Of a DNA stretch of 64,000 nt, positions 1 through 64,000 are shown one piece after another. Source of the stretch: an uncultured Lachnospiraceae bacterium. Its GTDB lineage: Bacteria; Bacillota; Clostridia; Lachnospirales; Lachnospiraceae. The stretch is from NCBI GenBank assembly GCA_946549155.1, contig CAMNQN010000001.1, positions 531 to 64,530 of the forward strand, in the 5' to 3' direction. Each line of letters opens with the position of its first letter. Within the stretch, counting starts at the first letter, position 1. The notes under the pieces were generated by a model that worked only from the letters and a program-made list of their open reading frames with translations, was not told the origin of the DNA and did not search any database. A program made the translations under genes and the position numbers.

Positions 1-881
1 TCGCTGTTTTCGGGGAACTGGGCGCTTATGAGGAGGCGCAGAAAGAGAAGGCGGACTGCGAGAAGCGAAAAGCAGACTGCGGGAGGCGGCGCAAAACAAG
101 GCAGCTGATCATTATCGCAGTGCTTTTACTCTGCTTGGCATTGGTTGGGGCGGGGTACTCTATCGGATTTTTCCGTTATGCCATGGGTGTCTGCTATGCC
201 GGTATGGAATATTATGAGAAGGCGGAGAAGATCTTTGAAGACCTGGACGGGCTGCTGGACAGTCAGGAACGGGCGCTGGACTGCGCAAAACAAGCGCTGC
301 TCCTGAAGGAAGAGGAGGAGACGCAGGCGCTGAGAAAGGCCAAGGCCGGAAACAGTGTGGTTTTTGGCAGCGATAAGTGGAAGGTACTGGAACGACAGGG
401 GGATCAGCTCCTGTTGATTTTGGAGCAGGTGGATACGGACGGGCATTTTTATCAGGTTTCTTATCAGGAAGCGCCCCAGGCGGTGAACTGGGCGGAGAGC
501 TCTCTGCGGGCATGGTTAAACGGAGAGCTTCTGGAAACGATTTTTGATGAGGAGGACCGGGGAGCCCTGCTGCCGGTAAATGGGGGAGAGACAAAAACAG
601 AGGGACAGGCTGCCGGCAATGTGGATGAGACTGGCGGTGACTGCGTTTCCATACTCACGGTAAAGCAGGCGGGAGAATATCAAAAAATTCTGCACTCTTT
701 GACCGGAAGAGATTACTGGCTCCAGGATCAGGGGCAGGAGGAGACTGCGGCTGCATTTGTGTCAGCGTCCGGTGATGTGATGATGGAGGGCTACTCTGCA
801 CAGGCTCAGCTTTCGGTGCGTCCTGTTATTCTGGTGGACTGTACGAAGCTGGAGGCGGAAAATAAGGAGGAAGAGGAATGA
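1..881 (+). CDS. Membrane-anchored protein with DUF6273-like extracytoplasmic domain; 5' end lies outside the window
   Basis: Frame 3 is open from nt 3 (AVFGELGAYEEAQKEK...), so the 120..881 track ORF is only the in-window part. One hydrophobic helix (LLLCLALVGAGYSIGFF), then blocks KWKVLERQGDQLLLI, SLRAWLNGELL, YWLQDQG, SVRPVILVD that I associate with DUF6273-type proteins. Stop overlaps the next start (ATGA at 878-881). Confidence 0.6.
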   Translation, partial: AVFGELGAYEEAQKEKADCEKRKADCGRRRKTRQLIIIAVLLLCLALVGAGYSIGFFRYAMGVCYAGMEYYEKAEKIFEDLDGLLDSQERALDCAKQALLLKEEEETQALRKAKAGNSVVFGSDKWKVLERQGDQLLLILEQVDTDGHFYQVSYQEAPQAVNWAESSLRAWLNGELLETIFDEEDRGALLPVNGGETKTEGQAAGNVDETGGDCVSILTVKQAGEYQKILHSLTGRDYWLQDQGQEETAAAFVSASGDVMMEGYSAQAQLSVRPVILVDCTKLEAENKEEEE

Positions 882-1666
882 GCACCTTTCGGTATCGGGT
901 GAATACCTTTATTCAATACAAGGATCTGATCAAGGAGCTGGTCAGCCGGGACCTTAAGCTGAAATACCGCAGAAGCTTTCTGGGCTATGTCTGGAGCGTT
1001 CTGAATCCGCTGCTGATCATGATCGTAATGACCGTGGTATTTTCTGCCATGTTCAAGAGAAACATCGAAAACTATCCGGTGTATCTGCTTTGCGGCCGGA
1101 TGCTGTTTGAATTTATGACCAACAGTACCAACGGGGCGATGCGTTCCGTGACCGGAAACGCGTCACTGCTGAAGAAAACCTATATTCCAAAGTACATTTT
1201 TACGCTGGCCAAGGTAACAAGCTGCCTGCTTGATTTTATTTTCTCACTGGGAGCCCTGCTGATCGTTATGGTGGCCACCGGGGCGACGTTTCACTGGCAG
1301 ATATTGCTGACACCGCTGGTCATCGTCCAGCTTTATATTTTCTGCTGCGGCGTGGGATTTCTCCTGGCGCAGCTCCACGTATTTTTCCGAGATATCCAGT
1401 ACATCTACAAAGCGGTTACCACCGCCTGGATGTATCTGACGCCGATTTTTTATCCGCTGGAGCAGCTTCCGGATATTGTCCAGCTTTTGATTAAGGCAGG
1501 GAACCCCATGTATTATTATGTGGCCCAGTTCCGGGATATGGTTCTGTATGGGCGTTTGCCGGGCCCCCGCATTTTCTGGGGCGGCTGGGTATTTGCGTTT
1601 GTGATGCTGTTTATCGGAGTATGGTCCTTTAAGAAAAATAAAGACAAGTTTATCCTGTATATTTAA
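878..1666 (+). CDS. ABC-2 type glycopolymer export permease (TagG/Wzm-like)
   Basis: 262 aa with multiple hydrophobic helices. N-terminal block RDLKLKYRRSFLGYVWSVLNPLL is typical of ABC-2 polysaccharide/teichoic-acid exporters. ATGA overlap with the upstream gene; the cognate ATPase gene follows. Confidence 0.85.
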   Translation: MSTFRYRVNTFIQYKDLIKELVSRDLKLKYRRSFLGYVWSVLNPLLIMIVMTVVFSAMFKRNIENYPVYLLCGRMLFEFMTNSTNGAMRSVTGNASLLKKTYIPKYIFTLAKVTSCLLDFIFSLGALLIVMVATGATFHWQILLTPLVIVQLYIFCCGVGFLLAQLHVFFRDIQYIYKAVTTAWMYLTPIFYPLEQLPDIVQLLIKAGNPMYYYVAQFRDMVLYGRLPGPRIFWGGWVFAFVMLFIGVWSFKKNKDKFILYI

Positions 1667-1701
1667 TGAGTCAGAAAACTATAACGGAATTTTAGGAGAA
1701 A

Positions 1702-3642
1702 ATGATGGGAAAAAATATCATAGATGTGGATCACGTATCCATCCGGTTTAATCTGGCCAGCCAGAAGGTAAATAACCTGAAGGAGTACGCCATAAAGCTG
1801 GCGAAGCATGAGCTGATGTTTCAGGAATTTCTGGCGCTGAAGGATGTGAACCTGCATGTGAAGCCGGGGGAGGCCTGGGGATTGATCGGAACCAACGGCT
1901 CCGGAAAATCCACTCTTTTAAAGACAATCACCGGTATTCTCAAACCCTACCAGGGAACCGTGAAGGTGAGAGGACAGATCGCGCCCATGATTGAGTTGGG
2001 GGCTGGTTTTGATATGGATCTGACTGCCCGGGAAAATATTTTCCTGAACGGCGCTGTGCTGGGTCATTCCAATGAATTCATGGAGGAGCATTTTGAGGAT
2101 ATCGTAGAATTTGCCGGATTGGGGAAATTCCTGGATTCTCCTATTAAGAACTTTTCTTCCGGTATGAAAGCGCGATTGGGATTTGCTGTGGCTACTATGG
2201 TGGATCCGGAGATTCTGATCTGTGATGAGGTACTCTCCGTAGGAGATTATCAGTTTAAAAAGAAATGCAACGAGCGCATGGAGGAGATGCTGTCAGGTGG
2301 AACCACGCTGCTGTATGTGTCTCACAATATCGACTCTGTAAAAAAACTTTGTACTCATGCGCTGTGGCTGGATCACGGCGAGGTGATTATGTCAGGAGAA
2401 GCGAAAGAGGTTTGCGATGCTTACAGCACCAGGCAGGAGCAGATATTCCGCATTGAACGGAAGGAAAAGGAAGTTAAAAAGGCGCAGAAGCCAGGAAATA
2501 AGTACGATTATCTGGTGGTGGGAGCCGGGCTTTACGGGGCGGTGTTTGCCCATGAAGCCTATAAAGCGGGAAAGCGCTGCCTGGTGATCGATAAGAGGAA
2601 TCATATCGGAGGAAATATCTATACAGAGAATATAAGTAAGATCAATGTGCACAAATATGGCGCGCATATTTTTCACACCAGTAAGAAACCAATCTGGAAC
2701 TACGTAAATGAATTTGCGGGGTTCAACAATTATATCAATGCACCGGTGGCGGTCTACAAGGACGAGCTGTATAATCTTCCCTTTAATATGAATACCTTCA
2801 GCAAGCTCTGGGGTGTGCGGACTCCGGAGGAGGTTAAGAAAAAAATCGCGGAGCAGATTGCAGAACTGAACATTACGGAGCCGAAAAATCTGGAGGAGCA
2901 GGCGCTTTCCCTGGTGGGCAGAGACGTTTACGAGAAGCTGGTGAAGGGCTATACGGAAAAACAGTGGGGAAGAGACTGCAGGGAGCTGCCGGCCTTTATC
3001 ATCAAGCGGCTGCCGCTGCGGTTCACCTATGACAATAACTATTTTAATGACCGTTATCAGGGTATTCCGGAGGGCGGATACACAAAGATTATCAAACAGC
3101 TTCTGGAAGGCATCGATGTGAAGCTGGAAACTGATTATGAAACCTATGTAAAAGAACATCCGGATTCCTTTGAAAAGGTACTATATACCGGACCCATCGA
3201 TGAGTATTTTAAGTATTCCCTGGGCCATCTGGAGTATCGTACGGTTCGCTTCGAGACGGAAGAACTGGAGATGGAGAACTATCAGGGCAATGCGGTGGTG
3301 AATTATACGGACCGGGAGGTGCCCTACACCCGCATTATCGAGCATAAGCATTTCGAGTTTGGAAAGCAGCCCACCACCATTATTTCCAGAGAGTATTCGG
3401 AGGAGTGGAAGCCGGGGATGGAACCCTATTATCCGGTGAATGACGAGAAGAATAATGAACTGTTCGGGAAATACAGAGAACTGGCTGAAAAAGAAGATAA
3501 AGTGATTTTTGGCGGTCGCCTGGGGAATTATAAGTATTATAATATGGATCAGGTGATTGAGGAGGCTCTGCTGATGGCGGAGCGGGAGCTGAAGAGGAAA
3601 ATTTTGGAGAATTACGCGGGAAGTAAGCCGTTGGAGGAATAA
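1702..3642 (+). CDS. Fusion protein: glycopolymer-export ABC ATPase (TagH/Wzt-like) + UDP-galactopyranose mutase (Glf)
   Basis: First ~250 aa carry Walker A GTNGSGKST, signature SSGMKARL and Walker B ILICDE. A Lys/Glu-rich linker (RIERKEKEVKKAQKPGNK) follows. Then come the FAD fold GAGLYG and Glf-type blocks (NVHKYGAHIFHT, YYPVND, GRLGNYKYYNMD). One uninterrupted 646-codon frame; AGGAG lies just upstream of tandem ATG ATG. Confidence 0.85.
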   Translation: MMGKNIIDVDHVSIRFNLASQKVNNLKEYAIKLAKHELMFQEFLALKDVNLHVKPGEAWGLIGTNGSGKSTLLKTITGILKPYQGTVKVRGQIAPMIELGAGFDMDLTARENIFLNGAVLGHSNEFMEEHFEDIVEFAGLGKFLDSPIKNFSSGMKARLGFAVATMVDPEILICDEVLSVGDYQFKKKCNERMEEMLSGGTTLLYVSHNIDSVKKLCTHALWLDHGEVIMSGEAKEVCDAYSTRQEQIFRIERKEKEVKKAQKPGNKYDYLVVGAGLYGAVFAHEAYKAGKRCLVIDKRNHIGGNIYTENISKINVHKYGAHIFHTSKKPIWNYVNEFAGFNNYINAPVAVYKDELYNLPFNMNTFSKLWGVRTPEEVKKKIAEQIAELNITEPKNLEEQALSLVGRDVYEKLVKGYTEKQWGRDCRELPAFIIKRLPLRFTYDNNYFNDRYQGIPEGGYTKIIKQLLEGIDVKLETDYETYVKEHPDSFEKVLYTGPIDEYFKYSLGHLEYRTVRFETEELEMENYQGNAVVNYTDREVPYTRIIEHKHFEFGKQPTTIISREYSEEWKPGMEPYYPVNDEKNNELFGKYRELAEKEDKVIFGGRLGNYKYYNMDQVIEEALLMAERELKRKILENYAGSKPLEE

Positions 3643-4743
3643 ATGCGGCTGCAGCGGTTAGATTCAGATATGGAGAAAATGGAAATGAGAAAACAGGTGA
3701 AAGTATCTGTTATAATTCCCATCTATAATGTGGAGGATTATCTGCGGGAATGTATAGAATCCGTAGTGCATCAGACATTGCGTGAAATAGAGATTATCTG
3801 CGTGAACGACGGCACCAGGGATAATTCCATGGATATTGTAAGGGAATATGCATCCGGTGACAGCAGAATCATTATAGTAAATAAGGCAAATGGAGGTTTG
3901 TCATCAGCCAGAAATTATGGTATGGATATTGCGTCGGGAGAGTACCTTTATTTTCTGGACAGTGATGATTATCTGAAACCGCAGGCTTTGGAAAAACTGT
4001 ATGACTTATCCAAAGAGAATGATCTGGATAATATTTTTTTCAGCGCTGAGACTTTCTTTGAAAGTGAAGAAGTAAAAGAGAAAAACCGCAATTATATTAC
4101 GTATTACAATCGGTCCAGAGAATATCCGAAGGTATATACCGGCCAGGAACTATTTACGCTGATGGAGGAAAAGGGTGATTTCAGGCCCTCCGCCTGTCTT
4201 CAGATGCCGAAAAAAAGACTGCTGGATCAATATGGAATCCGGTTTTATGAAGGGATATTGCATGAGGATAATCTGTTTTCTCTGCAGAATATGACGGTGT
4301 CCCAGCGTGTTATGTGCATTTCTGATAAACTGTATATGCGCCGCATGAGGGAGGAATCCATCATGACCAGTGCAAAGGAGCTGAAGAAGTCTGTTGGATA
4401 TTTTATCACGATCAAGGAGTATTTTTCTTTTATAAAAGATATGGAGCTTCCCGAAGATTTTTCCGAAGCATTGATAAAACGCATGCGAAAGCTTTACGGT
4501 CATGTCATCCAGATGGGGCAGAACGCTACGGAAGAAGCGGTGTTTCGGGCATTTCGTAATGGAAGCATACAGGATGCTATGCAGTACCTGGTATATGCCA
4601 AGACCGCTTCTGAATTAAAGAAGAAGGAAGCCAAACGGGCAAAGCAGAACAGGGAAATAAAAAATTCCTATTCTTACAAAATCGGGCGTGTGTTGGTATA
4701 TATCCCTGGCAAATTAAAAAAAGTGCTTAAGAAACTGATATAG
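3643..4743 (+). CDS. GT2-family glycosyltransferase with basic amphipathic C-terminal tail
   Basis: VSVIIPIYNVEDYL, NDGTRDNS and the DxD motif FLDSDD. C-terminal tail is NSYSYKIGRVLVYIPGKLKKVLKKLI. GGAGGA RBS 6 nt before ATG 3643. Confidence 0.85.
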   Translation: MRLQRLDSDMEKMEMRKQVKVSVIIPIYNVEDYLRECIESVVHQTLREIEIICVNDGTRDNSMDIVREYASGDSRIIIVNKANGGLSSARNYGMDIASGEYLYFLDSDDYLKPQALEKLYDLSKENDLDNIFFSAETFFESEEVKEKNRNYITYYNRSREYPKVYTGQELFTLMEEKGDFRPSACLQMPKKRLLDQYGIRFYEGILHEDNLFSLQNMTVSQRVMCISDKLYMRRMREESIMTSAKELKKSVGYFITIKEYFSFIKDMELPEDFSEALIKRMRKLYGHVIQMGQNATEEAVFRAFRNGSIQDAMQYLVYAKTASELKKKEAKRAKQNREIKNSYSYKIGRVLVYIPGKLKKVLKKLI

Positions 4744-4777
4744 AACGTACAAGGAACTTTTGAAAGGATATAGAAAG

Positions 4778-7114
4778 ATGGCTTGTATACCAAAGGTATC
4801 GGTGATTGTGCCGGTATATAATGTGGAAAAATATCTAAGGGAATGTCTGGACAGCCTGCGGGATCAGACGCTGACGGATATAGAGATTATTTGCGTGGAT
4901 GATGGTTCTACGGATCGTTCTTTCGAAATCCTGGAGGAATATCGGGCGGCCGATTCGCGTTTTCAGATTCTCCGGCAAAAAAATCTCTTTGCGGGAGCTG
5001 CGAGAAATAATGGAATGAAATTTGCAAAGGGAGAGTACCTGATTTTTCTGGATTCGGATGATTTTTTCAGTGCAACGCTTCTGGAGAAGGTATATCGTGC
5101 CGGAAAAGAGAAAGATGCGGACGTGGTGCTTTTTGGGGGCATGAGGTACGACGATTCCACAGGGGAGTACCTGGATGCGCCATGGTATTTTCGCAAAGGA
5201 ATGCTCCCGGCTAAAAATCCTTTTTCCAGAAAGGATATGGCTGAGAGATTATTGGAAATTACTTCACCGGCACCATGGACAAAGGCTTTTAAAAGAAGCT
5301 ATGTGGAGTCATTGGAATTGGAATTTCAGGTGCAGCAGAATGCCAATGATGCATATTTTGTGCTCACAGCGATTGCTTTAGCGAATCGCATTACTTATGT
5401 GCCGGAAAATCTGGTATTCTATCGTATCGGGATGAAAAGTAATCTTCAAAGTAAGAAAGTAAAATATCCCTGCTGCTTTTTGGATGCCTATGAGGCCGTT
5501 TTTAATAAAATGAAAGTAGCGGAGATATACCCGGAAATTGAGAAAGGCTTTGTAAATACAGTCATTTCCGGCTGTGTGTTTAATCTTAGGACGATGGAAG
5601 ATCCGGAAGTAAGATGGACCATTTGCGAGCGGATGCAGAAATGGTCTTTCCGGCAGATGCATTTGCTGGATTATGATGATTCCTATTATGCGAATTTGAA
5701 GAACAAACAGTTTCTTCAGAAAATGCAGGAGGCATATGAAGAAAGCCTGGAGAGAGGGGACCGGAAAATTTTGTTCCAGGAGGAAGCAGACAGCGGTAAA
5801 GAAACAAGGCTGATTTCTCAGACGGAACGTGCAGCAGAGTCTGCGGAGGAACAAAAACATCTGGTACAGGTGGAAAAAGAGAACCGTTCCGGTTCCGGAA
5901 CAGGGATAAAGAAACTATTACGGCGCTTTGTTCCTGCAAGCCGTACTTATCTGGATAAGAAGATGAAGGATGTTCAGACGGATATGCTTAAGCAGATGCG
6001 GCAGCAGCAGGAAGAGATTTTGAAGGCGCAGAAGCGTTTGTTTGCGGATCAAAAAAGAATGCTGCAGTTTTTGCAGAAAAAAAATGAGGAACAGATGAAG
6101 GCCATTCAAGGAGTGAAGGTATATGTGGATCAGGAACTGCGAAGAAGAGATGCCTGGGAAGTGTGTGCGGAAGAGACAAGACGGCTGGCAAAGGGCCGGC
6201 CGGTGTGGGTGATCAAGTGCCCTGCTCCAGAGGATGAGTCGAAAGTCAAATGGGGGGATTATCCCTTTGCGTTGGCATTAAAGCGGTGCCTGGAGCAGCT
6301 AAACTGCTATGTGCTTCTGGATGCCAGAGAAGACTGGGGCTGTGAAGAAGGGGCTGATGTGGTGGTGGCGTTAAGGGGACATTATTTTTATCGCCCGGAT
6401 CGAAGAAATAAGAAAGGCCTTTATATCATGTGGAATATCAGCCATCCTGATCTGGTGACGAAAGAGGAGTATGAACTTTTTGATGTGGTTTGTGTGGGCT
6501 CAAGACATTACGCCGAACAATTAGCCGAAAAACTGTCCGTTCCCGTATTTCCGCTGCTGCAGTGTACGGATACATCTGTATTTTATCCGCCCAGGGAGAA
6601 AAGGAGCGCATATCGCTGGGATTACATTTTTATCGGAAATTCCAGGGGAGTGGCCAGAAGCTGTGTGATGTGGGCCGTGGAGGAAAAACTGCCGATCCGC
6701 ATGTGGGGCAGCGGCTGGGATAAAATTTTGCCGGACCACATGAATCTATTTGAGGCTCCGTTCATAGAAAATGGAGAAATACCGGATTTGTATCGCTCCG
6801 CAAAGGTTACTCTTAACGACCATTGGGGAGATATGCTGGAAAAACAGTTTGTGAATAATCGTATTTTCGATGCGCTGGCCTGCGGCCTGCCGGTGATTTC
6901 CGATACCAGCCAGGAGCTGCGGGATATTTTCCCGGAGGCTGTCCTGCATTATAGCAATAAAGAAGAATTCCGGGAATGCGTTCGTCAGATTGAAGAAAAT
7001 TATGACGAAGTGAAGCAGCGGGTGCTGGAGCAGTGGGATCTGATCAAAGAACAATATTCTTTTGAAGCCAGAGCCAGAGAGCTGGTTGAAATTGCGGAGA
7101 AATATAAGCCGTAA
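4778..7114 (+). CDS. Bifunctional glycosyltransferase: GT2 domain - coiled coil - CgeB/YkvP-like GT1-type domain
   Basis: N-terminal GT2 (VSVIVPVYNVEKYL, DDGSTD, FLDSDD). Central Glu/Lys/Gln-rich segment (KQMRQQQEEILKAQKRLFADQKRMLQFLQKKNEEQMKAIQ). C-terminal ~320 aa with IFIGNSRG, NDHWGDM, NNRIFDALACGLPVISD. ATG 4778 preferred over TTG 4760 of the track. Confidence 0.8.
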   Translation: MACIPKVSVIVPVYNVEKYLRECLDSLRDQTLTDIEIICVDDGSTDRSFEILEEYRAADSRFQILRQKNLFAGAARNNGMKFAKGEYLIFLDSDDFFSATLLEKVYRAGKEKDADVVLFGGMRYDDSTGEYLDAPWYFRKGMLPAKNPFSRKDMAERLLEITSPAPWTKAFKRSYVESLELEFQVQQNANDAYFVLTAIALANRITYVPENLVFYRIGMKSNLQSKKVKYPCCFLDAYEAVFNKMKVAEIYPEIEKGFVNTVISGCVFNLRTMEDPEVRWTICERMQKWSFRQMHLLDYDDSYYANLKNKQFLQKMQEAYEESLERGDRKILFQEEADSGKETRLISQTERAAESAEEQKHLVQVEKENRSGSGTGIKKLLRRFVPASRTYLDKKMKDVQTDMLKQMRQQQEEILKAQKRLFADQKRMLQFLQKKNEEQMKAIQGVKVYVDQELRRRDAWEVCAEETRRLAKGRPVWVIKCPAPEDESKVKWGDYPFALALKRCLEQLNCYVLLDAREDWGCEEGADVVVALRGHYFYRPDRRNKKGLYIMWNISHPDLVTKEEYELFDVVCVGSRHYAEQLAEKLSVPVFPLLQCTDTSVFYPPREKRSAYRWDYIFIGNSRGVARSCVMWAVEEKLPIRMWGSGWDKILPDHMNLFEAPFIENGEIPDLYRSAKVTLNDHWGDMLEKQFVNNRIFDALACGLPVISDTSQELRDIFPEAVLHYSNKEEFRECVRQIEENYDEVKQRVLEQWDLIKEQYSFEARARELVEIAEKYKP

Positions 7115-7142
7115 GGAGGACATTTTGAAGCTGTCAGACGGA

Positions 7143-9026
7143 ATGAGAAAATATAAGAGAATAGTTGCGGCAGTTATTATCATTCTTCTGGTGGTTTTTG
7201 TGGAAGTTGGTTTTAATTATCCTGCCCTTGTGGAAGGATATGAAGAACTGGACTTAAGTCCGTATATTAAGGCAGAGGGTGAAAAAGGGAACCAAAGCTA
7301 TGTGGTGGAGTATCAGGTTCCGCAAGGATTATATGTGAAGCAGCTGGAGATACGGGGAAGGTTTTCAGGGGCGAATTGTATCGTAGAGTGCAGAATACTG
7401 AATGATTTTGGCAAAGAAGAGGAATATACGGTGACAGATTCCGTACATTCATGGTTCACCAGCTTTTATACGAATCTGAATAAGCGGATAACCTCCATAA
7501 AGATTACTCTCCCGAAATACAGTGGTACAGAGCTGTGGTCAGTGTCGCTCTCCAACCGGGCAGAAATAAATAAATACCGGTTATTGTTTGTGGCATTATC
7601 CTTGATGGTATTGTACTGTGTTTTCTTTGAACACATTTTCAGAAAAAGACCGGAATATTTTTTCCTTTTGTTTTCCGCGGCTTATGGTGTGCTCCTGCTA
7701 TTAAGCGGACAGCCTCAGTGCAATGCCTGGGATGAGCAGGCCCATTTTCAAAATGCATACCGTCTTGCCAGCGGCAGAGTTGTGGAATGGAACGAAGCGG
7801 CAGAATTGATGGGAACGGGTAAGACTGTAAAATGCAACACAAAGGCAGAATACGCCCAACTGAGAGAATTTATGGATGAGAAGGGGAAAAATGGTACCGC
7901 AGCGGAGGAACAAGGCAGATGGGGGCTGGGCTATAATTCCTTTGGATATCTTCCCAGTGCTGTATTTTTGAGAATTGGCATGTGGCTGGGGTTGTCCTTT
8001 TCTAATCTGATATTGTTAGGAAGAATGGGAAATCTGTTGGCATATATTTTGGCTATGTTTTGGGCCATTCGTCTTGCGAAGCAAAAGAAATTGTTTTTGC
8101 TGCTTGTTTCTCTGATGCCCACCTCTCTTTTTCTGGCCTGTTCTTATACGTATGATGGGACAATATTTTCCCTTGTAACATTGGGAATTGTATTGTGGGC
8201 CAATGAAATGACTGCTCAGAAAGAGGAGTACCGGATATGGCCTCTTGTGTTGTCTGTTTTCCTGATCGTAATTGGCGGCATGGCAAAAATTATTTATGTG
8301 CCTCTGGCGTTGATTTGGATTTTAGCACCCCAGATAAAGCGGATCAGCAAAAAGAAAAAAGCGCTTCTGCTGTCCGGTGTTGTAGTGTTCTGTGCGGTAT
8401 TGGGAATCTTTGTCGTGGTTCGCTGGCTTATACCTGTGCTGAAGGGCCAGATTCTGTTTGCGGATTTTCGGGGCGGAGAAACCAGTCTGGCTGCCCAGTT
8501 AACATCGATGCTTCGCCATCCCTGGGCAAGTATTAAAATGTTCGTAAGAGATATTCTGAGCCTGGATAATTTCCGGAATTCCGGAATCGCGGAATATAAT
8601 GACTTTTTTGTGGGAAATTTGATGTTTCTGAATTATTATCTTATGGGAGTTATGTCGGATAAATGGTGCATTCTGCTGCTTCCGGTTATGGTGATATTGC
8701 TGCTGTATCCTGGGGAGGAGATTGGTGAACAAAGAGTGCTGCGCAGGGGGCAGCAGTGTTTTATATTGCTCATTGTGACGGGTGTTATTGGGTTGATCTG
8801 GGCATCCATGTATCTGGCATTTACCCCGGTGGGGGATTCCAGAATTGCAGGAGTGCAGGCAAGGTATTACCTTCCGCTGGTTTATCTGGCAGCTCTTGCT
8901 ATACAGGGCAAAACGATAGTTATACAAGCCGGATATAAGGGAATGGTGAAAATGACGATGGTTACCGCACTGGTGCTGGAAACAGTTTCTATGTATGACT
9001 TTATCTTGAGTTCCCGGCTTTTCTAG
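7143..9026 (+). CDS. Polytopic membrane protein, DUF2142-like (putative glycopolymer-modifying/polymerising membrane enzyme)
   Basis: Many hydrophobic segments; a ~140-aa soluble insert follows the first TM. The AWDEQAHFQNAY block resembles the DE..H signature I associate with DUF2142. The track ORF starts at 7062 inside the upstream gene. ATG 7143 (or TTG 7125 just after AGGAGGA) is more plausible. Confidence 0.7.
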   Translation: MRKYKRIVAAVIIILLVVFVEVGFNYPALVEGYEELDLSPYIKAEGEKGNQSYVVEYQVPQGLYVKQLEIRGRFSGANCIVECRILNDFGKEEEYTVTDSVHSWFTSFYTNLNKRITSIKITLPKYSGTELWSVSLSNRAEINKYRLLFVALSLMVLYCVFFEHIFRKRPEYFFLLFSAAYGVLLLLSGQPQCNAWDEQAHFQNAYRLASGRVVEWNEAAELMGTGKTVKCNTKAEYAQLREFMDEKGKNGTAAEEQGRWGLGYNSFGYLPSAVFLRIGMWLGLSFSNLILLGRMGNLLAYILAMFWAIRLAKQKKLFLLLVSLMPTSLFLACSYTYDGTIFSLVTLGIVLWANEMTAQKEEYRIWPLVLSVFLIVIGGMAKIIYVPLALIWILAPQIKRISKKKKALLLSGVVVFCAVLGIFVVVRWLIPVLKGQILFADFRGGETSLAAQLTSMLRHPWASIKMFVRDILSLDNFRNSGIAEYNDFFVGNLMFLNYYLMGVMSDKWCILLLPVMVILLLYPGEEIGEQRVLRRGQQCFILLIVTGVIGLIWASMYLAFTPVGDSRIAGVQARYYLPLVYLAALAIQGKTIVIQAGYKGMVKMTMVTALVLETVSMYDFILSSRLF

Positions 9027-9067
9027 GGCAGGCAGATTGTTTGAATTCAATGAGGAGGAGGTATTTC

Positions 9068-9659
9068 ATGGGCAGATTTGTAAATCCTGGAAACAGTGCG
9101 TTTCAGGTTGCTTTGAATTCGGAAATATATGTTGATAAAACGGGCCTTCTCGCATATACAAACAGGGTTATAGATACGAATCAGACCTTGATTTGCAACA
9201 GCCGTCCGCGCCGCTTTGGTAAGTCGGTTACCGCTGATATGCTTGCAGCTTATTACAGCAGGGGCTGTGATTCAGAACGGATGTTTTCCGGATTGGCGAT
9301 TGGAAAAACGGAGACATTTAAAAGATATTTGAATAAGTATGATGCGGGGTGAATTCCAAAGCTATTGGACACAGACCGGGACTTATGAATCTATTGTACC
9401 ATTGATTAACATGAACTTTGACGGACTGAAAACAGCTATTATTACAATGCTGTCAGGGCAGGAAGTAAAGGTCCGAACAAAATCCTACCAGAATGATATG
9501 GTTACCTTTAAGGGGAAGGACGATGTATTGACATCTCTGATTCACCTTGGCTATCTTGCCTTTGATCCCCAAAAACAGACGGCATTTATTCCTAATGAGG
9601 AAGTTCGCAGCGAGTTTTTAGACGCGGTTCAGGGAAATAATTGGAATGATTTTCATTGA
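9068..9659 (+). pseudogene. Decayed AAA-ATPase_like / PD-(D/E)xK (PDDEXK_9-type) gene: frameshift plus internal deletion
   Basis: Two adjacent frames (9041..9352 and 9339..9659). The first is the N-terminus of AAA-ATPase_like proteins (GRFVNPGNSAFQVALNSEIYVDKTGLL, RPRRFGKS). The second is the C-terminal nuclease-like part (FQSYWTQTG, LIHLGYLAFD). Intact family members are, to my knowledge, >500 aa. Confidence 0.65.
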
Positions 9660-9686
9660 GAAACTAAAAAATAAGAGGAGAATGTC

Positions 9687-10385
9687 TTGAAATTACTAAT
9701 ACTTATTCCGGCTTATAATGAGGCGGAGAATATTGAACGGGTAGTGAACAATTTAATAGAAAATTATCCTCAGTATGACTATGTAATCATAAACGACGGC
9801 TCCACAGATGCCACCAGAAAGGTGTGTGCCAGAAATAAGTACAATCTGTTGGATCTTCCGGTGAACGTGGGGCTGTCGGGGGCCATTAAAAGCGGTATGA
9901 GGTATGCCAACTATTATGGCTATGATTATGTGCTGCAGCTGGATGGGGATGGGCAGCATGATCCGAAATATATCCAGAGTATGATTGATAAAATGATGGA
10001 GACCGACTGCGACATTGTCATTGGCTCCCGGTTTAAGACAGAAAGAAAGCCGGTGACCTCCCGCATGATCGGCAGCCAGATTTTGACCATGGCCATCTGG
10101 ATGACCACAAAAGGGAAGTATATCGGGGACGTGACCTCAGGGATGCGTCTTTTCAATAAAAAGATGATCAAACGCTTTGGATACGATATGCATTACAGTC
10201 CGGAGCCGGATACGCTGGCTTATCTGCTGAACTGCGGTGTGAAGATTGAGGAGGTGCAGGTGACGATGTATGAGCGGGTGGCGGGGGTAAGTTATTTGAA
10301 TTTTAAGAACTCCGCCTGGTATATGCTGAAGATGCTGTTTTCTATATTGATTTTCCAGTGGTTCAGACAACGAATTAAGGAGTGA
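9687..10385 (+). CDS. Short GT2-family glycosyltransferase (polyprenyl-phosphate sugar synthase-like)
   Basis: TTG start 7 nt after GAGGAG. LILIPAYNEAENI, INDGSTD, DGDGQHD. Followed by a DUF2304-type gene, a pairing I recognise from other wall-polysaccharide loci. Confidence 0.8.
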   Translation: MKLLILIPAYNEAENIERVVNNLIENYPQYDYVIINDGSTDATRKVCARNKYNLLDLPVNVGLSGAIKSGMRYANYYGYDYVLQLDGDGQHDPKYIQSMIDKMMETDCDIVIGSRFKTERKPVTSRMIGSQILTMAIWMTTKGKYIGDVTSGMRLFNKKMIKRFGYDMHYSPEPDTLAYLLNCGVKIEEVQVTMYERVAGVSYLNFKNSAWYMLKMLFSILIFQWFRQRIKE

Positions 10386-10391
10386 GTTTGT

Positions 10392-10823
10392 ATGTCGATT
10401 ACCTTGAGAGTATTATTATTGGCAGCGGCGCTTGTGACAGCGGCGTGGATTTTAAGAAAAATAAGCAAGCTGAAGGTGAAAATGGAGGACGCCATTTTTT
10501 GGATTGTTTTCGCGGGGATATTGTGTATCCTGGCGATTTTTCCGGAAATATGCTATTGGATGACCAGTGTGTTGGGTGTGATGTCGCCGGCTAATCTGAT
10601 TTTTCTGGTGATTATTTTTTTGCTGGTGGAAAAGGTGTTTACTCTTTCCATTATCGTTTCGCAGTTGGAAGACAAACTTCAGGTATTATCGGCGGAACTT
10701 GCTTTGCGGAACCATTCGGCGGAGAAACGGCTGAAGGAGACAGAGGAGACGCAGAGGAAAGAAGCGCCCGGAGAAAATGAGGACGTGTCGAAAAGAGAAG
10801 AAAACGAGGCAGCGAAAGGATGA
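10392..10823 (+). CDS. DUF2304-like small membrane protein
   Basis: 143 aa with 3-4 hydrophobic helices, then a charged helical tail (LEDKLQVLSAELALRN...). AAGGAG RBS. ATGA overlap with the next gene. Confidence 0.6.
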   Translation: MSITLRVLLLAAALVTAAWILRKISKLKVKMEDAIFWIVFAGILCILAIFPEICYWMTSVLGVMSPANLIFLVIIFLLVEKVFTLSIIVSQLEDKLQVLSAELALRNHSAEKRLKETEETQRKEAPGENEDVSKREENEAAKG

Positions 10824-11620
10824 AACATTATTGTGAGAAGGATCATACATTCGTGGTCTGCGCTTATCAGGAAAGCCCTTATTTGAAGGAATGTATCTGT
10901 TCTGTTTTAAAACAGAACAGGAAAAGCCGGGTGTGTATTGTCACATCGACTCCTAACGAGCAAATAATCGGCATGGCCAGGAAGTACAAGCTTCCATTTT
11001 ATGTCAATACAGGGGAAAAGGGCATTGCGGCGGATTGGAATTTTGCGGTGGACTGTGCGGATACGCCGTTGGTGACGATTGCACATCAGGACGATATTTA
11101 TTGCCGGGATTATGCGGAGAATATTCTGGCAGCGTTAAATAAATGTACACATCCGCTGATTGCGTTTACGGACTATTGTGAGCTACGGAATGGGCAGACG
11201 GTAAAAAGAAATAAGCTTCTGGCGGTGAAGAGAATGCTGCTGTGTCCGCTGCGGATAAAGGTATTCTGGAAAAGCAGATGGATACGCCGCCGGATCTTGT
11301 CGCTGGGTTCTGCGATTTGCTGCCCTTCCGTGACTTTGGTGAAGGAACATTTGAATTTACCTGTATTTAAGAATAATATGAAAAGTAATGTGGACTGGCA
11401 GGCCTGGGAGGAGCTTTCCCGACAGGCGGGAGAATTTGCTTACGTTGCGAAACCATCCATGAAACACCGTATCCATCAGGATTCCACCACGTCTTCCCTG
11501 CTGGAGAATCAGGCACGCAGGGAGGAGGATCTGATGATGTATCGGAAGTTCTGGCCCGGATGGATGGCTGATTTTATAGAACGGTTTTATCAGAGGGCGG
11601 AGAAATCGAATAAATTGTAG
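10820..11620 (+). CDS. GT-A fold glycosyltransferase (GT2-like)
   Basis: FVVCAYQESPYLKECICSVLKQ N-terminus and the acidic motif HQDDIY. Translationally coupled to the upstream gene. Confidence 0.7.
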   Translation: MKHYCEKDHTFVVCAYQESPYLKECICSVLKQNRKSRVCIVTSTPNEQIIGMARKYKLPFYVNTGEKGIAADWNFAVDCADTPLVTIAHQDDIYCRDYAENILAALNKCTHPLIAFTDYCELRNGQTVKRNKLLAVKRMLLCPLRIKVFWKSRWIRRRILSLGSAICCPSVTLVKEHLNLPVFKNNMKSNVDWQAWEELSRQAGEFAYVAKPSMKHRIHQDSTTSSLLENQARREEDLMMYRKFWPGWMADFIERFYQRAEKSNKL

Positions 11621-11752
11621 ATACAAGGTGAATAAAAGAAGAAACGAAAAAGTAATAATTGCGGGGGAAAAGTAACAATGCTGTAATTAGAGACATGAAA
11701 GGAACCAAGAGGTTGGTAGAATGTATTAGTCGCAAAGGATCGAAATGCAAAT

Positions 11753-12742
11753 ATGAAAAAGGTATCCATTATTATCCCGGTTTATAACAGTGAAAAATAT
11801 GTGGAAGCATGCCTGCGCTCTATAATGAAACAAACTTTTTCGAATCTGGAGATTATCGTAATAGATGACGGTAGCCAGGACGGTAGCCGGGATATTCTGG
11901 ATGGGCTGGCGGCGGAGGATCAAAGAATCCGTTTGATTCATCAGCCAAATGGCGGGGTGGCGGCTGCCAGAAACCGTGGGTTGGATATGGCCTGCGGAGA
12001 ATATCTGACATTCATAGACGGGGATGATTATGTAAGCGAAGATTACATCGAGCGCTTGTACAACTGTGCAGAAAGTGAAGCAGCGGATATGGTTATCTGC
12101 GGTTTAAAGTATGTTACAGAGGATGGGAAAATTTTACGGGAACTGATTCCGGATGAATATCAGAGAATAGAACGGGAAGAGTGGACGTTTCGAATCTCTG
12201 CGGTATGTTCCCATTTTTACAGAAGGGAGATTTGGGAGAACTATTCGATTCGTTTCCAGCCTGGAGAAAGAGGAGAAGATATGCCAATCTCCTTGTTTTT
12301 TAGCGCAGTTTGCGATAGAATAAGTATATTGCCTGAGTCCGGCTATTATTATGTCCAACATCAGGCATCGGCCACCCACAATTTCAGAGGGCTTCGGAAC
12401 TATCAGCTTCCTTACCAGGCATTAGAGAATATATTAAAGAAAATTCAGACAATAGGAATAACAAACAGTCCGGAATTTTATGAATTGTTTGTGCTGCGGA
12501 TTTTGGCTACCTGTTACTTTGATCTGGCCAGGGGCGCCACGAGAGAGGATATGACGAAGCTGTGCGGCTATATCGTGCGTATCATGGAAACTTATTTCCC
12601 GGGGTATTACCGCAATAAAAAAGCAAAGCTTTTTTCACCGGTCAGGGTTCCTTTTGTGCAGAAGGCAGCGGTTTGGATTTTGAGCATATTGGTAAGGACG
12701 CGGCTGCTTTATCCCGCCGCCTGCGTCATACGCCGCTTATAA
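11753..12742 (+). CDS. GT2-family glycosyltransferase
   Basis: VSIIIPVYNSEKYV, IDDGSQDGS, FIDGDD. Confidence 0.85.
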   Translation: MKKVSIIIPVYNSEKYVEACLRSIMKQTFSNLEIIVIDDGSQDGSRDILDGLAAEDQRIRLIHQPNGGVAAARNRGLDMACGEYLTFIDGDDYVSEDYIERLYNCAESEAADMVICGLKYVTEDGKILRELIPDEYQRIEREEWTFRISAVCSHFYRREIWENYSIRFQPGERGEDMPISLFFSAVCDRISILPESGYYYVQHQASATHNFRGLRNYQLPYQALENILKKIQTIGITNSPEFYELFVLRILATCYFDLARGATREDMTKLCGYIVRIMETYFPGYYRNKKAKLFSPVRVPFVQKAAVWILSILVRTRLLYPAACVIRRL

Positions 12743-12751
12743 GGAGAATAA

Positions 12752-13624
12752 ATGGACATTGTAAGTTTTGTGATCCTGCATTATAAAGATTTGGCGGCAA
12801 CGGACCGGTGCGTTCAGTCGATTTTGCGCATGGAGCAGCAGGAAAGGATTCGCATTGTCATTGTGGATAATGATATTTGTGAAAGCGAGGAAAAACGCGA
12901 AGTTCTGCATCGGAAGTATGCGAGGGAAAAAAGAATCGATGTGCTGAAGATAAAAGAAAATGGGGGATTTTCCTATGCCAATAACCGGGGATACCGGTAC
13001 GCCAGAGAAAAACAGCGGGCTTCTTTTATTCTGGTATTGAATAATGATATCGAGTTTGTGCAGGACGATTTTATCAGTCGGCTGGATGATAGCTATAAGG
13101 AGTATTCCTGCCATGTACTGGGACCGGATGTGATGCGAAGGAGTACGGGTGAGCATCAAAATCCCATGGATCAGCGCATTCGTACAAGAGAAGAGGCGGA
13201 ATATACGATCCGAATGAACCACAGAGCTTTAAAGTATTATGCTGTATTGTACCCGCTTCTGTATTGGAAGAATAAGAGGAACAAAAGAAAACAGACAAAA
13301 ATCAAAAGAAAGAATCAGGGATATTATCAGTCTGTGCAGAAAAATATTGTTCCCTTTGGAGCCTGTCTTATCTTTACACCGAAGTTTGTGACGGAAGAAA
13401 CCATTGCCTTTTATCCGGAAACGCGATTTTATTATGAAGAGTATCTATTGACGTACCGCTGCCAGAAGAGGGGATATGAAATAATATATGATCCGGCTCT
13501 GAAGGCTGTGCACGAAAGCGGAACTGCCACAAGAAAAAGCCTAGGCAGTGAGAAAAGACGGCTGCGGTTTATGATGGAGCGGGTTGCGGAGGCCTGTGAG
13601 GTATACAGAGAAACAATAAAATAA
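12752..13624 (+). CDS. GT2-family glycosyltransferase (rhamnosyltransferase-like subgroup)
   Basis: SFVILHYKD, VIVDNDI, ENGGFSYANNRGY, VLNNDIEF. AAGGAG RBS. Confidence 0.8.
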   Translation: MDIVSFVILHYKDLAATDRCVQSILRMEQQERIRIVIVDNDICESEEKREVLHRKYAREKRIDVLKIKENGGFSYANNRGYRYAREKQRASFILVLNNDIEFVQDDFISRLDDSYKEYSCHVLGPDVMRRSTGEHQNPMDQRIRTREEAEYTIRMNHRALKYYAVLYPLLYWKNKRNKRKQTKIKRKNQGYYQSVQKNIVPFGACLIFTPKFVTEETIAFYPETRFYYEEYLLTYRCQKRGYEIIYDPALKAVHESGTATRKSLGSEKRRLRFMMERVAEACEVYRETIK

Positions 13625-13642
13625 CAAGGACTGCCGAGACAG

Positions 13643-14701
13643 ATGAAGAAAAAAATATTGTATTTAATGGGAATTGACTGGTACTGGATAAAACAGCGTC
13701 CGCAAATGATAGCGATAGAATTGGATAAAGAATATTCTGTGACGGTAGTATATCTATCGGAGATTTTCAATAAGGCCAGTTTAAGACAGGAAAGGGATGA
13801 GCTGAAACGATGCAAAAGTGTACCGGCGCTTCCATACCGTGATAAAAACAGAGTGGTATCTTATGTGGAAAAACTTCTGATGCGGTGGGCCATAGGGGAT
13901 ATACGCCAATATGACATTATCTGGGTGGGACATCCTAATTTATATAAATATATTTCTCCGAAATATGGCGGAAAAATCGTGTATGACTGCATGGATGATC
14001 ATGCGGCTCTCTGCGGGGATTATAAAATACGGAGTGAAATAGAAAAGAATGAAAAAAAACTGGTGAGAGGTTCCGACATTGTTTTTGCTACCAGTCAGGT
14101 TCTAAAAAGAAAAATGGAAGCTGCCGGGGGGCAGGGGAAAACCTTTTTAAACAGGAACGGATTTCAGTGTGACCATATTTATCCGCCGCAAACAGCGAAA
14201 AAAAAAGACAGATATAAAATCGGATATATTGGTACGATTGCGGAGTGGATGGACTTTGATTTGATTCAGGCCAGCTTAAAGGCTAATTCTCAGATAGAGT
14301 ATCGTTTTGTGGGTCCTGTTAGTGGTTTTGATATTCCGGAACATCCCAGGATTTTTTATGAAGGTATTGTGGAGCATAGTCAGCTATATGAAAAAACGAA
14401 GGATTATGATTGCCTGATTATGCCGTTTATTGTGAATGATATCGTGTTAGCCGTGGATCCGGTTAAGCTTTACGAATATATCAGCATGGGTAAATGTGTG
14501 ATATCTGTATGGTATGAAGAGGTTGACCGGTTTGAACCGTTTGTCTATTTTTATCGAAATCAGAAGGAATTTGTGGAACTATTATTAAAGTTATGCGATA
14601 ATGGATTTCGACCTAAGTACAATGCGGAACAGCAGAAAGAGTTTTTAGAAGTTAATTCATGGGAAATGCGATATAGAGAAATAAGGAAGAGGGTGGAATA
14701 G
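13643..14701 (+). CDS. GT-B fold glycosyltransferase, TuaH-like
   Basis: IDWYWIKQRPQ N-terminal block, IGYIGTIAEWMDFDL, VDPVKLYEY. Paralogous to 16017..17300 and to the middle domain of 19460..23098. Contains an A9 run at 14198-14206. Confidence 0.75.
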   Translation: MKKKILYLMGIDWYWIKQRPQMIAIELDKEYSVTVVYLSEIFNKASLRQERDELKRCKSVPALPYRDKNRVVSYVEKLLMRWAIGDIRQYDIIWVGHPNLYKYISPKYGGKIVYDCMDDHAALCGDYKIRSEIEKNEKKLVRGSDIVFATSQVLKRKMEAAGGQGKTFLNRNGFQCDHIYPPQTAKKKDRYKIGYIGTIAEWMDFDLIQASLKANSQIEYRFVGPVSGFDIPEHPRIFYEGIVEHSQLYEKTKDYDCLIMPFIVNDIVLAVDPVKLYEYISMGKCVISVWYEEVDRFEPFVYFYRNQKEFVELLLKLCDNGFRPKYNAEQQKEFLEVNSWEMRYREIRKRVE

Positions 14702-14874
14702 GAGCTAAAGAGTTTTTATTGCGAAGGTTTTGGTATAGTTTTGATGATATATTCAGAAGGTGTTGTTATTCGCTTATAGATCCATTAGATTGGATATTGG
14801 CGGATATAATTACATTATAGAAATTTTTGACATTACAAGGAAGGAGTGGCCAAGAAACTTGGCGAATGAGTTTT

Positions 14875-15987
14875 ATGAAAGTTATGAGTATATTTGGGAC
14901 GCGTCCCGAAGCGATTAAGATGTGTCCGTTAGTAAAGGAGCTGGAAAAAACAGAAGGAATTGAGAGCGTTGTGTGTTTGACTGGTCAGCATAGAGAAATG
15001 TTGCAGCAGGTTATAGATATTTTTGGTACGAAAGTAAAATATAATCTTGATATTATGAAGCCTCGTCAGACATTGACAACAATTACCAGCAGTATTTTGG
15101 AAAAGATTGAGCCTGTGCTCATAAAGGAGAAACCGGATATAGTTTTGGTTCATGGTGATACCACTACTTCTTTTGTAGTAGCATTGGCAGCATTTTACCA
15201 GCAAATACCGGTTGGACACGTGGAAGCAGGCCTGAGAACCTTCGATAAATATTCTCCTTTTCCAGAGGAAATGAACCGTAACTTAACGGGGAAAATTGCG
15301 GAGTTGCATTTTGCTCCGACGGAAAATAATAGGAAAAACCTGGAGAGAGAAGGCGTCACTAGGAATGTATTTGTAACAGGTAATACTGTAATTGATGCAT
15401 TCCAGACGACGGTTAAAACGAATTATGTATTTAAAGATGAGACACTTAGAAACTTGGATTTAAAAAACAAAAAATGTGTTCTAATGACAGCACATAGGAG
15501 AGAAAATCTGGGACAGCCTTTGGAAAATATTTGTAATGCTGTTAAACGGTTGGCAGAAAAGTATGAAGATATGATTTTTGTTTATCCGGTGCATTTAAAT
15601 CCAGCGGTGCGAGATACGGCAAATGAAATTCTTGGTGATACAGAGAATGTTTATCTTATTCCGCCTGTGGACGTGGAGGATATGCATAACATCATGGATC
15701 GTAGTTTTTTGGTAATGACGGATTCTGGCGGCTTACAGGAGGAGGCTCCTGCGTGCGGTGTACCGGTGCTTGTTTTGCGCACGGAAACGGAAAGGCCGGA
15801 GGCTGTGAGAGCGGGCACCGTAAAGGTAGTGGGAGTAGATGAGCAGGTTATTTTTGACGAGGCAGTCAATTTAATTGAAAACAGAGCAGAATATGAGAAA
15901 ATGGCTAAAGCCGTAAATCCATATGGAGATGGGCATGCTAGTGAGAGAATTGTAGATCATATTCTTTGTTGGAACAAAAATATTTAG
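14875..15987 (+). CDS. mnaA: UDP-N-acetylglucosamine 2-epimerase (non-hydrolysing)
   Basis: MKVMSIFGTRPEAIKM, VHGDTTT, GHVEAGLRT, PEEMNR, DSGGLQEEAP. ATG 14875 preferred over the longer 14827 track start. Confidence 0.9.
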   Translation: MKVMSIFGTRPEAIKMCPLVKELEKTEGIESVVCLTGQHREMLQQVIDIFGTKVKYNLDIMKPRQTLTTITSSILEKIEPVLIKEKPDIVLVHGDTTTSFVVALAAFYQQIPVGHVEAGLRTFDKYSPFPEEMNRNLTGKIAELHFAPTENNRKNLEREGVTRNVFVTGNTVIDAFQTTVKTNYVFKDETLRNLDLKNKKCVLMTAHRRENLGQPLENICNAVKRLAEKYEDMIFVYPVHLNPAVRDTANEILGDTENVYLIPPVDVEDMHNIMDRSFLVMTDSGGLQEEAPACGVPVLVLRTETERPEAVRAGTVKVVGVDEQVIFDEAVNLIENRAEYEKMAKAVNPYGDGHASERIVDHILCWNKNI

Positions 15988-16016
15988 GCATTATTTTGAC
16001 GGAGAGCGCAATTGGA

Positions 16017-17300
16017 ATGAAAAAGATAATCGGTATTTGCAAAAAGATATATCTGGGGCAGGGAATAAGGGGATTATTTACAATTTTTCTTAGAGCATTC
16101 CAAATTAGGCTGTTTAATTTGAGTATATATCCTTTATGTAAGTCTTTTTATAGAAGAAAACTTAAGGATGTAATTAGTACAAAATATGATAGGGTTGTAA
16201 TATGGAATAATGGCTTTGGGTGGAATGTTACTTTATTTCAAAGGCCGCAGCATATTGCCAAGGCATTATCGAAACAGGGTTCATTAGTTTTTTATGAGGT
16301 GACGCGTAGGACAGATAAGGAAGTGCATTCATTTAAAAAAATTAGTGAAAATCTTTTTCTAATTAATCGCGAAAATAGGAGCTTTCGTCATATTTTGTTT
16401 GATGAGTTGTCACAAATAGAAATACCGAAATATATGCAAATATATTCAACAGAGTTAGAATTGTCGGCGCATGAATTGGGAGAATTTATGGATGCTGGTT
16501 TTAATATACTTTATGAATATATTGATGACATTCATCCGGATATCTCAGGGACTAAAACAGTTCCTGAGAATATCCTTTCTAAGTATAATTTTGTGATGAG
16601 CCATTCTGAAATTCCAGTTGTTGTTACTGCTGATCGATTAAAAGAAGATGTTGAAAAACACCGAGGAAACAGGAATCTTGCGTATTCGACAAATGGGGTG
16701 GATTATGAGCATTTTTCAGAAGTTCCTAAAGTTGACAAAAAGGATTTAACTCCACAATTTGAAAAGGTTATAGATTCAGGAAAAGTGATTATTGGATATT
16801 ATGGAGCGTTGGCGTCTTGGTTTGATTATCAACTAGTAAAAGAGGTGGCGAAAAAGAGAAAAGATGTTGTGTTTGTTTTAATAGGTAAAATTTATGATGA
16901 ACAATATTCTAAGATGGGGTTAGAAGATTACGATAATATTGTCTATTGCGGAGAAGTTCCCTATGATAAATTGCCCTTATTTGCGTGTTATTTTGATATT
17001 TGTACGATACCATTTATAGTTAATGAGCTGACGAATGCAACTTCTCCACTAAAACTATTTGAATACATGGCATTAAAGAAGCCGATTATTACAACTGGAA
17101 TGTATGAATGCAGAAAATATAGATCTGTTATGATAGCAAATGACAGTGATGATTTTTGCAGACAAATCGATAATGCTGTAAAATATATTAATATGGGGGA
17201 TAAGGAGTATTATGCTCTTTTAGAGAAAGAAGCTTTGGAAAATACGTGGGATTCGAAGGCCAAAAGTATTGTGGATATGTTAAGAAAATTTGAAGGATGA
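16017..17300 (+). CDS. GT-B fold glycosyltransferase, TuaH-like
   Basis: WNVTLFQRPQHIAKALSKQG, IGYYGALASWFDYQL, TSPLKLFEYMA. ATG 16017 chosen because the track start 15966 overlaps the mnaA stop region. Confidence 0.75.
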   Translation: MKKIIGICKKIYLGQGIRGLFTIFLRAFQIRLFNLSIYPLCKSFYRRKLKDVISTKYDRVVIWNNGFGWNVTLFQRPQHIAKALSKQGSLVFYEVTRRTDKEVHSFKKISENLFLINRENRSFRHILFDELSQIEIPKYMQIYSTELELSAHELGEFMDAGFNILYEYIDDIHPDISGTKTVPENILSKYNFVMSHSEIPVVVTADRLKEDVEKHRGNRNLAYSTNGVDYEHFSEVPKVDKKDLTPQFEKVIDSGKVIIGYYGALASWFDYQLVKEVAKKRKDVVFVLIGKIYDEQYSKMGLEDYDNIVYCGEVPYDKLPLFACYFDICTIPFIVNELTNATSPLKLFEYMALKKPIITTGMYECRKYRSVMIANDSDDFCRQIDNAVKYINMGDKEYYALLEKEALENTWDSKAKSIVDMLRKFEG

Positions 17301-17310
17301 TGAATTTATT

Positions 17311-18120
17311 ATGAAGACTATTGCGTATGGAGCAGAACTTATTAGAGGTATCGCGAGAAACAGGGGGCTATTATTAGAGTTTGCGGGCAAAGATTTTCAA
17401 CGTAGATTTGCAGGGTCGTATTTTGGGGTAATATGGGGAGTTTTGCAGCCGTTATTAACGGTTTTTGTCTATTGGAGTGTATTTCAATTTGCATTTAAAA
17501 GTGGACCAGTAAATGGAGTACCATTTGTGTTATGGTTTATGTGTGGCATTGTTCCTTGGCTTTTTTTTGCAGAAGCATTTCCGATGGCTAGTAATTGTTA
17601 TTTGGAATATAGTTATTTAGTAAAAAAGGTAGTATTTAATTTAGATATTTTGCCCCTAGTTAAAATTTTTTCATGTATGGTTGTACATTTGCTGTTTTCG
17701 TTATTGATACTGGTTTTTTGTATTGTGTTTGGATATTTCCCTGGAATTTATTTGGTGCAGTTATTATATTATTGGGTGGCATTGGTTGCGTTAATATATG
17801 CTATTTCAATAATTACCTCTTCTATTATTGTGTTTTTTAGAGACTTAAATCAGCTGATTAGTATTATTTTGTTGGTAGGAATGTGGGCGACTCCCATTGC
17901 GTGGAATTTGTCTGTATTGCCAGAAAAGTATCAATCGATACTTAAATGGAACCCCATATATTATATTGTAGAAGGATATAGGGATACCTTTGTAAATAAT
18001 GTATGGTTTTGGGAAAAAATAGATTTAACGATACGTTATTGGGTAATATTAGTTGTTTTGTATTTTATTGGACTTTCTTTATATAGAAGATTAAAACCGC
18101 GTTTTGCAGACGTATTATGA
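17311..18120 (+). CDS. ABC-2 type glycopolymer export permease (Wzm/TagG-like), second system
   Basis: KDFQRRFAGSYFGVIWGVLQPLL signature and six hydrophobic segments. Alternative TTG start at 17290. Confidence 0.85.
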   Translation: MKTIAYGAELIRGIARNRGLLLEFAGKDFQRRFAGSYFGVIWGVLQPLLTVFVYWSVFQFAFKSGPVNGVPFVLWFMCGIVPWLFFAEAFPMASNCYLEYSYLVKKVVFNLDILPLVKIFSCMVVHLLFSLLILVFCIVFGYFPGIYLVQLLYYWVALVALIYAISIITSSIIVFFRDLNQLISIILLVGMWATPIAWNLSVLPEKYQSILKWNPIYYIVEGYRDTFVNNVWFWEKIDLTIRYWVILVVLYFIGLSLYRRLKPRFADVL

Positions 18121-18140
18121 TTAAGAAGTAAGGAAATGAT

Positions 18141-19463
18141 ATGGAAAAAAAGATAAGTTTACGGAGCATTAGTAAAATATATAAAATGTATAATTCATCA
18201 ACGGATCAGCTTAAAGAAGCGTTAAGCTTAACCGGAAAAAGTTATCATACAGATTTTTGCGCTTTAAAAGATATTTCTTTTGATTTGTCTCAGGGAACTA
18301 TTTTGGGGATAATGGGAAGAAATGGGGCCGGTAAATCTACATTATTGAAAATAATCACAGGTGTACTAAAACCAAGCTCTGGAAGTTTAGAAGTCAAGGG
18401 GAAAATATCTTCATTACTCGAATTAGGCGCTGGCTTTAATATGGAATATAATGGTCTAGATAATATTTATTTTTATGGTATGCTTATGAAACTGACACAC
18501 AAGCAGGTAGAGGAGCGAGTAAAAGACATCATTGAATTTGCAGAGATAGGAGATTATATATATCAGCCAGTAAAAACATATTCGAGCGGAATGTTTGCCA
18601 GATTAGCTTTTTCCTGTGCTATTAATGTAGATCCGGATATATTGATTGTGGATGAAATATTGAGTGTTGGAGATATTCGTTTTCAAGCTAAGTGCTTTAA
18701 TAAATTCAAAGAATTTAAAGAGAAGGGTGTCACAATAATATATGTAGGACATGATGTTGGATTAATGAAAAGTTTCTGTGATGATGCAATCTGGCTTCAT
18801 AATGGTCAAATTGTGGATCGTGGCAATCCAGCAGAAGTTGCTGCAAAATATGTGGAGTTTATGTACTTAGATGAAGGAACAGAATTTACAACTTACAATA
18901 GGAACTCTATGGACAATTCGAAAAAATCGGAGAAACAAATTGTTGGGAATGCTGAGGGAGAAAATAAAGAGCAAAAAAAGGAGGTAAGCAATAGTTTATA
19001 TAAAAAAGCAATTACACACTGGGGAATAGCGCCTGGAATAATAAAAAAGGTGTGCTTACGAAACAGTAAAAAAGAAGAAATAGATTATTTTGATCCGTCA
19101 GAAACCGTTGAAATCCAGTTTGATTTAGAGTTTAGTGAGTTAGTTGATTTTGATAATTTATCTATTGCTTTTTCTATAAAAAATAAAGAAGGAACAGATA
19201 TTATTGTAAAGACAACTTATGATGAGGGTATTTCTTTGGTGAACAATCAAAGTAAAAAGTATCAAATTATATTTAAATTAAAAACTTTATTAGCAGTAGG
19301 GGAATATTATTTAGTTGCTGCAGTTGAAAACAGATCAGAAGTCAATCCCATTTATTATGAGTATATTGAGGGAGTTAAATATTTTAAGGTATTTACAAAT
19401 AAAAAAATTTTTGGAAAAGTTGATTTGCCGACTCAAATTACGATTAATGAGGTAGAAAAATGA
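18141..19463 (+). CDS. ABC exporter ATPase with C-terminal Wzt_C-like beta-sandwich domain (Wzt-like)
   Basis: GRNGAGKST, SSGMFARL, ILIVDE in the first ~250 aa. A Lys-rich linker follows. Then a ~150-aa beta-rich domain (VCLRNSKKEEIDYFDPSETVEIQFDLEF...GEYYLVAAVEN) of the type that binds chain-end caps in O-antigen Wzt proteins. Confidence 0.8.
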   Translation: MEKKISLRSISKIYKMYNSSTDQLKEALSLTGKSYHTDFCALKDISFDLSQGTILGIMGRNGAGKSTLLKIITGVLKPSSGSLEVKGKISSLLELGAGFNMEYNGLDNIYFYGMLMKLTHKQVEERVKDIIEFAEIGDYIYQPVKTYSSGMFARLAFSCAINVDPDILIVDEILSVGDIRFQAKCFNKFKEFKEKGVTIIYVGHDVGLMKSFCDDAIWLHNGQIVDRGNPAEVAAKYVEFMYLDEGTEFTTYNRNSMDNSKKSEKQIVGNAEGENKEQKKEVSNSLYKKAITHWGIAPGIIKKVCLRNSKKEEIDYFDPSETVEIQFDLEFSELVDFDNLSIAFSIKNKEGTDIIVKTTYDEGISLVNNQSKKYQIIFKLKTLLAVGEYYLVAAVENRSEVNPIYYEYIEGVKYFKVFTNKKIFGKVDLPTQITINEVEK

Positions 19464-22400
19464 ACAGAGTGAATTCAAAAGAATATTGGGAAAAAAGATT
19501 TACGGAACAGGATTGGGAAAAAAATAGAGGAGGCGAACAGACAAAATATTTTTATGAATTATTGGTGAAAATGCTTCCGCAATGGATTGTTACAGAAATA
19601 CGAAAAGAGAAGTATACCGTAATTGACTTTGGATGCGCAGAGGGGCAGGGAGTTCCTATTTTACAAGAAAAATTAGGAACAAAGATAATAGGGATGGATT
19701 TTGCGGAGGGGGCAATTCAACAGGCCAGACTTAAATTCCCGCAGCATACGTTCGAGGTAGGCGATATAACAAACTATGGTGGGAGAGTAGATGTTGCTAT
19801 TATGTCAAATATATTGGAACATTTTACGACTCCGTATAATATTTTGGAGCATATTTCAAAATGTACAAATAAGTATATGGTGGTAATGGTTCCTTTTGAA
19901 GAAGAAAATTTAATGACGGAGCATTGCTATACGTTTAGGTTTAATAATATTCCTATTGCGGTAAACGGATTTCAATTAGTGCAGCTAGAAGAATATGATT
20001 GTTTGAAAGATGCTAACAATTTGTTTTTAGGAAAACAAGTCTTATTAATATATTCGCAAAAACAGGATATTAATGAGACTATATCATATGAACAAATGAA
20101 TCGGGTAATTCCGGCTTTGAGGCAACAAATAAGGGATGTTCAAGATAAATTTCAGCAAAAATTTGAGAAAAGTCAATTTGAAGTTGAAAAAAATCACATG
20201 ATAGCAGAAAAAAAGCAATTAGAGTTAGAATTGGCTAACAAGGAGAGAGCTGAACTGGAAGCACTAAATGAGCAAAAAAATGCGCAGTTAGTGAATGAAA
20301 GAAGTGCTTACTGTGAATTAAATGGAAGATATGTAGAGCTTAGTGAGAGATTTAATTCATTAAATGATACGTATGGCTATACAAAAGAAAAGTATCGTGA
20401 AATTCTGGATTCTTATACATGGAAGATAGGAAGCGCACAACTTAATGCGCTAAAAAAAGTGAAACTTTTGGCGCCTGTAAAGAAATATATGGATGCTAGG
20501 TTACAGAAGAATAATATAGAAGAGAATTTGGCAACTGAATTAGATAGTAATTTAGAGCAGATTTTAGCAAAACAAGAAGTGTCAGATGACATTACAAATT
20601 ATATAAAGATACAGGGAAAATTATTCCGAGAGAGCATTGATAGTCCATTAGGTGAAATTTCTCTGAAATTACAAGAAATTATTAAAACAAGACGTTATAA
20701 AGGAATTGTTGTTTATCCTCATGCGGTGAAGTGGGAACCGATTCAAAGGCCACAACATTTTTTGCGGGAACTTTCTAAGAAGGGTTTTCTCTGCTTTTTC
20801 TGCGAAAATGAAGAATGCTCTGAAGACGTAGCAGAACCTTATGAAAATGTATTTATTGTTAAAAATGGAGAATTAAATTTATTGCCCGTTTTGCAGGATA
20901 AGGCGGTAATTGTTTTGATTACTTTTTATCTGCAAACTTTATTTTCAAAGTTTCTGCCTCAAAAAGTAATATGGTTTGACATATTAGACCGGTTGGATTT
21001 TTTTGATGGGAACGGAGATATAAGTAAAGATATTTATCGTGAATTAATTAGTAAAGCGAATATTGTGAGTTATTCAGCGAATAATTTAAAAGAGTATGTT
21101 TCTGAAAGAAAGGACGCAATAAAGCTTCCGAATGCAGTAAATCTTGATGATTTCAAGAAAAGAGATGAGGAGATTCCAAAAGAAATTCTAACTTTAAAAG
21201 AAAAAGGGAAAAAAATTATTGGTTATTATGGAGCAATCGAAGAATGGTTTGACTGGAGTGCGGTCAAATATTTGGCGGATCAAACAGATTATGAAATTGT
21301 GTTGATTGGAGCTGCAAATGAAAAAATAAAAGACAAGTTGCAGCATAATCAGGTTCATTTTCTTGGCAGAAAACCGTATCAGTCTCTTTATAAGTATGCA
21401 AATTGTTTTGATGTAGCGTTGCTTCCCTTTGTCGTAAACGATTTAACAAATAGTGTTTCGCCTGTTAAATTTTTTGAATATGCTGCTATGGGGCTTCCGG
21501 TGGTATCTTCAAATATTCACGAAATGAAACAATATGCTGTTGAAAATGTGAAATTGTATTCAACAAAAGAAGAGTTTGTCGATTTAGTGAAGTCTTTAGC
21601 AATCAGATATTCTGGGAAAAAAGTAAGCTTCAATGATTTTATCAAGCAAAATACATGGGAACAGAGGATTGATGTATTTCTGGAAAGTATGAAATCGCAA
21701 ATTGGAAATCTAAAAGTATTGGCAAATACAGATTCGAGTGGTTCAGTGGCGGTAAATACAGTAACCTTTTTTAAATACGATGGGACAACATATTATTCAG
21801 GTGGTGCTGAGCGATATCTTTTGGACTTAGATGAAATTTGTGAAGAATTGAATATCAGATTCCGTGTTTATCAATATGGAGAGTATGATTGGGTACGCTT
21901 TTACAATAATGTTGAAGTTATCGGTTTGGGAGCGAAGCAGAATGATGTGAATGTATACAGTGTCTTATTGAAACAAGAGATGGAGGAAGCTTTTAAAAGA
22001 AATACTCAAAATAAGTCACTAGTGGATATTTATTCAGCGTTTAACTTATTGCAACGAAAAGATTCAGTGACGTCTATCGGAATAAGTCATGGGATATTTT
22101 GGGATAATGAGGCAAATTGTTTCACGAATGGAACAGATTTTTGGCGTAATGACGAAGAAATAATTCGGGCTGCAAAATATTGTGATTATATGGTTTCGGT
22201 GGATACGAATACATGCAATTGGTTTCAGACAATTGATTATCAGCTTAGCAAAAAAATGAAATATATACCGAATTATGTGGATAATCAGGAATTCGCTCCG
22301 GGTGAAAGGAACGACAAAGAAAAGATTATTATAACATATCCGAGACGTTTATATGGCGCGAGAGGATTATATATTGTTTTGGATGTGATTGACGATGTTT

Positions 22401-23098
22401 TGAATGCATTTGAAAACGTCGAGTTTCATTTTGTGGGCAAGGGGTTTGAACAAGATACAAAATATGTGGAACAAAAGATATGTAAATGGGGGGACAGAGT
22501 AAAATGGTATTCACAATCTCCCGATAAAATGCATGAAGTATATAAATATACGGATATTTCTTTGGTTCCGACTATGTATAGTGAGGGCACAAGCCTGTCT
22601 TGCCTGGAGGCACTTTCCAGTGGTAATGTTGTTGTGTGTACACGAGTAGGTGGTTTGACAGATTTAATTCTTAATGATTATAACGGAATTTTAATTGAAC
22701 CAGATAAAGAATCTTTAAAGGAAGCGTTGTTTGAATTATTGAATTCTCCGGAAAAAATGAAAACATTGAAAAAGAATGCAGTATTGACGGCACAAGCTTT
22801 TTCCAAAAGTAAATGGAAAGAGCGTTGGAAGAAAATTTTGAAAAGGGCCATTGGAGAGCAGAATACAGCCCCGTATGAATATCATAAGCGCTGCATGATT
22901 AAACTGACTAAACTGTCGGTTCAGGATGATAAAGTGATAAATTGTATTTGCAAATATTTGGATGACGGATATTATGTATATGTTGCCAGTCCAGAAAAAA
23001 CTAACAAATTTCACAGTTTCCAAAGATTGCAGTTTATATTGCTTGACGAGGATTTATATTTTGAGCCGGATGTCATTTTGACGGAGACAGAAATTTAA
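19460..23098 (+). CDS. Multidomain protein: class I SAM methyltransferase - coiled coil - TuaH-like GT - GT4-type GT
   Basis: aa 1-200: VIDFGCAEGQG, GMDF, SNILEHF. aa ~205-345: heptad-like Gln/Glu/Lys-rich stretch. Next, WEPIQRPQHFLRELSKKG, IGYYGAIEEWFDW, VSPVKFFEY. C-terminal part has EGTSLSCLEALSSGNVVVCTRVGGLTDLI (GT4 E-x7-E region). ATGA overlap with the Wzt-like gene. Confidence 0.8.
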   Translation: MNRVNSKEYWEKRFTEQDWEKNRGGEQTKYFYELLVKMLPQWIVTEIRKEKYTVIDFGCAEGQGVPILQEKLGTKIIGMDFAEGAIQQARLKFPQHTFEVGDITNYGGRVDVAIMSNILEHFTTPYNILEHISKCTNKYMVVMVPFEEENLMTEHCYTFRFNNIPIAVNGFQLVQLEEYDCLKDANNLFLGKQVLLIYSQKQDINETISYEQMNRVIPALRQQIRDVQDKFQQKFEKSQFEVEKNHMIAEKKQLELELANKERAELEALNEQKNAQLVNERSAYCELNGRYVELSERFNSLNDTYGYTKEKYREILDSYTWKIGSAQLNALKKVKLLAPVKKYMDARLQKNNIEENLATELDSNLEQILAKQEVSDDITNYIKIQGKLFRESIDSPLGEISLKLQEIIKTRRYKGIVVYPHAVKWEPIQRPQHFLRELSKKGFLCFFCENEECSEDVAEPYENVFIVKNGELNLLPVLQDKAVIVLITFYLQTLFSKFLPQKVIWFDILDRLDFFDGNGDISKDIYRELISKANIVSYSANNLKEYVSERKDAIKLPNAVNLDDFKKRDEEIPKEILTLKEKGKKIIGYYGAIEEWFDWSAVKYLADQTDYEIVLIGAANEKIKDKLQHNQVHFLGRKPYQSLYKYANCFDVALLPFVVNDLTNSVSPVKFFEYAAMGLPVVSSNIHEMKQYAVENVKLYSTKEEFVDLVKSLAIRYSGKKVSFNDFIKQNTWEQRIDVFLESMKSQIGNLKVLANTDSSGSVAVNTVTFFKYDGTTYYSGGAERYLLDLDEICEELNIRFRVYQYGEYDWVRFYNNVEVIGLGAKQNDVNVYSVLLKQEMEEAFKRNTQNKSLVDIYSAFNLLQRKDSVTSIGISHGIFWDNEANCFTNGTDFWRNDEEIIRAAKYCDYMVSVDTNTCNWFQTIDYQLSKKMKYIPNYVDNQEFAPGERNDKEKIIITYPRRLYGARGLYIVLDVIDDVLNAFENVEFHFVGKGFEQDTKYVEQKICKWGDRVKWYSQSPDKMHEVYKYTDISLVPTMYSEGTSLSCLEALSSGNVVVCTRVGGLTDLILNDYNGILIEPDKESLKEALFELLNSPEKMKTLKKNAVLTAQAFSKSKWKERWKKILKRAIGEQNTAPYEYHKRCMIKLTKLSVQDDKVINCICKYLDDGYYVYVASPEKTNKFHSFQRLQFILLDEDLYFEPDVILTETEI

Positions 23099-23297
23099 AC
23101 GATAAAATATTTTTGGAAAAGTGGCAAATAAATAATATTAATAGGATTTTTGTGTAAATCTTATAATATTTGTCACTTTTCTTATTTTTATGGCATCTTG
23201 AATCAAGAATAGGGTGCAGACAAGTTTTCTTATATTATATTCGAGAAAATATTTGTTTGGGAAAATTTGATGGTGTGTTCTATAGAAAGGAATTGAA

Positions 23298-25742
23298 ATG
23301 TCAGGCAGGAAGAAACAGATAAGAAAAAGTAGTAAAGTTTTATTTAATTGTATAATTATTAGTTTATTGTTATTGATTAATATAGGAACTTTAAAATGGC
23401 AATTAGGATACAATTATTATAGGGAATCCGGAAGTTTATATTCTCCGCGGCAGGGGTGGACGTATACAGATATATTCTCGGGAGACAGTGATGTAGTAAC
23501 ACAATATTTTCGACCCCCAAAAAGCTATTTGGAATGTATTATGTTCAGATTGGAATTTTCATTAAATGAGCAGGTGTCCCCAGAGAATATTTTTTTAATA
23601 AGTATGTATGATGAAAAAGAGCAATTAGTTTGTGAGGAAGAGCTTTATGTACATGAGTATTCTAATTGGAATGCATACACATTTAATATAGAAAAGGAAG
23701 TAAATAAAAATAAGCTTTATAAATTAGTTTTTAAAGAAAGGAAAGAAAATGAAAAACCGTCTCTGTTTTTTAGATTTCTTTTATCAGAGGAAGGCATAGA
23801 AGAAGAAGAGGGATATGAAGTAAATGGAGAAAAAAGTGCCGGAAATATTGAATTAGCATATAGATATTCATATAAAGATTGGAAGCCTTTGTTATGGATA
23901 ATAATAGGAGATTTGGTGGTTTGTATTGGTTTGTTAAGTTGTAATGTATATGCGAAAAATGGAAAGCGCAACAAAATATTAGAGGGAGCATTATGGGCGT
24001 TAACACCTATTATTATGTTTGGGCTAATGCAGGAAATTATTGGAGGAATTAGTAATATTCAGATAAAATATATTCCATTTAATTTATTCATTTTGTATGG
24101 CATATTGATTATCTTTACTCTGTTTTTTAAGAAAACAAAAATTGCCCTAATGTTATTTAGCTGCATAATTTTAATATTTGCCCTGATTGAATATTTTGTT
24201 ATGGAATTTCGGGGTAGTCCATTTATGTTAATGGATGTATTAAGTGTGAAGACTGCTATGAATGTGTCACAAGCATATTCTTTTGATTTAAGTATAAGGC
24301 TAGGAATTGAACTACAGTTCTTTTTGATGTTATTTTATGCACAATTTTTTGGAATTAAGCAGTCTAATACAAAGAAGATAGTTAAAAATAGAATTTTGAG
24401 TATGGGACTTTTAGTTCTGGCAATATTGTTGATATATAATAATCCTTTTGGTATTTTTGAGAATAAAATATCATTTTATGCTGTTGATCAGGAGTATCTT
24501 CATAAAGGATATTTTTATATATTGTTCTCAGAAGTACAATCTATGCTTCAAGATAAGCCAGAGAATTATTCCGTTGAAAGTATTAGAGACATTGTTAATA
24601 ATGTTGAAAATGGTATTAGCGTAGAATCGACGGATGATAGTCCGATGAATATTATCGTTATTATGAATGAGAGTTTTGCTGACTTTGATGTTCTTGGGGC
24701 AGTAAAAACAAAAGAAAAAATTGCGCCATATATAAAAGGAATGGACAAAAATGTTATAAAAGGATATTTGCAGGTCCCGGTTTTTGGAGGGAGCACAGCT
24801 AATACGGAATATGAAACTCTGACGGGAAATTCAACAGAATTTTTACCGGTGTCAAGTATACCATATATATTGTATACCAAAAGTCCGGAATATGGTTTGA
24901 CATTGACTTTAAAGCATCAGGGGTATAGAACTATCGCGATGCATCCTTTTGACGCATCAGGGTATAACAGGGAAAAGGCTTATGAAAATATGGGTTTTGA
25001 AGAATTTTACAGTATAGAAAATTGGGAGAGTGATTATAAAACTATTCGGAGTTGGATGAGTGATCAGTCTGTATATGAAAAAATTTTTCAAATTTATCAA
25101 GAAAAGAATCAAAATGAAAAACTCTTTGTGTTCTGTGTTACAATACAAAATCATGGCGGGTATTCCGAAGAATGTGCTAACGGATATGAAGACAAAGTGT
25201 CCTTGGACTATGAACAAAATTTTCCAGAAGCAGAACAGTATTTGGCATTAATTAATGAATCAGATAAAGCGTTTAAAAGTTTGATCAATTATTTTGAAAA
25301 TATAGAGGAAAAAACAATGATCGTTTTTTTTGGTGATCATATGCCAATGGTCGAGTCAGAATTTTATGAAACCATTCTGGGAAAACAAACGGAAGAATTG
25401 AGTTGGGAAGAGCAGCAGCTAAAATATCAAATACCATATATTATATGGACAAACTATCCCCAGGAAACTTTTCAAGAAAATATAAGTTCGAACTATTTGG
25501 GAAGTATTATCTTGCAAAGGGCGGGATTAAAGCTAACAACTTATAATAAATTTTTGCTAAAGTTAAAACAAAAACTGCCTATTATTGGAAAGGAGGCTGT
25601 AATGGATGCGACAGGAGCGTGGTATGAATGGAATGAATTGCCGGAACAATATGAGAATATGATAAATGATTACAGAATTTTACAATACAATAATATGTTT
25701 GATCAAAAAAAATTGATCAAGAATATTTTTAGTTTACAATAA
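23298..25742 (+). CDS. LTA-synthase-family (sulfatase-fold) polytopic membrane phosphotransferase with extra N-terminal domain
   Basis: IIVIMNESFADF, GGSTANTEYETLTG and FFGDHMP are typical of LtaS/alkaline-phosphatase-superfamily enzymes. Hydrophobic core spans about aa 195-385. An unusual ~170-aa soluble segment follows the first TM. Confidence 0.8.
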   Translation: MSGRKKQIRKSSKVLFNCIIISLLLLINIGTLKWQLGYNYYRESGSLYSPRQGWTYTDIFSGDSDVVTQYFRPPKSYLECIMFRLEFSLNEQVSPENIFLISMYDEKEQLVCEEELYVHEYSNWNAYTFNIEKEVNKNKLYKLVFKERKENEKPSLFFRFLLSEEGIEEEEGYEVNGEKSAGNIELAYRYSYKDWKPLLWIIIGDLVVCIGLLSCNVYAKNGKRNKILEGALWALTPIIMFGLMQEIIGGISNIQIKYIPFNLFILYGILIIFTLFFKKTKIALMLFSCIILIFALIEYFVMEFRGSPFMLMDVLSVKTAMNVSQAYSFDLSIRLGIELQFFLMLFYAQFFGIKQSNTKKIVKNRILSMGLLVLAILLIYNNPFGIFENKISFYAVDQEYLHKGYFYILFSEVQSMLQDKPENYSVESIRDIVNNVENGISVESTDDSPMNIIVIMNESFADFDVLGAVKTKEKIAPYIKGMDKNVIKGYLQVPVFGGSTANTEYETLTGNSTEFLPVSSIPYILYTKSPEYGLTLTLKHQGYRTIAMHPFDASGYNREKAYENMGFEEFYSIENWESDYKTIRSWMSDQSVYEKIFQIYQEKNQNEKLFVFCVTIQNHGGYSEECANGYEDKVSLDYEQNFPEAEQYLALINESDKAFKSLINYFENIEEKTMIVFFGDHMPMVESEFYETILGKQTEELSWEEQQLKYQIPYIIWTNYPQETFQENISSNYLGSIILQRAGLKLTTYNKFLLKLKQKLPIIGKEAVMDATGAWYEWNELPEQYENMINDYRILQYNNMFDQKKLIKNIFSLQ

Positions 25743-25826
25743 AATTGTAGATGATCTAAAATAATTTGCTGCTATGAAAATGATAAAATTATTCCAGATA
25801 TCGAAAGGTTGGAGAACGTATAAATT

Positions 25827-27260
25827 ATGGGACGAAACATGGGCAGTTTTGTAATAAAAAAATTGCAGTTAAAAAAACTATGGATTATATTTTTTCTAAT
25901 TATTTTTTTCGTAGTACCTTTAAGCTTTTTAGACAGCATTTTTAAATGGCCGCTGTTGATTTTCCTCTTTTTTACTGTGATTTGTTATGTGTCTAATATT
26001 AGAAACTTTTCCTTTTTTCTATTTAGTGTAGCATTTTGCATCAGATTAATAATAGTTTTGACAATTAATACACCTCCTATAAGTGATTTTGAATGTTTAT
26101 TGTCAGCCTCACAAAGGCTATTGGAAGGTGATACAAGTTTTGTGAGCGAAGGCTTTTGGGGGGGGGTTAAATATTTTCAAATTTGGGCGTATCAATTAGG
26201 ATATGTTGTATTTCAAAGCGGACTTTTATTGGTTTGGAATAATATTTTGATGTTGCAACTTTTCAACTGCTTAATGGGCGCGGGGACAACTGTATTGGTG
26301 TACTTAATTGCTAAAGAGATATCCGGAGAAAAAGCTTCTGAAGTGGTAGCCTTAGCATATTGCTTTCATTTATTTCCCTTAACTTATGTTACAGTATTGT
26401 CCAATCAGTTTGTGGCGACTTTTTTGGTTTTTTTAGGTATATATTTGCTTATTTCCGATAAAATAATATGGTCGTCTTATGTAAAATATGGGGTTTGTGC
26501 AAGTTTATTAGCTCTGGCGAATGCACTTCGACCGGAAAGTATAATTCCGTTGGTTGCAATATGGATAAGTTTGTTGCTGACTATTAGTAGAACGAATATT
26601 AAGGAAAAAGTATTGTTGATGATGATTTTAATTGGAGTTTATTTTGGTTTAAAATCTATCATTTCTGCTTTATTTATTTTAACTGGGTTATCTTCTGTTG
26701 GTCTTGCGAACATGAATCCCTATTACAAATTTATGGTAGGACTTAATTATGAAACCAATGGGGGTTGGAATGAATCAGATTATATGTGTTGTGAGAATGT
26801 ACAGATGTGCATGGAAATTATGAAGCAGAGAATCCTACAGCCATTACCTCAGTTAGTACAATTATTTTTCAATAAAATTAAGGTATTTTGGGAAGGAGGG
26901 GCGCTATCGTGGAGTTTTACAGATTCTTTACGGAATGGTATGATGTTAATGGGCAGAAGAATTGATGTGTCCTTGATTTATGTGATATGTGAGCATATTA
27001 ATAAATGTATAACGGCAATTACATATGGTTTGTTAATGATAGGAGAAATCGGAACATTACAAAAAAATGGTAATTCAAAGATTGTATTGTTGACGAATTA
27101 TATTTTTGTTACATTTGGAGTATACTTATTGATCGAAGTTCAGTCAAGATATGTATATTCCGTGCAAGTTGCAGTTTTTATTTTGGCTTCATTGGGTATG
27201 GAAGAATTAGTCAAAATTAGAAAAATAATAAGACAGAAAATAGCATCGTTGTTATGTTAG
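25827..27260 (+). CDS. Polytopic GT-C-type (ArnT/PMT-like) glycosyltransferase candidate
   Basis: 477 aa with more than 10 hydrophobic segments. Acidic first-loop motif (PPISDFE). Located directly upstream of a GtrB-like gene. The family call is tentative. Confidence 0.55.
   Translation: MGRNMGSFVIKKLQLKKLWIIFFLIIFFVVPLSFLDSIFKWPLLIFLFFTVICYVSNIRNFSFFLFSVAFCIRLIIVLTINTPPISDFECLLSASQRLLEGDTSFVSEGFWGGVKYFQIWAYQLGYVVFQSGLLLVWNNILMLQLFNCLMGAGTTVLVYLIAKEISGEKASEVVALAYCFHLFPLTYVTVLSNQFVATFLVFLGIYLLISDKIIWSSYVKYGVCASLLALANALRPESIIPLVAIWISLLLTISRTNIKEKVLLMMILIGVYFGLKSIISALFILTGLSSVGLANMNPYYKFMVGLNYETNGGWNESDYMCCENVQMCMEIMKQRILQPLPQLVQLFFNKIKVFWEGGALSWSFTDSLRNGMMLMGRRIDVSLIYVICEHINKCITAITYGLLMIGEIGTLQKNGNSKIVLLTNYIFVTFGVYLLIEVQSRYVYSVQVAVFILASLGMEELVKIRKIIRQKIASLLC
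26158..26166 (+). repeat. G9 homopolymer inside the GT-C candidate gene
   Basis: ggcttttGGGGGGGGGttaaa, read as TGG GGG GGG GTT (W-G-G-V) at codons ~111-114. Counted directly from lines 26101 and 26161. The surrounding gene is about 30% GC. Confidence 0.9.
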
Positions 27261-27281
27261 AATAATAGGGAGGAATGGATC

Positions 27282-28256
27282 GTGAAGCCTATTTTATATA
27301 TTCTTATTCCTTGTTACAACGAAGAAAAGGTTCTTCCCATAACCTGCAATATGTTTTTAGGGAAGCTCTATTCGCTGATTAATGCCGAAAAAATTGGAGA
27401 CAAAAGTCGTATTTTATTTATAAATGACGGTTCTAAAGATGGTACCTGGGAGATTATTTGCGATCTGGCAAGGGGGGATGCACATTACATAGGCATTAGT
27501 CAGAGCAGGAATAGAGGGCATCAGAATGCTGTGCTTGCTGGATTAATGGAAGCTAAGGACAGGTGTGATATTACGATTTCTATTGATTGTGATGGGCAGG
27601 ATGATATTAATGCCATGGATACTATGCTCGAAGAATACCAGGGTGGGTGTGAGATTGTATATGGAGTACGTAGCAGACGTGATACAGATACTTTTTTTAA
27701 ACGGACCACTGCGGAGGGATTTTATAAGTTCCTGAATTGGATGGGAGCAGAAGTGGTTTTTAATCATGCGGATTATCGTCTTGTGTCAAATCGGGTGTTG
27801 CGGGAATTTGTTAATTTTGAAGAGGTAAATATTTTTCTGAGAGGAATGTTTCCGTTAGTGGGATTTAAAAGTACAAGTGTCTACTATGAGAGAACGGAGC
27901 GGATTGCAGGGGAGAGTCACTATACGCTAAAGAGGATGTTGGGGTTGGCGTTTGACGGGATAACAAGTCTGTCGGTGAAACCAATTCGTATGATAGCGTC
28001 TTTGGGGTGTATTGTGGCATTACTGAGTTTTATAGGGATTATTTGGGCTATAGTGGGCAATTTTACCGGTCATACCATATCGGGATGGGCCAGCACGATT
28101 TGCATCATTTGTTTTATGGGAGGCATTCAGTTGTTGTGTCTTGGCGTGATAGGGGAATATATTGGGAAGATTTATATGGAGACGAAACGCAGGCCCCGGT
28201 ACATTATCAGTGAGAGAACGGATGGGATGACGGGTGAAGGCTCAGGCAATCCCTGA
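27282..28256 (+). CDS. GtrB-like polyprenyl-phosphate glycosyltransferase (GT2 with two C-terminal TM helices), copy 1
   Basis: GTG start 9 nt after AGGGAGGA. LIPCYNEEKVLP, NDGSKDGT, SQSRNRGHQNA, DCDGQDD. C-terminal helices and RPRYIISE. Confidence 0.85.
   Translation: MKPILYILIPCYNEEKVLPITCNMFLGKLYSLINAEKIGDKSRILFINDGSKDGTWEIICDLARGDAHYIGISQSRNRGHQNAVLAGLMEAKDRCDITISIDCDGQDDINAMDTMLEEYQGGCEIVYGVRSRRDTDTFFKRTTAEGFYKFLNWMGAEVVFNHADYRLVSNRVLREFVNFEEVNIFLRGMFPLVGFKSTSVYYERTERIAGESHYTLKRMLGLAFDGITSLSVKPIRMIASLGCIVALLSFIGIIWAIVGNFTGHTISGWASTICIICFMGGIQLLCLGVIGEYIGKIYMETKRRPRYIISERTDGMTGEGSGNP
27288..28222 (+). repeat. 935-bp direct repeat, copy 1 (gtrB paralog body)
   Basis: Collinear with 37569..38503. 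The offset of 10,281 bp is identical at the start, the middle and the end, so I detected no net indel. Contains an exact 50-nt match (27747-27796 = 38028-38077). Confidence 0.85.
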
Positions 28257-28467
28257 TTCAGAAAAAATGATAAAGATATTTTCACGTTTGCATAAGCGTA
28301 GGTGTTAAAAGTAAGCATGCCACGTATCATAAGCATGTTTCATAATCAATGTGTTAAAACACCGTGTGGTTTGTTTTTAGAGTAGGACCTACAATTATTA
28401 CGAGAACTTAGGTTATGTAGGAAATAGGTAATAGATGTTTTAAAATGCGTATTATTCAGGAGAACTT

Positions 28468-30066
28468 ATGAAGAGAATAATTATTCGGAGCTTAAGCTTT
28501 AGTATAATTTTATTGGTTTTATTTAATATAGTTTCAGAAATATTAAAAAAACCTAAGAATTCACAGTGGGATACGAGCGGTCTCGAATATACAAACAAAT
28601 ATCCGGGGCTTTTTGATGTTGTTTTTTCTGGAACAAGTATAACGATCATGAATGTAAGTAGTGAAGAATTATATACAGAATATGGTATTGCAGCAGTTAC
28701 GCTCGGAGAACCAGAACAGCCTATGTTTTTAACATATTATACGTTGTTAGAAGCACTGAATTATCAATCACCTAAAGTTGTATTTTTAGATATTAATTCT
28801 TTATTTTATTCGGAAAGTATGCTTCGAAATAAAATCAACGATTATGAACATTATTATTTACATTTTTCGTTGGATAGCATTAGAAACCCCATAATTAAAT
28901 ATGAAGCTTTTCAGGCTGCTAAAGAGTTGAAACCAGATTTAGACATATTTAATTACTTCTCTTCAATATATTATAACCATTCCAATTGGGAAGAACTGGG
29001 CAAAACTAATTTTATTCGTAAGAGCGGAAAACAAGTGATGAATGGATATTTTATGAGTTTTACAATTGCAGAAGGCTTAGCTAAGTTACGTGACAGTATT
29101 GATATTGATTATGCTGAGAATGTAAATGAAGAGGAATTATTGGATTTCAATAAAACTTACCTCATGAAGATAGTGGAATTGTGTAAAGAAAAGAATGTAC
29201 AATTAGTTTTTTTAAGGGGAGGAGGAATTGATACAGCCTTAACCAGTGAAAAATATAATACCATAAATAAAATTGCAATAGACAACGATATTCCATTTAT
29301 TGATATGCTGCAGCATGACAAAGAAATGGGATTTGACTGGCGGTTTGATGCATCAGATGGAAATCATTTTAATATAATGGGAGCAAAAAAGTGGACAGAT
29401 TATTTGGGAGATTATTTAATAAATAATTATCGATTTGAGGATAGACGTGATGATTCGAGATATAAATTTTTAGAAGAAGAGGTGGATCGCTATCAAAATG
29501 CATTAGCGGTAATGCAAACAAAAATTGATTTACTTTCTGCTATTAACTTTGAACAGTATCTGAATGCGCTTAAAGCGGTTGATACAAGTAAAAATACTAT
29601 TTTCATTTCAGTAAGTGATGATGCTTCAAAAAATCTTTCAAAGAAAGACTGTGACAAGTTATCGGAGCTAGGACTCACATATAATTTGATGGATAAATTT
29701 AGATACAGTTATTTAGCTGTGTTGGATAACCATACATCAAGAGATCTACTGGAAGACTGTGGAGTAACCCTGGATGGTGAATTGGATAATGGAAGTAGGT
29801 ATCAACTATCAAGCGGAGGGTATTCTTCAGGAGTGCTGGCTAGCATTCGAGTTGATGGTTTGGAGTTGATACAGGGAGGGCGTGGAATTAATATTGTGGT
29901 ATACAATAAAGAATATGGAGAAGTTTTAAGCAGTGTTTATTTTGACACTTTTTTATATGAGAATCCGCCAACTATGAGAAGAATCAATGTGGACATAGTT
30001 CAGGAGCAATACGAGACAAGCGCTAATGTTTGGTCATCAGTGGACGATGTATTGGTTCAGGATTAA
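28468..30066 (+). CDS. Membrane-anchored DltD/SGNH-like acyltransferase/esterase with C-terminal ILEI/PANDER-like domain
   Basis: N-terminal TM. FSGTSITIMN (Ser block) and DASDGNHFN (D..H block). C-terminal FISVSDDASKNLSKKDCDKLSELGL and GGRGINIVVYNKEYGEVLSSVYFDT resemble FAM3/ILEI blocks. Sits 25 nt upstream of an MBOAT gene. Confidence 0.65.
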   Translation: MKRIIIRSLSFSIILLVLFNIVSEILKKPKNSQWDTSGLEYTNKYPGLFDVVFSGTSITIMNVSSEELYTEYGIAAVTLGEPEQPMFLTYYTLLEALNYQSPKVVFLDINSLFYSESMLRNKINDYEHYYLHFSLDSIRNPIIKYEAFQAAKELKPDLDIFNYFSSIYYNHSNWEELGKTNFIRKSGKQVMNGYFMSFTIAEGLAKLRDSIDIDYAENVNEEELLDFNKTYLMKIVELCKEKNVQLVFLRGGGIDTALTSEKYNTINKIAIDNDIPFIDMLQHDKEMGFDWRFDASDGNHFNIMGAKKWTDYLGDYLINNYRFEDRRDDSRYKFLEEEVDRYQNALAVMQTKIDLLSAINFEQYLNALKAVDTSKNTIFISVSDDASKNLSKKDCDKLSELGLTYNLMDKFRYSYLAVLDNHTSRDLLEDCGVTLDGELDNGSRYQLSSGGYSSGVLASIRVDGLELIQGGRGINIVVYNKEYGEVLSSVYFDTFLYENPPTMRRINVDIVQEQYETSANVWSSVDDVLVQD

Positions 30067-30091
30067 AGCTTATTGAATTTGGAGAACCCCA

Positions 30092-31669
30092 ATGACTTTT
30101 TTATCAGGAATATTTTTTGCCTTTTTATTGATTACATTTATAATATACTTTATAGTGCCTCTCAGGCTTCGCTGGATCGTACTTCTGGCGGCCAGTGTGG
30201 TTTTCTATTTGTCCTCCGGCGTACCGCAGATTTTATTTATTCTTCTGTCGTCTCTGCTGGTATACGGTGCGGCCAGATGGATAGATGTTTTATATACCAG
30301 GCAGGACCGCGAATTAAAAGAGGGGGAATTTAGCCGGGAAGAGAAAAAGGCGCGAAAGCTTTCTGACCGGAAAAAATGCAGACGTATCCTGAATGCGGCT
30401 GTACTCCTCTTGTTGCTGGTGCTTACATACTGCAAGATTGGCGGCTGGGTAATCGGAAGCCTGCGGGATGCCCTGGGCGAGGGCACGGTGGACTGGATGC
30501 AGGTGATTGTTCCGCTGGGCGTTTCATATTATACGTTTTCACTGATCTCCTACCTGGCGGATGTATATTGGAGGAAAGAGAAGGCGGAGAAGAATTATTT
30601 TAAGTTTACGCTGTTTGTAATCTATTTCCCGAAAATCTTGCAGGGACCGATTTCCAGACATAAGAATCTGGCGGCGCAGCTGACGGAGGGACATGCTTTC
30701 GAGTATAAGCGGGTCTGTTACGGACTGCAGCTTGCTCTGTGGGGATATTTTAAGAAGCTGGTGATTGCGGATCGGCTGGCTGTTTTTGTTAATCGGGTGT
30801 TTGGCAATTATATGGCATACAGCGGACTGATTTTTGTGGTTGCTACGCTGCTGGCCAGTGTACAGCTTTATGCGGATTTCTCCGGATGTATGGATATCGC
30901 CTCCGGCGTTTCCCAGATTTTCGGAATTGAGCTGGAGAAAAACTTTGACCATCCTTTCTTTGCGCGAAGTGCTGCGGAATTTTGGCGCAGATGGCATATT
31001 ACGCTGGGGACTTGGTTTAAGGACTATGTGTATATGCCGCTGGTGGTTTCCCCCAGAGTGAGCAGGATTGCCCAGAGGGTGAAAAAGATGTTTGGAGCCC
31101 GGACCGGAAAAGCGATGATGACCATCATTCCCACAGGTATTGTCTGGGTACTCACTGGTTTGTGGCATGGTACGGGATATAATTATATTGCCTGGGGACT
31201 GTACTGGGGCGGTATCATTATTTTTTCTACAGTGTTTGCTCCGGAGATTCGAAAACTGACTGCCTTTCTGCGGATTAATACAGAGACCAGCGGATGGAAG
31301 GTGTTTCAGATGGTACGCACTTTTTTGCTTTTCTCCGTTGGGCGGTTGATTACGATCCCAGGGCATTTGAGGACGACGCTGGATGTCCTGGAAAAGATCG
31401 GGGAGCAGTTTGACATCTGGATTCTCTTTGACGGATCTTTGTATAATTATGGACTGAATCAGAAAAACTTTATACTGGTGATGATTACGCTCTTTATTCT
31501 GTGGGCGGTGAGTATGCTGCAGGAGCGGGGCTGTCTGCGGGACAAAATTGCGGGACAGAATATTGTGTTCCGCTGGGCGATTTATTATATTGCTTTTTTC
31601 TCCGTGCTGATTTTTGGAATGTATGGAGCTGGATTCAATAATGCAGTGTTTGCGTATATGCAATATTAG
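30092..31669 (+). CDS. MBOAT-family membrane O-acyltransferase (DltB/AlgI/PatA-like)
   Basis: FWRRWHITLGTWFKDYVYMPL and GLWHG histidine blocks; polytopic. Confidence 0.9.
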   Translation: MTFLSGIFFAFLLITFIIYFIVPLRLRWIVLLAASVVFYLSSGVPQILFILLSSLLVYGAARWIDVLYTRQDRELKEGEFSREEKKARKLSDRKKCRRILNAAVLLLLLVLTYCKIGGWVIGSLRDALGEGTVDWMQVIVPLGVSYYTFSLISYLADVYWRKEKAEKNYFKFTLFVIYFPKILQGPISRHKNLAAQLTEGHAFEYKRVCYGLQLALWGYFKKLVIADRLAVFVNRVFGNYMAYSGLIFVVATLLASVQLYADFSGCMDIASGVSQIFGIELEKNFDHPFFARSAAEFWRRWHITLGTWFKDYVYMPLVVSPRVSRIAQRVKKMFGARTGKAMMTIIPTGIVWVLTGLWHGTGYNYIAWGLYWGGIIIFSTVFAPEIRKLTAFLRINTETSGWKVFQMVRTFLLFSVGRLITIPGHLRTTLDVLEKIGEQFDIWILFDGSLYNYGLNQKNFILVMITLFILWAVSMLQERGCLRDKIAGQNIVFRWAIYYIAFFSVLIFGMYGAGFNNAVFAYMQY

Positions 31670-31677
31670 GATACTAT

Positions 31678-31705
31678 TTCCTAAAAAAGCATTATGTGTT
31701 ATGAT
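31678..31705 (+). promoter_or_regulatory. Candidate sigma-70-type promoter for the three-gene cassette
   Basis: TTCCTA, 16-nt spacer, TGtTATGAT (extended -10), about 30 nt upstream of ATG 31735. Confidence 0.35.
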
Positions 31706-31734
31706 AATAAAATACAAAGGGTGAATATTGGTAT

Positions 31735-32184
31735 ATGCGATTAAATGAAGAATTATGTATGAAGTTCCCGGCAGTTTTGCGAGAAAAATTATTAAAAGGT
31801 GAAATTGAACTTCCGGATACTACAGAATTTGATTATAAGAAGCTGCTGACATACAGGGCCGTAGCGCGAAAAGCGGATGATAATCGAGAAGTTACCTTGG
31901 AAGATTTTAAATCTTATTTTGAGCTGAAAAAAACGCCTAAGAGTCCCAGAGGAATGCTTAAAGTCGATCTCTCGAAGGATCCTCATTATTATGGAGTATC
32001 AAGTTTTTTGAAAAAGGAAATAGTAGAACAGAAGATGAAATTTCCGAATCCCAATAAAAAAATGGCGGTAGGGTACGTATATAAAGAAGGAGGTCCTCAG
32101 GAGACAAAGACAAAAGATCAGCATGTGTGCTGGTGGCTTTATAGTAACGCAGATGTTAGCGGATTTAAGCTATGGGAGGGTTAA
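31735..32184 (+). CDS. Hypothetical protein (149 aa), first gene of low-GC cassette
   Basis: RBS AAGGGTGAATAT. No family recognised. Lys-rich and soluble. Confidence 0.6.
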   Translation: MRLNEELCMKFPAVLREKLLKGEIELPDTTEFDYKKLLTYRAVARKADDNREVTLEDFKSYFELKKTPKSPRGMLKVDLSKDPHYYGVSSFLKKEIVEQKMKFPNPNKKMAVGYVYKEGGPQETKTKDQHVCWWLYSNADVSGFKLWEG

Positions 32185-32187
32185 TGG

Positions 32188-32853
32188 ATGGAAAAAGAAC
32201 AGTGCTTTTGTATTGAAAATAATATTCTTTATTTAGAGCAGGTGTTGGTTGACTATATGGATATTCCAATATTCTTTCTGTGCAAAGATCAAAGCCAATA
32301 TTATGTTGTATTATGTACAGATATTGATGCGCTTAATTATATTATTGTGAAGGTGGCTTTGGGAGAGGTATATGGCTTACTGCATGGAAAAATTCCAATG
32401 AGGAACGTTATTTTGGAACAAAAGGAATATTGGGAAGTTATTTCCGGAGAGGAGATTTCTCTGGATACAGTAATAAGGCACGGGATAGCGTCTCTTGATA
32501 CAGCGGTTTTACCAGAGAAAGAAGCTTGTTTTAAGATATTGACGGATGAAATGAGAATATTTGTTCAGAAATTTGATAATGATTTTTTGGCTTCCGAAAA
32601 TTTTTCCAAAACTCAAAAGATAATACAAGAGGATGACAGGTGGATGATAGATGAAACAATGGAGGAGTTCAGAATTGAGCGATTTATTGTTATGGAAGAT
32701 TATACTTTTAAAATAAAATTGCAGCATGGGCGTGCCTCTACTGTGAACTATGAGGAAAAGTATGGAACGGATAGGAAGAAAGCCACAGTACTGTGTAAAT
32801 TGCAGGCATTAGAAGAATGGGAGAATGAAGATACAAATAATGCTGCTGCATAG
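32188..32853 (+). CDS. Hypothetical protein (221 aa), second gene of low-GC cassette
   Basis: Starts 3 nt after the upstream stop. RBS GAGGGTTAAT. Acidic C-terminal part. No family recognised with confidence. Confidence 0.6.
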   Translation: MEKEQCFCIENNILYLEQVLVDYMDIPIFFLCKDQSQYYVVLCTDIDALNYIIVKVALGEVYGLLHGKIPMRNVILEQKEYWEVISGEEISLDTVIRHGIASLDTAVLPEKEACFKILTDEMRIFVQKFDNDFLASENFSKTQKIIQEDDRWMIDETMEEFRIERFIVMEDYTFKIKLQHGRASTVNYEEKYGTDRKKATVLCKLQALEEWENEDTNNAAA

Positions 32854-32864
32854 AGGGTGAATAT

Positions 32865-33269
32865 ATGGAAAAAGAACAAAACGCACAGAGCGTATTACAT
32901 TTGGATAAAATCGTTTTTGATAAAATTGAGTTTAAAAGACTGGGCATCGCGTCAGATAATGAACTGGAGTTGGAAATAAAATCTAATATTGCGCAAAGAC
33001 AGGATGCGGAAGTGTACAGGGTTACGCTGATATTAATCGGAAATAAGCCAGGGGAATATGTTTTTTAAATTAGTCTTACCGGATTTTTTTCGTTTCAGCA
33101 AAATGCAGAAATTACAGAAGAGCTAAGGCATGCATTGATTACAAAAAATGCGGTTGCTATTTTAATGCCATATTTGAGGAGTGAGGTTTCTCTTTTGACG
33201 GCCCAACCGGGTATGGAATGTGTAGTTTTGCCTGCATTTAATATTAACAGAATACTGGAGAATAATTAG
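32865..33269 (+). pseudogene. SecB-like chaperone gene interrupted by an in-frame TAA (33066-33068)
   Basis: The 67-aa track ORF (LHLDKIVFDKIEFK, EVYRVTLILIG, GEYVF) continues in the SAME frame after the TAA. The continuation reads ISLTGFFSFQQNAEITEELRHALITKNAVAILMPYLRSEVSLLTAQPGMECVVLPAFNINRILENN. This aligns to E. coli SecB blocks (FQIQRIYTKDISFE, DVYEVVLRV, CEVQQAGIFSI, NILFPYARECITSMVSRG..LNLAPVNF). Confidence 0.7.
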
Positions 33270-33325
33270 TTCCTATTCGTTAATAGATAATATTTGGAAT
33301 GATTATTGTAGAGGAGAATAATATA

Positions 33326-33553
33326 ATGGAAGAAAAGGTATTAGCATTATTACAGGGAGAATTTCCTGAAGTGGATTTTTTAGCATCAGAGGAGCTGGTA
33401 GATGACGGGATTTTGGATTCCCTGACGCTGACGGGTATCATCGCGGCGCTGACGATGGAGTTTGATATCACGATTCCCTATGAGGAGATTGTGGAGGAGA
33501 ATTTTAATTCCATCGCGGGAATGGCCGCTATGGTGGAACGGCTGATGGAATAG
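33326..33553 (+). CDS. Acyl/aminoacyl carrier protein (DltC/ACP-like)
   Basis: 75 aa, acidic. ILDSLTLTGIIAAL contains the DSL phosphopantetheine-Ser motif. GAGGAG RBS before ATG 33326 (the track start 33299 is probably too long). Confidence 0.8.
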   Translation: MEEKVLALLQGEFPEVDFLASEELVDDGILDSLTLTGIIAALTMEFDITIPYEEIVEENFNSIAGMAAMVERLME

Positions 33554-33558
33554 CGAAG

Positions 33559-33586
33559 AGCTTGCGCGAAGAGCGCAGGCTTTTTG
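33559..33586 (+). terminator. Intrinsic-terminator-like hairpin between the carrier-protein and ligase genes
   Basis: AGCTTGCGC-gaaga-GCGCAGGCT: 9-bp stem with one G-U pair, followed by TTTTTG. Confidence 0.5.
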
Positions 33587-33642
33587 CAATTCTGGTGGGA
33601 TGTGCCTGACAAGGAAAAAAGCGGAAGAAGGGAAACGCAGAA

Positions 33643-35685
33643 ATGTATAGAACGATAGTGGAAGCGATATTGGAACATGGAAAAAACAGACCGGACAAGC
33701 TGGCAGTGGGCTTTAAAAAGGTCCGGATTACTTATGGGGAACTGGCAAGACAGATACAGATAATGGCTGGGCAGCTGCGGAGGGAATACGGTATTCAGAA
33801 GGGTGATTTTGTGATGATTACCGGAGTGTCAAAGCCGGAATATGTATCTGCTTATCTGGCGATTCAGTATCTGGGCGCCGTTTCGATTCCCATGGATAAG
33901 ACGGCCCGTGAGGAGACGGTACTGGATGTGTACCGCTATGTGCAGCCCAGGCTGATGCTGACGGACAGCAAAATCCAGGCGGAGGATGTCCGGCTCGTAT
34001 CTTTGAAGAGCCTGTATGGGTCGACGGCGGAGAGCGCTGTGCATGAGTCGGAGGGGCCATTGGCTTACCAGCCTCCGGAAAATGACGTGGTGGCGGAGAT
34101 TTTGTTCACAACGGGAACCACAGGAAAACCGAAGGGAACCATGCTGAGCATCGGGAATATCTATGCCAGTATGCACAATACCTGGCATGGAGTGGGCATG
34201 GAGCCGGAGGATACGGTTCTGATTCCTGTGCCGCTCTGTCATTCCCTGGGGATGCGTGTGATGCGAACCGCGTTGTATATTGGAGCCACGGTGGTGATTC
34301 AAAACGGGTTTGCCTTTGCAAAGGAACTGGAAAATAACATAGAGGCTTTTCATTGTACGGGACTGGTGAGCGTGCCTGCCTCTATGGAGGTGATTTATCG
34401 CCAGATGGGCGACCGTTTTCCGGAAATCATGGGAAAACTGCGGTATATGGAAGTGGGAGCCGGTTCCCTTGGGTTTGACATGAAAAAGAAGCTTTGCAGG
34501 GTTCTGCCGGATACCAGAATCGTGAATACCTGGGGCTCTACGGAGACCGGAGGGGCTATTTTCCTGAAGGTGTCGGAGCATCCGGAGAAGTTTGCGTCCA
34601 TTGGGAAACCCATCGACACGGTGGAACTGAAAGTGGTGGACAGCCAGGGAAGGACCGTGGCGGCCCGGGACATGGAGTCTGCCGGACGGATGGTTCTTCG
34701 CGGGGCTATGCAGATGCAGGGATATTATCATATGCCGGAGGCTACAAAAAGTACGTTGGTGGATGGCTGGCTTTATACGAATGATATGGTTTATACGGAT
34801 GAAGACGGTTATGTGTATATGCTGGGACGGGCGGATGACATCATTAATGTGGGAGGCGAAAAGGTGTCGCCCATTGAGGTGGAAAATATTGCCCAGGAAT
34901 TCGAGGGGATTCGGGAATGCGCCTGCGTCGGCGTGGCGGATCCGGAGGGTATTTTGGGACAGATTCCGGTGCTTTATGTGGTGCCGGAGGATGGTCGGTT
35001 TGAGCAGGACGAGCTGGTCCGGTATCTGGCAAGCAGGCTGGAGAAATATAAGCTGCCGCAGAGGTATGTGGTGATCGGGGAGCTCCCCAGAAATCGTATG
35101 AAAAAGCTGGATCGGAAGGCGCTTTTGCGGATGTGGCAGGAGACGGGAGATAGTCCATTGATGAATGAGGTGGTTCGTAATATTTTAAGCCGGAGAAGTG
35201 TCAGGGACTTTACGGAAAAGGAGATTCCCAGGGCAAATCTGGAAATGATTCTGCAGTGCGGGCTTTATGCCCCCAGCGGACATAATATGCAGACCTGGAA
35301 ATTTACGGTGATACAGGATGCGTCAAAGATTGAGAAATTCAAGGAAATCGTAGGGAAGGCAGCGAAGGAGAACAAGGTGTATTTTTACGGATTGAATAAT
35401 CCCAATGCGCTGATCCTGATTTCCAATGATAGAAGAAATGCAAATAGTATACAGGACAGCGCCTGCGCGGCGGAGAATGTGATGCTGGCGGCGAATTCCT
35501 ACGGGATAGGTTCTGTGTGGATTAACGCGCTTCACACGATCTGCGATGTGCCCGAGATCCGGGCGCTGCTTCAGGCCTATGGAATACCGGATACGCATAT
35601 TGTGTGGGCAACGATTGCCATGGGATATCCGGAAAAACCGGGTAAGCTGCTGGCAAAGAAGCAGACAGTGATCCATTGGGTTTAA
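33643..35685 (+). CDS. ANL-superfamily adenylating enzyme (AMP-dependent ligase) fused to a C-terminal nitroreductase-fold domain
   Basis: FTTGTTGKPKGTML, NTWGSTETGG, YTNDMVYTDEDGYVYMLGRADDIINVGGEKVSPIEVE, KKLDRK. From about aa 500: ILSRRSVRDFTEKEIP and APSGHNMQTWKFTVIQD (nitroreductase family). Single 680-codon frame. Confidence 0.85.
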   Translation: MYRTIVEAILEHGKNRPDKLAVGFKKVRITYGELARQIQIMAGQLRREYGIQKGDFVMITGVSKPEYVSAYLAIQYLGAVSIPMDKTAREETVLDVYRYVQPRLMLTDSKIQAEDVRLVSLKSLYGSTAESAVHESEGPLAYQPPENDVVAEILFTTGTTGKPKGTMLSIGNIYASMHNTWHGVGMEPEDTVLIPVPLCHSLGMRVMRTALYIGATVVIQNGFAFAKELENNIEAFHCTGLVSVPASMEVIYRQMGDRFPEIMGKLRYMEVGAGSLGFDMKKKLCRVLPDTRIVNTWGSTETGGAIFLKVSEHPEKFASIGKPIDTVELKVVDSQGRTVAARDMESAGRMVLRGAMQMQGYYHMPEATKSTLVDGWLYTNDMVYTDEDGYVYMLGRADDIINVGGEKVSPIEVENIAQEFEGIRECACVGVADPEGILGQIPVLYVVPEDGRFEQDELVRYLASRLEKYKLPQRYVVIGELPRNRMKKLDRKALLRMWQETGDSPLMNEVVRNILSRRSVRDFTEKEIPRANLEMILQCGLYAPSGHNMQTWKFTVIQDASKIEKFKEIVGKAAKENKVYFYGLNNPNALILISNDRRNANSIQDSACAAENVMLAANSYGIGSVWINALHTICDVPEIRALLQAYGIPDTHIVWATIAMGYPEKPGKLLAKKQTVIHWV

Positions 35686-35703
35686 TTACTGAAAGGACGG
35701 ATA

Positions 35704-37521
35704 ATGGGAGGGTATCATATGTTGAGCACTGCGCAGTTTGGCTGGAATGAGTCTGATACAGAGGGCGACAGGAAGAAAATAAGAAAGAAATGGTCAGTGG
35801 TATGGGTGCTGCTGCTATTCGCATCGTTTCTTTTGGCAATGCCGGTCTATGCTTATAATTTTTTTACGGACTATCCGTTTTACCAGGCCAGGCCGGACAC
35901 GGAAGATCCACGTATTTTGATGGTGGGAAACAGTCTCACTTATACGAATGATATTCCTGCGCTGTTAAGATACATGTGCAGGGACACGGGCATCAATGCT
36001 GCGGTGGACAGCGTTACACAGGGAGGGCATTCCCTCACTCAGTACGCTTATCCGACGACGGCATGGGAAGAGCAGCTGCATGAGAAGATAATGACAAAGC
36101 TGACCACGCAGAAATGGGATTACGTGATTCTCCAGGGGAGAAGCGATGAGACAATCGTGAATGAGGAGAGTATGCGCAGAGCAGTGGCGTATTTTTATCC
36201 GTATATAAAAAATGCAGGCGCTCAGATGGTGCTTTATCTGACCTGGGCGCCGGATTATGGAACGGGCGGATACGACATAGATGCCAGACAGGGGGAGATT
36301 GCCAAGGTATATTACAGTATCGCAAGGCAATATAACTGCGCTTTGGCGCCTTCCGGGATCGCGTTTGCCAGGGAGCGCAGGCTTTATCCGGATTATGATC
36401 TGTATTACAGCAGCAGCGACCGGCTCCATCCTAATCTGTCCGGCAGCTATTTATCCGCGTGCTGCATTTATGCTACCCTGTTTGGAAAAAGTCCGGATCA
36501 TATTTCTTATACGGCGGGACTTGCCTCGGAAAAGGCGGGGGCTTTGCGGGGGATTGCCTCAGATGTCACGTTACGACGCAGCAGAGAGGAAGTCCAGGTG
36601 ACGACGGCAAAAGCTGTCACCGGGGGCTATCAGCTGAAACCCGGCGGGAAAGTAAAGCTGGGGATTTCCGCATCCGCGGGGGTGCGTATGATCCGGACAT
36701 CCAGCAGCGATGAAGGCGTGGCTACGGTAAGCAGTACGGGAGTTGTCACAGCCAGGGCAGCCGGTACGGCCAGTATCACGGCGTTGATGAGCAATAATAA
36801 GAGTTTGACCTGGAAAATCGTGGTGACAGGTAACAGCAAGGTGACGCTGGGAGCGGGGGATACTGAAAAAATCGATTTTTCATCCAATGGCTTCCGGTGG
36901 ACCACTTCCAATAAAAAGATCGCCGTGATAAAGAATGGGACAATTACGGCGAAGGCGAAGGGAACAGCCACACTGACCGGAAAGCACAGCAGTGGTTTCC
37001 AGGTGAAGCTGAAGGTTACGGTAAAGGCGGCGCCAGAAAAGATTACGGTGAAAAATGCGCCCAAAACTCTTGCGGCCGGGAGGACTTTCCAGCTAAAGCT
37101 GAATGTTTCCAAGGTGCGGGTGACATACAAATCCTCTGCTCCGGGCGTTGTTTCTGTGTCAAAGCAAGGCGTGCTGACGGCGAAAGGTCCGGGCACAGCG
37201 AAAATTACGGTAAAAAGCTATAATGGAAAGAAAACCTCCTTCCGGGTGACGGTGACGGTGCTGGCAAAGAAGCTTACGGTTACCAATGTCAAGAGCGGTA
37301 CGACTATGAGAGTAGGACAGACCCGGAAATTGAAGGTGAGCTTCAGCCCGCAAAATGTATCCAGCCGGGCGGTCACCTATAAATCCAGCAATACAAGGGT
37401 ATTGAAGGTAAGTAAAAAGGGAACGATTACGGCGCTGCATTCAGGGAGGGCTAAGATTACGGTGACGGCGGCGGATGGGTCGAAGAAGAAGGCTGCGGTT
37501 GAAATTAGGGTGAGGAAGTAG
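35704..37521 (+). CDS. Surface SGNH-fold (DUF4886-like) esterase/acyltransferase with four Big_2-type Ig repeats
   Basis: TM/signal anchor. ILMVGNSLTY, QGGHSL, SSDRLHPNLSGSYL. C-terminal repeats of the type VATVSSTGVVTARAAGTASITA, GTITAKAKGTATLTG, GVLTAKGPGTAKITV, GTITALHSGRAKITV. Confidence 0.8.
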   Translation: MGGYHMLSTAQFGWNESDTEGDRKKIRKKWSVVWVLLLFASFLLAMPVYAYNFFTDYPFYQARPDTEDPRILMVGNSLTYTNDIPALLRYMCRDTGINAAVDSVTQGGHSLTQYAYPTTAWEEQLHEKIMTKLTTQKWDYVILQGRSDETIVNEESMRRAVAYFYPYIKNAGAQMVLYLTWAPDYGTGGYDIDARQGEIAKVYYSIARQYNCALAPSGIAFARERRLYPDYDLYYSSSDRLHPNLSGSYLSACCIYATLFGKSPDHISYTAGLASEKAGALRGIASDVTLRRSREEVQVTTAKAVTGGYQLKPGGKVKLGISASAGVRMIRTSSSDEGVATVSSTGVVTARAAGTASITALMSNNKSLTWKIVVTGNSKVTLGAGDTEKIDFSSNGFRWTTSNKKIAVIKNGTITAKAKGTATLTGKHSSGFQVKLKVTVKAAPEKITVKNAPKTLAAGRTFQLKLNVSKVRVTYKSSAPGVVSVSKQGVLTAKGPGTAKITVKSYNGKKTSFRVTVTVLAKKLTVTNVKSGTTMRVGQTRKLKVSFSPQNVSSRAVTYKSSNTRVLKVSKKGTITALHSGRAKITVTAADGSKKKAAVEIRVRK

Positions 37522-37562
37522 AAGCCCCGGGAATGCCAAGGAATAGGAGGGAGGTATTGGGC

Positions 37563-38528
37563 TTGAATCCTATTTTATATATTATTATACCATGCTATAA
37601 TGAAGAGAAAGTTCTTCCCATAACCTGTAAGATGTTCCTAAAAAAGCTGTATGCATTGATTGATACTGGAAAAATCAGTGATAAGAGCCGTATTCTGTTT
37701 GTAAACGACGGCTCAAAGGACAGTACCTGGAAAATTATCTGTGGATTGGCGCGGGAGGATGTGCATTACATAGGCATCAGTCAGAGCAGGAATAGAGGGC
37801 ATCAGAATGCTGTGCTTGCCGGGCTGATGGAAGCCAGGGACAGGTGCGATATTACGATCTCCATTGACTGTGATGGGCAGGATGATATTAATGCCATGGA
37901 TGCTATGATTGAAGAATATCTGGGTGGATGTGAGATTGTATATGGGGTTCGCAGCAGACGCGACACAGATACTTTTTTTAAACGGACCACTGCGGAGGGA
38001 TTTTATAAGATCCTGAATTGGATGGGGGCAGAAGTGGTTTTTAATCATGCGGATTATCGTCTTGTGTCAAATCGGGTACTGCGGGAATTTGCTAATTTCG
38101 AAGAGGTAAATATTTTTCTGAGAGGAATGTTTCCATTAGTTGGATTTAAGAGTACAAGCGTCTACTATGAAAGGACAGAGCGGATTGCGGGGGAAAGTCA
38201 TTATCCGCTGAAAAAAATGTTGACATTGGCATTTGACGGTATCACAAGTTTGTCGGTGAAACCGATTCGTATGATAGCGTCTTTAGGGTGTATTGTGGCA
38301 TTGCTGAGCTTTATAGGGATTATTTGGGCTGTAGTGGGTAATTTTACCGGTCATACTATATCGGGATGGGCCAGTACGGTTTGTATCATCTGCTTTATGG
38401 GAGGCATTCAGATGCTGTGTCTTGGCGTAATAGGGGAATATATTGGGAAGATCTACATGGAAACGAAACACAGGCCCAGGTATATTATCAGTGAGAGAAC
38501 GGAGGAGAGGGAATGCCTCAATCAATGA
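37563..38528 (+). CDS. GtrB-like polyprenyl-phosphate glycosyltransferase, copy 2
   Basis: By alignment to copy 1, the start is TTG 37563, 8 nt after AGGAGGGAGG; the track ORF begins at 37533. Same motifs as copy 1. Confidence 0.85.
   Translation: MNPILYIIIPCYNEEKVLPITCKMFLKKLYALIDTGKISDKSRILFVNDGSKDSTWKIICGLAREDVHYIGISQSRNRGHQNAVLAGLMEARDRCDITISIDCDGQDDINAMDAMIEEYLGGCEIVYGVRSRRDTDTFFKRTTAEGFYKILNWMGAEVVFNHADYRLVSNRVLREFANFEEVNIFLRGMFPLVGFKSTSVYYERTERIAGESHYPLKKMLTLAFDGITSLSVKPIRMIASLGCIVALLSFIGIIWAVVGNFTGHTISGWASTVCIICFMGGIQMLCLGVIGEYIGKIYMETKHRPRYIISERTEERECLNQ
37569..38503 (+). repeat. 935-bp direct repeat, copy 2 (gtrB paralog body)
   Basis: See 27288..28222. By-eye identity is roughly 85-90%, with exact runs up to 50 nt. 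Confidence 0.85.
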
Positions 38529-40069
38529 AGGAATATTATAATAAACATAAGGTGATGTTGTTTGTGACAATTATGTTAACCATGATATGTTACGGGCATC
38601 ATGCAATCTCAGCCAATATCGGAATTGATACAGAACAGTATATTATTGGATTATATGGAAAAGATTGGGTGGTTCAAAGTCTGGGGAGATTCGGATATTA
38701 TTATTCAATTATGGTGTTGAATGGAGGCCATTACAATCCGTATATGAATGGGCTGATGTTTTTGATTATCTTTTGCGGCGCGGCGCTTCTCTGGCCGTAT
38801 GTTTTTTATAAAATTAGCGGAAAAGAGGAAAGATACAGCTATTTTTTATTCCCGGTTATATTTTTGACCAATCCCATTTGGGCTGCGCAGTTTTATTTTA
38901 CTTTGCAGCAGGGGGCGGTTGCGCTTGGTGTGCTTTTGCAGGTCGTTTCATTTTTGCTTTTGTTTGATGTATTGTTGAATAAAAAGCCAGAAAGAAAATT
39001 CAGAAATTGGATTCAAATGGTGATTTCCGTACTCCTAGCCTTTTATGCAATAGGAACGTATCAGGCCTTTCCGGGACTTCATCTGGTGGAGGCGGCCGGA
39101 TGTCTGTTAGTTCTGTTTGATCGAATGCTGGATGAGAATCCTTCTTTGGAGATGCATAAGCTATTCTGGAAGAGGACGATAGCGGTTGTTCTGCACTTTT
39201 TTGTCAGTTATTTCCTGTATATGCTGGTTTGTAAAGTAATGAAGTGGGGGACTTCGAACTATCTGCAGATACAATGGGGGCGAAAGCCGACTGGGGCAAT
39301 CTTAAAGGGATTATGGAACGATTTAAAAAACATTCTTCTTGGAAGAGATGTATATGCGGGATGGATATTGCTGATATGTGTATTTCTTCTGGCGTTACTG
39401 GTGCTGCAGATGCTTCGAAGGCCAGTGAATGTCTGGCTGAAAGCAGATTATATTCTTCTTGCGGTGGGAAACATAATTGCTGTTATTGCGCTGAATATTG
39501 CTATAGGCGGTGTGCCAGCAGACCGGGCAAGACTTCCGGTTATTTTTTCCGCAGCTTTTTTGGGGATGTATACCTTTAGCCGATGTGGAGTTCTGATAAA
39601 GGGGTATTTTCGCTCCTTGGTGCGTGTGACGGCGGAAATTGCGATTGTACTGTCGCTCTTTTGCCAGTCACATAAACTGCAGACGCTGTTTTATACTGAC
39701 GATATCTGTAATATGCAGGAATATCAGGTGGGCGCTGATATTGTAAGAAATATTGAGATTGCTGGTGGAGACGATTGCGCTACTGTAGTGGTTGTGGGAA
39801 AATGGGATGCACCGTTGAATTACTCCTGTTTGAAACAGGCTCCTATCGGTGCTTCAAGCTTTAATTGGGATTATGTAGAAGATCAGCCTACAAGTGGAAC
39901 GCGCAGGACGGTTTTATATTTGTGTGCAGCTTTTGGAAAAAGCTATAATGGGGATCCTGATGACAACCAGAGAAATATGGCGGCTAGTATGGCGGAAGAG
40001 ATTCCTTGTTATCCACAGGATGGGTATGTTGTAAATAAAGACGGATTAATTATTGTAAGACTTTCATAG
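38525..40069 (+). CDS. Polytopic GtrC/GtrII-like glycosyltransferase candidate
   Basis: ATGA overlap with the gtrB copy 2 stop. First-loop block ANIGIDTEQYI...GRFGYYYS resembles the DD..GR motif of the next gene. More than 10 hydrophobic segments. Confidence 0.65.
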   Translation: MKEYYNKHKVMLFVTIMLTMICYGHHAISANIGIDTEQYIIGLYGKDWVVQSLGRFGYYYSIMVLNGGHYNPYMNGLMFLIIFCGAALLWPYVFYKISGKEERYSYFLFPVIFLTNPIWAAQFYFTLQQGAVALGVLLQVVSFLLLFDVLLNKKPERKFRNWIQMVISVLLAFYAIGTYQAFPGLHLVEAAGCLLVLFDRMLDENPSLEMHKLFWKRTIAVVLHFFVSYFLYMLVCKVMKWGTSNYLQIQWGRKPTGAILKGLWNDLKNILLGRDVYAGWILLICVFLLALLVLQMLRRPVNVWLKADYILLAVGNIIAVIALNIAIGGVPADRARLPVIFSAAFLGMYTFSRCGVLIKGYFRSLVRVTAEIAIVLSLFCQSHKLQTLFYTDDICNMQEYQVGADIVRNIEIAGGDDCATVVVVGKWDAPLNYSCLKQAPIGASSFNWDYVEDQPTSGTRRTVLYLCAAFGKSYNGDPDDNQRNMAASMAEEIPCYPQDGYVVNKDGLIIVRLS

Positions 40070-40150
40070 AGGAATACAGGTTAGAGATTAAAAGAGTATG
40101 GGCTAAGTGTAAAAGATTTCAATTTCATAGATGAGAATAGCTGGCAAAGG

Positions 40151-40179
40151 TTGCAAATTTCTTTTTCCTGCGATATTGT
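40151..40179 (+). promoter_or_regulatory. Candidate promoter
   Basis: TTGCAA, 17-nt spacer, TATTGT, upstream of the second GtrC-like gene. Confidence 0.3.
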
Positions 40180-40263
40180 TGATTGATAGCAATTCAGCAG
40201 GTGAAAAGTCTAATATATGAATCGGTTGAGAAACTGGGCGAAGCGTTAAGAAGGGGCATTTTG

Positions 40264-41721
40264 ATGAAAGAAAAAATTAGAAGTGAAGTAAGAAGAATGA
40301 CATTTATGAAAAAGACAATCTTGATTTTAACAGGTATTTATGTATTGGGCATAAGTTCCATTTTACGAGCAAATTTTTACTATATTGATGATATCGGGAG
40401 AGCGACTCGGGGATATAAGCAGTGGGATCATTTCGGCAGATACCTATCTTATTATTTATCCAGTTTTATCCATGGAGATAGTTACCTGACAGATGTTTCG
40501 CCGTTACCTCAACTTATTGCGGCGGTACTTATGGCAATAGCTGGAACCATTACACTTTATGTCATTTCCGGAAAAAAGAGATATACTTTTTTGGAATATG
40601 TAGCTGTTATCTCCATGGGACTGTCACCTTATTTTTTAGAATGTTTTTCTTATAAATATGATTCAACTTATATGGCATTGTCTGTTTTGGCCGGTGTTTT
40701 TCCGTTATTATTTTGTAATGCAGGATACATTGCTTATTCAATCATATCGGTATTGAGTATTTTGGCGGTATGTATGACTTATCAGGCTTCTTCTGGTATT
40801 TTTCCAATGTTGGTGCTTTTGCTTAGCTTTAAACGTTGGAATAAAAGAGAGGATAAAAAAGAGATTTTTAAATTTATTGTAATCTCAGCGGTAACATATA
40901 TTATAGGGCTAATTGTTTTTCTATTAATATTTGTGCAGCCGGGAGATACCTATGTCTCCACTTCTCTTTCTCCATTAAATCAAATTTTTTTATTAACAGT
41001 GAAACATTTAAAAGAATATATTTCTTTGATAATTAGTGATTTTAAAATGGAGTGGTTAATTTTATATTTGCTCATGTGCATAGTTTTTGTCGGTGTTGCA
41101 GTGAAGACTTCCAGTCAAAAAAAGTACTTTGCTTGTCTGGTTGCTCCCTTATTGCTGATCCTGATGACGCTGGTATCTTTTGGGGTTTATCCAGTTCTTT
41201 CAAAACCTTTATTTGCACCCCGGGCGATGTATGGTTTTGGAATTTTGATTGCATTTATCGGAGTTTTTATCGCGTCAACGGAAACGATGCGGTCTTGCAA
41301 GCTGGTAGGTTTCCTATTAAATTGGGCGTTTTTTGTGTTTGCATTTACTTATGGAAATGCGCTTGATGCGCAGAGTGCATATACGGATTTAAGAATATCT
41401 GCGGTAATAGAAGATTTGAATGATTTAGAGAGTTTCTCTACAGATGAGAAAATAACAGTTCAGATTTCGGGATCCATTGGATTGGCACCCATATTGAAAA
41501 ATATGCCACAGGATTATCAGATGTTGAAACGTTTGGTTCCGGTAATGTTTCAAGAAAAGTGGTACTGGGGATTATACGGATTTTATAATTGTTATGGGTT
41601 AAAAAATGTTAAAAAAGATACTTCTATTGATTTAGTTGAACAAGAATTGCCAATATTAAAGGATACCATGTACCATAGAATCAGAGGGAGGGGAAATTAT
41701 ATTCTGGTTGAGCTAAAATAG
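40264..41721 (+). CDS. Glucosyltransferase GtrII-family (GtrC-like) polytopic membrane protein
   Basis: ANFYYIDDIGRATRGYKQWDHFGRYLS block typical of the Glucos_trans_II family. Many TM segments. Start uncertain (TTG 40183, ATG 40264, 40297 or 40306). Confidence 0.7.
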   Translation: MKEKIRSEVRRMTFMKKTILILTGIYVLGISSILRANFYYIDDIGRATRGYKQWDHFGRYLSYYLSSFIHGDSYLTDVSPLPQLIAAVLMAIAGTITLYVISGKKRYTFLEYVAVISMGLSPYFLECFSYKYDSTYMALSVLAGVFPLLFCNAGYIAYSIISVLSILAVCMTYQASSGIFPMLVLLLSFKRWNKREDKKEIFKFIVISAVTYIIGLIVFLLIFVQPGDTYVSTSLSPLNQIFLLTVKHLKEYISLIISDFKMEWLILYLLMCIVFVGVAVKTSSQKKYFACLVAPLLLILMTLVSFGVYPVLSKPLFAPRAMYGFGILIAFIGVFIASTETMRSCKLVGFLLNWAFFVFAFTYGNALDAQSAYTDLRISAVIEDLNDLESFSTDEKITVQISGSIGLAPILKNMPQDYQMLKRLVPVMFQEKWYWGLYGFYNCYGLKNVKKDTSIDLVEQELPILKDTMYHRIRGRGNYILVELK

Positions 41722-41736
41722 TTCTTCCTGCCTACA

Positions 41737-41919
41737 ATGTCCAGAAAACATTTTAAGCGGAATTTGCTTGGATATGTGTATACTACTGTCGGTAAGGAAG
41801 AAATGGAGGTGCTGTGCAGTACCCCGGAAGTGTTAGAGATGTCCTGTTATCCGGATGAGAATTCAATAAAAGGGATTGATGGTAAAGTGGTAGTAAGGTT
41901 AAATGATGGGCTTGAATGA
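41737..41919 (+). pseudogene. Possible remnant of the 3' end of a third GtrC-like gene
   Basis: The 60-aa ORF ends ...EMSCYPDENSIKGIDGKVVVRLNDGLE. Compare the C-terminus of 38525..40069: ...EEIPCYPQDGYVVNKDGLIIVRLS. Confidence 0.35.
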
Positions 41920-42166
41920 TATATTCAGGTATAGAATGCTTGAGGAATACAGTGAATCTTTTGGCTTGTAACAAGGAGGATAGCAATATGAAGCTGGAAG
42001 AAACGGAAAGGGATACAGTACTAGATTTTTTGAGAATTATTGCGCAATTAATTACTGGAGTTCCTTGTATAATTCAAAGCGCAGAGGAGTTCGATGAATA
42101 AAACGTTATTTGAAGCGGTAGGTTCTGCGAAATATGATAGAATTTGTTCGGGGAAGGGGAGAAAGT

Positions 42167-43627
42167 ATGGATTCAAAAGCTATCAAAACAATATTGGATA
42201 TAGGGGAAACTATTGCGGTAGAATTTAAACGTTGTGGAAATGGTATTGATAGTGACGTTTACGAAACGGTATGTTCCTTTTTAAACCGTTTTGGCGGAGA
42301 CATATTTTTAGGCGTACTGGATGATGGAACAGTTTCTGGTGTGCCTGAAAATGCTGCATCTGATATGGTAAAAAATTTCATAAGCTGTGTCAGTAATCCG
42401 TTATTGTTTACGCCGACAGTCTATTTATCGCCTCAAGTTATACAGTATGAAGGGAAAACGGTTATTCATATACATGTTTTACCAAGCGCGGAGGTGCACA
42501 GTTATAAAAAGACGGTTTATGATCGGGTAGATGATGCAGATGTAAAGGTAACAGCAACTTCTCAAATTGCGCAAATGTATATTCGTAAACAGGAAATTTT
42601 TACGGAGCGAAAAGTTTATCCTTATGTAAAGAAAGAAGATCTCCGGCTCGACTTATTTCCTAAACTTCGTGTTATGGCAGAAAATCAGAGTAGGGGGCGG
42701 GGGCATTTATGGAACAGTATGACAGATGATGAATTAATGAAAAGTACAAGGCTATTTACAATGGATCGCGTGACGGGTGAGCAGGGTTTTAATTTGGCGG
42801 CAGTTATGCTTTTGGGAAGAGATGATGTGATTTTGGATATTGTTCCGGCCTATGTGACAGATGCGTTGCTTCGCCGTGTTAATATAGACCGTTATGATGA
42901 TAGAGAAATGGTGCAGACAAATTTGATAGAAAGCTATGAGATTTTAATGGAATTTGGACGTAAGCATTTGCCGGATAAATTTTTCCTGGAAGGTGATCAG
43001 AGGAAGAGCCTGAGGGATATCATTACTCGGGAAATGATCGCAAATACATTAATTCATCGTGAATATACAAGCTCTTATCATGCAAAATTCGTGATCGGGG
43101 AAGAACGAATGTATGTGGAGAACGCAAATCGAGCTTCTCAGAATGCAGTTATTACGCCAAATAACGTGGAGCCATCACCGAAAAATCCAATTATTGCAGC
43201 TTTTTTTAGAAACATTGGATACGCAGATCAACTAGGTTCAGGTGTACGAAATTTATTTAAATATAGTAAATTTTATTCAGGCGGAGGCCCTGAGTTTATT
43301 GAAGGGGACATATTCAGAATTATTGTACCGCTGAAGGAAGAAAATAGGGAGGAAATAACCACCCAAACGTCCACCCAGTCCACCCAAACGTCCACCCAGT
43401 CCACCCAATCAAGCGGGATGGACTTGGAACAGGCAATTATTATGCTTATAGAGCGGGAGCCATTTCTTTCTCAAAAACAAATGGCTGAAAAATTGTGTTT
43501 AAATGTAAATACACTGAAGTATTATATGAAGAAAATGCGGGAAAAAGGGATGATTGAGAGAGTTGGTACCAGCCGAAAAGGAAAATGGATGGTGTCTGAA
43601 CATGGCAGTTCCTGCGGCAAATTTTAG
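42167..43627 (+). CDS. AlbA_2 (Schlafen-like) + HATPase_c_4-like + C-terminal wHTH protein
   Basis: GETIAVEFKRCG....FLNRFGGDIFLGVLDDGTVSGV (AlbA_2 pattern). ANTLIHREYTS. Thr/Gln/Ser repeat linker. C-terminal LSQKQMAEKLCLNVNTLKYYMKKMREKGMIERVG (wHTH). ATG 42167 follows GGGGAGAAAG. Confidence 0.7.
   Translation: MDSKAIKTILDIGETIAVEFKRCGNGIDSDVYETVCSFLNRFGGDIFLGVLDDGTVSGVPENAASDMVKNFISCVSNPLLFTPTVYLSPQVIQYEGKTVIHIHVLPSAEVHSYKKTVYDRVDDADVKVTATSQIAQMYIRKQEIFTERKVYPYVKKEDLRLDLFPKLRVMAENQSRGRGHLWNSMTDDELMKSTRLFTMDRVTGEQGFNLAAVMLLGRDDVILDIVPAYVTDALLRRVNIDRYDDREMVQTNLIESYEILMEFGRKHLPDKFFLEGDQRKSLRDIITREMIANTLIHREYTSSYHAKFVIGEERMYVENANRASQNAVITPNNVEPSPKNPIIAAFFRNIGYADQLGSGVRNLFKYSKFYSGGGPEFIEGDIFRIIVPLKEENREEITTQTSTQSTQTSTQSTQSSGMDLEQAIIMLIEREPFLSQKQMAEKLCLNVNTLKYYMKKMREKGMIERVGTSRKGKWMVSEHGSSCGKF
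43358..43410 (+). repeat. In-frame 21-nt tandem repeat (2.5 units) encoding (TQTSTQS)n
   Basis: ccacccaaacgtccacccagt occurs twice, then ccacccaatca, inside the AlbA_2 gene linker. Confidence 0.9.
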
Positions 43628-43712
43628 AATGCAGGTGATTGCAATTAATGAAGGTTTGAAGAAGATAGAGAGGAAGGATACGATTTTGCTGCAGGATAAT
43701 AGGAATAAAATA

Positions 43713-44618
43713 ATGTCGGTGGTTCTTCCCGCCTACAATGAGGAGGCCATGCTGCTAAAAACAGCGGAGACATTAAAAAAAATATTACAAAAGGAAAAGA
43801 TAGAGTATGAACTGGTCTTTGTGGACGATGGTTCCAAAGACAGTACCTGGAAACGCATCGAGGAGGCGGCCGGAGCGGATTGCCAGGTGCGCGGCGTACA
43901 TTTTTCCAGAAATTTCGGAAAGGAGGCGGCCATCTTTGCGGGGCTGGCATCCGCTTCCGGGGATTGTGTGGCGGTGATGGACTGTGACCTGCAGCATCCC
44001 CCGGCGGCATTGGTGGAAATGTACCGGCTCTGGGAAGAAGGGTACGAGGTGGTGGAAGGCGTGAAGAAAAGCCGCGGGAAGGAAAGTGCGCTGCACCGGG
44101 CCAGTGCGGGGATGTTTTATAAGCTGATGTCGAAGGCCACCAGCATTGATATGTCCCGGGCTTCGGACTTTAAGCTGTTGGACCGCAGGGCGGTGGAGGT
44201 TCTGCTGGAGATGCCGGAACGGAACGCGTTTTTCAGGGCCATGTCCTCCTGGATTGGTTTTCAATCCACCACGGTGGAGTTTGATGTGCAGGAGCGGGAG
44301 GCAGGCGAGTCGAAATGGTCTACGAAATCTTTGATTCAGTACGCGATTACGAATATTGTGGGGTACTCTGCCGCACCGATGCAGGTTGTGACGGGAGCGG
44401 GGGTGGTGGTCTTTTTGCTGGGAATTGTTTTGGGTATCCAGACGTTGATACGGTATTTCAGCGGACATGCTGTGGAAGGGTTTACCACGGTTATTTTGCT
44501 GCTGTTGCTGTTGGGGAGCATTATTATGATCAGCCTGGGGATTATTGGATATTATATTTCCCGGATTTATGAGGAAGTGAAGGGACGGCCCAGGTATATT
44601 ATTTCAAAAAGGATTTAG
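43713..44618 (+). CDS. GtrB-like polyprenyl-phosphate glycosyltransferase, copy 3 (divergent)
   Basis: MSVVLPAYNEE, VDDGSKDST, FSRNFGKEAA, DCDLQHPP, two C-terminal TM helices, RPRYIISK. ATG 43713 chosen because the track start 43554 overlaps the upstream gene. Confidence 0.85.
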   Translation: MSVVLPAYNEEAMLLKTAETLKKILQKEKIEYELVFVDDGSKDSTWKRIEEAAGADCQVRGVHFSRNFGKEAAIFAGLASASGDCVAVMDCDLQHPPAALVEMYRLWEEGYEVVEGVKKSRGKESALHRASAGMFYKLMSKATSIDMSRASDFKLLDRRAVEVLLEMPERNAFFRAMSSWIGFQSTTVEFDVQEREAGESKWSTKSLIQYAITNIVGYSAAPMQVVTGAGVVVFLLGIVLGIQTLIRYFSGHAVEGFTTVILLLLLLGSIIMISLGIIGYYISRIYEEVKGRPRYIISKRI

Positions 44619-44668
44619 TTCGATTAATATAATTAGCAATAAGTTGCAGATAATAACAAAAAGAAATC

Positions 44669-44697
44669 TTGCAACATCCCGGCGATTGTTGTAAAAT
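44669..44697 (+). promoter_or_regulatory. Candidate sigma-70-type promoter of the methyltransferase/nuclease cassette
   Basis: TTGCAA (44669-44674), 17-nt spacer, TAAAAT (44692-44697). GGAGG RBS lies before ATG 44770. Confidence 0.5.
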
Positions 44698-44769
44698 AGT
44701 AAGTGTATAGGCGTAAATGAAGGGGTCTTTGGTTTGGATAGCTAAGCAGAGAAAAATGGAGGTAGATGG

Positions 44770-47658
44770 ATGGACAGCATACGGACAATTATACAGCGGC
44801 TGGGATATGAGAAGTCAGATGGATTGTTTTACGCATCGGAATTGTCCAGATGCAGTTTGCTATCCTGGCATGACAAGAGGGTATTGAAGGAGCTATTGCC
44901 GTATGCGGTATATATTGCGGATGGTAAGATTTTTGTTGCCTTTTTTAATGACTTGCATCTGCGGGAGAATAGTGAAATTCAATGTAAGATTTGGAATGCT
45001 CAGATACCGGTTATTATTTCTGATGAGGGCGAGCTGGTTAAGATTTATAATGGGCGAAGTATGCAGCTTGGGGATGCCCGGAAAGTGCTGCTCTCGCATA
45101 TTGGGGACTATGAGATAGAGCAATTTGATGAAACGTGTTCGTTTTCTTACTGGAATGTCACAAACGCTGATTTGACCGGTGAAAAAAGAGAAAATTCAGA
45201 CAGGACATATTTCAATGATTATTTGGTGGATAATCTCAAATTTCTCACGCAGCAGCTGAAGGAAAGGTATCATATAACCTTTGCCAATAAATTTGTTTTA
45301 CGGATTATATTTATTCGATACTTGATTGATCGAGGCATAGATATTGGATATGGTGGATTGAATGGTGACAGAGAAAAATCCCGGCATATTTTTTTGGAGA
45401 TTGTCCGGAATAAGAGTGAACTTTTTGCTTTGTTTGCTTATTTAAAAAATCGATTTAATGGGAATCTTTTTGAAATGGAGGAGGCGAAAGAGCGGGAAGA
45501 AATGAAAGAAGCGGCACTGTTTTTGGTGCATGTTTTCTTGACCGGGCAGATGGAGGCCAGGACGGGACAGTTATGGCTGTTTCCTTTTTATGACTTTAAT
45601 ATTATACCGATTGAATTGATCAGCAATATATACGAGATTTTGCTTGGACGTGAAAAGCAGAATAAAGATAAGGCTTTTTATACACCGGAATATCTTGCAG
45701 ATTTTATGGTTGAGCAGACGGTTGGAGCTTATTTAATTAAGGAACGGGAATGCACGGTGCTGGATCCGGCTTGCGGATCAGGGATCTTTCTGGTAAAGGC
45801 GCTTAGAAAGATTTTGGAGAAAAATGCGTCCGAAAATGGCTTTTTGGACAGAGACGAAATTAATCGGTTGGTTGAAGCCAATATATACGGTGTAGATTAT
45901 AACGAAGAGGCAATAGATGTTACGATTTTTTCTCTGTATATTACGCTATTTGATTATCAGGATCCTAAGAGCCTGAAGGATTTTAAGCTTCCTTTGCTTA
46001 AAGGGAAAAATATTCTTTATGGTGATTTTTTTGATGAGGATACATTGGAGCCTATGAATGGTATCAAGTTTAAATTTGTTATCGGAAATCCACCATGGGG
46101 CAGTGTGCAGCAGAATTTATATAAGGAATATTGCAAAAAAAGAGGGGTTAAACTTCAAAATGGAGAGATCAGTGTTGCATTTTTATTGAAAACATGGGAA
46201 ATGGGGGGTGCGGATACGGAATGCAGTCTCATTATTCCGTCTAAGATTTTATATAAGGGCAAGGCACCTTCCTGTGATTTTCGGAAAAAAATGCTGACAG
46301 AAGTAGAGATGCGCCAGGTATTGGAGCTTTCTGCTGTAAGAAAACAAATATTTAAGGGGGCGGTAGCACCGGCAGCGGTGTTGTCTTTCGTATGCAAAAA
46401 AGCACTTTATGAACATAAGGTGGAGTATATTAGTTTAAAGCCCAATGAATATTTAAGACGTTTCGGCATTATAATGGTTGAACCAGATGATATTAAATAT
46501 GTAGAGCAGAGCTCTCTCTTACAATATGATGAATTGTGGAAAATATTGGTGTATGGAGGATATTGGGATTTTGAGCTGCTTCATTCGATGAAAAGAAAGC
46601 TGCAAACGATTAGGGATATTGAAAAGAAGTATGGGCTTATGCCAGGCGAAGGCATTCAGGATCATTATGGAGATGGCCAGGATGCGTCGCATTTGACAGG
46701 ACGTATATTGTTGGATTCTGATGGATGTATTGAACATTTTAAGTTAAATACAGAGCATCTGGAGGTGTTTCAAAAAGAACGGATTCATCGTCCGCGAAAA
46801 AAGGAATTGTTTGAACCGCCGTATGTTTTTTTCAAGAAAGGATTGGATTGCAGCAATTATTCTATCAAGGCTGTTTATTCGGAAAAGCGGCTGGTTTATA
46901 AAGAGACGGTTAATTGCATTAAAGGAACCTTTGCGGATAAAGGGGTGCTTTTAAATCTTGCAGGACTTTTTAATTCTTCTTTATTTTCCTATTTTAATCT
47001 CATGCTGGGTTCTTCGGTAGGCATTGAACGGGAGCAGATGTTTTCTACGGAGTTGGAAAATTTCCCGTATGTTTATAGTGAAGAGCTGGTTATGCTTGTT
47101 CAAAAGATTCAGGAAGCTGCGGAAGCGGGAAATGATATAACGGATTGGAAGGAAAAGCTGGATCAGTGTGTCCTTGAAATGTACGGCGTACAGGACAATT
47201 ATTTTGTGGATTATGCTTTGAAAATTCAGATTCCAATCTTGTGCGGAAAATACAGAAAGACAAAATGCAGGGAAGAGATTTTGAAAAAATACGCACAGGT
47301 TTTTATGGAATTATGGCAGGCGCGGTTAGAAAGAACAGGTTTGTATTATTCTATTTACTTATACCCGGATATAAAAGGAAAATTTACGGCGTTTCAGATG
47401 AAACTTTCTTTTGAAAAGCTGGATAAAGAGATACATGTTGTGGAAACCATCGATGATGATGTGGAGTTGCTCACCAAATTTATGATTTATAAGTGGAACG
47501 ATTGCTTTTTTCAGACAAAGAATGTGGTGGAGTTTGATGAAGATTCTTTTGTAATTGTGAAAACTGCAGATTCGAAAAACTGGCACCCTGCTATGGCGAT
47601 AAAGGATAGTTATAAGGCTTTAAATACAGTACTTCTGGGAGAGGAGGACTGGAAATGA
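44770..47658 (+). CDS. Large gamma-class N6-adenine DNA methyltransferase, MmeI/PglX-like architecture
   Basis: Motif I VLDPACGSGIFLV (V330). Motif IV VIGNPPWG (N440). Upstream FNGNLF and IPIELISNIYEILL blocks. About 500 aa C-terminal to the catalytic core, presumably the specificity region. Confidence 0.8.
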   Translation: MDSIRTIIQRLGYEKSDGLFYASELSRCSLLSWHDKRVLKELLPYAVYIADGKIFVAFFNDLHLRENSEIQCKIWNAQIPVIISDEGELVKIYNGRSMQLGDARKVLLSHIGDYEIEQFDETCSFSYWNVTNADLTGEKRENSDRTYFNDYLVDNLKFLTQQLKERYHITFANKFVLRIIFIRYLIDRGIDIGYGGLNGDREKSRHIFLEIVRNKSELFALFAYLKNRFNGNLFEMEEAKEREEMKEAALFLVHVFLTGQMEARTGQLWLFPFYDFNIIPIELISNIYEILLGREKQNKDKAFYTPEYLADFMVEQTVGAYLIKERECTVLDPACGSGIFLVKALRKILEKNASENGFLDRDEINRLVEANIYGVDYNEEAIDVTIFSLYITLFDYQDPKSLKDFKLPLLKGKNILYGDFFDEDTLEPMNGIKFKFVIGNPPWGSVQQNLYKEYCKKRGVKLQNGEISVAFLLKTWEMGGADTECSLIIPSKILYKGKAPSCDFRKKMLTEVEMRQVLELSAVRKQIFKGAVAPAAVLSFVCKKALYEHKVEYISLKPNEYLRRFGIIMVEPDDIKYVEQSSLLQYDELWKILVYGGYWDFELLHSMKRKLQTIRDIEKKYGLMPGEGIQDHYGDGQDASHLTGRILLDSDGCIEHFKLNTEHLEVFQKERIHRPRKKELFEPPYVFFKKGLDCSNYSIKAVYSEKRLVYKETVNCIKGTFADKGVLLNLAGLFNSSLFSYFNLMLGSSVGIEREQMFSTELENFPYVYSEELVMLVQKIQEAAEAGNDITDWKEKLDQCVLEMYGVQDNYFVDYALKIQIPILCGKYRKTKCREEILKKYAQVFMELWQARLERTGLYYSIYLYPDIKGKFTAFQMKLSFEKLDKEIHVVETIDDDVELLTKFMIYKWNDCFFQTKNVVEFDEDSFVIVKTADSKNWHPAMAIKDSYKALNTVLLGEEDWK

Positions 47659-48314
47659 ACGGGCAGATAAACAGTAGTATCCGTCAGGCGCTGCGGCAGG
47701 ATGAATTTGAGCAGATTGTGGGGTATATTCTGAGCGTTTGTTGCCTTGTTCTGGATGATTTTCAGCGAAGAAAACGCACGCTGCCGAATGATGAAAACCG
47801 TATTAGAAGTATTATTTTGAACGAATATCTGGACGATGATGAGGTCAGAAAAAATTATGGGATGTCGGACTGTGAGTTTATTCCTGAAGTGCCGGAAAAT
47901 TATGATGGAGCCGGGCATTATAAAGGCAGGACAGATATCCGAATCAAAGTGAAATCAGATTTTGACAGGCGGGCTGCTTATTACATAGCAGAATGCAAAA
48001 GAATTGACGGAAGTCCTGACTTGAACAAAGCTTACGTTCACGAAGGAATTGCCAGGTATAGCAACAGAAAGTATTCTGCATATTTTGGGAAAAATATCAT
48101 GCTGGGTTTCGTTGTAAAGCCCTTGAATATAGCGGAGAATACAAAGCGAATTGAACAAATCCAAAATGAATTGGAGGATACCTGTATGCATGGAAAGTTT
48201 CGGCTGCTAGATACGCAGGCTTGCGGAGAAGTTTATAATTGTATTTATCAGATGGAAAAAGAGAAATTGGAACTTCGACATATTTTTTCGGATTTTTCCG
48301 ATATTATGGAATGA
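47655..48314 (+). CDS. Small PD-(D/E)xK nuclease-fold protein
   Basis: ATGA overlap with the methyltransferase gene. GRTDIRIKV (D94), then about 19 residues later YIAECKRIDG (E-x-K). Confidence 0.65.
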   Translation: MNGQINSSIRQALRQDEFEQIVGYILSVCCLVLDDFQRRKRTLPNDENRIRSIILNEYLDDDEVRKNYGMSDCEFIPEVPENYDGAGHYKGRTDIRIKVKSDFDRRAAYYIAECKRIDGSPDLNKAYVHEGIARYSNRKYSAYFGKNIMLGFVVKPLNIAENTKRIEQIQNELEDTCMHGKFRLLDTQACGEVYNCIYQMEKEKLELRHIFSDFSDIME

Positions 48315-48356
48315 GGAAAAAGGAGAATATCTGAACCTTCAGGAGGAAATTGAGCA

Positions 48357-48773
48357 ATGAAACAACTGCTACAGCTTTACAAAAAATACAAAGAAATCAT
48401 CAATTACCTGATCGTAGGCGGCCTGACCACGGTGGTGAGCCTGGCGGTTTATTATGGCTGTGTGCTTACGTTCCTGAACCCACAGGATGGGGTTCAGCTG
48501 CAGGCGGCCAATATTATTTCCTGGATCGCGGCGGTGACCTTCGCCTACTTTACGAACCGGAAATTTGTGTTTGAGAGCAAAAATACGGATAAACTGCGGG
48601 AGGCGGCGGCTTTTTATGGCTCCCGGGTGCTGACGCTGCTGATGGACATGGCCTGTATGTTTCTGATGGTGACCCTGTGCGGTGTCAATGATAAGATCGC
48701 GAAGCTGGTGGTACAGGTGATTGTGACGGTGGGAAATTATGTGCTCAGCAAGTTTCTTGTGTTTCGGAAGTAA
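48357..48773 (+). CDS. GtrA-family small membrane protein (polyprenyl-phosphate-sugar flippase candidate)
   Basis: 138 aa, 4 TM. YLIVGGLTTVVSLAVYY, FTNRKFVF, NYVLSKFLVF. AGGAGG RBS. Confidence 0.8.
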   Translation: MKQLLQLYKKYKEIINYLIVGGLTTVVSLAVYYGCVLTFLNPQDGVQLQAANIISWIAAVTFAYFTNRKFVFESKNTDKLREAAAFYGSRVLTLLMDMACMFLMVTLCGVNDKIAKLVVQVIVTVGNYVLSKFLVFRK

Positions 48774-48813
48774 GTACAAGCGTATTTGTGAGAGGAAAAG
48801 GGAGAACAGAAAG

Positions 48814-48972
48814 ATGAAAAAGATGGAAAAATGGATAGCCAGAATGGATTCTTTTATGAAGGAAATGGGAGAGGAGTACAATAAGCTTGTGGAAACTTTT
48901 TCTTCCCAGTATATGATTTCAGGCGCCTGTATACAAAACAAGATATGTATTCTTAGAAAGAAAATCCTATGA
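48814..48972 (+). CDS. Small hypothetical protein (52 aa)
   Basis: AAGGGAG RBS 9 nt upstream. Its stop overlaps the start of the next gene (ATGA at 48969-48972), which suggests translational coupling. No family recognised. Confidence 0.35.
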   Translation: MKKMEKWIARMDSFMKEMGEEYNKLVETFSSQYMISGACIQNKICILRKKIL

Positions 48973-50141
48973 ATTTAAAATTATGTCTAAAACAATATGT
49001 CAAGATGTTCGCGCAGAACTGCCTCCTGCCCCTCTGGTACACGGTCTGCTGCCGCAGGCCGGTGATCCCGGGGCTGATTGTGTTTGCGGATGCGCACCAT
49101 GACAGCCGGCCGGGAAATATGGAACTGCTGTACCGGAGGCTGGAGGGGACTTCCCTCACTCTCCGGGAGCTTTATCTGGACTATCAGAAGCACTCCCCGG
49201 CGGCGGTGCTGCGTCATATGTTTGCTTTTATGAAGCTGTATGCCCAGGCGGACTGTGTGGTGATCTGCGACAATTTTCTTCCGGCTGCCTCCTGCCGGAA
49301 AAGGAAGGGGACCAGGGTGATACAGCTATGGCACGCCTGCGGCGCCCTGAAGAAGTTCGGGTACGATACGGAGGACGATATTCCGGCTAACTACCGGGGG
49401 AATGTATTTAAGAATACGGATCTGGTGACGGTGAGCTCTGGGCGGTGTGTGGAACCCTTCGCTTCCGCTATGCGGCTGCCGGAGCGGTGCGTAAGGCCGC
49501 TGGGCGTGAGCCGCACCGATGTGTATTTCAGAAAGGAGTGGCAGGAGGACTGCCGCAGAGCATTTTATGAGAGATATCCGGAGGCGGTGGGGAAAAAGAT
49601 AGCGCTGTGGGCTCCCACCTTCCGGGGAAATCCCGGGGCTCCCAAATCTCCGGAACTGGATCTGAAGCGGCTTTCTGCGCAGCTGGGGGAAGAATGGCTG
49701 GTGCTCTCACGGGTGCATCCCCATATGCGGGAGCGGTACGGGGAGACGGACTGCCCCATTGAGACAGAGCGGCTGTTTCCGGTGGTGGATGTGCTGATCG
49801 CGGACTATTCTTCTCTGATTTTTGAGTATTTGCTGTTTGACAAGCCGTTGGTGCTGTATGTGCCGGATTTGGCGGACTATCAGGAGAAGCGGGGCTTTTA
49901 TCTGGAATTTTCGGAGATTCCGGGATATCAGGTGAAACAGGAGAAAGCCCTTGCCATGGCGGTTCAGCAGGAGTACCTTGCATATCAGCAGGGAAAAAAT
50001 TATAATAGAGTACAGTTGGAGGAAAAACGGGCTTTGTTGGAGCGTCGGGAGCGGTTTTTGGAAGGCTACATGAGCGGCTGCGATGGACGGGCTACGGAAC
50101 GAATTGCGGAGTATATTTGCGATGGACAGACTGGGAGATAA
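48969..50141 (+). CDS. CDP-alditol:poly(alditol phosphate) phosphotransferase, TagB/TagF family
   Basis: IQLWHACGALKKFGYD, LWAPTFRG, ADYSSLIFEYLLFDKPLVLYVPDLADYQEKRGFY, MSGCDGRATERI. Confidence 0.85.
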   Translation: MNLKLCLKQYVKMFAQNCLLPLWYTVCCRRPVIPGLIVFADAHHDSRPGNMELLYRRLEGTSLTLRELYLDYQKHSPAAVLRHMFAFMKLYAQADCVVICDNFLPAASCRKRKGTRVIQLWHACGALKKFGYDTEDDIPANYRGNVFKNTDLVTVSSGRCVEPFASAMRLPERCVRPLGVSRTDVYFRKEWQEDCRRAFYERYPEAVGKKIALWAPTFRGNPGAPKSPELDLKRLSAQLGEEWLVLSRVHPHMRERYGETDCPIETERLFPVVDVLIADYSSLIFEYLLFDKPLVLYVPDLADYQEKRGFYLEFSEIPGYQVKQEKALAMAVQQEYLAYQQGKNYNRVQLEEKRALLERRERFLEGYMSGCDGRATERIAEYICDGQTGR

Positions 50142-50261
50142 TGACAGGCATCCGGGAAGCTCTTAAGTGTGGGACGGCGGGCTGTGGAGAGTATTCGCAG
50201 GATGTGCGGTCGGGAAAACAACGTACCTGACAAAGGGTGGCAATAGGGAGGAGAGGAACCT

Positions 50262-51485
50262 ATGGAGGAGCGGATAAAAGTATCGGTGGTGATTCCGGTA
50301 TATAATGCGGCCGATTACTTAGAGCAGTGCCTGGACAGCGTGGTGGGACAGACGCTGCGGGAGATCGAAATTCTGTGTGTGGATGATGGCTCTACAGATG
50401 CTTCCGGAAGTATTCTGGAAGCGTATCGGGAACGGGATGGGAGACTTCAGATTTTTCATCAGGAGAACCGGTATGCGGGCTGCGCCAGAAATCTGGGGCT
50501 GGCTCATGCGGTGGGGAAGTATGTTGTTTTTTGGGATGCGGACGATTTTTTTGAGCTGGACGCGCTGGAAAAGCTTTATAAAAAATGTGAGGAGGATCAG
50601 GCGGAGCTTTGTGTTTGTAGTGCAAAGCGGATGGATAATGAGACAGGTTTGACTTACAAATCCGGTGTTTATCTGGTGAAAAATATGCTGCCTCAGGAGC
50701 GGCCCTTCAGTAAAAAAGAGATTCCTCAGTATATTTTTAATTTTACAACAAATGCGCCCTGGAATAAAATGTATCGGCGAGAGTTTGTGCAAAGGCATGG
50801 CCTGGAGTTTCAGGCACTGCGGCAAGCGAATGATGTGTATTTTTCCATGGTTTCTCTGTTTCTGGCAGAGAGGATTACCGTCATATCGGAGCCGTTGATG
50901 ACATATCGGATGAATAATGTGACCAGCCTGACAGGGAAGGCATCGGATAGTCGTTTTTGCACCATGGAAGCCTGTCGGGCGGTATGGCAGAAACTGACTC
51001 AATATCCGGAATTTGATGAAACGGTGCGTCAGAGCTTCGCGAATCGGGTGTGGGATGCGTTGCGGTATTCTTTGCGGACGCAGTGGAATGTTCAGGCGTA
51101 TAAGGAGTTGTTTGAAGTTTATAAGGGGGAGCTTTTGGAGGAATTTGGGATAGCCGGAAAGGATGCTGGATATTTTTATAGCGGGCAGAGATATCAGGAT
51201 CTTTGTCAGATGATGGATGCGGATGCGGAGACTTTTTTGTTGTACGATTTCAGAATCCATGAGCGACGGTCTGAGATAACCAATGGAATTCTGCAAAATA
51301 CGAGGGTGGAGCTTGGAAAAATAAAAAAAGAAAATAAGCAGTTAAAAAAGGAAAATAAACGGTTGAAGGAAATAGAGGCTTCTAAAAGCTATAAGGTAGG
51401 ACGTATTTTGATGTATCTTCCGAGGAAGGTTTGGCGTGTGTTTAAAAGAATTGGAGAGTGGGGGAAGGCGCAGACGGAACGGTAA
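50262..51485 (+). CDS. GT2-family glycosyltransferase with coiled-coil and basic amphipathic C-terminal tail
   Basis: VSVVIPVYNAADYL, VDDGSTD, FWDADD. C-terminus is KKENKQLKKENKRLKEIEASKSYKVGRILMYLPRKVWRVFKRI. Confidence 0.85.
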   Translation: MEERIKVSVVIPVYNAADYLEQCLDSVVGQTLREIEILCVDDGSTDASGSILEAYRERDGRLQIFHQENRYAGCARNLGLAHAVGKYVVFWDADDFFELDALEKLYKKCEEDQAELCVCSAKRMDNETGLTYKSGVYLVKNMLPQERPFSKKEIPQYIFNFTTNAPWNKMYRREFVQRHGLEFQALRQANDVYFSMVSLFLAERITVISEPLMTYRMNNVTSLTGKASDSRFCTMEACRAVWQKLTQYPEFDETVRQSFANRVWDALRYSLRTQWNVQAYKELFEVYKGELLEEFGIAGKDAGYFYSGQRYQDLCQMMDADAETFLLYDFRIHERRSEITNGILQNTRVELGKIKKENKQLKKENKRLKEIEASKSYKVGRILMYLPRKVWRVFKRIGEWGKAQTER

Positions 51486-51600
51486 GAAATTCGCAAAATG
51501 GCCTTGCGCTGGGTACGAAAAGAAATTATACTGGGAACCAAGCGGTATGGTCTTAGAAGAGTACTGCGATGGGGCAGACGGATAGAATGGAGGAAAAAAG

Positions 51601-52323
51601 ATGAGTAATGTATATGGCGTGGTTCTGGCTGGAGGAATTGGATCCAGAATGGGTAACGTGGAAAAGCCGAAACAGTTTTTGGAATTGGGCGGGAAACCAA
51701 TTATCATTCATACGATAGAGAAATTCGTGATTCATCCGGGGGTGGATGAGGTGTTGGTACTGTCGCCGAAAGCCTGGGTATCCTATACGCAGGACATTAT
51801 CCGTAAATTTATTCCGGATACAAAAAGGATTCAGGTGCTGGCAGGAGGCGCCACCAGGAATGAAACGATTATGAATGCGGTGCGTTATATTGAGGAGAAG
51901 GGCGCGCTGGATGACGAGACCATTATTGTTACCCATGACTCTGTCAGACCTTTCCTGACCCATCGGATTTTGGAGGAGAATATTCAGGCCGCCAGGAGGT
52001 ATGGCGCCTGTGACACGGTGATTCCGGCCACGGATACCATTGTGGAAAGCCGGGATAGTGCGCAGATTACGAACATTCCCAATCGGAAATTTATGTATCA
52101 GGGTCAGACGCCTCAGTCGTTCCGGGCAAAACAGTTAAAGCTGCTGTATGAGGAGCTTGATGGTGAGGAGAAGGAGATTTTGACGGATGCCTGCAAGATT
52201 ATGGTGCTGAAGGGCGTTCATGTGCATCTGGTGCGGGGTGAGGTGTCCAATATTAAAATTACGTATCCCTACGATATTACCGTGGCGAAGGCGCTGCTGG
52301 GAATGGATTTGGAGGAAAAATAA
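51601..52323 (+). CDS. tarI: Ribitol-5-phosphate cytidylyltransferase
   Basis: Close block-by-block match to my recollection of S. aureus TarI: VLAGGIGSRMGN..KPKQFL, VTHDSVRPFLTHRI, MYQGQTPQSF, NIKITYPYD. Confidence 0.85.
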   Translation: MSNVYGVVLAGGIGSRMGNVEKPKQFLELGGKPIIIHTIEKFVIHPGVDEVLVLSPKAWVSYTQDIIRKFIPDTKRIQVLAGGATRNETIMNAVRYIEEKGALDDETIIVTHDSVRPFLTHRILEENIQAARRYGACDTVIPATDTIVESRDSAQITNIPNRKFMYQGQTPQSFRAKQLKLLYEELDGEEKEILTDACKIMVLKGVHVHLVRGEVSNIKITYPYDITVAKALLGMDLEEK

Positions 52324-53345
52324 TGCTGAATACGATTTACCAACTGGTGCGTCCGCGCCAGTTTGAGGTGGCTTTTGAGGATATTGCGCTGGATAAGGAG
52401 CATATCCTGGTGCGCCCTACCCATTTGTCTATCTGCAATGCGGATCAGAGATATTACCAGGGAAAGCGGTCTGAGGATATTCTGCGGCAAAAGCTTCCCA
52501 TGGCGCTGATTCATGAGGGCATTGGGAAGGTGGTGTACGATCCCACCGGAGAGTTTCAGGTGGGAGAGCGGGTGGTCCTGATTCCCAATACCCCCTGCGG
52601 GGAGGATTCGGTGATTGGAGAGAATTACCTTCGGTCCAGTAAGTTCCGGGGCAGCAGTATGAATGGCCTGATGCAGGAGTATGTGCAGACCGTAGGGGAC
52701 CGCATGGTGCGGGTCCCGGAGGGGCTGAATGATCTGGTGGCTGCGTTTACGGAGATGGTGACGGTTTGCTACGGCGCGGTTTCCAGGTTTGGGCGCACGG
52801 CCCATGCCAGGAGAGAGGCGATTGGTGTCTGGGGCGACGGAAATATGGGATATATCACGGCGCTGCTGCTGAAATACAGGTTTCCGGAGAGCAAGGTGTA
52901 CGTTTTTGGTGTGACGGAGAGCAAGCTCAGTGATTTTAGCTTTGCGGACGGAACCTACCTGGTGTCCGCGATTCCAAAGGAACTGAAAATCGATCACGCC
53001 TTTGAGTGCGTGGGGGGAAACGCGGCAGGACAGGTGATCAATCAGATCATCGATTTGATCCAGCCGGAGGGAACCATTGGCATTTTAGGGGTATCGGAGG
53101 ATCCGGTGCCGATAAATACCCGGATGATTCTGGAGAAGGGACTCCGCGTGATTGGAACCAGCCGCAGCGGAAGAGAGGAGTTTCTGGGTGTGCTTCAGCT
53201 GTACACACAGCAGCCCCGGGTGCCGGAATATCTGGAAAAACTAATCGGAGGTGCCATCCGTATTAATGAGATTAAGGATATGGAGGCTGCTTTTGAGATG
53301 GATATACACAAGATTATGGGGAAGACAATACTGATTTGGGATTAG
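52323..53345 (+). CDS. tarJ: Ribulose-5-phosphate reductase (MDR-type)
   Basis: YQLVRPRQFEV, LSICNADQRYYQGKR, QKLPMALIHEGIG and LIPNTP match TarJ. Start overlaps the tarI stop by 1 nt. Confidence 0.85.
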   Translation: MLNTIYQLVRPRQFEVAFEDIALDKEHILVRPTHLSICNADQRYYQGKRSEDILRQKLPMALIHEGIGKVVYDPTGEFQVGERVVLIPNTPCGEDSVIGENYLRSSKFRGSSMNGLMQEYVQTVGDRMVRVPEGLNDLVAAFTEMVTVCYGAVSRFGRTAHARREAIGVWGDGNMGYITALLLKYRFPESKVYVFGVTESKLSDFSFADGTYLVSAIPKELKIDHAFECVGGNAAGQVINQIIDLIQPEGTIGILGVSEDPVPINTRMILEKGLRVIGTSRSGREEFLGVLQLYTQQPRVPEYLEKLIGGAIRINEIKDMEAAFEMDIHKIMGKTILIWD

Positions 53346-53362
53346 CAGGAGCGGAAGAAAAG

Positions 53363-53398
53363 GGAGCCACGCATATTTTGCGGTGGCTCCTGCTTTTC
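53363..53398. terminator. Bidirectional intrinsic terminator between convergent genes
   Basis: GGAGCCACGCA-tatt-TGCgGTGGCTCC stem. Flanked by A-rich sequence (gaagaaaag) on the left and tgcttttc on the right. Lies between the tarJ stop (53345) and the stop of the minus-strand gene (53408). Confidence 0.55.
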
Positions 53399-53407
53399 GT
53401 CAAAGCG

Positions 53408-56400
53408 TTATTTGGGGGTTGCTTTTCGTTGCTTTTCAGCCAGATCATAGAAACGTTTTGCCATTTTTGGTTGCGAACGAGCGGCGGATATAGGGATGGA
53501 ACTGGTAAGGGTGTTTGCATTTTCTTTTTTTTCTAGGCGGTCAATCATCTGCGGGGTGATGGGAGGCGCAAATTCCCTTTGTTCTCCATAGCTCATAACG
53601 GCATCGTTCAAGGGACCTAAGCAGTTGACAAATATTTTGTCAGTTTGATGCTCTTCGTAATATCGAAGGCTGAAATTATACAGATCCTGATTTGTTCTTG
53701 CCCGGTCTATCAGTGGTATTTGAGTATAGCGTTCGGCAAACAGTGGCAGACATTTTTCCAGTGCTTCATGCAGCTCCATATCACATTCTGCGGGAAGGAT
53801 AAGGGGAGCTACATGGTCTCCTTCCAGTTGATATTCCTGAATACTGCGATAGGGAATATTGGCAAAAATAGCTTCCGCAAAAAGCAGGCTGGTGGTATTA
53901 GGGCTAAAATTATACCGCACAGAGTGTCCCTGGGTAGGGTATACAGAGCGGGCATAGTAGAACGGAACATCAAATTCTTCCCTGCAAAGATGGTGAAGCA
54001 GGCGAACAAAGCAATCCTGGGTATATCCGCGCCCCCAATATTCAATAAATGCGTAGGGTTCGGAAAAATCAATTTCTTGAAGGAAGTATTTTTCTACCAG
54101 TTTTCGTTTTTTAGCTCCGTAGTCTAATAGGTATTCCCGATAAGATGAGGAAGCCTTGACGGTGGAGAGGATAGTTTTCCGAAGCGCTGGGGTGATATAC
54201 TTTGTGGTTTTAACTTTGCCAAGCTCCGGAAAAAGGGTATCAAATTGTTGGTCGGTTATAAAAAGGGCTTTTAGCAAATTTTCATAGGAACTTACCTGTG
54301 CTAGATTGCCAAAACTATAGAAAAATTCTTCGTCCATTGCTTCAACAAAGGATGGAATCCTCCAGGCAGCCCGAGAGCCATAAATATATTTAGTTTTCAG
54401 GTTCAGATGCTCCTCCTCAATGATTCTGTCAGCGATCCTTTTCAAGTGGTGACCATCCCGGGAAATAAAATAAACGCATTTTGTCCCCTGCTCTATAGCA
54501 TGGTGAATGGCCCAATGTATATAGGGAACAAAATACAGGGACACATAGGCGTAAGCGTAATATTCCTTTTCGGAAGGGTTGGTGCAACGAAAATGGGCCA
54601 TCTGTGCGGCAAGGAGGAACCCATCGTAAGTGCCGATGGTTTTGACCAAGAAGGTCTCATATTCATTAAAGTCAGGGGTAGTCACAGGTACAGGGCAAAT
54701 TCCCAGCTTTTGAGGACTGATGCTGTCAGCTAATGGGTTGTCGCCGTGATGGAACCAGATCTTATATCGATAATCATCTAGTTGATTAAAAGCTTCCAAA
54801 AACAACTTGCGGGTAGTTTTCTGTACACCTAGATCGCTGGACAGGAAAAGCGGCAATTCTGCCAACAGAGGGCAGGCTTTTTTAAGCAGTTTCTGGATGA
54901 AGCTCTTGGGAAGATACATATCGCTGATTAACAGTACCGTTTCACCCTTTTCCGTCAGTTCTCTTACTTGGCGTATTTGTTCTTCAATGGGAATGCAGTT
55001 TTCGTATTCTGCCTCCAGTTCCCAGTCCATAAGTGTTTTTATTTGTTGTTCGGACAGATGGTAAAGCTCTGCCATCCGGTCGAAAATTTCGGAAAAAGAG
55101 ATTTCACGCCAGGTGCTTTTGCGCACAAGTAAGGTTTTTCGATAATATTCTCGCACATTTTCTTCGCAGTACTGGCGAATGGCCGGGTAATCGGTGGTGA
55201 GTTGATCCGGAAAATTTATTTCCGAATGTTCCATCTTATATTTCACATAGAAAAAAATACCCTCCGGTTTTAGAACCTTTCGCGCAATCAGTGTGTCAAA
55301 TAAGTCGAAGGAGTGGAGGACAGGCAGCTTCAAATCAGCTCTCGGCTGGAATTGCAAAGTTTTGTTGACAATGGTTTCCATGGTTGCTTCCCCGGAATAC
55401 TGCCAGAATAGCTGATAGATTCGTTCGTAATCGTTTATATCGTCTTTTTCGTAAAATGTCAATGCGGATAAAAGCTGATCGAAGCTGTCGCATAAGGTTC
55501 CACAGGTCATTTCTTTTAGATCAAATACCATATCTCTTAAGGTATCTTTTTCTCCATAATCGAAGAAATAGCGGATAAAATGAGGAACGCCACCTGCCAT
55601 CATATCGTAAAAAATGGAAGAATAATCGATGATTCCTAGATCAATCTGATTGAATATTTCATAAAAATCCAGTCGGTTGTCCCAGAAAAGAATCCGAGGG
55701 CAGTCTTTGTATTTCTGATACAGTCTTTGGTAGTGTGCATCTTTTTCCATTTGGGGGTGAATTTTGATAATTAAAAGCAGATTTTGCTGACAGAGCGTTG
55801 CTGTGAGCCGTTCAAAATCAGGTATTGCGTTGGTCCAGAAATCATAGTCCGGATTGTCACGGTAGGTGGGAACATAGGCGGCGATTTTGGTGTTGGAGGG
55901 CAGATGTTTCCAGGCCAGAATATTGTGATCAAAGGTGGATACCTTTTCGTAATAATTCTGATAGACGCAGCGGGGATATCCGGCACGAATCAGGTGGGAC
56001 TCTGATAAACAGCACTGTTTCATGAAATGTTCTTCCATCAGAGGAGAGGATACAAGAAACAGCATGTTTTTCTGATAATATTCACTGTTTTTAATAAATT
56101 TTTTTGCAATACGTTCCGCCAGAAATCCGTAAGACACTTTTTTTTCTACCGTTTTGCAGCCTACGCCATGATAGAGATTAAGCATAATTGTGTTTTGCAT
56201 ATGTGTTGGAATTATTTCTTTTAGCTGTTCTACAACAAATACACCGGTTTTTTGCTGGAGAAGATGAGAACCTCTTTCATTGAAGGTGTAGGCCCGGTAG
56301 CCTAATGCGCGGATTGTATTTACTGTGTCCTGTTCGTTGCAGATCCAATAGGCATAGATGTCGGGACGGTATTTTGTGATATAGAGAAATAACCATTTGG

Positions 56401-56617
56401 GATTTCCGGTAAAGGTTTCGCCGGCGTTAAAAGCCCAGATGTGTTTTCTATCGATATTGGATGGAAGCTTGAACTTCCACTTTACGGTGCTGCGGTAAAT
56501 GGAGTATAAAGGAGTTTTTCTAATACTTTTTTTTAATGAATCCCGCATAATTCTGGTGCTACAATAAACGGCGTATAAAGGAGTTTTTTTAATAATTTTT
56601 TTTAATGAATTTAACAT
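53408..56617 (-). CDS. 1069-aa fusion: TagF-family phosphotransferase + HAD-superfamily-like domain + ~430-aa uncharacterised C-terminal domain
   Basis: N-terminal part: LNLYHGVGCK, YVPTYRDN, DYSSIFYDMM...FFDYGEK (TagF-type blocks). Middle: SFDLFDTLIARK, LISDMYLP, HHGDNPLADS (HAD-like). The remainder is not recognised. Confidence 0.8.
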   Translation of the reverse strand: MLNSLKKIIKKTPLYAVYCSTRIMRDSLKKSIRKTPLYSIYRSTVKWKFKLPSNIDRKHIWAFNAGETFTGNPKWLFLYITKYRPDIYAYWICNEQDTVNTIRALGYRAYTFNERGSHLLQQKTGVFVVEQLKEIIPTHMQNTIMLNLYHGVGCKTVEKKVSYGFLAERIAKKFIKNSEYYQKNMLFLVSSPLMEEHFMKQCCLSESHLIRAGYPRCVYQNYYEKVSTFDHNILAWKHLPSNTKIAAYVPTYRDNPDYDFWTNAIPDFERLTATLCQQNLLLIIKIHPQMEKDAHYQRLYQKYKDCPRILFWDNRLDFYEIFNQIDLGIIDYSSIFYDMMAGGVPHFIRYFFDYGEKDTLRDMVFDLKEMTCGTLCDSFDQLLSALTFYEKDDINDYERIYQLFWQYSGEATMETIVNKTLQFQPRADLKLPVLHSFDLFDTLIARKVLKPEGIFFYVKYKMEHSEINFPDQLTTDYPAIRQYCEENVREYYRKTLLVRKSTWREISFSEIFDRMAELYHLSEQQIKTLMDWELEAEYENCIPIEEQIRQVRELTEKGETVLLISDMYLPKSFIQKLLKKACPLLAELPLFLSSDLGVQKTTRKLFLEAFNQLDDYRYKIWFHHGDNPLADSISPQKLGICPVPVTTPDFNEYETFLVKTIGTYDGFLLAAQMAHFRCTNPSEKEYYAYAYVSLYFVPYIHWAIHHAIEQGTKCVYFISRDGHHLKRIADRIIEEEHLNLKTKYIYGSRAAWRIPSFVEAMDEEFFYSFGNLAQVSSYENLLKALFITDQQFDTLFPELGKVKTTKYITPALRKTILSTVKASSSYREYLLDYGAKKRKLVEKYFLQEIDFSEPYAFIEYWGRGYTQDCFVRLLHHLCREEFDVPFYYARSVYPTQGHSVRYNFSPNTTSLLFAEAIFANIPYRSIQEYQLEGDHVAPLILPAECDMELHEALEKCLPLFAERYTQIPLIDRARTNQDLYNFSLRYYEEHQTDKIFVNCLGPLNDAVMSYGEQREFAPPITPQMIDRLEKKENANTLTSSIPISAARSQPKMAKRFYDLAEKQRKATPK

Positions 56618-56697
56618 AAAATCCTCCCGGATGGATAAAATAAATGCATTGCGGCTCTGTAGAATATAACAGAATAAAAGAGAGCCGTTACGGGGAA

Positions 56698-56726
56698 ATT
56701 ATAAGGGAGATTTTAGAAAAAGTCAA
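56698..56726 (-). promoter_or_regulatory. Near-consensus promoter for the 1069-aa gene
   Basis: Minus strand reads TTGACT, 17-nt spacer, TATAAT (plus-strand agtcaa at 56721-56726 and attata at 56698-56703). Confidence 0.55.
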
Positions 56727-56748
56727 CTGTGCGGGAAGATTCAGGGGA

Positions 56749-56776
56749 TTGCAAAATCTGCCGGATTTGGTATGAT
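56749..56776 (+). promoter_or_regulatory. Divergent promoter for the tagB/tagF-like pair
   Basis: TTGCAA (56749-56754), 16-nt spacer ending TGg, TATGAT (56771-56776). Confidence 0.45.
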
Positions 56777-56878
56777 AGGAAGAGTATTTTATTTTGTGAA
56801 GAGAGGTCTGCGGTTTGCCGTATCCTTGCGGAAGCTGCCCTTGGGTGCAAAGCGCAGATATCGGGAGGGGCGGACGGA

Positions 56879-58117
56879 ATGAGGGGAAAGTGGAGACTGC
56901 GTCAAATGATTGGAGACCTGTACCGGATGGGAACGCTCCATATGCTTTATCCATTTCTGTACAGAATCTATGCGGGAAAACCGGTGGATGAGAACAAGGT
57001 GGTCTTTCTTGAGGTACGCCAGCCGGAGCTGTCGGACAATTTCCGCCTGCTTTTCCAGCGGCTTTCCCGGGAGCCCTATCACCTGCATATGAGCTATTTG
57101 GGTGAGGGGCGGGAGGGCTATGGCAGGACGGTCAAAAACTGCCTTGGCGCTTTGCGGGAGGTGGCTGACGCCAGATATGTGTTTGTGAATGAATCCTCCT
57201 ATTTTACCGGGTGTCTGCCGCTGCGAAAGGAGACGGAGCTGATTCAGACCTGGCATGCCTGCGGAGCCTTTAAGAGATTCGGCTACAGCACGGCGGAAAA
57301 GAAGTTTGGCTCAGGCAGGAAGCGTCTGGATCGGTTTCCGCTGCACAGAAATTATTCTTATGTGACGGTGAGCAGCCCGGAGGTGGTCTGGGCCTATGCG
57401 GAAGCCTTTCATATGGAGGGTCAGCAGGATCAGATTCTGCCGCTGGGAATCAGCCGGACAGACTGTTTTTTTCAGCCGGAGCAGTTGAACGCGGCCCAGG
57501 AAAAGCTGGAGCAGGTGCTGGGTGCGGCGGGCATGGATGGTGCACCGGGGGAATTAAGAGGTCATGGCAGGAAGAAAATTGTCCTGTACGCCCCCACCTT
57601 TCGGGGAAAGGTGGCCGATGCAAGGTCCCCGGAGGTGCTGGATTTTGAAAAACTGCACAGCGCGCTGGGGGAGGATTATATTTTTCTGTGCAAACACCAT
57701 CCCTTTGTAAAGAAGCGGCCGGCGATTCCGGAAACGTGCAGGGGATATGCGCTGGATGTGACGGAGCTGATGGAGATTGAAGAGCTTTTGATGGTCAGTG
57801 ATATTTGTATTTCGGATTATTCCTCCCTGGTATTTGAGTATTCGCTGTTTGAGCGGCCCATGATTTTTCTGGCTTACGATCTGGAGGAGTATTATGATTG
57901 GAGAGGTTTTTACTATCCCTATGAGGAGATGGCTCCGGGGCCGGTGGTGCGGACCACGGAAGAGGTGATCGAATGCCTGAAGGAGCCGGAACAATGGTTT
58001 GATCCCCAACGGGTGCGGGCGTTCCGGGAAAAATTTATGAGCGGCTGCGATGGACAGGCGACGGAGCGCTTGGTACAATTAATGAAAAACGCGGCGGTAA
58101 AAAAACATGGAGAATGA
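56879..58117 (+). CDS. TagB/TagF-family alditol-phosphate transferase
   Basis: IQTWHACGAFKRFGYS, LYAPTFRG, SDYSSLVFEYSLFERPMIFLAYDLEEYYDWRGFYY, MSGCDGQATERL. ATG 56879 follows GGGAGGGG; the track start 56729 is probably too long. Confidence 0.85.
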   Translation: MRGKWRLRQMIGDLYRMGTLHMLYPFLYRIYAGKPVDENKVVFLEVRQPELSDNFRLLFQRLSREPYHLHMSYLGEGREGYGRTVKNCLGALREVADARYVFVNESSYFTGCLPLRKETELIQTWHACGAFKRFGYSTAEKKFGSGRKRLDRFPLHRNYSYVTVSSPEVVWAYAEAFHMEGQQDQILPLGISRTDCFFQPEQLNAAQEKLEQVLGAAGMDGAPGELRGHGRKKIVLYAPTFRGKVADARSPEVLDFEKLHSALGEDYIFLCKHHPFVKKRPAIPETCRGYALDVTELMEIEELLMVSDICISDYSSLVFEYSLFERPMIFLAYDLEEYYDWRGFYYPYEEMAPGPVVRTTEEVIECLKEPEQWFDPQRVRAFREKFMSGCDGQATERLVQLMKNAAVKKHGE

Positions 58118-59397
58118 ATATGAGTAAAATAAAAGAAATGTTGAAGAAAACCCCGTTAAGGCAGCTTTGGTGGAAGCTCTGGAAGTTTCCGCCGTTGAAA
58201 GCGCTGCGAAAATACCGGGGAGAAAAAAAGAGAGATCAGCTTTTGTTTCATACGTTCCCGAAGGCGTATGATTCCCACAGGACGGAACCATTGGATGAAC
58301 GGAAGGTGATCTTTATTGAACTGAGCCTTCCGGCTCTCAGCAATAGTTTTCGTGTACTTTATGATGAGCTGGAGCAGAACTATGATTTTGATCTTCATGT
58401 CTATCTTCTGAGAAAGAATTTTGTCTCGGCGAGGGAATATATCCGTCGGTGTAAGGAGCTGCTGAAGGATGCAGCCACAGCGAAATATATTTTTGTGGCC
58501 GAAGCGTCGGAAGTTTTGAGCTGTCTGGATATGCGCCCGGAGACGGTGGTTACTCAGCTGTGGCATGCCTGCGGTGCTTTTAAAAAGTTTGGAGAGAGTA
58601 CGGCGAATCTGATTTTTGGCTATAACGCGGAGCAGTACGCAAGACATCCCATGTACCGGAATTATACTCATGTGACCGTGAGCAGTCCGGAGATTGTCTG
58701 GGCTTATGCGGAGGCCATGAACTTAAAGGGAAAAGAGGAGATCGTTAAGCCGGTGGGAGTCAGCAGGACGGATGTCTTTTTCCGGGAGCAGACGATTCAG
58801 GAGGCTTTTGGTCATTTATACGAAAAATTTCCGACGGCAAAGGGAAAGAAGATTATTCTGTTTGCCCCTACCTTCCGGGGAAGGGTAGCCAGGGCGGCTA
58901 CTCCGGACTGCTTTGACTTTGAAGCGTTTTACCGGGCCTTTGGAGAGGAGTATGTGGTGGTTACCAAGCATCATCCGCTGGTAAGGGAGCTGCCGCAGAT
59001 TCCGGAGGAGCTGGAGGGCTCTTTTGTGTATGATGCGACGAAAACCATGACCATTGAGGATTTGCTCTGTGTCAGCGATATCTGCATTTCCGATTATTCG
59101 TCCCTGATATTTGAGTATTCGCTGTTTGAGCGTCCGATGCTGTTTTTCGCCTACGATCTGGAGGAGTATTTTGACTGGCGGGGCTTTTATTATCCTTATG
59201 ACGAGCTGACCCCGGGGCCGGTGTGCAGGACCAATGAGGAGATGATTGATTATATCCGGCATTTGGATGAGCGCTTTGATAAACAGCGGGTGATCGATTT
59301 CAAAAACAAGTTTATGGGCGCCTGCGATGGACATGCCACCGAGAGAATCCTGGAGCTGGTTTTTGGAAAGGACGAACTGAAAAAATACAGAAAATAA
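58114..59397 (+). CDS. TagB/TagF-family alditol-phosphate transferase
   Basis: TQLWHACGAFKKFGES, LFAPTFRG, SDYSSLIFEYSLFERPMLFFAYDLEEYFDWRGFYY. ATGA overlap with the upstream paralog. Confidence 0.85.
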   Translation: MNMSKIKEMLKKTPLRQLWWKLWKFPPLKALRKYRGEKKRDQLLFHTFPKAYDSHRTEPLDERKVIFIELSLPALSNSFRVLYDELEQNYDFDLHVYLLRKNFVSAREYIRRCKELLKDAATAKYIFVAEASEVLSCLDMRPETVVTQLWHACGAFKKFGESTANLIFGYNAEQYARHPMYRNYTHVTVSSPEIVWAYAEAMNLKGKEEIVKPVGVSRTDVFFREQTIQEAFGHLYEKFPTAKGKKIILFAPTFRGRVARAATPDCFDFEAFYRAFGEEYVVVTKHHPLVRELPQIPEELEGSFVYDATKTMTIEDLLCVSDICISDYSSLIFEYSLFERPMLFFAYDLEEYFDWRGFYYPYDELTPGPVCRTNEEMIDYIRHLDERFDKQRVIDFKNKFMGACDGHATERILELVFGKDELKKYRK

Positions 59398-59516
59398 GGG
59401 CCGCGCCGGATAGCGGCGCAGGGGGCAGGAAGCGTGAAAGCTCCCTGGATTCAAGGTTCTAAGGATTTCCCTCTTTCACATAAACTGTAAAAAGGTTTGT
59501 GCGGAAGAGGGTTTTT

Positions 59517-59831
59517 ATGTCAGAAAACCGCGTACATAAAATAGTGAAAATTTTGATGGTGGCTGTGATTTTGCTGCTGGCCTATTTCCTGCCGGGAATC
59601 TGTGCCAGAAGGATGGGAGGGGAGGAGAGCGTCCGGGGAAATCGGGAGGAAATATTGGAAAAGGGTGAGCAGAAGGACACCGGGACTATCACAGAGGGTG
59701 AGACGGGGATACAGGGAACGGGTGACCAGGAAAATGATCCGCAAAGGAAGAATCCGGGCGGGGAAGGGAAGGGGCAGCAGCCCGGGGGCGGTGCGCTCAT
59801 TGTACTTGATCCGGGGCACGGCGGATTGTAG
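59517..59831 (+). pseudogene. Truncated N-acetylmuramoyl-L-alanine amidase (Amidase_3-type) fragment
   Basis: Signal anchor, Gly/Glu-rich linker, then ALIVLDPGHGG. This is the first block of Amidase_3 domains, and it is immediately followed by a stop. No continuation was found in any frame. Confidence 0.55.
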
Positions 59832-59938
59832 GAGCGCAGTTTTTTTGATCGTGAAAAGCTGCCGCGGAGCTGCGGCGAGATGGCAGGGGAGCGTTACGGA
59901 TATCCTGTCATTTTGCCACAGCTCCGGCGGCAGTTTAT

Positions 59939-61102
59939 TTATTTGTCTCTAAGCTTTCCGGCTGCAACGCAGATTATAATCGTGATAAGCATATCCGGCA
60001 AAGTATTGCCGACAACAATATCCACCCGCATCAATAACCGGTAAAGGCCAAAGCCGATGAGCCAGATGATCAGATTTTGGATATGGAACGGTTCGGCTTC
60101 CTTGTTTTGCTTCAGAATGAAAAAGTCCGCAATCTGTATGGCGATCATCGGTGCAAATACCGAACCGATAAAGTACAGAAAGTCGGTGATATCGGTGAGG
60201 GGCAGGGAAATTGCTCCTGCGGCGCCGATTACAGTTACAGCTACGGCAACCCATTTTCCGCGAAGCTTCGATGACAGGGATTCGCTGGAGACACCGGCGG
60301 AGTAGGCATCAAGGAAGGTGGTGGTAACAGTAGAAAATACGATAATCAGAAGCCCGGCGATACCAAGCCCCGCTTTTACCATAATCCGGGCAATGTCAGA
60401 TTCTCCGGTGAAGATAGCGGCCCCCATACCGATCACATACATCCAACAGCTGACGATTCCGTAGGTGACTGCGCTGACAGCGGTAGCCCTGACGGGTTTC
60501 GCGGCTTCTCTTGTGTAGTCGCTGATCAAAGGGAGCCAGGACAGCGGCATTGCAACGGACAGCTCCACAGCTGCGCCGAAGGTCATGCCTTCCCCGCCGA
60601 TATTCTGCACTGTCCCCTTCCCAAAGATCACAAAGCTGAGAAGAATCGTCAGAATAAACAGTGCCGTCATTGCAACCGTATTTATTTTGCCAAGGTTCTG
60701 GATGCCGATCATGATCCAGAGTATGATGAAAGCTCCGATTACGATACACCAAATCCAATTTTCGGTATCAAAGATCCCGTTTACCGCAAGGGCTCCGTCG
60801 TAGATCATAATAGCTGTCCAGCCAACAAGCTGAATGATATTCAGCACGGAGAAAAATAAAGCCCCTTTGCTGCCGAAGCTCATCTTGGCAGTCTCCATCG
60901 CACTTTTGCGCACCTTGCCGCCGATAAGCCCTGCCAGGAAAAGCATGGTGCATCCAATGATATGTCCCATTAGTATGGCCAGCAGACCTTTGGCGAAGCC
61001 GAGAGGCGCGAAATAGGTACCGGTCAGAATCTCCGCAATGGAAACTGCGGCGCCAAACCAGATGAGTCCGTTTTCAAATACAGAAGTGCGTTTTTCTTCC
61101 AT
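59939..61102 (-). CDS. cytX: Hydroxymethylpyrimidine permease CytX-like (NCS1 family)
   Basis: MEEKRTSVFENGLIWFGAAVSIAEILTGT. About 12 TM. ATG 61102 lies 1 nt after the thiD stop and 7 nt after AAGGAGG. thi operon context. Confidence 0.7.
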   Translation of the reverse strand: MEEKRTSVFENGLIWFGAAVSIAEILTGTYFAPLGFAKGLLAILMGHIIGCTMLFLAGLIGGKVRKSAMETAKMSFGSKGALFFSVLNIIQLVGWTAIMIYDGALAVNGIFDTENWIWCIVIGAFIILWIMIGIQNLGKINTVAMTALFILTILLSFVIFGKGTVQNIGGEGMTFGAAVELSVAMPLSWLPLISDYTREAAKPVRATAVSAVTYGIVSCWMYVIGMGAAIFTGESDIARIMVKAGLGIAGLLIIVFSTVTTTFLDAYSAGVSSESLSSKLRGKWVAVAVTVIGAAGAISLPLTDITDFLYFIGSVFAPMIAIQIADFFILKQNKEAEPFHIQNLIIWLIGFGLYRLLMRVDIVVGNTLPDMLITIIICVAAGKLRDK

Positions 61103-61103
61103 T

Positions 61104-61916
61104 TTACTTCGCCTCCTTTGCATAGTTACCCTGCAGGCCAAAATTGTGCATCATAGGACCGGAGCCCTGGCCTAAATCAAGCTGTGCGGCAAGCGCATCG
61201 GAGATATACTCCTTAGCCAGCCGGACAGACACAGCGAGCTCATAGCCCTTGGCAAAGTTGGAGGCAATGGCAGAGGAAAGCGTGCATCCGGTACCGTGGG
61301 TGTTGGGGTTCTGGATTCGTTTGCCTTCAAACCATAGGGATTCCCCGTTGTCATACAATAAGTCGTTGGCATCGTTTACACGGTGACCGCCTTTGAGAAG
61401 AACGGCACAGCCGTAGGTATCTCCGATGAATTTTGCTGCCAAAAGCATATCCTCTTTGCTTTCCACAGCCATTCCCGAAAGCACCTGTGCCTCAGGGATG
61501 TTCGGCGTAACCAGTGCTGCGATGGGCAAAAGCTCCCGGGTCAGGGTGTCTACCGCATCGGTTTTCATCAGGGAAGAACCGCTGGTTGCGACCATAACGG
61601 GATCTACCACCACATTTTCTGCCTTATAGTATCTGAGCCTATCTGAAATCACACAAATGAGTTCGGAGGAAGATACCATACCAATCTTGACTGCATCGGG
61701 GAAAATATCCTCAAATACCGCGTCAAGCTGCTGTTTTAAAAATTCAGGTGTGGCTTCCTGAATTGCTCTTACGCCGGTTGTGTTCTGTGCCGTCAGCGCT
61801 GTGATTGCACTCATAGCATAAACACCATTCATCGTCATTGTTTTTAAATCTGCCTGAATACCGGCGCCTCCACTGCAGTCGCTTCCTGCAATGGTCAATG
61901 CTGTTCTCATTTTCAT
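61104..61916 (-). CDS. thiD: Hydroxymethylpyrimidine/phosphomethylpyrimidine kinase
   Basis: ALTIAGSDCSGGAGIQADLKT, LLKGGH, HGTGCTLSSAIA. ATG 61916 follows AAAGGAG. Confidence 0.9.
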   Translation of the reverse strand: MKMRTALTIAGSDCSGGAGIQADLKTMTMNGVYAMSAITALTAQNTTGVRAIQEATPEFLKQQLDAVFEDIFPDAVKIGMVSSSELICVISDRLRYYKAENVVVDPVMVATSGSSLMKTDAVDTLTRELLPIAALVTPNIPEAQVLSGMAVESKEDMLLAAKFIGDTYGCAVLLKGGHRVNDANDLLYDNGESLWFEGKRIQNPNTHGTGCTLSSAIASNFAKGYELAVSVRLAKEYISDALAAQLDLGQGSGPMMHNFGLQGNYAKEAK

Positions 61917-62065
61917 AAAAATACTCCTTTCGTTTTTCAGCATCGTTTTCTATAGCGGCATAAGGTGGTGCCCCCAATATACCGCCTGAAGCCTGCGGCT
62001 TATATGCCGTAAGCAAGCTTCCGAAATAAATTTGCCTGTGCGAAGGCCTCAGCCAAGCGTAAAGC

Positions 62066-62701
62066 TCAGCATAGGCCAAGCTCCGCTGCTCTTGCTTTTA
62101 ACTCGGCGGCTGCCCGCTTCGGATCGTCCGCCTTCATAATGGCGGACACTACGCAGATACCGGCAATGGGGATTCCTGCAAGAACATCGATATTCCCCTT
62201 GTTCAGTCCGCCGATGGCATTTGCCGGAATCGGAACCGCATTACAAATATCCCGAAGGGTATCCGTAGAGGTAAGGACGGTTTTCACTTTGGTTGTGGTG
62301 GGATAGATTGCTCCTACGCCGAGATAGTCCGCGCCCTGCTCATAGGCTTCCCTCGCCCAGGGAACGGTTTTTGCTGTTGCGCCAACGATCCTGTCATCGC
62401 CCATCAGTTTTCTGGCGGCTGCAACGGGCATATCGCTGGCTCCTACGTGAACCCCCTCCGCATCAATGGCAAGAGCGACGTCTACCCGGTCGTCAATGAT
62501 AAGAGGAACATGGTAACGCTTTGCGATGGCGTGAACCTTTTGGGCAAGCTCGATATATTCTCTTGTGCTTTTTTCTTTTTCACGAAGCTGAAGAAGGGTT
62601 GCGCCGCCCTGCAGGGCCTGTTCCACACGGCGGAGAAATTCTTCCTCGCTGTAGTTCGTGCTGTCGGTTATAAAGTATAAACTCGGGTCAAACTTTTTCA
62701 T
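62066..62701 (-). CDS. thiE: Thiamine-phosphate synthase
   Basis: LYFITDS, LQLREK, VHVG, GVGAIYPTTTK, IGGL. Confidence 0.9.
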   Translation of the reverse strand: MKKFDPSLYFITDSTNYSEEEFLRRVEQALQGGATLLQLREKEKSTREYIELAQKVHAIAKRYHVPLIIDDRVDVALAIDAEGVHVGASDMPVAAARKLMGDDRIVGATAKTVPWAREAYEQGADYLGVGAIYPTTTKVKTVLTSTDTLRDICNAVPIPANAIGGLNKGNIDVLAGIPIAGICVVSAIMKADDPKRAAAELKARAAELGLC

Positions 62702-62710
62702 TTTTTCTCC

Positions 62711-63964
62711 TCACACATACAGATAATCATTTAAGACGGGCTGCAGGCCTTCCTCTGTAATCTCCCGGTACATCCGGTCAAGACTGCGGTTATCGTTGAT
62801 TTCAAACTGCTCGTCGCCTTCGGCATCGGCGGATTCTTTGCCAGTGTATTTGCTTTCGTGATCTCCGATACCGGTAGACACCCCTGCGGAAACCTTCGTT
62901 GCGGCAATCTTTACAATACCGTTGCGGAACTTAGCGCTTTCCCGGGAGGATACCGTAATTCCCACATAAGGCAGGAAAATGCGGTAGGCGCAAAGTACCT
63001 GACAAAGCTGTTTTTCCTGAACATCCAGGGGATTGATTTTATCATTGTTGATAATCGGCCGGAGCCTTGGACAGGACAGGGACATTTCAGCGTAAGGATA
63101 TTTCCTCTGCAAATAATAGACATGCAGGGCACTTGCCAGGGCATCCTTGCGGAAGTCCGAAAGTCCCAGCAGCGCGGAAAACGCAACGCCTCTCATCCCG
63201 CCGCGAAGCGCCCGCTCCTGGGCATCAAAGCGGTAGGGCCACACACGCTTGTGCCCCAGCAGATGGAGCTGTTCGTACTTATCGGTGTCGTAGGTCTCCT
63301 GGAAGACGGTTACATAGTCCGCACCGCATTCGTGGAGATACTTATATTCGTCGGTATTGACCGGATAGATCTCGAGACCAACCATACGGAAATAGTTTCG
63401 TGCCAGTTTACAGGCTTCACCGATGTATTCCACATTGCTCTGGCCTCTGCTCTCGCCGGTAAGAATCAGGATTTCCTCCATACCGCTGTCGGCAATGACC
63501 TTCATCTCCTTTTCCATCTGCTCCTGTGACAGCCTCATGCGCTTAATATGGTTGTAGCAGTTAAAACCGCAGTATACACAGTAATTTTCGCAGTAATTTG
63601 CGATGTAAAGAGGCGTAAAAAGATAGACGGTATTGCCAAAATGTTTACTGGTTTCCAGTCTTGCTTTTTGTGCCATCTGCTCTAAAAACGGCTCTGCCGC
63701 AGGGGAAAGGAGGGCCTTGAAGTCCTCAACCGTGCAGGTGTCGTGCTCCAGAGCCGCCCTTACATCAGAGGCGGTGTATTTTGAATAGTCATAAGAGTTC
63801 CTCTGTGCCATTACGTTTGCACAGACGTCCGACTCAATGATTTCCATTCCCGGCAGATATTCCATATGGTTTTTGCGGCAGGACGGATCGGTTTCAAGAC
63901 GGTGCTTTTTTTCAAGTGCTTCCGGTGACAAATATTCTGAATCTACAAAAAATTGATTTTCCAT
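62711..63964 (-). CDS. thiH: 2-iminoacetate synthase (radical SAM tyrosine lyase)
   Basis: CENYCVYCGF radical-SAM cluster motif. Size and thi operon context fit. ATG 63964 lies 6 nt after AAGGTG. Confidence 0.75.
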   Translation of the reverse strand: MENQFFVDSEYLSPEALEKKHRLETDPSCRKNHMEYLPGMEIIESDVCANVMAQRNSYDYSKYTASDVRAALEHDTCTVEDFKALLSPAAEPFLEQMAQKARLETSKHFGNTVYLFTPLYIANYCENYCVYCGFNCYNHIKRMRLSQEQMEKEMKVIADSGMEEILILTGESRGQSNVEYIGEACKLARNYFRMVGLEIYPVNTDEYKYLHECGADYVTVFQETYDTDKYEQLHLLGHKRVWPYRFDAQERALRGGMRGVAFSALLGLSDFRKDALASALHVYYLQRKYPYAEMSLSCPRLRPIINNDKINPLDVQEKQLCQVLCAYRIFLPYVGITVSSRESAKFRNGIVKIAATKVSAGVSTGIGDHESKYTGKESADAEGDEQFEINDNRSLDRMYREITEEGLQPVLNDYLYV

Positions 63965-64000
63965 ACGCTTCACCTTAATTCCTGAGAAAGCCGGTCAGAG

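Follow-up and report, generated by a model that had tools for sequence, protein, structure and literature searches.

A horizontally acquired wzm-wzt island in a gut Clostridia genome probably encodes a capped-chain module for wall-polysaccharide assembly and export

What polymer would be built and exported, and how would its length be set, by a low-GC island in which an ABC exporter is followed by one 1212-aa protein joining a methyltransferase to two glycosyltransferases (GTs)? The locus lies in the window, i.e. the whole 64,000-nucleotide stretch of Lachnospiraceae DNA analysed here, and all features below are on its + strand. The permease gene wzm (17311..18120, 269 aa; PF01061 ABC2_membrane, 57.5 bits) starts with the ATG at 17311, and a GAAGGA ribosome-binding site is found 13 nt upstream; the alternative TTG start at 17290 given by the ORF lister is less likely and overlaps the upstream gene. 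As proposed in the original prediction, the permease is followed by a Wzt-like ATPase carrying an extra C-terminal domain: wzt (18141..19463, 440 aa) encodes an ABC_tran domain (aa 42–173) and a Wzt_C domain, the putative cap reader (aa 299–428, 19035..19424; PF14524, 60 bits against a cut-off of 30.4 bits). The best solved relative of the nucleotide-binding domain is the full-length Aquifex aeolicus Wzt (8dku/7k2t, E 8e-80), and the C-domain alone matched the A. aeolicus carbohydrate-binding domain (6o14, 8dky, E 2e-5). The wzt stop overlaps the start of the 1212-aa protein, P0001 (19460..23098), in an ATGA at 19460–19463, and the two are translationally coupled, in line with the earlier claim.

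P0001 (AF2 mean pLDDT 84.8) reads as a terminator-spacer-polymerase protein, and the domain order anticipated for it, namely SAM methyltransferase, heptad helix, TuaH-like GT-B and GT4, was recovered by Pfam, NCBIfam and AF2. The N-terminal class I SAM methyltransferase domain (aa 1–199, 19460..20056), a putative chain terminator, exceeds the cut-offs of five Pfam families (Methyltransf_31, 23, 25, 11 and 12) and is modelled with pLDDT >90. Its SAM-binding residues, whose loss would have spoken against such an assignment, are intact, with D56, G58, G62, D80, D102, E120 and H121 invariant in 20 homologues (alignment A1). The nearest folds are ChlM and TehB-type methyltransferases (E 2e-11), and WbdD was absent from the sequence and fold matches of this domain. 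No kinase-sized insert is present, and the methyltransferase leads straight into the helix.

A heptad-rich segment of ~140 aa, and a coiled coil at aa ~200–350, had been predicted next. The heptads were borne out but the length was not, since the putative coiled-coil spacer or ruler is a helix of 107 residues (aa 210–316, 20087..20407), and aa ~317–410 form a separate neck. In the AF2 model of aa 1–420 the spacer is one continuous helix (pLDDT 76–92), ~16 nm long if straight; the full-length model breaks it into two helices. Over aa 205–320, hydrophobic autocorrelation at lags 7, 14 and 21 reached 0.57 versus −0.02 ± 0.17 in shuffles (p = 0.002), and the same lags were prominent over 31 homologues. 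A cruder Fourier periodicity test gave no significance for this copy; clean a/d positions are confined to aa 277–319, the heptads being weaker at aa 214–276. The spacer is also the most length-variable region of the family, the distance from methyltransferase end to GT start ranging from 183 to 362 aa in the 31 homologues, and tandem 7-residue repeats occur in the spacer of two relatives. The conserved helical neck (aa 317–410, 20408..20689; motifs conserved in alignment A1), of which head-less GT-GT relatives retain ~113 aa, includes a basic stretch (aa 319–345) with a net charge of +4 to +5 and a modest hydrophobic moment.

Both GT modules carry invariant residues. Module 1 (aa 416–745, 20705..21694; PF13524 Glyco_trans_1_2) is TuaH-like, with an NCBIfam TuaH match of E 6e-17 that lies far under that model's cut-off, and has K670 and E673 invariant in alignment A1 and pLDDT >90. 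The GT4-type module 2 (aa 760–1135, 21737..22864; PF00534 Glycos_transf_1, 111 bits; PF13692, 108 bits) has an invariant E1042-x7-E1050, and MshA, PglA and PimA are its fold matches. The protein ends in a small alpha/beta domain of ~70 aa (aa 1140–1212, 22877..23095), conserved in alignment A1 and defined by AF2 secondary structure, which the original prediction had omitted.

The original prediction had suggested testing whether the Wzt C-domain co-occurs with proteins of this kind, and the outcome is positive. A Wzt with C-domain adjoins a protein with the same methyltransferase head in 13 of the 16 loci, together with wzm (the window, L001/3, L002, L004, L005, L039, L165–L168, L175, L176 and L177); the other three, L164 (with a 50% identical protein), L169 (45%) and L170, have a short Wzt. 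Versions with a GT4 head on the same spacer-GT-GT chassis stand beside wzm and a Wzt_C-bearing Wzt in all seven loci; relatives in Lysinibacillus, Ureibacillus and Solibacillus carry such a head. By contrast, the Wzt of head-less relatives is short, or the transporter is lacking altogether: no wzm/wzt was found within 10 kb of ~35 head-less GT-GT loci, and split GT forms have a Wzt of 244–278 aa. The association of terminator head and Wzt C-domain is thus nearly constant, not absolute. Compared at similar nucleotide-binding-domain identity (44–56%), the C-domains of same-head loci were 38%, 38% and 25% identical to that of the window, and those accompanying other terminators 19–30%, which is suggestive, at the sequence level, of head and C-domain varying together.

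These comparisons also bear on whether the methyltransferase might instead decorate internal residues or those of every repeat, the helix serving just for dimerisation or as a scaffold and export being gated otherwise; methylated polysaccharides on which GT and methyltransferase act in alternation would be the model. The three same-head loci devoid of a Wzt C-domain would fit such an enzyme, as would the weak similarity of module 2 to a mycobacterial methylmannose-polysaccharide mannosyltransferase (7qsg). We nevertheless consider it rather unlikely, given that a methyltransferase acting alongside the polymerase has no obvious need for so variable a spacer, that the head co-occurs with Wzt_C in most loci, and that in the analogues characterised chain termination falls to the methyltransferase; the same chassis also accepts a GT4 head, which agrees with interchangeable terminators.

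The original prediction took wzm, wzt and P0001 as a three-gene core, but these genes are not self-sufficient: the window lacks an initiating transferase, and two upstream genes are conserved partners. These are mnaA, for a UDP-GlcNAc 2-epimerase (14827..15987; PF02350, 405 bits), with an Epimerase_2 gene adjoining wzm/wzt and the head protein in L163, L164, L165, L167, L168, L176 and L177, and the gene of a 444-aa TuaH-like GT-B enzyme (15966..17300; Glyco_trans_1_4, Glycos_transf_1; NCBIfam TuaH E 4e-22, under that model's cut-off), with a GT of 402–421 aa at the equivalent position in L001, L002, L005, L039, L165 and L168. The latter is probably an adaptor or primer GT. Downstream, an 814-aa LtaS-like membrane protein of sulfatase fold (23298..25742; PF00884, 131 bits over aa 451–743) may modify the polymer outside the cytoplasm; sulfatase genes also lie downstream of the head protein in L163, and immediately downstream in L166. 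The conserved unit exceeds three genes, comprising mnaA and the TuaH-like GT and often the LtaS-like enzyme too.

The wzm-wzt-P0001 island has ~33% GC against 50.9% for the genome and, in a comparison among relatives, no counterpart in 40 related genomes; it is horizontally acquired in this gut Clostridia genome. Its foreign GC and its absence from 18 congeners could mark a recently gained passenger that is barely expressed or decaying and does nothing for the host, but this seems highly improbable, as every frame is intact and translationally coupled, conservation extends to each catalytic motif, and a 99%-identical copy of P0001, P0002, exists on a different contig in public data.

A new Gram-positive version of the pathway had been claimed as well, and this does not hold, because wzm-wzt-wsaE of Geobacillus stearothermophilus NRS 2004/3a, with a methyltransferase and two GTs, was described in 2008 by Steiner et al. 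(as reviewed in PMC2943079). There WsaE, acting on an S-layer glycan, combines an N-terminal 2-O-methyltransferase with two GT domains; elongation is proposed to stop at a methyl cap, which Wzt is predicted to bind. Like the window, this Gram-positive system has an O-methyltransferase followed by two GT domains in one polypeptide, overlapping stop/start codons (of wzm, wzt and wsaE there, the ATGA here) and a cluster GC below that of its genome. Homology was assessed via a syntenic proxy of WsaE, P0162, whose cluster (TPR protein, Wzy_C ligase, wzm, wzt with C-domain, head-GT2-GT2, rmlACBD) matches the published slg layout (PMC2943079). The P0162 head is homologous to the methyltransferase plus helix of P0001 (31% over aa 4–300, E 3e-45; 37% for the methyltransferase domain alone), and the Wzt C-domains are 38% identical, whereas the polymerase body is GT2-GT2 in P0162 and TuaH-like GT-B plus GT4 in P0001. 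No description of a coiled coil in WsaE was found in open papers.

This kinship, and a Wzy_C gene near the Clostridioides difficile relative P0028, raise the alternative that, as with WsaE, the product is an O-glycan on an S-layer or other protein rather than a peptidoglycan-linked wall polysaccharide. Unlike the WsaE system, however, the island has no WsaB-type Wzy_C ligase, TPR protein or rml genes, and its product is therefore probably a wall polymer; apart from mnaA, it has no dedicated sugar-nucleotide genes. A wall polysaccharide, the product originally proposed, is likewise favoured by the genome content, because LCP ligases are present, with five matches spread over four or more ORFs, and no Wzy_C ligase was detected across the 92%-complete genome. 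Moreover, the rest of the window is a wall-glycopolymer supercluster (TagF-like and TarI/J-like genes, Glf and Gtr modules), and mnaA with an LtaS-like partner is typical of wall polymers, leaving the protein-linked glycan improbable.

We thus regard the island as probably a module, gained by horizontal transfer, that assembles and exports a wall polysaccharide by the ABC-transporter-dependent, capped-chain route. The architecture expected of that pathway is present: a terminator-type domain at the far end of the helix, polymerase GTs on the same polypeptide and a Wzt C-domain encoded directly upstream. At the cytoplasmic face, an initiating transferase whose gene lies elsewhere would make a polyprenol-linked primer. 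The TuaH-like GT(s) encoded upstream would extend it, MnaA supplying UDP-ManNAc, before both GT-B modules of P0001 elongate the chain. The helix, probably a coiled-coil oligomer, would hold the methyltransferase ~16 nm off, and a chain long enough to reach this enzyme would be O-methylated at its non-reducing end and stop growing; the Wzt C-domain would recognise this capped end and pass finished chains alone through Wzm/Wzt. Outside the membrane, the LtaS-like enzyme and downstream GT-C/GT2 genes would probably decorate the polymer, and LCP ligases probably attach it to peptidoglycan. We infer in this scheme the methylation of terminal rather than internal residues, the cap reading by Wzt and the length control by the helix, as well as the sugar identity and wall anchor of the polymer.

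The scheme follows the published paradigm in which a coiled-coil ruler carries the terminator at its distal end and Wzt contributes a carbohydrate-binding module (PMC11231755, PMC11127046). ORF6 of Klebsiella pneumoniae O7, which works with Wzm/Wzt, has a methyltransferase terminator, a coiled coil and two C-terminal GTs (PMC11231755), and so shares the methyltransferase-coil-GT-GT order in one polypeptide; unlike P0001, it serves a Gram-negative O antigen, has GT2 enzymes, inserts a kinase and a CBM between methyltransferase and coil, and makes a methyl-phosphate cap. WbbB (K. pneumoniae O12/Raoultella terrigena) likewise unites a terminator, two polymerase GTs and a coiled-coil ruler in a single protein, but its terminator is a beta-Kdo glycosyltransferase; the likeness to P0001 is drawn from architecture, and the GT4-head relatives are its closer analogues. 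WbdD/WbdA (Escherichia coli O9a; K. pneumoniae O3/O5) follow the same logic of methyl-containing cap, coiled-coil ruler and cap-reading Wzt domain, although WbdD is a separate kinase-methyltransferase whose C-terminal coil recruits a separate polymerase, and P0001 has no kinase domain. P0001 therefore represents a design already known from Geobacillus (WsaE) and Klebsiella (O7 ORF6, O12 WbbB), in which, as its homologies indicate, a methyltransferase-plus-helix head of the WsaE type is set on a different polymerase body.

The 1212-aa protein (P0001) is encoded at 19460-23098 (+) behind the genes of a Wzm/Wzt exporter. The arrangement on which the original prediction was built, namely a Wzm-like permease, a Wzt with an extra C-terminal domain and an ATGA-coupled multidomain protein, was present in the sequence in full. 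The wzm gene (17311-18120, +) starts with an ATG preceded by GAAGGA and matched ABC2_membrane (PF01061), while wzt (18141-19463, +) encodes 440 aa with ABC_tran (PF00005) at aa 42-173 and Wzt_C (PF14524) at aa 299-428, the latter scoring 60 bits against a Pfam cut-off of 30.4. The nucleotide-binding domain of this Wzt was matched by full-length Aquifex aeolicus Wzt (E 8e-80), and its C-domain alone matched the A. aeolicus Wzt carbohydrate-binding domain (6o14, 8dky; E 2e-5), so that PF14524 and the A. aeolicus match both identify a C-terminal carbohydrate-binding domain. The wzt stop overlaps the start of the 1212-aa ORF at 19460-19463, and the PF01061 and PF00005 genes of the ABC-2 exporter lie immediately 5′ of it. 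None of the genes of the locus reached the cut-off of a curated NCBIfam family. Upstream of wzm, two more TuaH-like GTs were found at 13643-14701 (+) and 15966-17300 (+), with sub-cut-off NCBIfam E-values of 2e-19 and 4e-22, respectively, the former having no Pfam match.

Pfam and AF2 modelling (mean pLDDT 84.8) recovered the foreseen domain order of methyltransferase, heptad helix, TuaH-like GT and GT4 in the 1212-aa protein. Residues 1-199 form a class I SAM methyltransferase, with five Pfam methyltransferase families above their cut-offs. SAM-binding residues, whose lack had been named as a refutation, were found in place: motif I reads D56-F-G58-C-A-E-G62, and D56, G58, G62, D80, D102, E120 and H121 are invariant across 20 full-length homologues. 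A putative terminator with an intact cofactor site is thereby located at the spacer end distal to the GTs. Fold search with the model of aa 1-420 retrieved generic class I methyltransferases, ChlM and TehB-type enzymes being nearest (E 2e-11), with WbdD absent; the search with the full-length model was dominated by GT-B matches and uninformative on the head, i.e. the methyltransferase plus helix.

Following the methyltransferase, aa 210-316 were modelled by AF2 (aa 1-420) as a single unbroken 107-residue helix with pLDDT 76-92, spanning about 16 nm if straight; the full-length model breaks this helix at aa 243-251 and gives it lower confidence, both models being monomers. When the helix is arranged in heptads, its stretch aa 277-319 shows clean a/d positions (a = L, Y, Y, F, Y, Y, Y; d = E, L, L, L, T, I, K), and the pattern is weaker in aa 214-276. 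Fourier analysis of the entire 213-aa spacer for a period of 3.5 residues gave no significant signal in the window copy (z = 0.2); ten homologues had z values of 3 to 5.7. In its place, the hydrophobic autocorrelation at lags 7, 14 and 21 was adopted for aa 205-320, giving 0.57 versus -0.02 +/- 0.17 in shuffles (p = 0.002); the same three lags stand out across 31 homologues, most other lags being negative. AF2 and autocorrelation thus both place an extended heptad helix between terminator and polymerase, in agreement with the coiled coil that had been anticipated there. A PDB sequence search with the spacer returned a sole, non-significant match, the coiled-coil protein She3 (E 0.37).

The distance from the end of the methyltransferase to the start of the first GT is 213 aa in the window protein and ranges from 183 to 362 aa across relatives, which is consistent with, though short of proof of, the predicted chain-length ruler. 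In the alignment of homologues, tandem 7-residue repeats were seen in the spacers of two relatives, P0015 (KNHQELV/RNHQELE/KNHQELE) and P0008 (KNNEFEQ/KNREYEQ/RNRELVN), as would be expected if the coil lengthens by whole heptads.

Beyond the spacer lies a conserved helical neck (aa 317-410), about 113 residues of which are kept by head-less GT-GT relatives, which assigns the neck to the polymerase chassis rather than the variable spacer. A basic stretch at aa 319-345 was considered as a WbdD-like membrane-binding amphipathic helix but is not claimed as one, its net charge being +4 to +5 but its hydrophobic moment only 0.25-0.33. The polymerase part comprises two GT-B modules within the same polypeptide, a TuaH-like one at aa 416-745 with invariant K670 and E673, and a GT4-type one at aa 760-1135 with an invariant E1042-x7-E1050. 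It is followed by a small alpha/beta domain of about 70 aa (aa 1140-1212; window 22877-23095, +), conserved across the family with the pattern RC.I.L ... YVYVA ... SY.RLQF ... LYF.P.

A single-protein scan of genome contigs found no relative, and relatives were reached by an alignment-based scan. The nearest full-length ones, 45-57% identical, are all from Clostridia, i.e. Anaerosporobacter mobilis and MAGs of Lachnospiraceae, Oscillospiraceae and Eubacterium. By comparing 80 related loci and 12 gene-neighbourhood look-ups (one without a record), we found that the transporter context sorts with the architecture of the big protein. Among 16 loci with the same methyltransferase head on any polymerase body, in 13 the gene is directly preceded by wzm and by a wzt encoding Wzt_C. 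A GT4 head on the same spacer-GT-GT chassis, found in Lysinibacillus, Ureibacillus, Solibacillus and Paenibacillus, is accompanied by a Wzt with Wzt_C at all seven loci, and its spacers are heptad-like as well. The head-less GT-GT form (about 35 loci, Paenibacillus and Cohnella) has no wzm/wzt within 10 kb, and the split GT forms (about 14 loci) have a short Wzt of 244-278 aa. All ten Wzt proteins tested with Pfam exceeded the Wzt_C cut-off. The three same-head loci lacking the Wzt C-domain are L164, L169 and L170 (C. difficile), so the proposed coupling between head and Wzt C-domain proved strong but not absolute; L007 and L027, which carry a different methyltransferase subtype, also have a short Wzt. 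The SLCT-11 S-layer glycan locus of C. difficile was considered as the home of P0028, the relative from this species; the paper on it names no methyltransferase, and no link is claimed.

In L164 (7655-9061) and L169 (364-1827), the Wzt is short (247 and 248 aa) without Wzt_C, and the Wzm, of 468 and 487 aa, respectively, bears an N-terminal extension of about 220 aa, the order being TM helix, a beta-rich domain of about 160 aa, TM helix and normal Wzm. Aligned over the full length, these two permeases show 41% identity. The L164 extension had no Pfam match, and a relocated Wzt_C was ruled out by its lack of similarity to Wzt_C; the beta-rich domain on the L164 and L169 permeases, apparently extracytoplasmic, may be one that has so far gone undescribed.

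An exhaustive HMMER search with aa 1-420 retrieved 249 cluster representatives at E <= 1e-30, in which the head match is almost always N-terminal and often extends into the helix, in proteins of about 200 to about 1650 aa. By Pfam, the head sits on varied bodies, namely GT2-GT2 (P0162), GT2-GT4 (P0261), GT1-GT2 (P0124) and a single GT4 (P0125, P0122), and in P0143 it is located at the C-terminus. The cluster of P0162, from Calidifontibacillus erzurumensis, encodes a TPR protein, a Wzy_C ligase, wzm, wzt with a C-domain, the head-GT2-GT2 protein, a 385-aa protein, a GT2 and rmlACBD. Alignment of the window protein with P0162 is confined to aa 4-300 (31% identity, E 3e-45), and the two proteins share the head and differ in the polymerase body. 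Identity to the Wzt C-domain of the window is 38% (L175), 38% (L176) and 25% (L177) for those paired with this head, 21-30% for those paired with GT4 heads, and 19% for the second Wzt C-domain of the own genome, which is paired with an unrelated stand-alone methyltransferase. Made at comparable nucleotide-binding-domain identity (44-56%) on a small sample, this comparison suggests that head and Wzt C-domain may co-vary.

The logic is established from E. coli O9a (WbdD/WbdA) and from K. pneumoniae O12 (WbbB), O4 and O7: a coiled-coil ruler has a terminator at its distal end and the polymerase GTs at the opposite one, and a Wzt carbohydrate-binding module reads the cap (PMC11231755, PMC11127046). 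K. pneumoniae O7 ORF6 has the same order of methyltransferase, coil, GT and GT as the window protein but an extra kinase and CBM. WbdD of E. coli O9a combines a kinase and a methyltransferase with a C-terminal coil and works with a separate polymerase, whereas in the window protein the methyltransferase passes directly into the helix and shares one polypeptide with the GTs. A WbdD relative was rejected, because no kinase family matched the window protein and WbdD was absent from both its sequence and fold matches. The Gram-positive precedent is WsaE of Geobacillus stearothermophilus, where the wzm/wzt/wsaE codons overlap and Wzt is predicted to bind the cap (PMC2943079). The published slg layout of wsaA (TPR), wsaB (ligase), wzm, wzt, wsaE, wsaF and rml (PMC2943079) is also the order of the P0162 cluster, and by this synteny P0162 was taken as a WsaE-type proxy; the head homology described above is with P0162. 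The polymerase modules differ, being GT2-GT2 with rmlACBD alongside in P0162 and TuaH-like GT-B plus GT4 in the window protein, and a WsaB-type (Wzy_C) oligosaccharyl:protein transferase gave no PF04932 match in the 92%-complete own genome. Judged from sequence, the polymerase part of the window protein would not be orthologous to that of WsaE. The protein fits best in the terminator/coiled-coil/polymerase class (WbbB, K. pneumoniae O7 ORF6, WsaE), as a new pairing in which a known head is joined to a GT-B/GT4 body. No paper linking WsaE with a coiled coil was found in the open literature, and hence a ruler in the Gram-positive members is plausible but unproven.

The locus falls within a low-GC block of about 16 kb (about 14-30 kb of the window), with about 33% GC versus 43-51% in the flanks, in a genome of 3.15 Mb, 318 contigs and 50.9% GC. 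The host is a member of the gut Clostridia, since one of its thiamine-locus genes, of native GC, shares 85-92% identity with genes of gut Eubacteriales MAGs. The 1212-aa protein was absent from 40 relatives of the host, 18 of them congeners, one having only a weak partial GT match; this absence and the GC contrast both speak for horizontal acquisition. In the same 92%-complete genome, PF04932 had no match but LCP had five, spread over at least four ORFs, which favours a peptidoglycan-linked polymer over an S-layer glycan as the product. The dTDP-rhamnose synthesis genes are located elsewhere in the genome, its only rmlC match being on contig C90, and no initiating transferase was found within the window.

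Conserved alongside in relatives are mnaA, a TuaH-like GT of about 400 aa and often an LtaS-like sulfatase-fold protein, with an ILEI-domain protein or a PMT_2 GT-C as occasional partners. In the window, the LtaS-like membrane protein (814 aa, 23298-25742, +) follows the 1212-aa gene, and it recurs downstream of the head-GT-GT gene at L163:16509-18737 and L166:6832-8805, with an ILEI-domain gene behind it in L166, an arrangement shared by the window (28468-30066). In size and fold the LtaS-like protein presumably resembles the streptococcal glycerol-phosphate transferase GacH. Given these conserved partners, the functional unit is larger than the three-gene core of wzm, wzt and the 1212-aa gene that had been put forward. 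Altogether, the observed architecture held, while its reading as a methyl-capped, length-controlled polysaccharide system was partly supported.

The remainder of the window is a wall-glycopolymer supercluster, containing a second Wzm with an ABC ATPase-Glf fusion, many GT2 genes, DUF2142 and GtrII genes, four TagF-like genes and TarI/J-like genes. This second Wzm/Wzt system lies at 878-3642 (+), and its 646-aa ATPase ORF (1702-3642) fuses an ABC nucleotide-binding domain (aa 46-177) to the UDP-galactopyranose mutase Glf (aa 412-612). The region 48969-59397 contains four TagF-like CDP-glycerol/ribitol phosphotransferase genes as well as genes for an IspD/TarI-like cytidylyltransferase and a TarJ-like dehydrogenase (51601-53345); together they make up a teichoic acid set of the poly(ribitol-phosphate) type adjoining the polysaccharide loci. 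Outside the window, a second, native-GC, capped-chain-type locus was found at C2:19278-32067 (-) of the own genome, with a WbaP-like initiating transferase, GT2, wzm and wzt (477 aa, Wzt_C 149 bits), followed by a stand-alone 320-aa SAM methyltransferase, a 441-aa protein without a Pfam match and further GTs.

A bolder picture, which we regard as improbable, would treat the head, together with the Wzt C-domain that matches it, as a portable ‘cap-and-check’ cassette, repeatedly grafted in Bacillota onto unrelated GT2-GT2, GT2-GT4, GT1-GT2 and TuaH-like-GT4 bodies, with natural heptad indels tuning wall-polysaccharide length between gut strains and, in a few relatives, the Wzt C-domain lost and the beta-rich Wzm domain of about 160 aa in its place.

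To our knowledge, chain-length control is poorly understood in Gram-positive wall polysaccharides compared with O antigens. The window locus leaves current concepts unchanged. It is a compact, apparently complete example in a gut commensal lineage; what it adds is the comparative finding that the head and the Wzt C-domain tend to occur together, and a range of natural spacer and head variants. The family amounts to a natural experiment, in which a common chassis is combined with a varying spacer, a varying head (methyltransferase, GT4 or none) and a Wzt C-domain that is present or absent, making the coiled-coil ruler and cap-gated export testable outside Enterobacteriaceae; the same variation could serve the engineering of glycans of defined length.

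Follow-up and report, generated by a model that had tools for sequence, protein, structure and literature searches.

Does a group of co-oriented genes from an uncultured Lachnospiraceae bacterium encode an envelope acylation system of the Dlt type, and if so, from which parts is it built? The genes lie within a stretch of 64,000 nucleotides that was analysed at its full length (the window), and a preliminary description had proposed that five of them reproduce the logic of dltABCD. All five ORFs were found on the + strand at the positions listed here, and Pfam profile searches reached every domain claimed for the MBOAT, the carrier, the ligase::nitroreductase fusion and the SGNH-Big_2 protein. 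The features of the locus, with the basis of each assignment, are:

28468..30066, + strand: P1, an SGNH-fold protein (structure model, Foldseek, conserved residues)
30092..31669, + strand: MBOAT (Pfam PF03062)
31649..31666, + strand: C-terminal hexapeptide FAYMQY of the MBOAT, residues 520-525 (motif match)
31735..33270, + strand: window-specific insertion, not part of the module (no counterpart in 80 related loci)
33326..33553, + strand: 75-aa stand-alone carrier protein (PP-binding match)
33643..35160, + strand: ANL adenylating domain of the fusion protein, residues ~1-505 (AMP-binding, AMP-binding_C)
35161..35685, + strand: nitroreductase (FMN) domain at the C-terminus of the fusion, residues ~507-680 (PF00881)
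35704..37521, + strand: SGNH (DUF4886) protein with four Big_2 repeats, accessory (Pfam)

The Dlt-like logic, in which a substrate is adenylated, loaded onto a carrier and transferred by an MBOAT together with an extracytoplasmic SGNH protein, survived both computational checks run against it: conservation of the ligase and carrier alongside the MBOAT, and conservation of the carrier serine. The count of five genes and the interpretation of a missing DltX both had to be corrected, and the three ORFs between MBOAT and carrier (31735-33270) had been passed over. No description of such a cassette was found in the literature.

Gene content and order of the cassette

By surveying the neighbourhood of the fused ligase in genomes with enough flanking DNA, we found a carrier gene in 39/40 loci, an MBOAT gene in 37/40 and a P1-like gene in 30/40, a recognisable P1 being absent from the other 10/40; the suggestion that ligase and carrier are co-conserved with the MBOAT in related genomes was thereby borne out. 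The same survey revealed no other conserved gene family around the ligase, and no conserved condensation, ketosynthase or other acyl-carrier consumer near the cassette. Gene order is fixed: 17 loci read P1>MBOAT>carrier>ligase and 7 read MBOAT>carrier>ligase>P1. Immediately downstream of the MBOAT gene stands the carrier gene in 45 of 51 loci; it begins just past the MBOAT stop codon, with a median stop-to-stop distance of 267 nt. Since this arrangement recurs in dozens of species of gut Lachnospiraceae, it is not due to chance. The conserved unit is therefore one of four genes, encoding P1, the MBOAT, the carrier and the ANL ligase::nitroreductase; the fifth gene of the preliminary description, encoding the SGNH-Big_2 protein, is found in only 5/80 loci. 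The genomic surroundings of the cassette vary between genomes and are glycan-related only in part.

Carrier-ligase pairs also occur next to MBOATs of a second lineage, whose partners are DHHW or DUF1574 proteins; this suggests that a donor module has been combined with a transfer module. Two loci (L050 and L060) encode close relatives of the ligase that lack the nitroreductase domain; they also lack the carrier, whilst MBOAT and P1 are kept and the ligase still directly abuts the MBOAT. Their gene content suggests that an acyl-CoA route may work for related cassettes, and that the flavin domain is probably not essential to the transfer machinery.

The donor module: fused ligase and carrier

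The ligase domain matched AMP-binding (217 bits) and AMP-binding_C (55 bits) in Pfam. Both motifs quoted for it earlier, FTTGTTGKPKG and GSTETGG, are present, as are WGSTETGG, GRADD, Lys488 and an A4 stretch reading PLCH200SLG; across 76 fusion proteins the ANL core motifs A3 (TTGTTGKPKG), A5 (GSTE), A8 (GRxDD) and the A10 Lys are each at least 95% conserved. Its best NCBIfam and PDB matches are fatty-acid, OSB and feruloyl-CoA ligases (all NCBIfam scores below cut-off), with FadD5 and MenE as the nearest PDB entries, and no DltA model (TIGR01734/PRK04813) stands among its best 25 NCBIfam matches. In A domains, an Asp at A4 binds the alpha-amino group; the ligase has His200 where amino-acid activators have this Asp. 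A Trp marks the acetate-type pocket of acetyl-CoA synthetase, and Gly298 at the corresponding position shows that the pocket of the ligase is not of the acetate type. Fatty acyl-AMP ligases (FAAL) carry a specific insertion that blocks CoA use; in its end-to-end alignment with an acyl-CoA ligase profile (residues 2-499 against 7-523 of 531) the domain shows no large insertion.

Identity with DltA was thus rejected on the NCBIfam matches and the A4 residue, and the ligase is by its sequence of the acyl-CoA-ligase type, in agreement with its first description as a generic acyl/aryl enzyme. With DltA excluded, a substituent other than plain D-alanine is the reasonable conclusion, as proposed before. 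The substrate of the cassette is almost certainly not D-alanine, and these residues suggest that it is most likely a non-amino-acid carboxylic acid.

The FMN-type redox domain reported to be covalently attached to the ligase was recovered as a PF00881 Nitroreductase match (94.1 bits, cut-off 23.5), and its predicted FMN-binding motifs, RRSxR (RxxSxR) and APSxxNxQxW, are conserved across the fusion family. Positions at least 95% conserved number 34/175 in the nitroreductase and 96/500 in the ANL part, the two being equally constrained. Among PDB entries 3EK3 is nearest (8.6e-35), a nitroreductase of B. fragilis that is itself uncharacterised, and the closest relatives are minimal stand-alone nitroreductases of ~172 aa. 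Some NRPS, for example the epothilone and bleomycin synthetases, contain FMN 'Ox' domains that belong to the nitroreductase superfamily. With such adenylation-oxidase-carrier units the cassette shares the joining of an adenylating to an FMN nitroreductase-superfamily domain and, by prediction, a carrier-tethered intermediate. It differs in that its flavin domain is by its closest matches nearest the NAD(P)H nitroreductases and not azoline dehydrogenases of the McbC/SagB-type branch, and in having no condensation or cyclisation domain, so that its product would pass to the MBOAT and not into a peptide.

The carrier scored 23.1 bits against PP-binding (cut-off 20.8) and 28.3 bits against the DltC equivalog of NCBIfam (cut-off 68), and its ATG at 33326 is preceded by a ribosome-binding site, AGAGGAG. 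Ser32 (33419-33421), within LVDDGILDS and the local context LDSLTL, is the predicted phosphopantetheine attachment site; alignment revealed it to be kept in 67/68 sequences, so the modifiable DSL serine previously ascribed to the carrier stands. On these matches the carrier is a generic PP-binding protein outside the DltC family and a predicted functional analogue of DltC.

A donor module of this kind is also used by AlmEFG of Vibrio cholerae, which adds glycine to lipid A. AlmEFG likewise pairs an ANL ligase with a small carrier and modifies a non-teichoic envelope component; it differs in that the substrate activated by AlmE is an amino acid, the acyltransferase AlmG is of the LPLAT type and works at the cytoplasmic face, where the cassette has an MBOAT-SGNH pair, and the flavin domain is missing.

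The transfer module: MBOAT and P1

The MBOAT matched PF03062 (E 2.6e-13) and scored 138.8 bits against the NCBIfam DltB model, for which the cut-off is 375. DltB (6BUG) is its best match both by sequence (7.7e-23) and by fold (TM 0.74). The catalytic His302 lies in RWHITL, which aligns with RWHMSL of DltB, and this motif is kept in 65/66 MBOATs adjoining the ligase. The C-terminus is ~150 residues longer than that of DltB: two extra helices, absent from DltB (residues 457-478 and 491-510 of the model), are followed by a tail, of low pLDDT as expected if it is flexible, that ends in FAYMQY. This hexapeptide matches the FXYXXF acyl-shuttle motif, and a terminal F-x-Y-x-x-[FY] was found in 65/66 MBOATs beside the ligase vs 0/678 other long ORFs. 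The tyrosine shuttle of FXYXXF has been demonstrated for DltX and PatA; in Dlt the motif is carried by DltX, in the PatA/AlgI type it is fused to the MBOAT (PMC12148441). By analogy, Tyr522 is the predicted acyl acceptor of the tail. The lack of a DltX-like micro-ORF at the locus, which the preliminary description had pointed out, is real; the MBOAT belongs to the PatA/AlgI type and bears FXYXXF on its own C-terminus, which explains the absence of DltX, and the DltX motif itself is thus present.

P1 is a putative final acyltransferase, modelled as membrane-anchored and extracytoplasmic with an SGNH fold. Its AF2 model (pLDDT 92.9) has an N-terminal TM helix, residues 2-26, as anchor, and a Foldseek search of the PDB matched SGNH hydrolases, including DltD 3BMA_B among the top three (prob 1.0, E 7.6e-4, TM 0.37) and PatB 7TLV/7TJB (prob 1.0). 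The Foldseek E-values are weak, at ~1e-3. A candidate catalytic triad, S57/D297/H300, lies within G55-x-S57 and D297-x-x-H300; S57 is kept in 46/49 and H300 in 49/49 members of the family, and D297 is also conserved. No DltD or SGNH sequence model in Pfam or NCBIfam reached threshold for P1, and no family member has a Pfam DltD match. The sole Pfam match of P1 is a C-terminal ILEI domain, an ILEI/GG-type, lectin-like beta domain present in 31/36 family members, one distant member having Laminin_G_3. The earlier label 'DltD/SGNH-like' therefore rests on fold and conserved residues, and not on sequence models. P1 is the most divergent component of the cassette.

Comparison with Dlt reveals a shared design: a small stand-alone phosphopantetheinyl carrier would receive its acyl group from an ANL enzyme, an MBOAT with a conserved His is predicted to carry that group across the membrane, and, by analogy, an FXYXXF tyrosine would act as shuttle and a membrane-anchored SGNH-fold protein as final transferase. 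Of all solved structures DltB is nearest to the MBOAT, and the fold search with P1 places DltD among its top matches. The parts differ: by NCBIfam cut-offs, ligase, carrier and MBOAT fall outside DltA, DltC and DltB, respectively. In place of DltA there is an acyl-CoA-ligase-type enzyme fused to a nitroreductase, the shuttle motif sits on the two extra helices of the MBOAT and not on a DltX microprotein, and P1 has no match to the DltD sequence family and carries a C-terminal ILEI/GG-type domain.

The transfer side resembles the PatA/PatB(/Ape1), AlgI/AlgJ/AlgX and WssH systems, in which the C-terminal FXYXXF of the MBOAT likewise follows two additional TM helices (PMC12148441). Like these, the cassette has the invariant MBOAT His and a separate, N-terminally anchored SGNH transferase partner, a place taken by P1 with its SGNH-fold model, S57/D297/H300 and helix 2-26. 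Those systems draw their acetyl group from acetyl-CoA and 'lack a similar carrier protein' (PMC12148441), whereas near the cassette MBOAT a dedicated carrier (39/40) and ligase (40/40 loci) are encoded, the pocket of the ligase not being of the acetate type. The design is thus a hybrid, carrier-fed as in Dlt and self-shuttling as in PatA/PatB.

Proposed route and alternative readings

Taken together, this analysis suggests, with a probability of about 0.65, that the locus encodes a carrier-fed MBOAT-SGNH system for the esterification of a polymer in the extracytoplasmic envelope; it is most likely a Dlt-like acylation cassette with different, undescribed parts, including a ligase-fused flavin enzyme. 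From the domain identities, conserved residues, folds and linkage, we infer the chemical steps, redox role and acceptor as follows. The ANL domain would adenylate a carboxylic acid without an alpha-amino group and thioesterify it to the phosphopantetheine on Ser32 of the 75-aa carrier. The fused FMN nitroreductase would act on the substrate, most probably reducing an activated group with NAD(P)H whilst the acyl is on, or going onto, the carrier. At the cytoplasmic face the MBOAT would take the acyl-carrier and, via His302, transfer the acyl group to Tyr522 of its own FAYMQY tail at the outer face. The tail would then hand it to Ser57 of P1, which would esterify a hydroxyl of a wall glycopolymer, its lectin-like C-terminal domain helping to bind the polymer. 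The SGNH-Big_2 protein would be an optional extra.

The same machinery could instead serve another acceptor, be it peptidoglycan, a protein of the cell surface, or a lipid or glycolipid anchor in the membrane. The varied genomic contexts would fit a universal acceptor such as peptidoglycan or lipoteichoic acid, and PatB acylates peptidoglycan, as eukaryotic MBOATs do proteins and lipids. We nevertheless consider this unlikely, as in the 64-kb window the cassette is embedded in genes for extracytoplasmic glycan decoration (LtaS-like, GtrB/PgfS-like GT2, GtrII-like GT-C and Wzm/Wzt), P1 carries a lectin-like module, and its divergence is as expected of a component tracking variable polymers.

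A further question is whether insertion and recombination have turned this particular copy of the cassette into a mosaic that is decaying or no longer functional. A 1.6-kb insertion, not seen in any of the 80 related loci, splits MBOAT from carrier, giving a stop-to-stop distance of 1884 nt vs the median of 267 nt elsewhere. Within it lie two ORFs not assigned to a family, at 31735-32184 and 32188-32853, and a SecB-like ORF broken by an in-frame TAA at 33066; no homologues of these ORFs occur in the 80 loci. Support for a SecB-like protein is weak, with E 4.9e-4 in Pfam and E 8e-13 for phrog_21664. GC3 jumps sharply along the locus, from 0.27 in P1 vs 0.55-0.62 in the other cassette genes to 0.34 in the insertion vs 0.55 in its flanking genes. 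Because of the insertion and this mosaic, co-expression and a matched P1-MBOAT pairing are not assured in the window. Decay is nonetheless distinctly unlikely: none of the five ORFs is broken or shortened, no conserved catalytic residue has been lost, a pattern scan revealed no convincing terminator excess in the insertion, and near-identical proteins are present in other assemblies.

It is very unlikely that MBOAT and P1 form an acetyl-CoA-dependent pair of the PatA/PatB type, with the carrier and ligase::nitroreductase belonging to an unrelated pathway, e.g. lipid or secondary metabolism. An MBOAT with a fused motif is of the type that uses acyl-CoA (PMC12148441), and carrier-less cassettes are known (L050, L060). 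Against this stand the very tight linkage in ~40 species and beside two MBOAT lineages, the carrier immediately following the MBOAT in most loci, a ligase that abuts the MBOAT even in carrier-less variants, and the lack of a conserved acyl-carrier consumer in the neighbourhood survey.

That the locus is simply a dltABCD operon of divergent sequence, acting in the D-alanylation of teichoic acid, is extremely improbable, for although the gene logic is the same, the MBOAT has DltB as its closest solved relative, the DltC model is among the weak carrier matches, JGI names some MBOAT homologues 'DltB' and teichoic-acid-type genes (TagF-like, TarI/J-like) lie at 48969-59397 of the window, the best matches of the ligase are fatty-acid and OSB CoA ligases with His in place of Asp at A4, DltB and DltC scores fall far below cut-off, the MBOAT has a fused shuttle that DltB is without (PMC12148441), and D-alanylation has no place for a nitroreductase domain.

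Beside the favoured carrier-fed MBOAT-SGNH system, the second extracellular SGNH enzyme of the preliminary description is indeed present, but does not belong to the conserved module. The protein has a DUF4886 match (38 bits), four Big_2 stretches (Pfam) and GNS and DRLH motifs, and true orthologues occur only in L001, which is without P1, and in L050. It is a lineage-specific accessory, secreted or anchored, outside the conserved core. As an optional second SGNH enzyme in the locus it is comparable to Ape1 beside PatA/PatB, and by this analogy it may act as an esterase to trim back the modification, or as a second transferase.

Gene grouping around the flavin-fused ligase

The window is one long plus-strand run of envelope-glycan genes, and the five ORFs that the preliminary description had assembled into a non-canonical Dlt-like acylation module are all present where it placed them. 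Pfam confirmed the MBOAT, the PP-binding carrier, the fusion of AMP-binding, AMP-binding_C and Nitroreductase domains, and the DUF4886 protein with four Big_2 repeats. The gene list was real, but it passed over the three ORFs that separate the MBOAT from the carrier.

Features of the glycan locus, as part of the plus-strand run
28468-30066: P1, a membrane-anchored protein with a predicted SGNH fold
30092-31669: MBOAT
31735-33270: insertion of 1.6 kb in the gap between MBOAT and carrier, with two ORFs without a family match and a SecB-like ORF
33326-33553: carrier protein, 75 aa
33643-35685: ANL ligase fused to a nitroreductase domain
35704-37521: SGNH-Big_2, a DUF4886 protein with four Big_2 repeats
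Within the glycan array: two Wzm/Wzt ABC exporters
Within the glycan array: many GT2/GT4 glycosyltransferases
Within the glycan array: an LtaS-like sulfatase-fold protein
Within the glycan array: a GtrB/PgfS-like GT2 and GtrII-like proteins
Further downstream: TagF-like and TarI/J-like genes

From species-representative genomes, 80 related loci were retrieved and then searched with all window proteins, and linkage was counted in the 40 that carry a complete fusion and enough flanking sequence. Beside the ligase we observed a same-strand carrier in 39/40 loci, an MBOAT in 37/40 and a P1-like protein in 30/40, with all three together in 29/40. Two gene orders recur, P1>MBOAT>carrier>ligase (17 loci) and MBOAT>carrier>ligase>P1 (7 loci), and the carrier gene directly follows the MBOAT stop, at a median stop-to-stop distance of 267 nt (51 loci). 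Clustering of all neighbouring ORFs revealed no fifth conserved family, the next commonest being a GT2 at 15 loci, and a Pfam scan of 106 flanking proteins returned scattered glycan genes only; neither analysis identified co-conserved substrate-biosynthesis genes. The five-gene module was rejected, since SGNH-Big_2 occurs in just 5/80 loci. With good orthologues limited to the two closest relatives, L001 and L050, this protein is an accessory, whose role could be that of an esterase resembling Ape1 or of an alternative transferase; L001 carries SGNH-Big_2 and lacks P1.

The fused ligase is common: its architecture recurs in over 120 protein clusters with identities of 58% or higher, only one of which has a taxon label (Lachnospiraceae), and there are some 20 clusters at the 50% level. 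The nearest relatives of the cassette proteins come from Lachnospiraceae MAGs, such as a Marvinbryantia sp. Cassettes of ~49-50% identity were also observed in L043, L045, L046, L053, L055, L057 and L066, whose contigs had been assigned to bins of Chloroflexi, Bacteroidales, Bacteroides fragilis, Bacteroidaceae, Prevotella, Muribaculum and Alistipes; mis-binning of Clostridia contigs is the more probable cause, with horizontal transfer as the other candidate.

Components of the cassette

The carrier is a generic PP-binding protein scoring under the DltC cut-off, and 67/68 sequences retain Ser32 of its LVDDGILDS motif. The ligase has the full set of ANL core motifs and comes closest to fatty-acid, OSB, feruloyl, oxalate and malonyl-CoA ligases; scores fall far under any equivalog cut-off, bearing out the earlier view that the enzyme is not clearly DltA. 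For substrate prediction, the closest characterised ligases share just ~25-30% identity with it and fall into fatty-acid, OSB, feruloyl, oxalate and malonate types. In adenylation domains, an Asp at the A4 position binds the alpha-amino group; here this position is His200, and Gly298 takes the place of the Trp by which acetyl-CoA synthetase confines its pocket to acetate. We infer that the substrate is probably a carboxylic acid without an alpha-amino group and larger than acetate. Arg205, five residues past His200, is invariant and might face the pocket. The nitroreductase domain is closest to minimal stand-alone nitroreductases of ~172 aa, such as 3EK3, and is very likely an active flavoenzyme, given that its FMN motifs are kept and that it is under as strong a constraint as the ligase portion. 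In L038, an extra stand-alone nitroreductase-like ORF (12033-12629) directly follows the fused ligase gene, scoring 147 bits to the flavin domain of the fusion.

DltB is the nearest solved protein to the MBOAT both by sequence (7.7e-23) and by fold (TM 0.74, pLDDT-88 model), and the catalytic His residues align. The protein nevertheless scores below the DltB equivalog cut-off (138.8 vs 375 bits) and is ~100 residues longer, with a C-terminal end modelled as two extra helices followed by a flexible tail ending in FAYMQY. An F-x-Y-x-x-[F/Y] terminus was found in 65/66 MBOATs beside the ligase, as compared to 0/678 other long ORFs, and by sequence we identify it as the FXYXXF acyl-shuttle motif. 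The tyrosine of this motif is acylated in DltX and in PatA, and the motif has been reported fused to the MBOAT in systems without DltX (PMC12148441). As the preliminary description had noted, no DltX-like micro-ORF was found, which fusion of the shuttle motif to the MBOAT would explain. A basic cytoplasmic segment of the MBOAT (residues ~70-100) was considered as a carrier dock and discarded, as carrier-less relatives have it too.

P1 had been called DltD/SGNH-like, of which the SGNH fold is supported by a structure model but the sequence-level likeness is not: searches against Pfam and NCBIfam gave no DltD, SGNH or AlgX match, the N-terminal 360 residues are recognised by no sequence model, and the sole domain that they detect is a C-terminal one of ILEI/GG type. 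The SGNH assignment was therefore taken from structure prediction. In the model (pLDDT 92.9), an alpha/beta domain of SGNH type sits between an N-terminal transmembrane helix and a C-terminal beta domain. The PDB entries that it matches, at weak E-values, are SGNH hydrolases, and both DltD (3BMA) and PatB (7TLV/7TJB) rank near the top. Conserved residues include G55-x-S57 and D297-x-x-H300. P1 is the most divergent member of the cassette, and distant family members carry a lectin-like Laminin_G_3 domain in place of ILEI, both of which are consistent with a role in acceptor recognition.

Cassette variants, known systems and a proposed mechanism

Two loci, L050 (6813-11512) and L060 (8373-12556), encode a closely related ligase (60-63% identity) that ends just past motif A10, without the nitroreductase domain, and have no carrier within 10 kb, yet retain P1 and the MBOAT with its shuttle motif. 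These ligases depart from the fusions at the otherwise invariant T180, V206 or F223. As both flavin domain and carrier are missing from these loci, the two appear to be gained or lost together (two informative cases), which would fit with the flavin domain acting on a carrier-bound acyl group; the same two loci suggest that a plain acyl-CoA route is able to supply this transfer machinery. A second, distant MBOAT lineage, with a C-terminus of NPFIYFNF or AFIYENF, lies just upstream of the carrier and ligase-nitroreductase fusion in L006, L057, L078 and L080, partnered by DHHW- or DUF1574-type proteins in place of P1. Two cassettes adjoin in L036 (3182-13538) and L012 (2620-15400, with two MBOATs): one relies on the flavin-fused ligase, and its neighbour pairs a distant ANL ligase, not fused, with a carrier of its own. 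The second ligases of the double-cassette loci (L012, L014, L031, L036 and L054) were considered as DltA and found not to be, by NCBIfam for L036 and L012. Taken together, the flavin-less, second-MBOAT and other-ligase variants point to a modular family in which MBOATs are fed by a carrier and provide their own shuttle.

MBOAT-SGNH polymer acylation has been described as two designs: Dlt, with a carrier and the DltX microprotein, and systems that depend on acetyl-CoA, have the shuttle fused and, by that account, use no carrier (PMC12148441). Canonical Dlt was rejected here on the ligase type, the model cut-offs and the fused shuttle; although the cassette would supply its donor in the Dlt manner, its ligase, MBOAT and carrier do not qualify as DltA, DltB and DltC, which sets it outside the Dlt family, while P1 resembles DltD in fold searches and not in sequence models. 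The shuttle is built in the way of PatA/PatB and AlgI/J/X, but the PatA/PatB class is defined by acyl-CoA use with no carrier, whereas the cassette has one. In full-text literature searches directed at the module, no account of it turned up, and databases list its proteins under generic names only.

What the analysis shows directly is the identity, conservation, fold and linkage of the parts. By analogy with Dlt and PatA/PatB at every chemical step, we propose that the ligase would adenylate an acid and load it onto the Ser32-phosphopantetheine of the carrier, and that the flavin domain could tailor the acyl group, reduction being likelier than dehydrogenation given the nitroreductase type and the anaerobic hosts. 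MBOAT His302 would then transfer the group to Tyr522 of its own tail, which would hand it to Ser57 of P1 for esterification to a polymer hydroxyl. We hold this overall acylation scheme at a probability of about 0.65; any specific redox role for the flavin domain is rather unlikely to be the correct one. At somewhat less than even odds, the cassette may represent a third, undescribed class of bacterial envelope-acylation machinery, combining a Dlt-like carrier feed, a PatA-like built-in shuttle tyrosine and a flavoenzyme-fused ANL loader to decorate the surface glycopolymers of abundant gut Lachnospiraceae with a redox-tailored, non-amino-acid acyl ester.

Were this so, such an ester would be a new chemical surface determinant, relevant to phage, immune and antimicrobial-peptide interactions, and the wider family, with its several ligase types, could install several acyl groups. 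The cassette merges the Dlt and fused-shuttle designs, with a flavin domain added, so the acids that bacteria esterify to their surfaces may extend beyond D-alanine and acetate. It is common in Lachnospiraceae, a dominant human and animal gut family whose envelope chemistry is barely known, and its compactness (four genes, no dedicated substrate-biosynthesis genes) should make it directly testable. Once the acyl group is identified, it might disclose a new kind of surface modification bearing on phage adsorption, host recognition or cationic-peptide resistance, as well as a new role for nitroreductase-family domains.

Local insertion, mosaicism and neighbouring genes

In the window, the cassette is split by the insertion at 31735-33270, whose SecB-like ORF (phrog_21664, E 8e-13; Pfam SecB, E 4.9e-4) contains an in-frame TAA at 33066-33068. 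None of its three ORFs has a counterpart in any of the 80 related loci, which, together with a low GC3 (0.34 vs 0.55) and the in-frame stop, marks the insertion as local; it may be the remnant of a toxin-antitoxin-chaperone or defence element. Across 28468-37521, GC3 steps from 0.27 in P1 to 0.55 in the MBOAT, falls in the insertion, and otherwise ranges over 0.55-0.62 for MBOAT, carrier, ligase and SGNH-Big_2. These sharp steps indicate recombinational mosaicism of the locus, in which P1 may have been exchanged, and co-expression of the cassette can therefore not be taken for granted. Even so, every ORF and every catalytic residue is intact. A promoter and terminator scan gave counts not above those of shuffled sequence, so we claim no operon structure from it.

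Downstream, 48969-59397 holds four TagF-like CDP-glycerol/ribitol phosphotransferase genes, one of them (1069 aa) on the minus strand, together with an IspD/TarI-like cytidylyltransferase and a TarJ-like alcohol dehydrogenase; this teichoic-acid-type polymer pathway near the cassette is a possible source of the acceptor. The glycan locus is interrupted midway, at 42134-48314, by an inserted Schlafen/AlbA_2-HATPase_c_4 protein and a type IIG restriction-methylase (PADLOC, E 1.9e-105), and a similar Schlafen/AlbA_2 protein lies immediately upstream of the MBOAT in the closest related locus (L001, 6373-7809). Finally, a single 646-aa ORF at 1702-3642, adjoining an ABC-2 permease, encodes both a Wzt-like ABC-transporter ATPase (residues 46-177) and an entire UDP-galactopyranose mutase (GLF, residues 412-612); it is unusual for a glycan-export ATPase to be fused to a galactofuranose precursor enzyme.

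Follow-up and report, generated by a model that had tools for sequence, protein, structure and literature searches.

A candidate toxin-antitoxin-chaperone cassette with a PD-T4-10-like core inside an acylation operon of an uncultured Lachnospiraceae bacterium

The window analyzed here (the whole stretch of 64,000 nucleotides) contains a cassette of three genes, g1, g2, and g3, placed within a Dlt-like operon for wall-polymer acylation, with the MBOAT gene to its left and the carrier-protein gene to its right. We consider it reasonably probable that this cassette is a self-contained, horizontally mobile toxin-antitoxin-chaperone (TAC) system, with a PD-T4-10-like core and a CmdC-type chaperone. 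TAC systems are a recently recognized way in which bacteria sense phage structural proteins. A TAC-type reading had been proposed in the initial annotation and is supported, as every element that could be checked (the SecB-like nature of g3, the synteny, and the antitoxin hallmarks of g2) held. The three open reading frames are co-oriented on the + strand (31735-33269) and separated by intergenic gaps of 3 nt (g1/g2) and 11 nt (g2/g3), in agreement with the tightly spaced 149-aa, 221-aa, and SecB-like genes first described. The features are as follows.

30092..31669, + strand: MBOAT gene of the Dlt-like acylation operon, left flank, outside the cassette
31695..31734, + strand: upstream region of the cassette, with an extended -10-like TGTTATGATAAT (31697-31708) and the RBS AGGGTGAATAT (31718-31728)
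31735..32184, + strand: g1, 149 aa, candidate toxin and remote homolog of PD-T4-10_A, intact in the window
32188..32853, + strand: g2, 221 aa, candidate antitoxin
32188..32592, + strand: g2 N-terminal domain (residues 1-135), beta-rich, DUF6575/PD-T4-10_B-like, candidate toxin-binding (neutralizing) domain
32593..32853, + strand: g2 C-terminal tail (residues 136-221), predicted to be disordered, hypervariable, aromatic-bearing, ending in ...NNAAA
32865..33269, + strand: g3, SecB-like (CmdC-type) chaperone gene, a pseudogene in this genome
33066..33068, + strand: in-frame TAA of g3 (codon 68)
33326..33553, + strand: carrier-protein gene, right flank, outside the cassette

The cassette is an insertion, since the trio is absent from a related acylation operon (genome G842), in which the carrier-protein gene lies 20 bp past the MBOAT stop codon. 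The carrier protein to the right of the cassette is 77% identical to its MBOAT-adjacent counterpart in G842, and this empty site bears out the earlier claim of an insertion within the acylation module. Flanking repeats were considered as marks of a transposon and discarded, as we found only short repeats at chance level. The GC content over 31600-33300 is 0.35-0.39, whereas the MBOAT gene has 0.46-0.50 and the ligase gene 0.50-0.54, so the cassette is indeed more AT-rich than both neighbors; however, the genes at 26-30 kb are just as AT-rich, and low GC therefore does not set the cassette apart within what is a mosaic locus. The genes of the trio also share their RBS context and the g2 and g3 starts are identical, as had been noticed: the RBS region AGGGTGAATAT has two exact 11-nt copies (31718-31728 and 32854-32864), a related motif, GAGGGTTAAT, is found at 32176, both g2 and g3 start with ATGGAAAAAGAACA, and a 26-nt repeat with 88% identity spans the RBS and first codons of these two genes. 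The proposal that the cassette has its own promoter is backed by TGTTATGATAAT and by a promoter-like upstream motif, AAGAYTTGACTTTT...ATGTGATA, common to cassettes in four unrelated contexts (L001, L017, L018, and L040), although a consensus promoter scan called nothing between the MBOAT gene and g1.

At least 10 genomic contexts that are unrelated to one another contain the trio, intact and in the same order, a recurrence far beyond chance, so the survey proposed at the outset found that the three genes do travel together. Their neighbors in other genomes are ribosomal-protein genes, mnmA, psd, nitroreductase genes, and an integrase, the latter adjoining the cassette in L036 and L037. Within the order, only 3 of 400 other genomes carry the cassette. 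When g1 and the g2 N-domain were compared by tblastn with 50,697 GenBank phages, no match was found, and scans of IMG/VR with the tail-less g2 homolog P0175, the g1 alignment, and the g2 alignment gave no confirmed relative. All seven conspecific haplotypes carry a lesion, either a g1 frameshift or the g3 stop; g1 is null or altered in six of them (by two independent frameshifts), while g2 is intact in all seven. In this genome the cassette is decaying, an inactivated passenger that takes no part in the acylation pathway.

The component with the clearest affiliation is g3. Profile searches with its read-through product (P0001) matched the PADLOC model PD-T4-9_C, that is, CmdC (E value of 3.9e-17), and phrog_21664 (4.6e-13), with weaker hits to Pfam SecB (7.9e-5, at 23 bits under the 26-bit cutoff) and NCBIfam secB (1.1e-4). 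The SecB-like assignment of the third protein is therefore upheld at the profile level, and by these matches g3 is a SecB-like chaperone gene of the CmdC type and a pseudogene here. A PDB profile search with the g3 family matched no solved structure; together with the weak ART-fold resemblance of g1 described below, this is an observation that counts against the TAC proposal. The gene is a single reading frame broken by the TAA at 33066-33068, and the same TAA is present in L008, an independent metagenome contig. Other cassettes contain intact orthologs of 133 to 136 aa; a near-identical allele (L009) has a Glu codon at the TAA site and encodes a 134-aa product, and Glu occupies the codon 68 position in all five close homologs. 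We rejected recoding of the TAA, given the shared stop in L008 and the sense codon in L009, and nothing points to an altered genetic code. No second SecB-like gene was found in this genome (G000, 92% complete).

The anatomy of g2 is that of a TAC antitoxin, judging by analogy with characterized systems: its N-domain is folded, and the hypervariable tail that follows is predicted to be disordered and ends in AA. In the AlphaFold2 (AF2) model, residues 1-135 have a pLDDT of >90 and residues 146-212 one of <50, and identity between cassettes drops from 49% in the N-domain to 18% in the tail. The C-terminal AA is kept in 87 of 97 full-length relatives (AV in 7), and the window protein ends in NNAAA; among listed g1 relatives, AA is not one of the commonest C-terminal endings. 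TAC antitoxins, CmdA included, end in LAA, a recognition sequence of ClpXP (PMC11618068), and we regard the g2 tail as a candidate chaperone-addiction region with a ClpXP-type degron. A Foldseek search of the PDB with g2 gave no credible match. Across the contexts examined, the presence of the tail and that of the chaperone gene go together: both occur in 10 contexts, while in the 4 contexts with tail-less g2 homologs, which are carried by a probable large phage and by other mobile elements, both g3 and g1 are absent.

The first protein, g1, has 217 homologs with 65 to 94% identity and falls into 178 clusters at 50% identity (1.84e9 proteins). Of the three genes, g1 is the best conserved, with a between-cassette identity of 59% (versus 49% and 18% for the N-domain and tail of g2). 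Arg41, Ser89, and His130 are invariant in the family (74 representatives). In the AF2 model (pLDDT of 92), Arg41 lies on strand 1, Ser89 at the start of strand 2, and His130 at the start of strand 5, positions that would match those of the triad of R-S-E enzymes. Foldseek searches of two libraries (PDB and BFVD) returned ADP-ribosyltransferase (ART)-fold proteins as the top named matches, all nonsignificant (E values of 0.03 to 5, TM scores of 0.3 to 0.43), so the model bears a weak resemblance to this fold, and the putative R-S-H triad is not canonical for the ART superfamily. A comparison of the g1 family with E. coli KptA by hhalign was negative, and a PDB sequence-profile search with the family was empty. 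Neither g1 nor g2 had a meaningful match in Pfam, NCBIfam, or PHROGs, and Pfam gave just scattered singletons over 74 g1 relatives.

Both proteins are remote homologs of the components of PD-T4-10, with g1 related to A and the g2 N-domain to the N-terminal portion of B. PD-T4-10, described from E. coli ECOR65, is a two-gene toxin-antitoxin system that provides abortive defense against T-even phages, including T4, by an unknown mechanism, and its B protein carries DUF6575 (PMC9519451). We used the PADLOC models PDLC04023/PDLC04024, and protein-to-protein comparisons were made with Firmicute A/B-type pairs instead of the E. coli proteins. PD-T4-10_A was matched colinearly by 7 of 74 g1 family members (best E value of 6.5e-4); the window g1 itself had no match to this model. 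The g1 family profile aligned in hhalign to the A-type protein of L015 with a probability of 96.8% and an E value of 2.4e-10, and this A-type protein scores 8e-8 on PADLOC PD-T4-10_A. For g2, residues 25-128 of the window protein aligned to positions 27-135 of the 353 of the PD-T4-10_B profile (E value of 0.0062), 30 of 59 relatives matched this model (best E value of 1e-5), and the hhalign match to a single B-type sequence was weak (0.0093). The window g2 has no direct match to Pfam DUF6575, which bona fide B-type proteins contain in the region aligned to the g2 N-domain, fused to varied C-terminal modules. The initial annotation had matched the two partners to no family, which is right for the family databases; by profile, however, they are related to PD-T4-10 A and B. 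The sensitive HMM and structure searches that it suggested for them were productive in hhalign, but Foldseek remained below threshold for g1 and found nothing credible for g2.

By analogy with CmdTAC and HigBAC, g1 would be the toxin, a small enzyme-like protein acting through its invariant residues, and the folded N-domain of g2 would bind and neutralize it. The disordered tail would make g2 dependent on the g3 chaperone, with the AA at its tip as the degron. A phage structural protein would then titrate g3, leaving g2 to be degraded by ClpXP, and the freed g1 would abort the infection. From this analogy we infer the toxin's identity, a switch based on chaperone and degron, triggering by phage, and enzymatic activity, if any, in g1. 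The role of toxin is assigned to g1 because it is the most conserved gene, because six of seven conspecific haplotypes have it disrupted but none has a broken g2, and because mobile elements retain g2 N-domains as orphans. A functional TAC system needs all three components intact, and this genome has the g3 stop; since g1 and g2 are intact, the chaperone is null, and a second SecB-like gene is lacking, a working TAC should be lethal to the window haplotype, which is a further point against the proposal. Its survival could possibly be explained by a g2 that is stable enough, by low expression, or by a strain-chimeric consensus in the metagenome-assembled genome.

The published polarity of PD-T4-10, in which B is toxic alone, A neutralizes it, and A cannot be deleted (PMC9519451), is the opposite of the one proposed here and counts against the TAC proposal, as does the finding that g2 is frameshifted in a T9 run in L042 and L043 while g1 is intact. 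If that polarity were kept, the DUF6575-like g2 would be toxic and g1 its (possibly enzymatic) antitoxin, with the chaperone and the AA degron setting the level of a labile toxin. This arrangement is favored by the homology of g1 to A and of g2 to the N-terminal part of B, with gene order conserved, by L042 and L043, and by the survival of the window haplotype, which is easier to understand if a g2 toxin deprived of its chaperone is just degraded. We nevertheless find it rather unlikely, since the ~220 residues at the C terminus of PD-T4-10B, the possible seat of its toxicity, are missing from g2, and the DUF6575 domains of B-type proteins are fused to differing C-terminal modules. Moreover, a disordered tail with a ClpXP degron marks the antitoxin in every characterized TAC, the invariant polar triad is located in g1, and both the pattern of lesions among the conspecific haplotypes and the persistence of orphan g2 N-domains go against it. 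By analogy with the TAC systems, the published polarity is probably reversed in the cassette.

A module without any role in phage defense, either a purely selfish addiction or stabilization element or already a dead remnant, that persists only through postsegregational killing and hitchhiking in recombination-prone surface-polysaccharide loci, seems unlikely to us. It would fit the lesion in every conspecific haplotype, the lack of neighboring defense genes in the contexts inspected, the lack of matches in the GenBank phage collection or IMG/VR, and the fact that 3 of ~10 contexts, the window included, are polysaccharide or wall-polymer loci. However, the closest characterized relatives (the CmdC system and PD-T4-10) were both found by selection for phage defense (PMC9519451, PMC11618068), and a tail-less g2 homolog is located on a probable large phage, as counter-defense would predict. 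It is highly improbable that the trio are functional accessories of the acylation operon, for example, with g3 serving the MBOAT/carrier-protein pathway as a chaperone for export or holding and with g1 and g2 as its cofactors. Co-orientation inside the operon and the absence of a predicted terminator ahead of the carrier-protein gene would agree with such a role, but the GC content of the cassette is unlike that of both neighbors, g3 is broken here, and the empty site in the homologous operon, together with the unrelated neighbors of the trio elsewhere, effectively refutes it.

The TAC reading that we prefer couples a TAC control layer to the toxin-antitoxin core of PD-T4-10, a validated defense of unknown mechanism, and having both in one cassette would give a second way into that mechanism, one that is genetically tractable. 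The g1 protein provides a clear candidate catalytic triad for mutation, the naturally occurring null alleles hint at the partner that can be dispensed with, and the phage-borne tail-less neutralizing domains may be natural inhibitors. More speculatively, we can imagine, without holding it likely, that in the whole PD-T4-10 superfamily the effector is the A-type protein (g1), a new ART-fold-like Arg-Ser-His enzyme, with DUF6575 as the universal inhibitor and the C-terminal appendage as an exchangeable sensor. The appendage of the cassette would then be a ChAD tail read by the SecB-like chaperone, phages and mobile elements of gut Firmicutes would carry stabilized tail-less inhibitor domains as an anti-TAC counter-defense, and the toxin and antitoxin assignment in the E. 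coli system would need reexamination.

Compared with known systems, the cassette appears to share with TACs, from sequence and models, the linked trio, the SecB homology, the disordered antitoxin tail, and the AA C terminus. The nearest is CmdTAC (PD-T4-9) of E. coli ECOR22 (PMC9519451, PMC11618068, and the preprint 10.1101/2024.02.24.581848), which has the same toxin-antitoxin-chaperone order, a homologous chaperone, a middle protein whose long unstructured C-terminal region ends in a ClpXP-type ..AA, and presumably the same logic of chaperone titration, antitoxin degradation, and toxin release. In contrast, g1 and g2 match neither PD-T4-9_A nor PD-T4-9_B at an E value of ≤1, CmdT is an H-Y-E (H-Y-[EDQ]) ADP-ribosyltransferase while the invariants of g1 are R/S/H, CmdA has two N-terminal helices before its tail instead of a 135-aa beta-rich domain, and the host of the cassette is a Gram-positive gut anaerobe in which the chaperone is a pseudogene. 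HigBA1-Rv1957 of M. tuberculosis and HigBAC and MqsRAC of E. coli resemble the cassette in the SecB-like chaperone gene that follows the toxin-antitoxin pair, in the C-terminal chaperone-addiction extension of the antitoxin, and in a toxin-antitoxin "warhead" that is exchangeable relative to the chaperone; these classical TACs combine HigB or MqsR RNase toxins with HTH antitoxins, domains that the cassette lacks. In the literature searched, TAC toxins belong to just a few families (HigB, MqsR, HicA, and CmdT). The R-S-E (cholera toxin-like) ARTs and the RNA 2'-phosphotransferase KptA/Tpt1 are similar to g1 at the fold level only, by nonsignificant matches, and the third triad residue of R-S-E ARTs is Glu, where g1 has His. 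Last, PD-T4-10 has the same gene order and tight coupling as the cassette, with an A protein of ~148 aa that is colinear with g1 (R/S/H being kept in the A-type proteins of L014 and L015) and an N-terminal DUF6575 part of B that corresponds to the g2 N-domain, a similarity visible only by profiles. It differs in having two genes and no chaperone, which the cassette adds as a third gene, and in a B protein of ~350 to 410 aa, whose C-terminal ~220 residues are replaced in the 221-aa g2 by the putative disordered, degron-tipped tail.

The cassette lies in a Dlt-like acylation operon and consists of three co-oriented genes (g1 to g3) with intergenic gaps of 3 nt and 11 nt, the tight arrangement described in the initial annotation.

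Cassette and flanking genes (window coordinates)
30092-31669: MBOAT gene, left flank
31735-32184: g1, candidate toxin, 149 aa
32188-32853: g2, candidate antitoxin, 221 aa
32865-33269: g3, SecB-like chaperone gene, a single frame broken by TAA at 33066-33068 into 67 + 66 codons
33326-33553: carrier-protein gene, right flank

The common RBS and start motifs reported in that annotation are real, as AGGGTGAATAT occurs in two exact copies and the RBS plus first codons of g2 and g3 form a 26-nt repeat. The block is also more AT-rich than its neighbors (GC of 0.35-0.39, where the flanking genes have about 0.49 and 0.50-0.54), but composition alone does not single it out, because the genes at 26-30 kb of the window are equally AT-rich. 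In the related genome G842, the gene order of the homologous operon is DltD-like, MBOAT, carrier protein, and ligase-nitroreductase; the cassette is absent, with only 20 bp between the MBOAT gene and that of the carrier protein, which is 77% identical to that of the window. The trio recurs in the same order in unrelated contexts, which answers the question of its synteny elsewhere, and g1 was present in only 3 of 400 other sampled genomes of the order. Judging from these comparisons, the cassette is an insertion that travels as a unit.

Other loci with the trio in the same order
L001-L004: between a YfhO gene and a glycosyltransferase gene
L005-L007 (Gemella morbillorum): between two nitroreductase copies
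L017, L018: genomes of two further species
L019: adjoining rpsI/rplM
L036/L037: following a tyrosine integrase, on the margin of variable polysaccharide genes
L038: after psd
L040: after mnmA
L042: before rpmG-secE-nusG

The cassette of L005 is flanked by 252-aa nitroreductase genes at 2280-3038 and 8161-8919 and is accompanied by a gene for an RNase_T-type exonuclease and a fragment of a DUF772 transposase; the arrangement resembles a segmental duplication that arose around an insertion.

A promoter-like motif (AAGAYTTGACTTTT, about 12 nt, ATGTGATA) is conserved 60 to 110 nt upstream of g1 in L001, L017, L018, and L040, accompanying these four cassettes across unrelated contexts. The proposal that the cassette has its own promoter stands only in part, since the window copy retains just the -10-like half and a consensus scan upstream of its g1 called no promoter. 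As terminator prediction after g3 (33270-33325 and 33554-33642) found none, transcription from the cassette probably continues into the carrier-protein and ligase genes, and the downstream half of the acylation operon may be expressed differently because of the insertion.

The SecB-like nature of g3 is borne out by sequence searches with its read-through translation, which matched PADLOC PD-T4-9_C (3.9e-17) and phrog_21664 (4.6e-13), and more weakly NCBIfam secB (1.1e-4) and Pfam SecB (7.9e-5; 23 bits, slightly below the 26-bit cutoff). PD-T4-9 is CmdTAC, whose C component is a SecB-like chaperone (PMC9519451, PMC11618068). A profile of eight g3 orthologues matched no solved structure. The in-frame stop is genuine: the TAA is also found in L008, an independent metagenome contig, while in the near-identical allele L009 a sense codon stands in its place and the product has 134 aa, and all five close homologues have Glu at this position. 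No second SecB-like gene was found in the window's own genome (92% complete).

In the AlphaFold2 model of g2 (59 sequences), residues 1-135 form a beta-rich domain (pLDDT of >90), and residues 146-212 have a pLDDT of <50. Mean identity across seven cassettes is 49% for the N-domain and only 18% for the tail, and full-length relatives end in AA (87/97) or AV (7/97). Antitoxins of TAC systems, including CmdA, end in LAA, a ClpXP recognition sequence, and when CmdC is lacking, or when the T4 capsid protein titrates it, ClpP degrades CmdA (PMC11618068). The disordered, divergent tail, the AA end, and the parallel with CmdA therefore give g2 the build of a chaperone-addicted antitoxin. In the cassette of another species (L042, 7442-8063; L043, 5278-5899), g2 is split by a frameshift in a T9 run within the conserved IPIFFLC motif, beside intact g1 and g3, which could be a genuine lesion or an assembly error, or could mark a slippage-prone tract.

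The first two proteins, initially considered novel, turned out to be remote relatives of PD-T4-10, an experimentally demonstrated toxin-antitoxin system with abortive defense against T-even phages, neither protein of which has a predicted function (PMC9519451). In PADLOC scans, 7 of 74 g1 relatives matched PD-T4-10_A (148 positions, colinear alignments), and 30 of 59 g2 relatives matched PD-T4-10_B in its N-terminal part (best 1e-5; window g2, 0.0062). Authentic pairs of this type are found in two Firmicute genomes.

Firmicute PD-T4-10-type A/B pairs
L014 676-2308
L015 1081-2730

Their A proteins (133-148 aa) score 6e-6 and 8e-8 on the PD-T4-10_A model and share the g1 motifs YR, G-x-S-x-[FY], and H-[IV]-x-W-W; hhalign of the g1 family profile against the L015 protein gave 96.8% probability (E 2.4e-10). 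Their B proteins (about 410 aa) carry an N-terminal Pfam DUF6575 (1e-30) and, in the C-terminal half, a match to the PADLOC candidate PDC-M63B in place of one to E. coli PD-T4-10B, so the DUF6575 domain is fused to different C-terminal modules. The conserved core is thus the A protein plus a DUF6575-type domain, with an exchangeable module after it.

Of the three genes, conservation is highest in g1 (mean identity of 59% across seven cassettes; 62 to 76% leaving out the distant L019), and its family falls into 178 clusters (50% identity) in a set of 1.84 billion representatives, nearly all of the members being 140-155 aa long. Searches of Pfam, NCBIfam, and PHROG yielded no model for it. Only Arg41, Ser89, and His130 are invariant in 74 diverse members, and a confident AlphaFold2 model (pLDDT of 92) places Arg41 on strand 1 and the other two where strands 2 and 5 begin, respectively. 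Foldseek gave no significant match in either of two lists; the named proteins topping both have the ADP-ribosyltransferase (ART) fold (cholera toxin A1, KptA/Tpt1, ParT, PARP4, and phage ADP-ribosyltransferases), at TM-scores of 0.3-0.43, and hhalign against E. coli KptA was negative. An ART-like enzyme with an R-S-H triad is a lead, not a finding. Two proteins of 756-769 aa with nine tandem repeats of about 85 aa (P0336 and P0376) match a short g1 stretch (E 2.5e-11 and 2.9e-7), probably through chance similarity amplified by the repeats or because they are translated from repetitive DNA.

We compared seven haplotypes of the locus, all from this species: that of the window and those of six metagenome contigs (98.3-99% identity). 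L008-L011 have a 1-bp deletion in g1 (CCC to CC at codon 11-12, window 31765-31773), and L034 and L035 have a different, independent one (A7 to A6 at codon ~108, window 32052-32058) that cuts g1 to 111 aa and removes His130. The g3 stop is found in two haplotypes (window and L008), g2 is intact in all seven, and none of them carries an intact trio. The variants form a mosaic pattern that suggests recombination, and a chimeric MAG consensus would be compatible with it as well. The cassette is not part of the acylation pathway and is a decaying passenger in this genome.

Stand-alone proteins of 134-160 aa, with 59-65% identity to g2 and at least three different ends, correspond to the N-domain only; they lack the tail and AA end and have neither g1 nor g3 alongside.

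Stand-alone g2 N-domain homologues
L049/L050 4001-4453
L051/L052 4001-4483
L053/L054 4001-4444
L055 928-1332

One lies beside DNA polymerase III alpha, an ERCC4 nuclease, and an ExoX-like protein (phrog_5889) in a 166-kb contig, a probable phage; the closest DNA matches of these neighbors in a phage collection are 130-176-kb Firmicute phages. Another lies in an integrase/excisionase element retaining a 33-aa g1 remnant, and the others lie within arrays of small unknown ORFs. All these proteins are candidates for orphan antitoxins or anti-TAC proteins; anti-addiction or phage counter-defense would select orphan, stabilized antitoxins.

The chaperone match, the g2 tail with its AA end, and the recurring trio support the TAC-type module proposed initially, a reading that we consider moderately probable. 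As the labile, chaperone-dependent protein would be g2, this anatomy is opposite to the published polarity of PD-T4-10, in which B is toxic alone, A neutralizes it, and A is not deletable (PMC9519451). Applied here, the E. coli polarity would make the B-like g2 toxic and the A-like g1 neutralizing, and it is favored by the intact g1 beside the frameshifted g2 in L042/L043 and by the window itself, where unblemished g1 and g2 accompany a dead chaperone, which a working TAC should not tolerate. Against it stand the TAC anatomy, the disruption of g1 in six of the seven haplotypes while g2 is intact throughout, and the g2 N-domains that occur alone. Granted the TAC reading, we lean, to a similar degree, toward g1 as the toxin, and its chaperone-gated, degron-timed release would be the most likely mechanism.

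The locus adds an empty site, natural null alleles, the co-occurrence of tail and chaperone, tail-less copies in mobile elements, and the R-S-H triad. The PD-T4-10-type B proteins of L014 and L015 have a PDC-M63B-like C-terminal domain where g2 has a disordered, degron-tipped tail, with the chaperone encoded separately.
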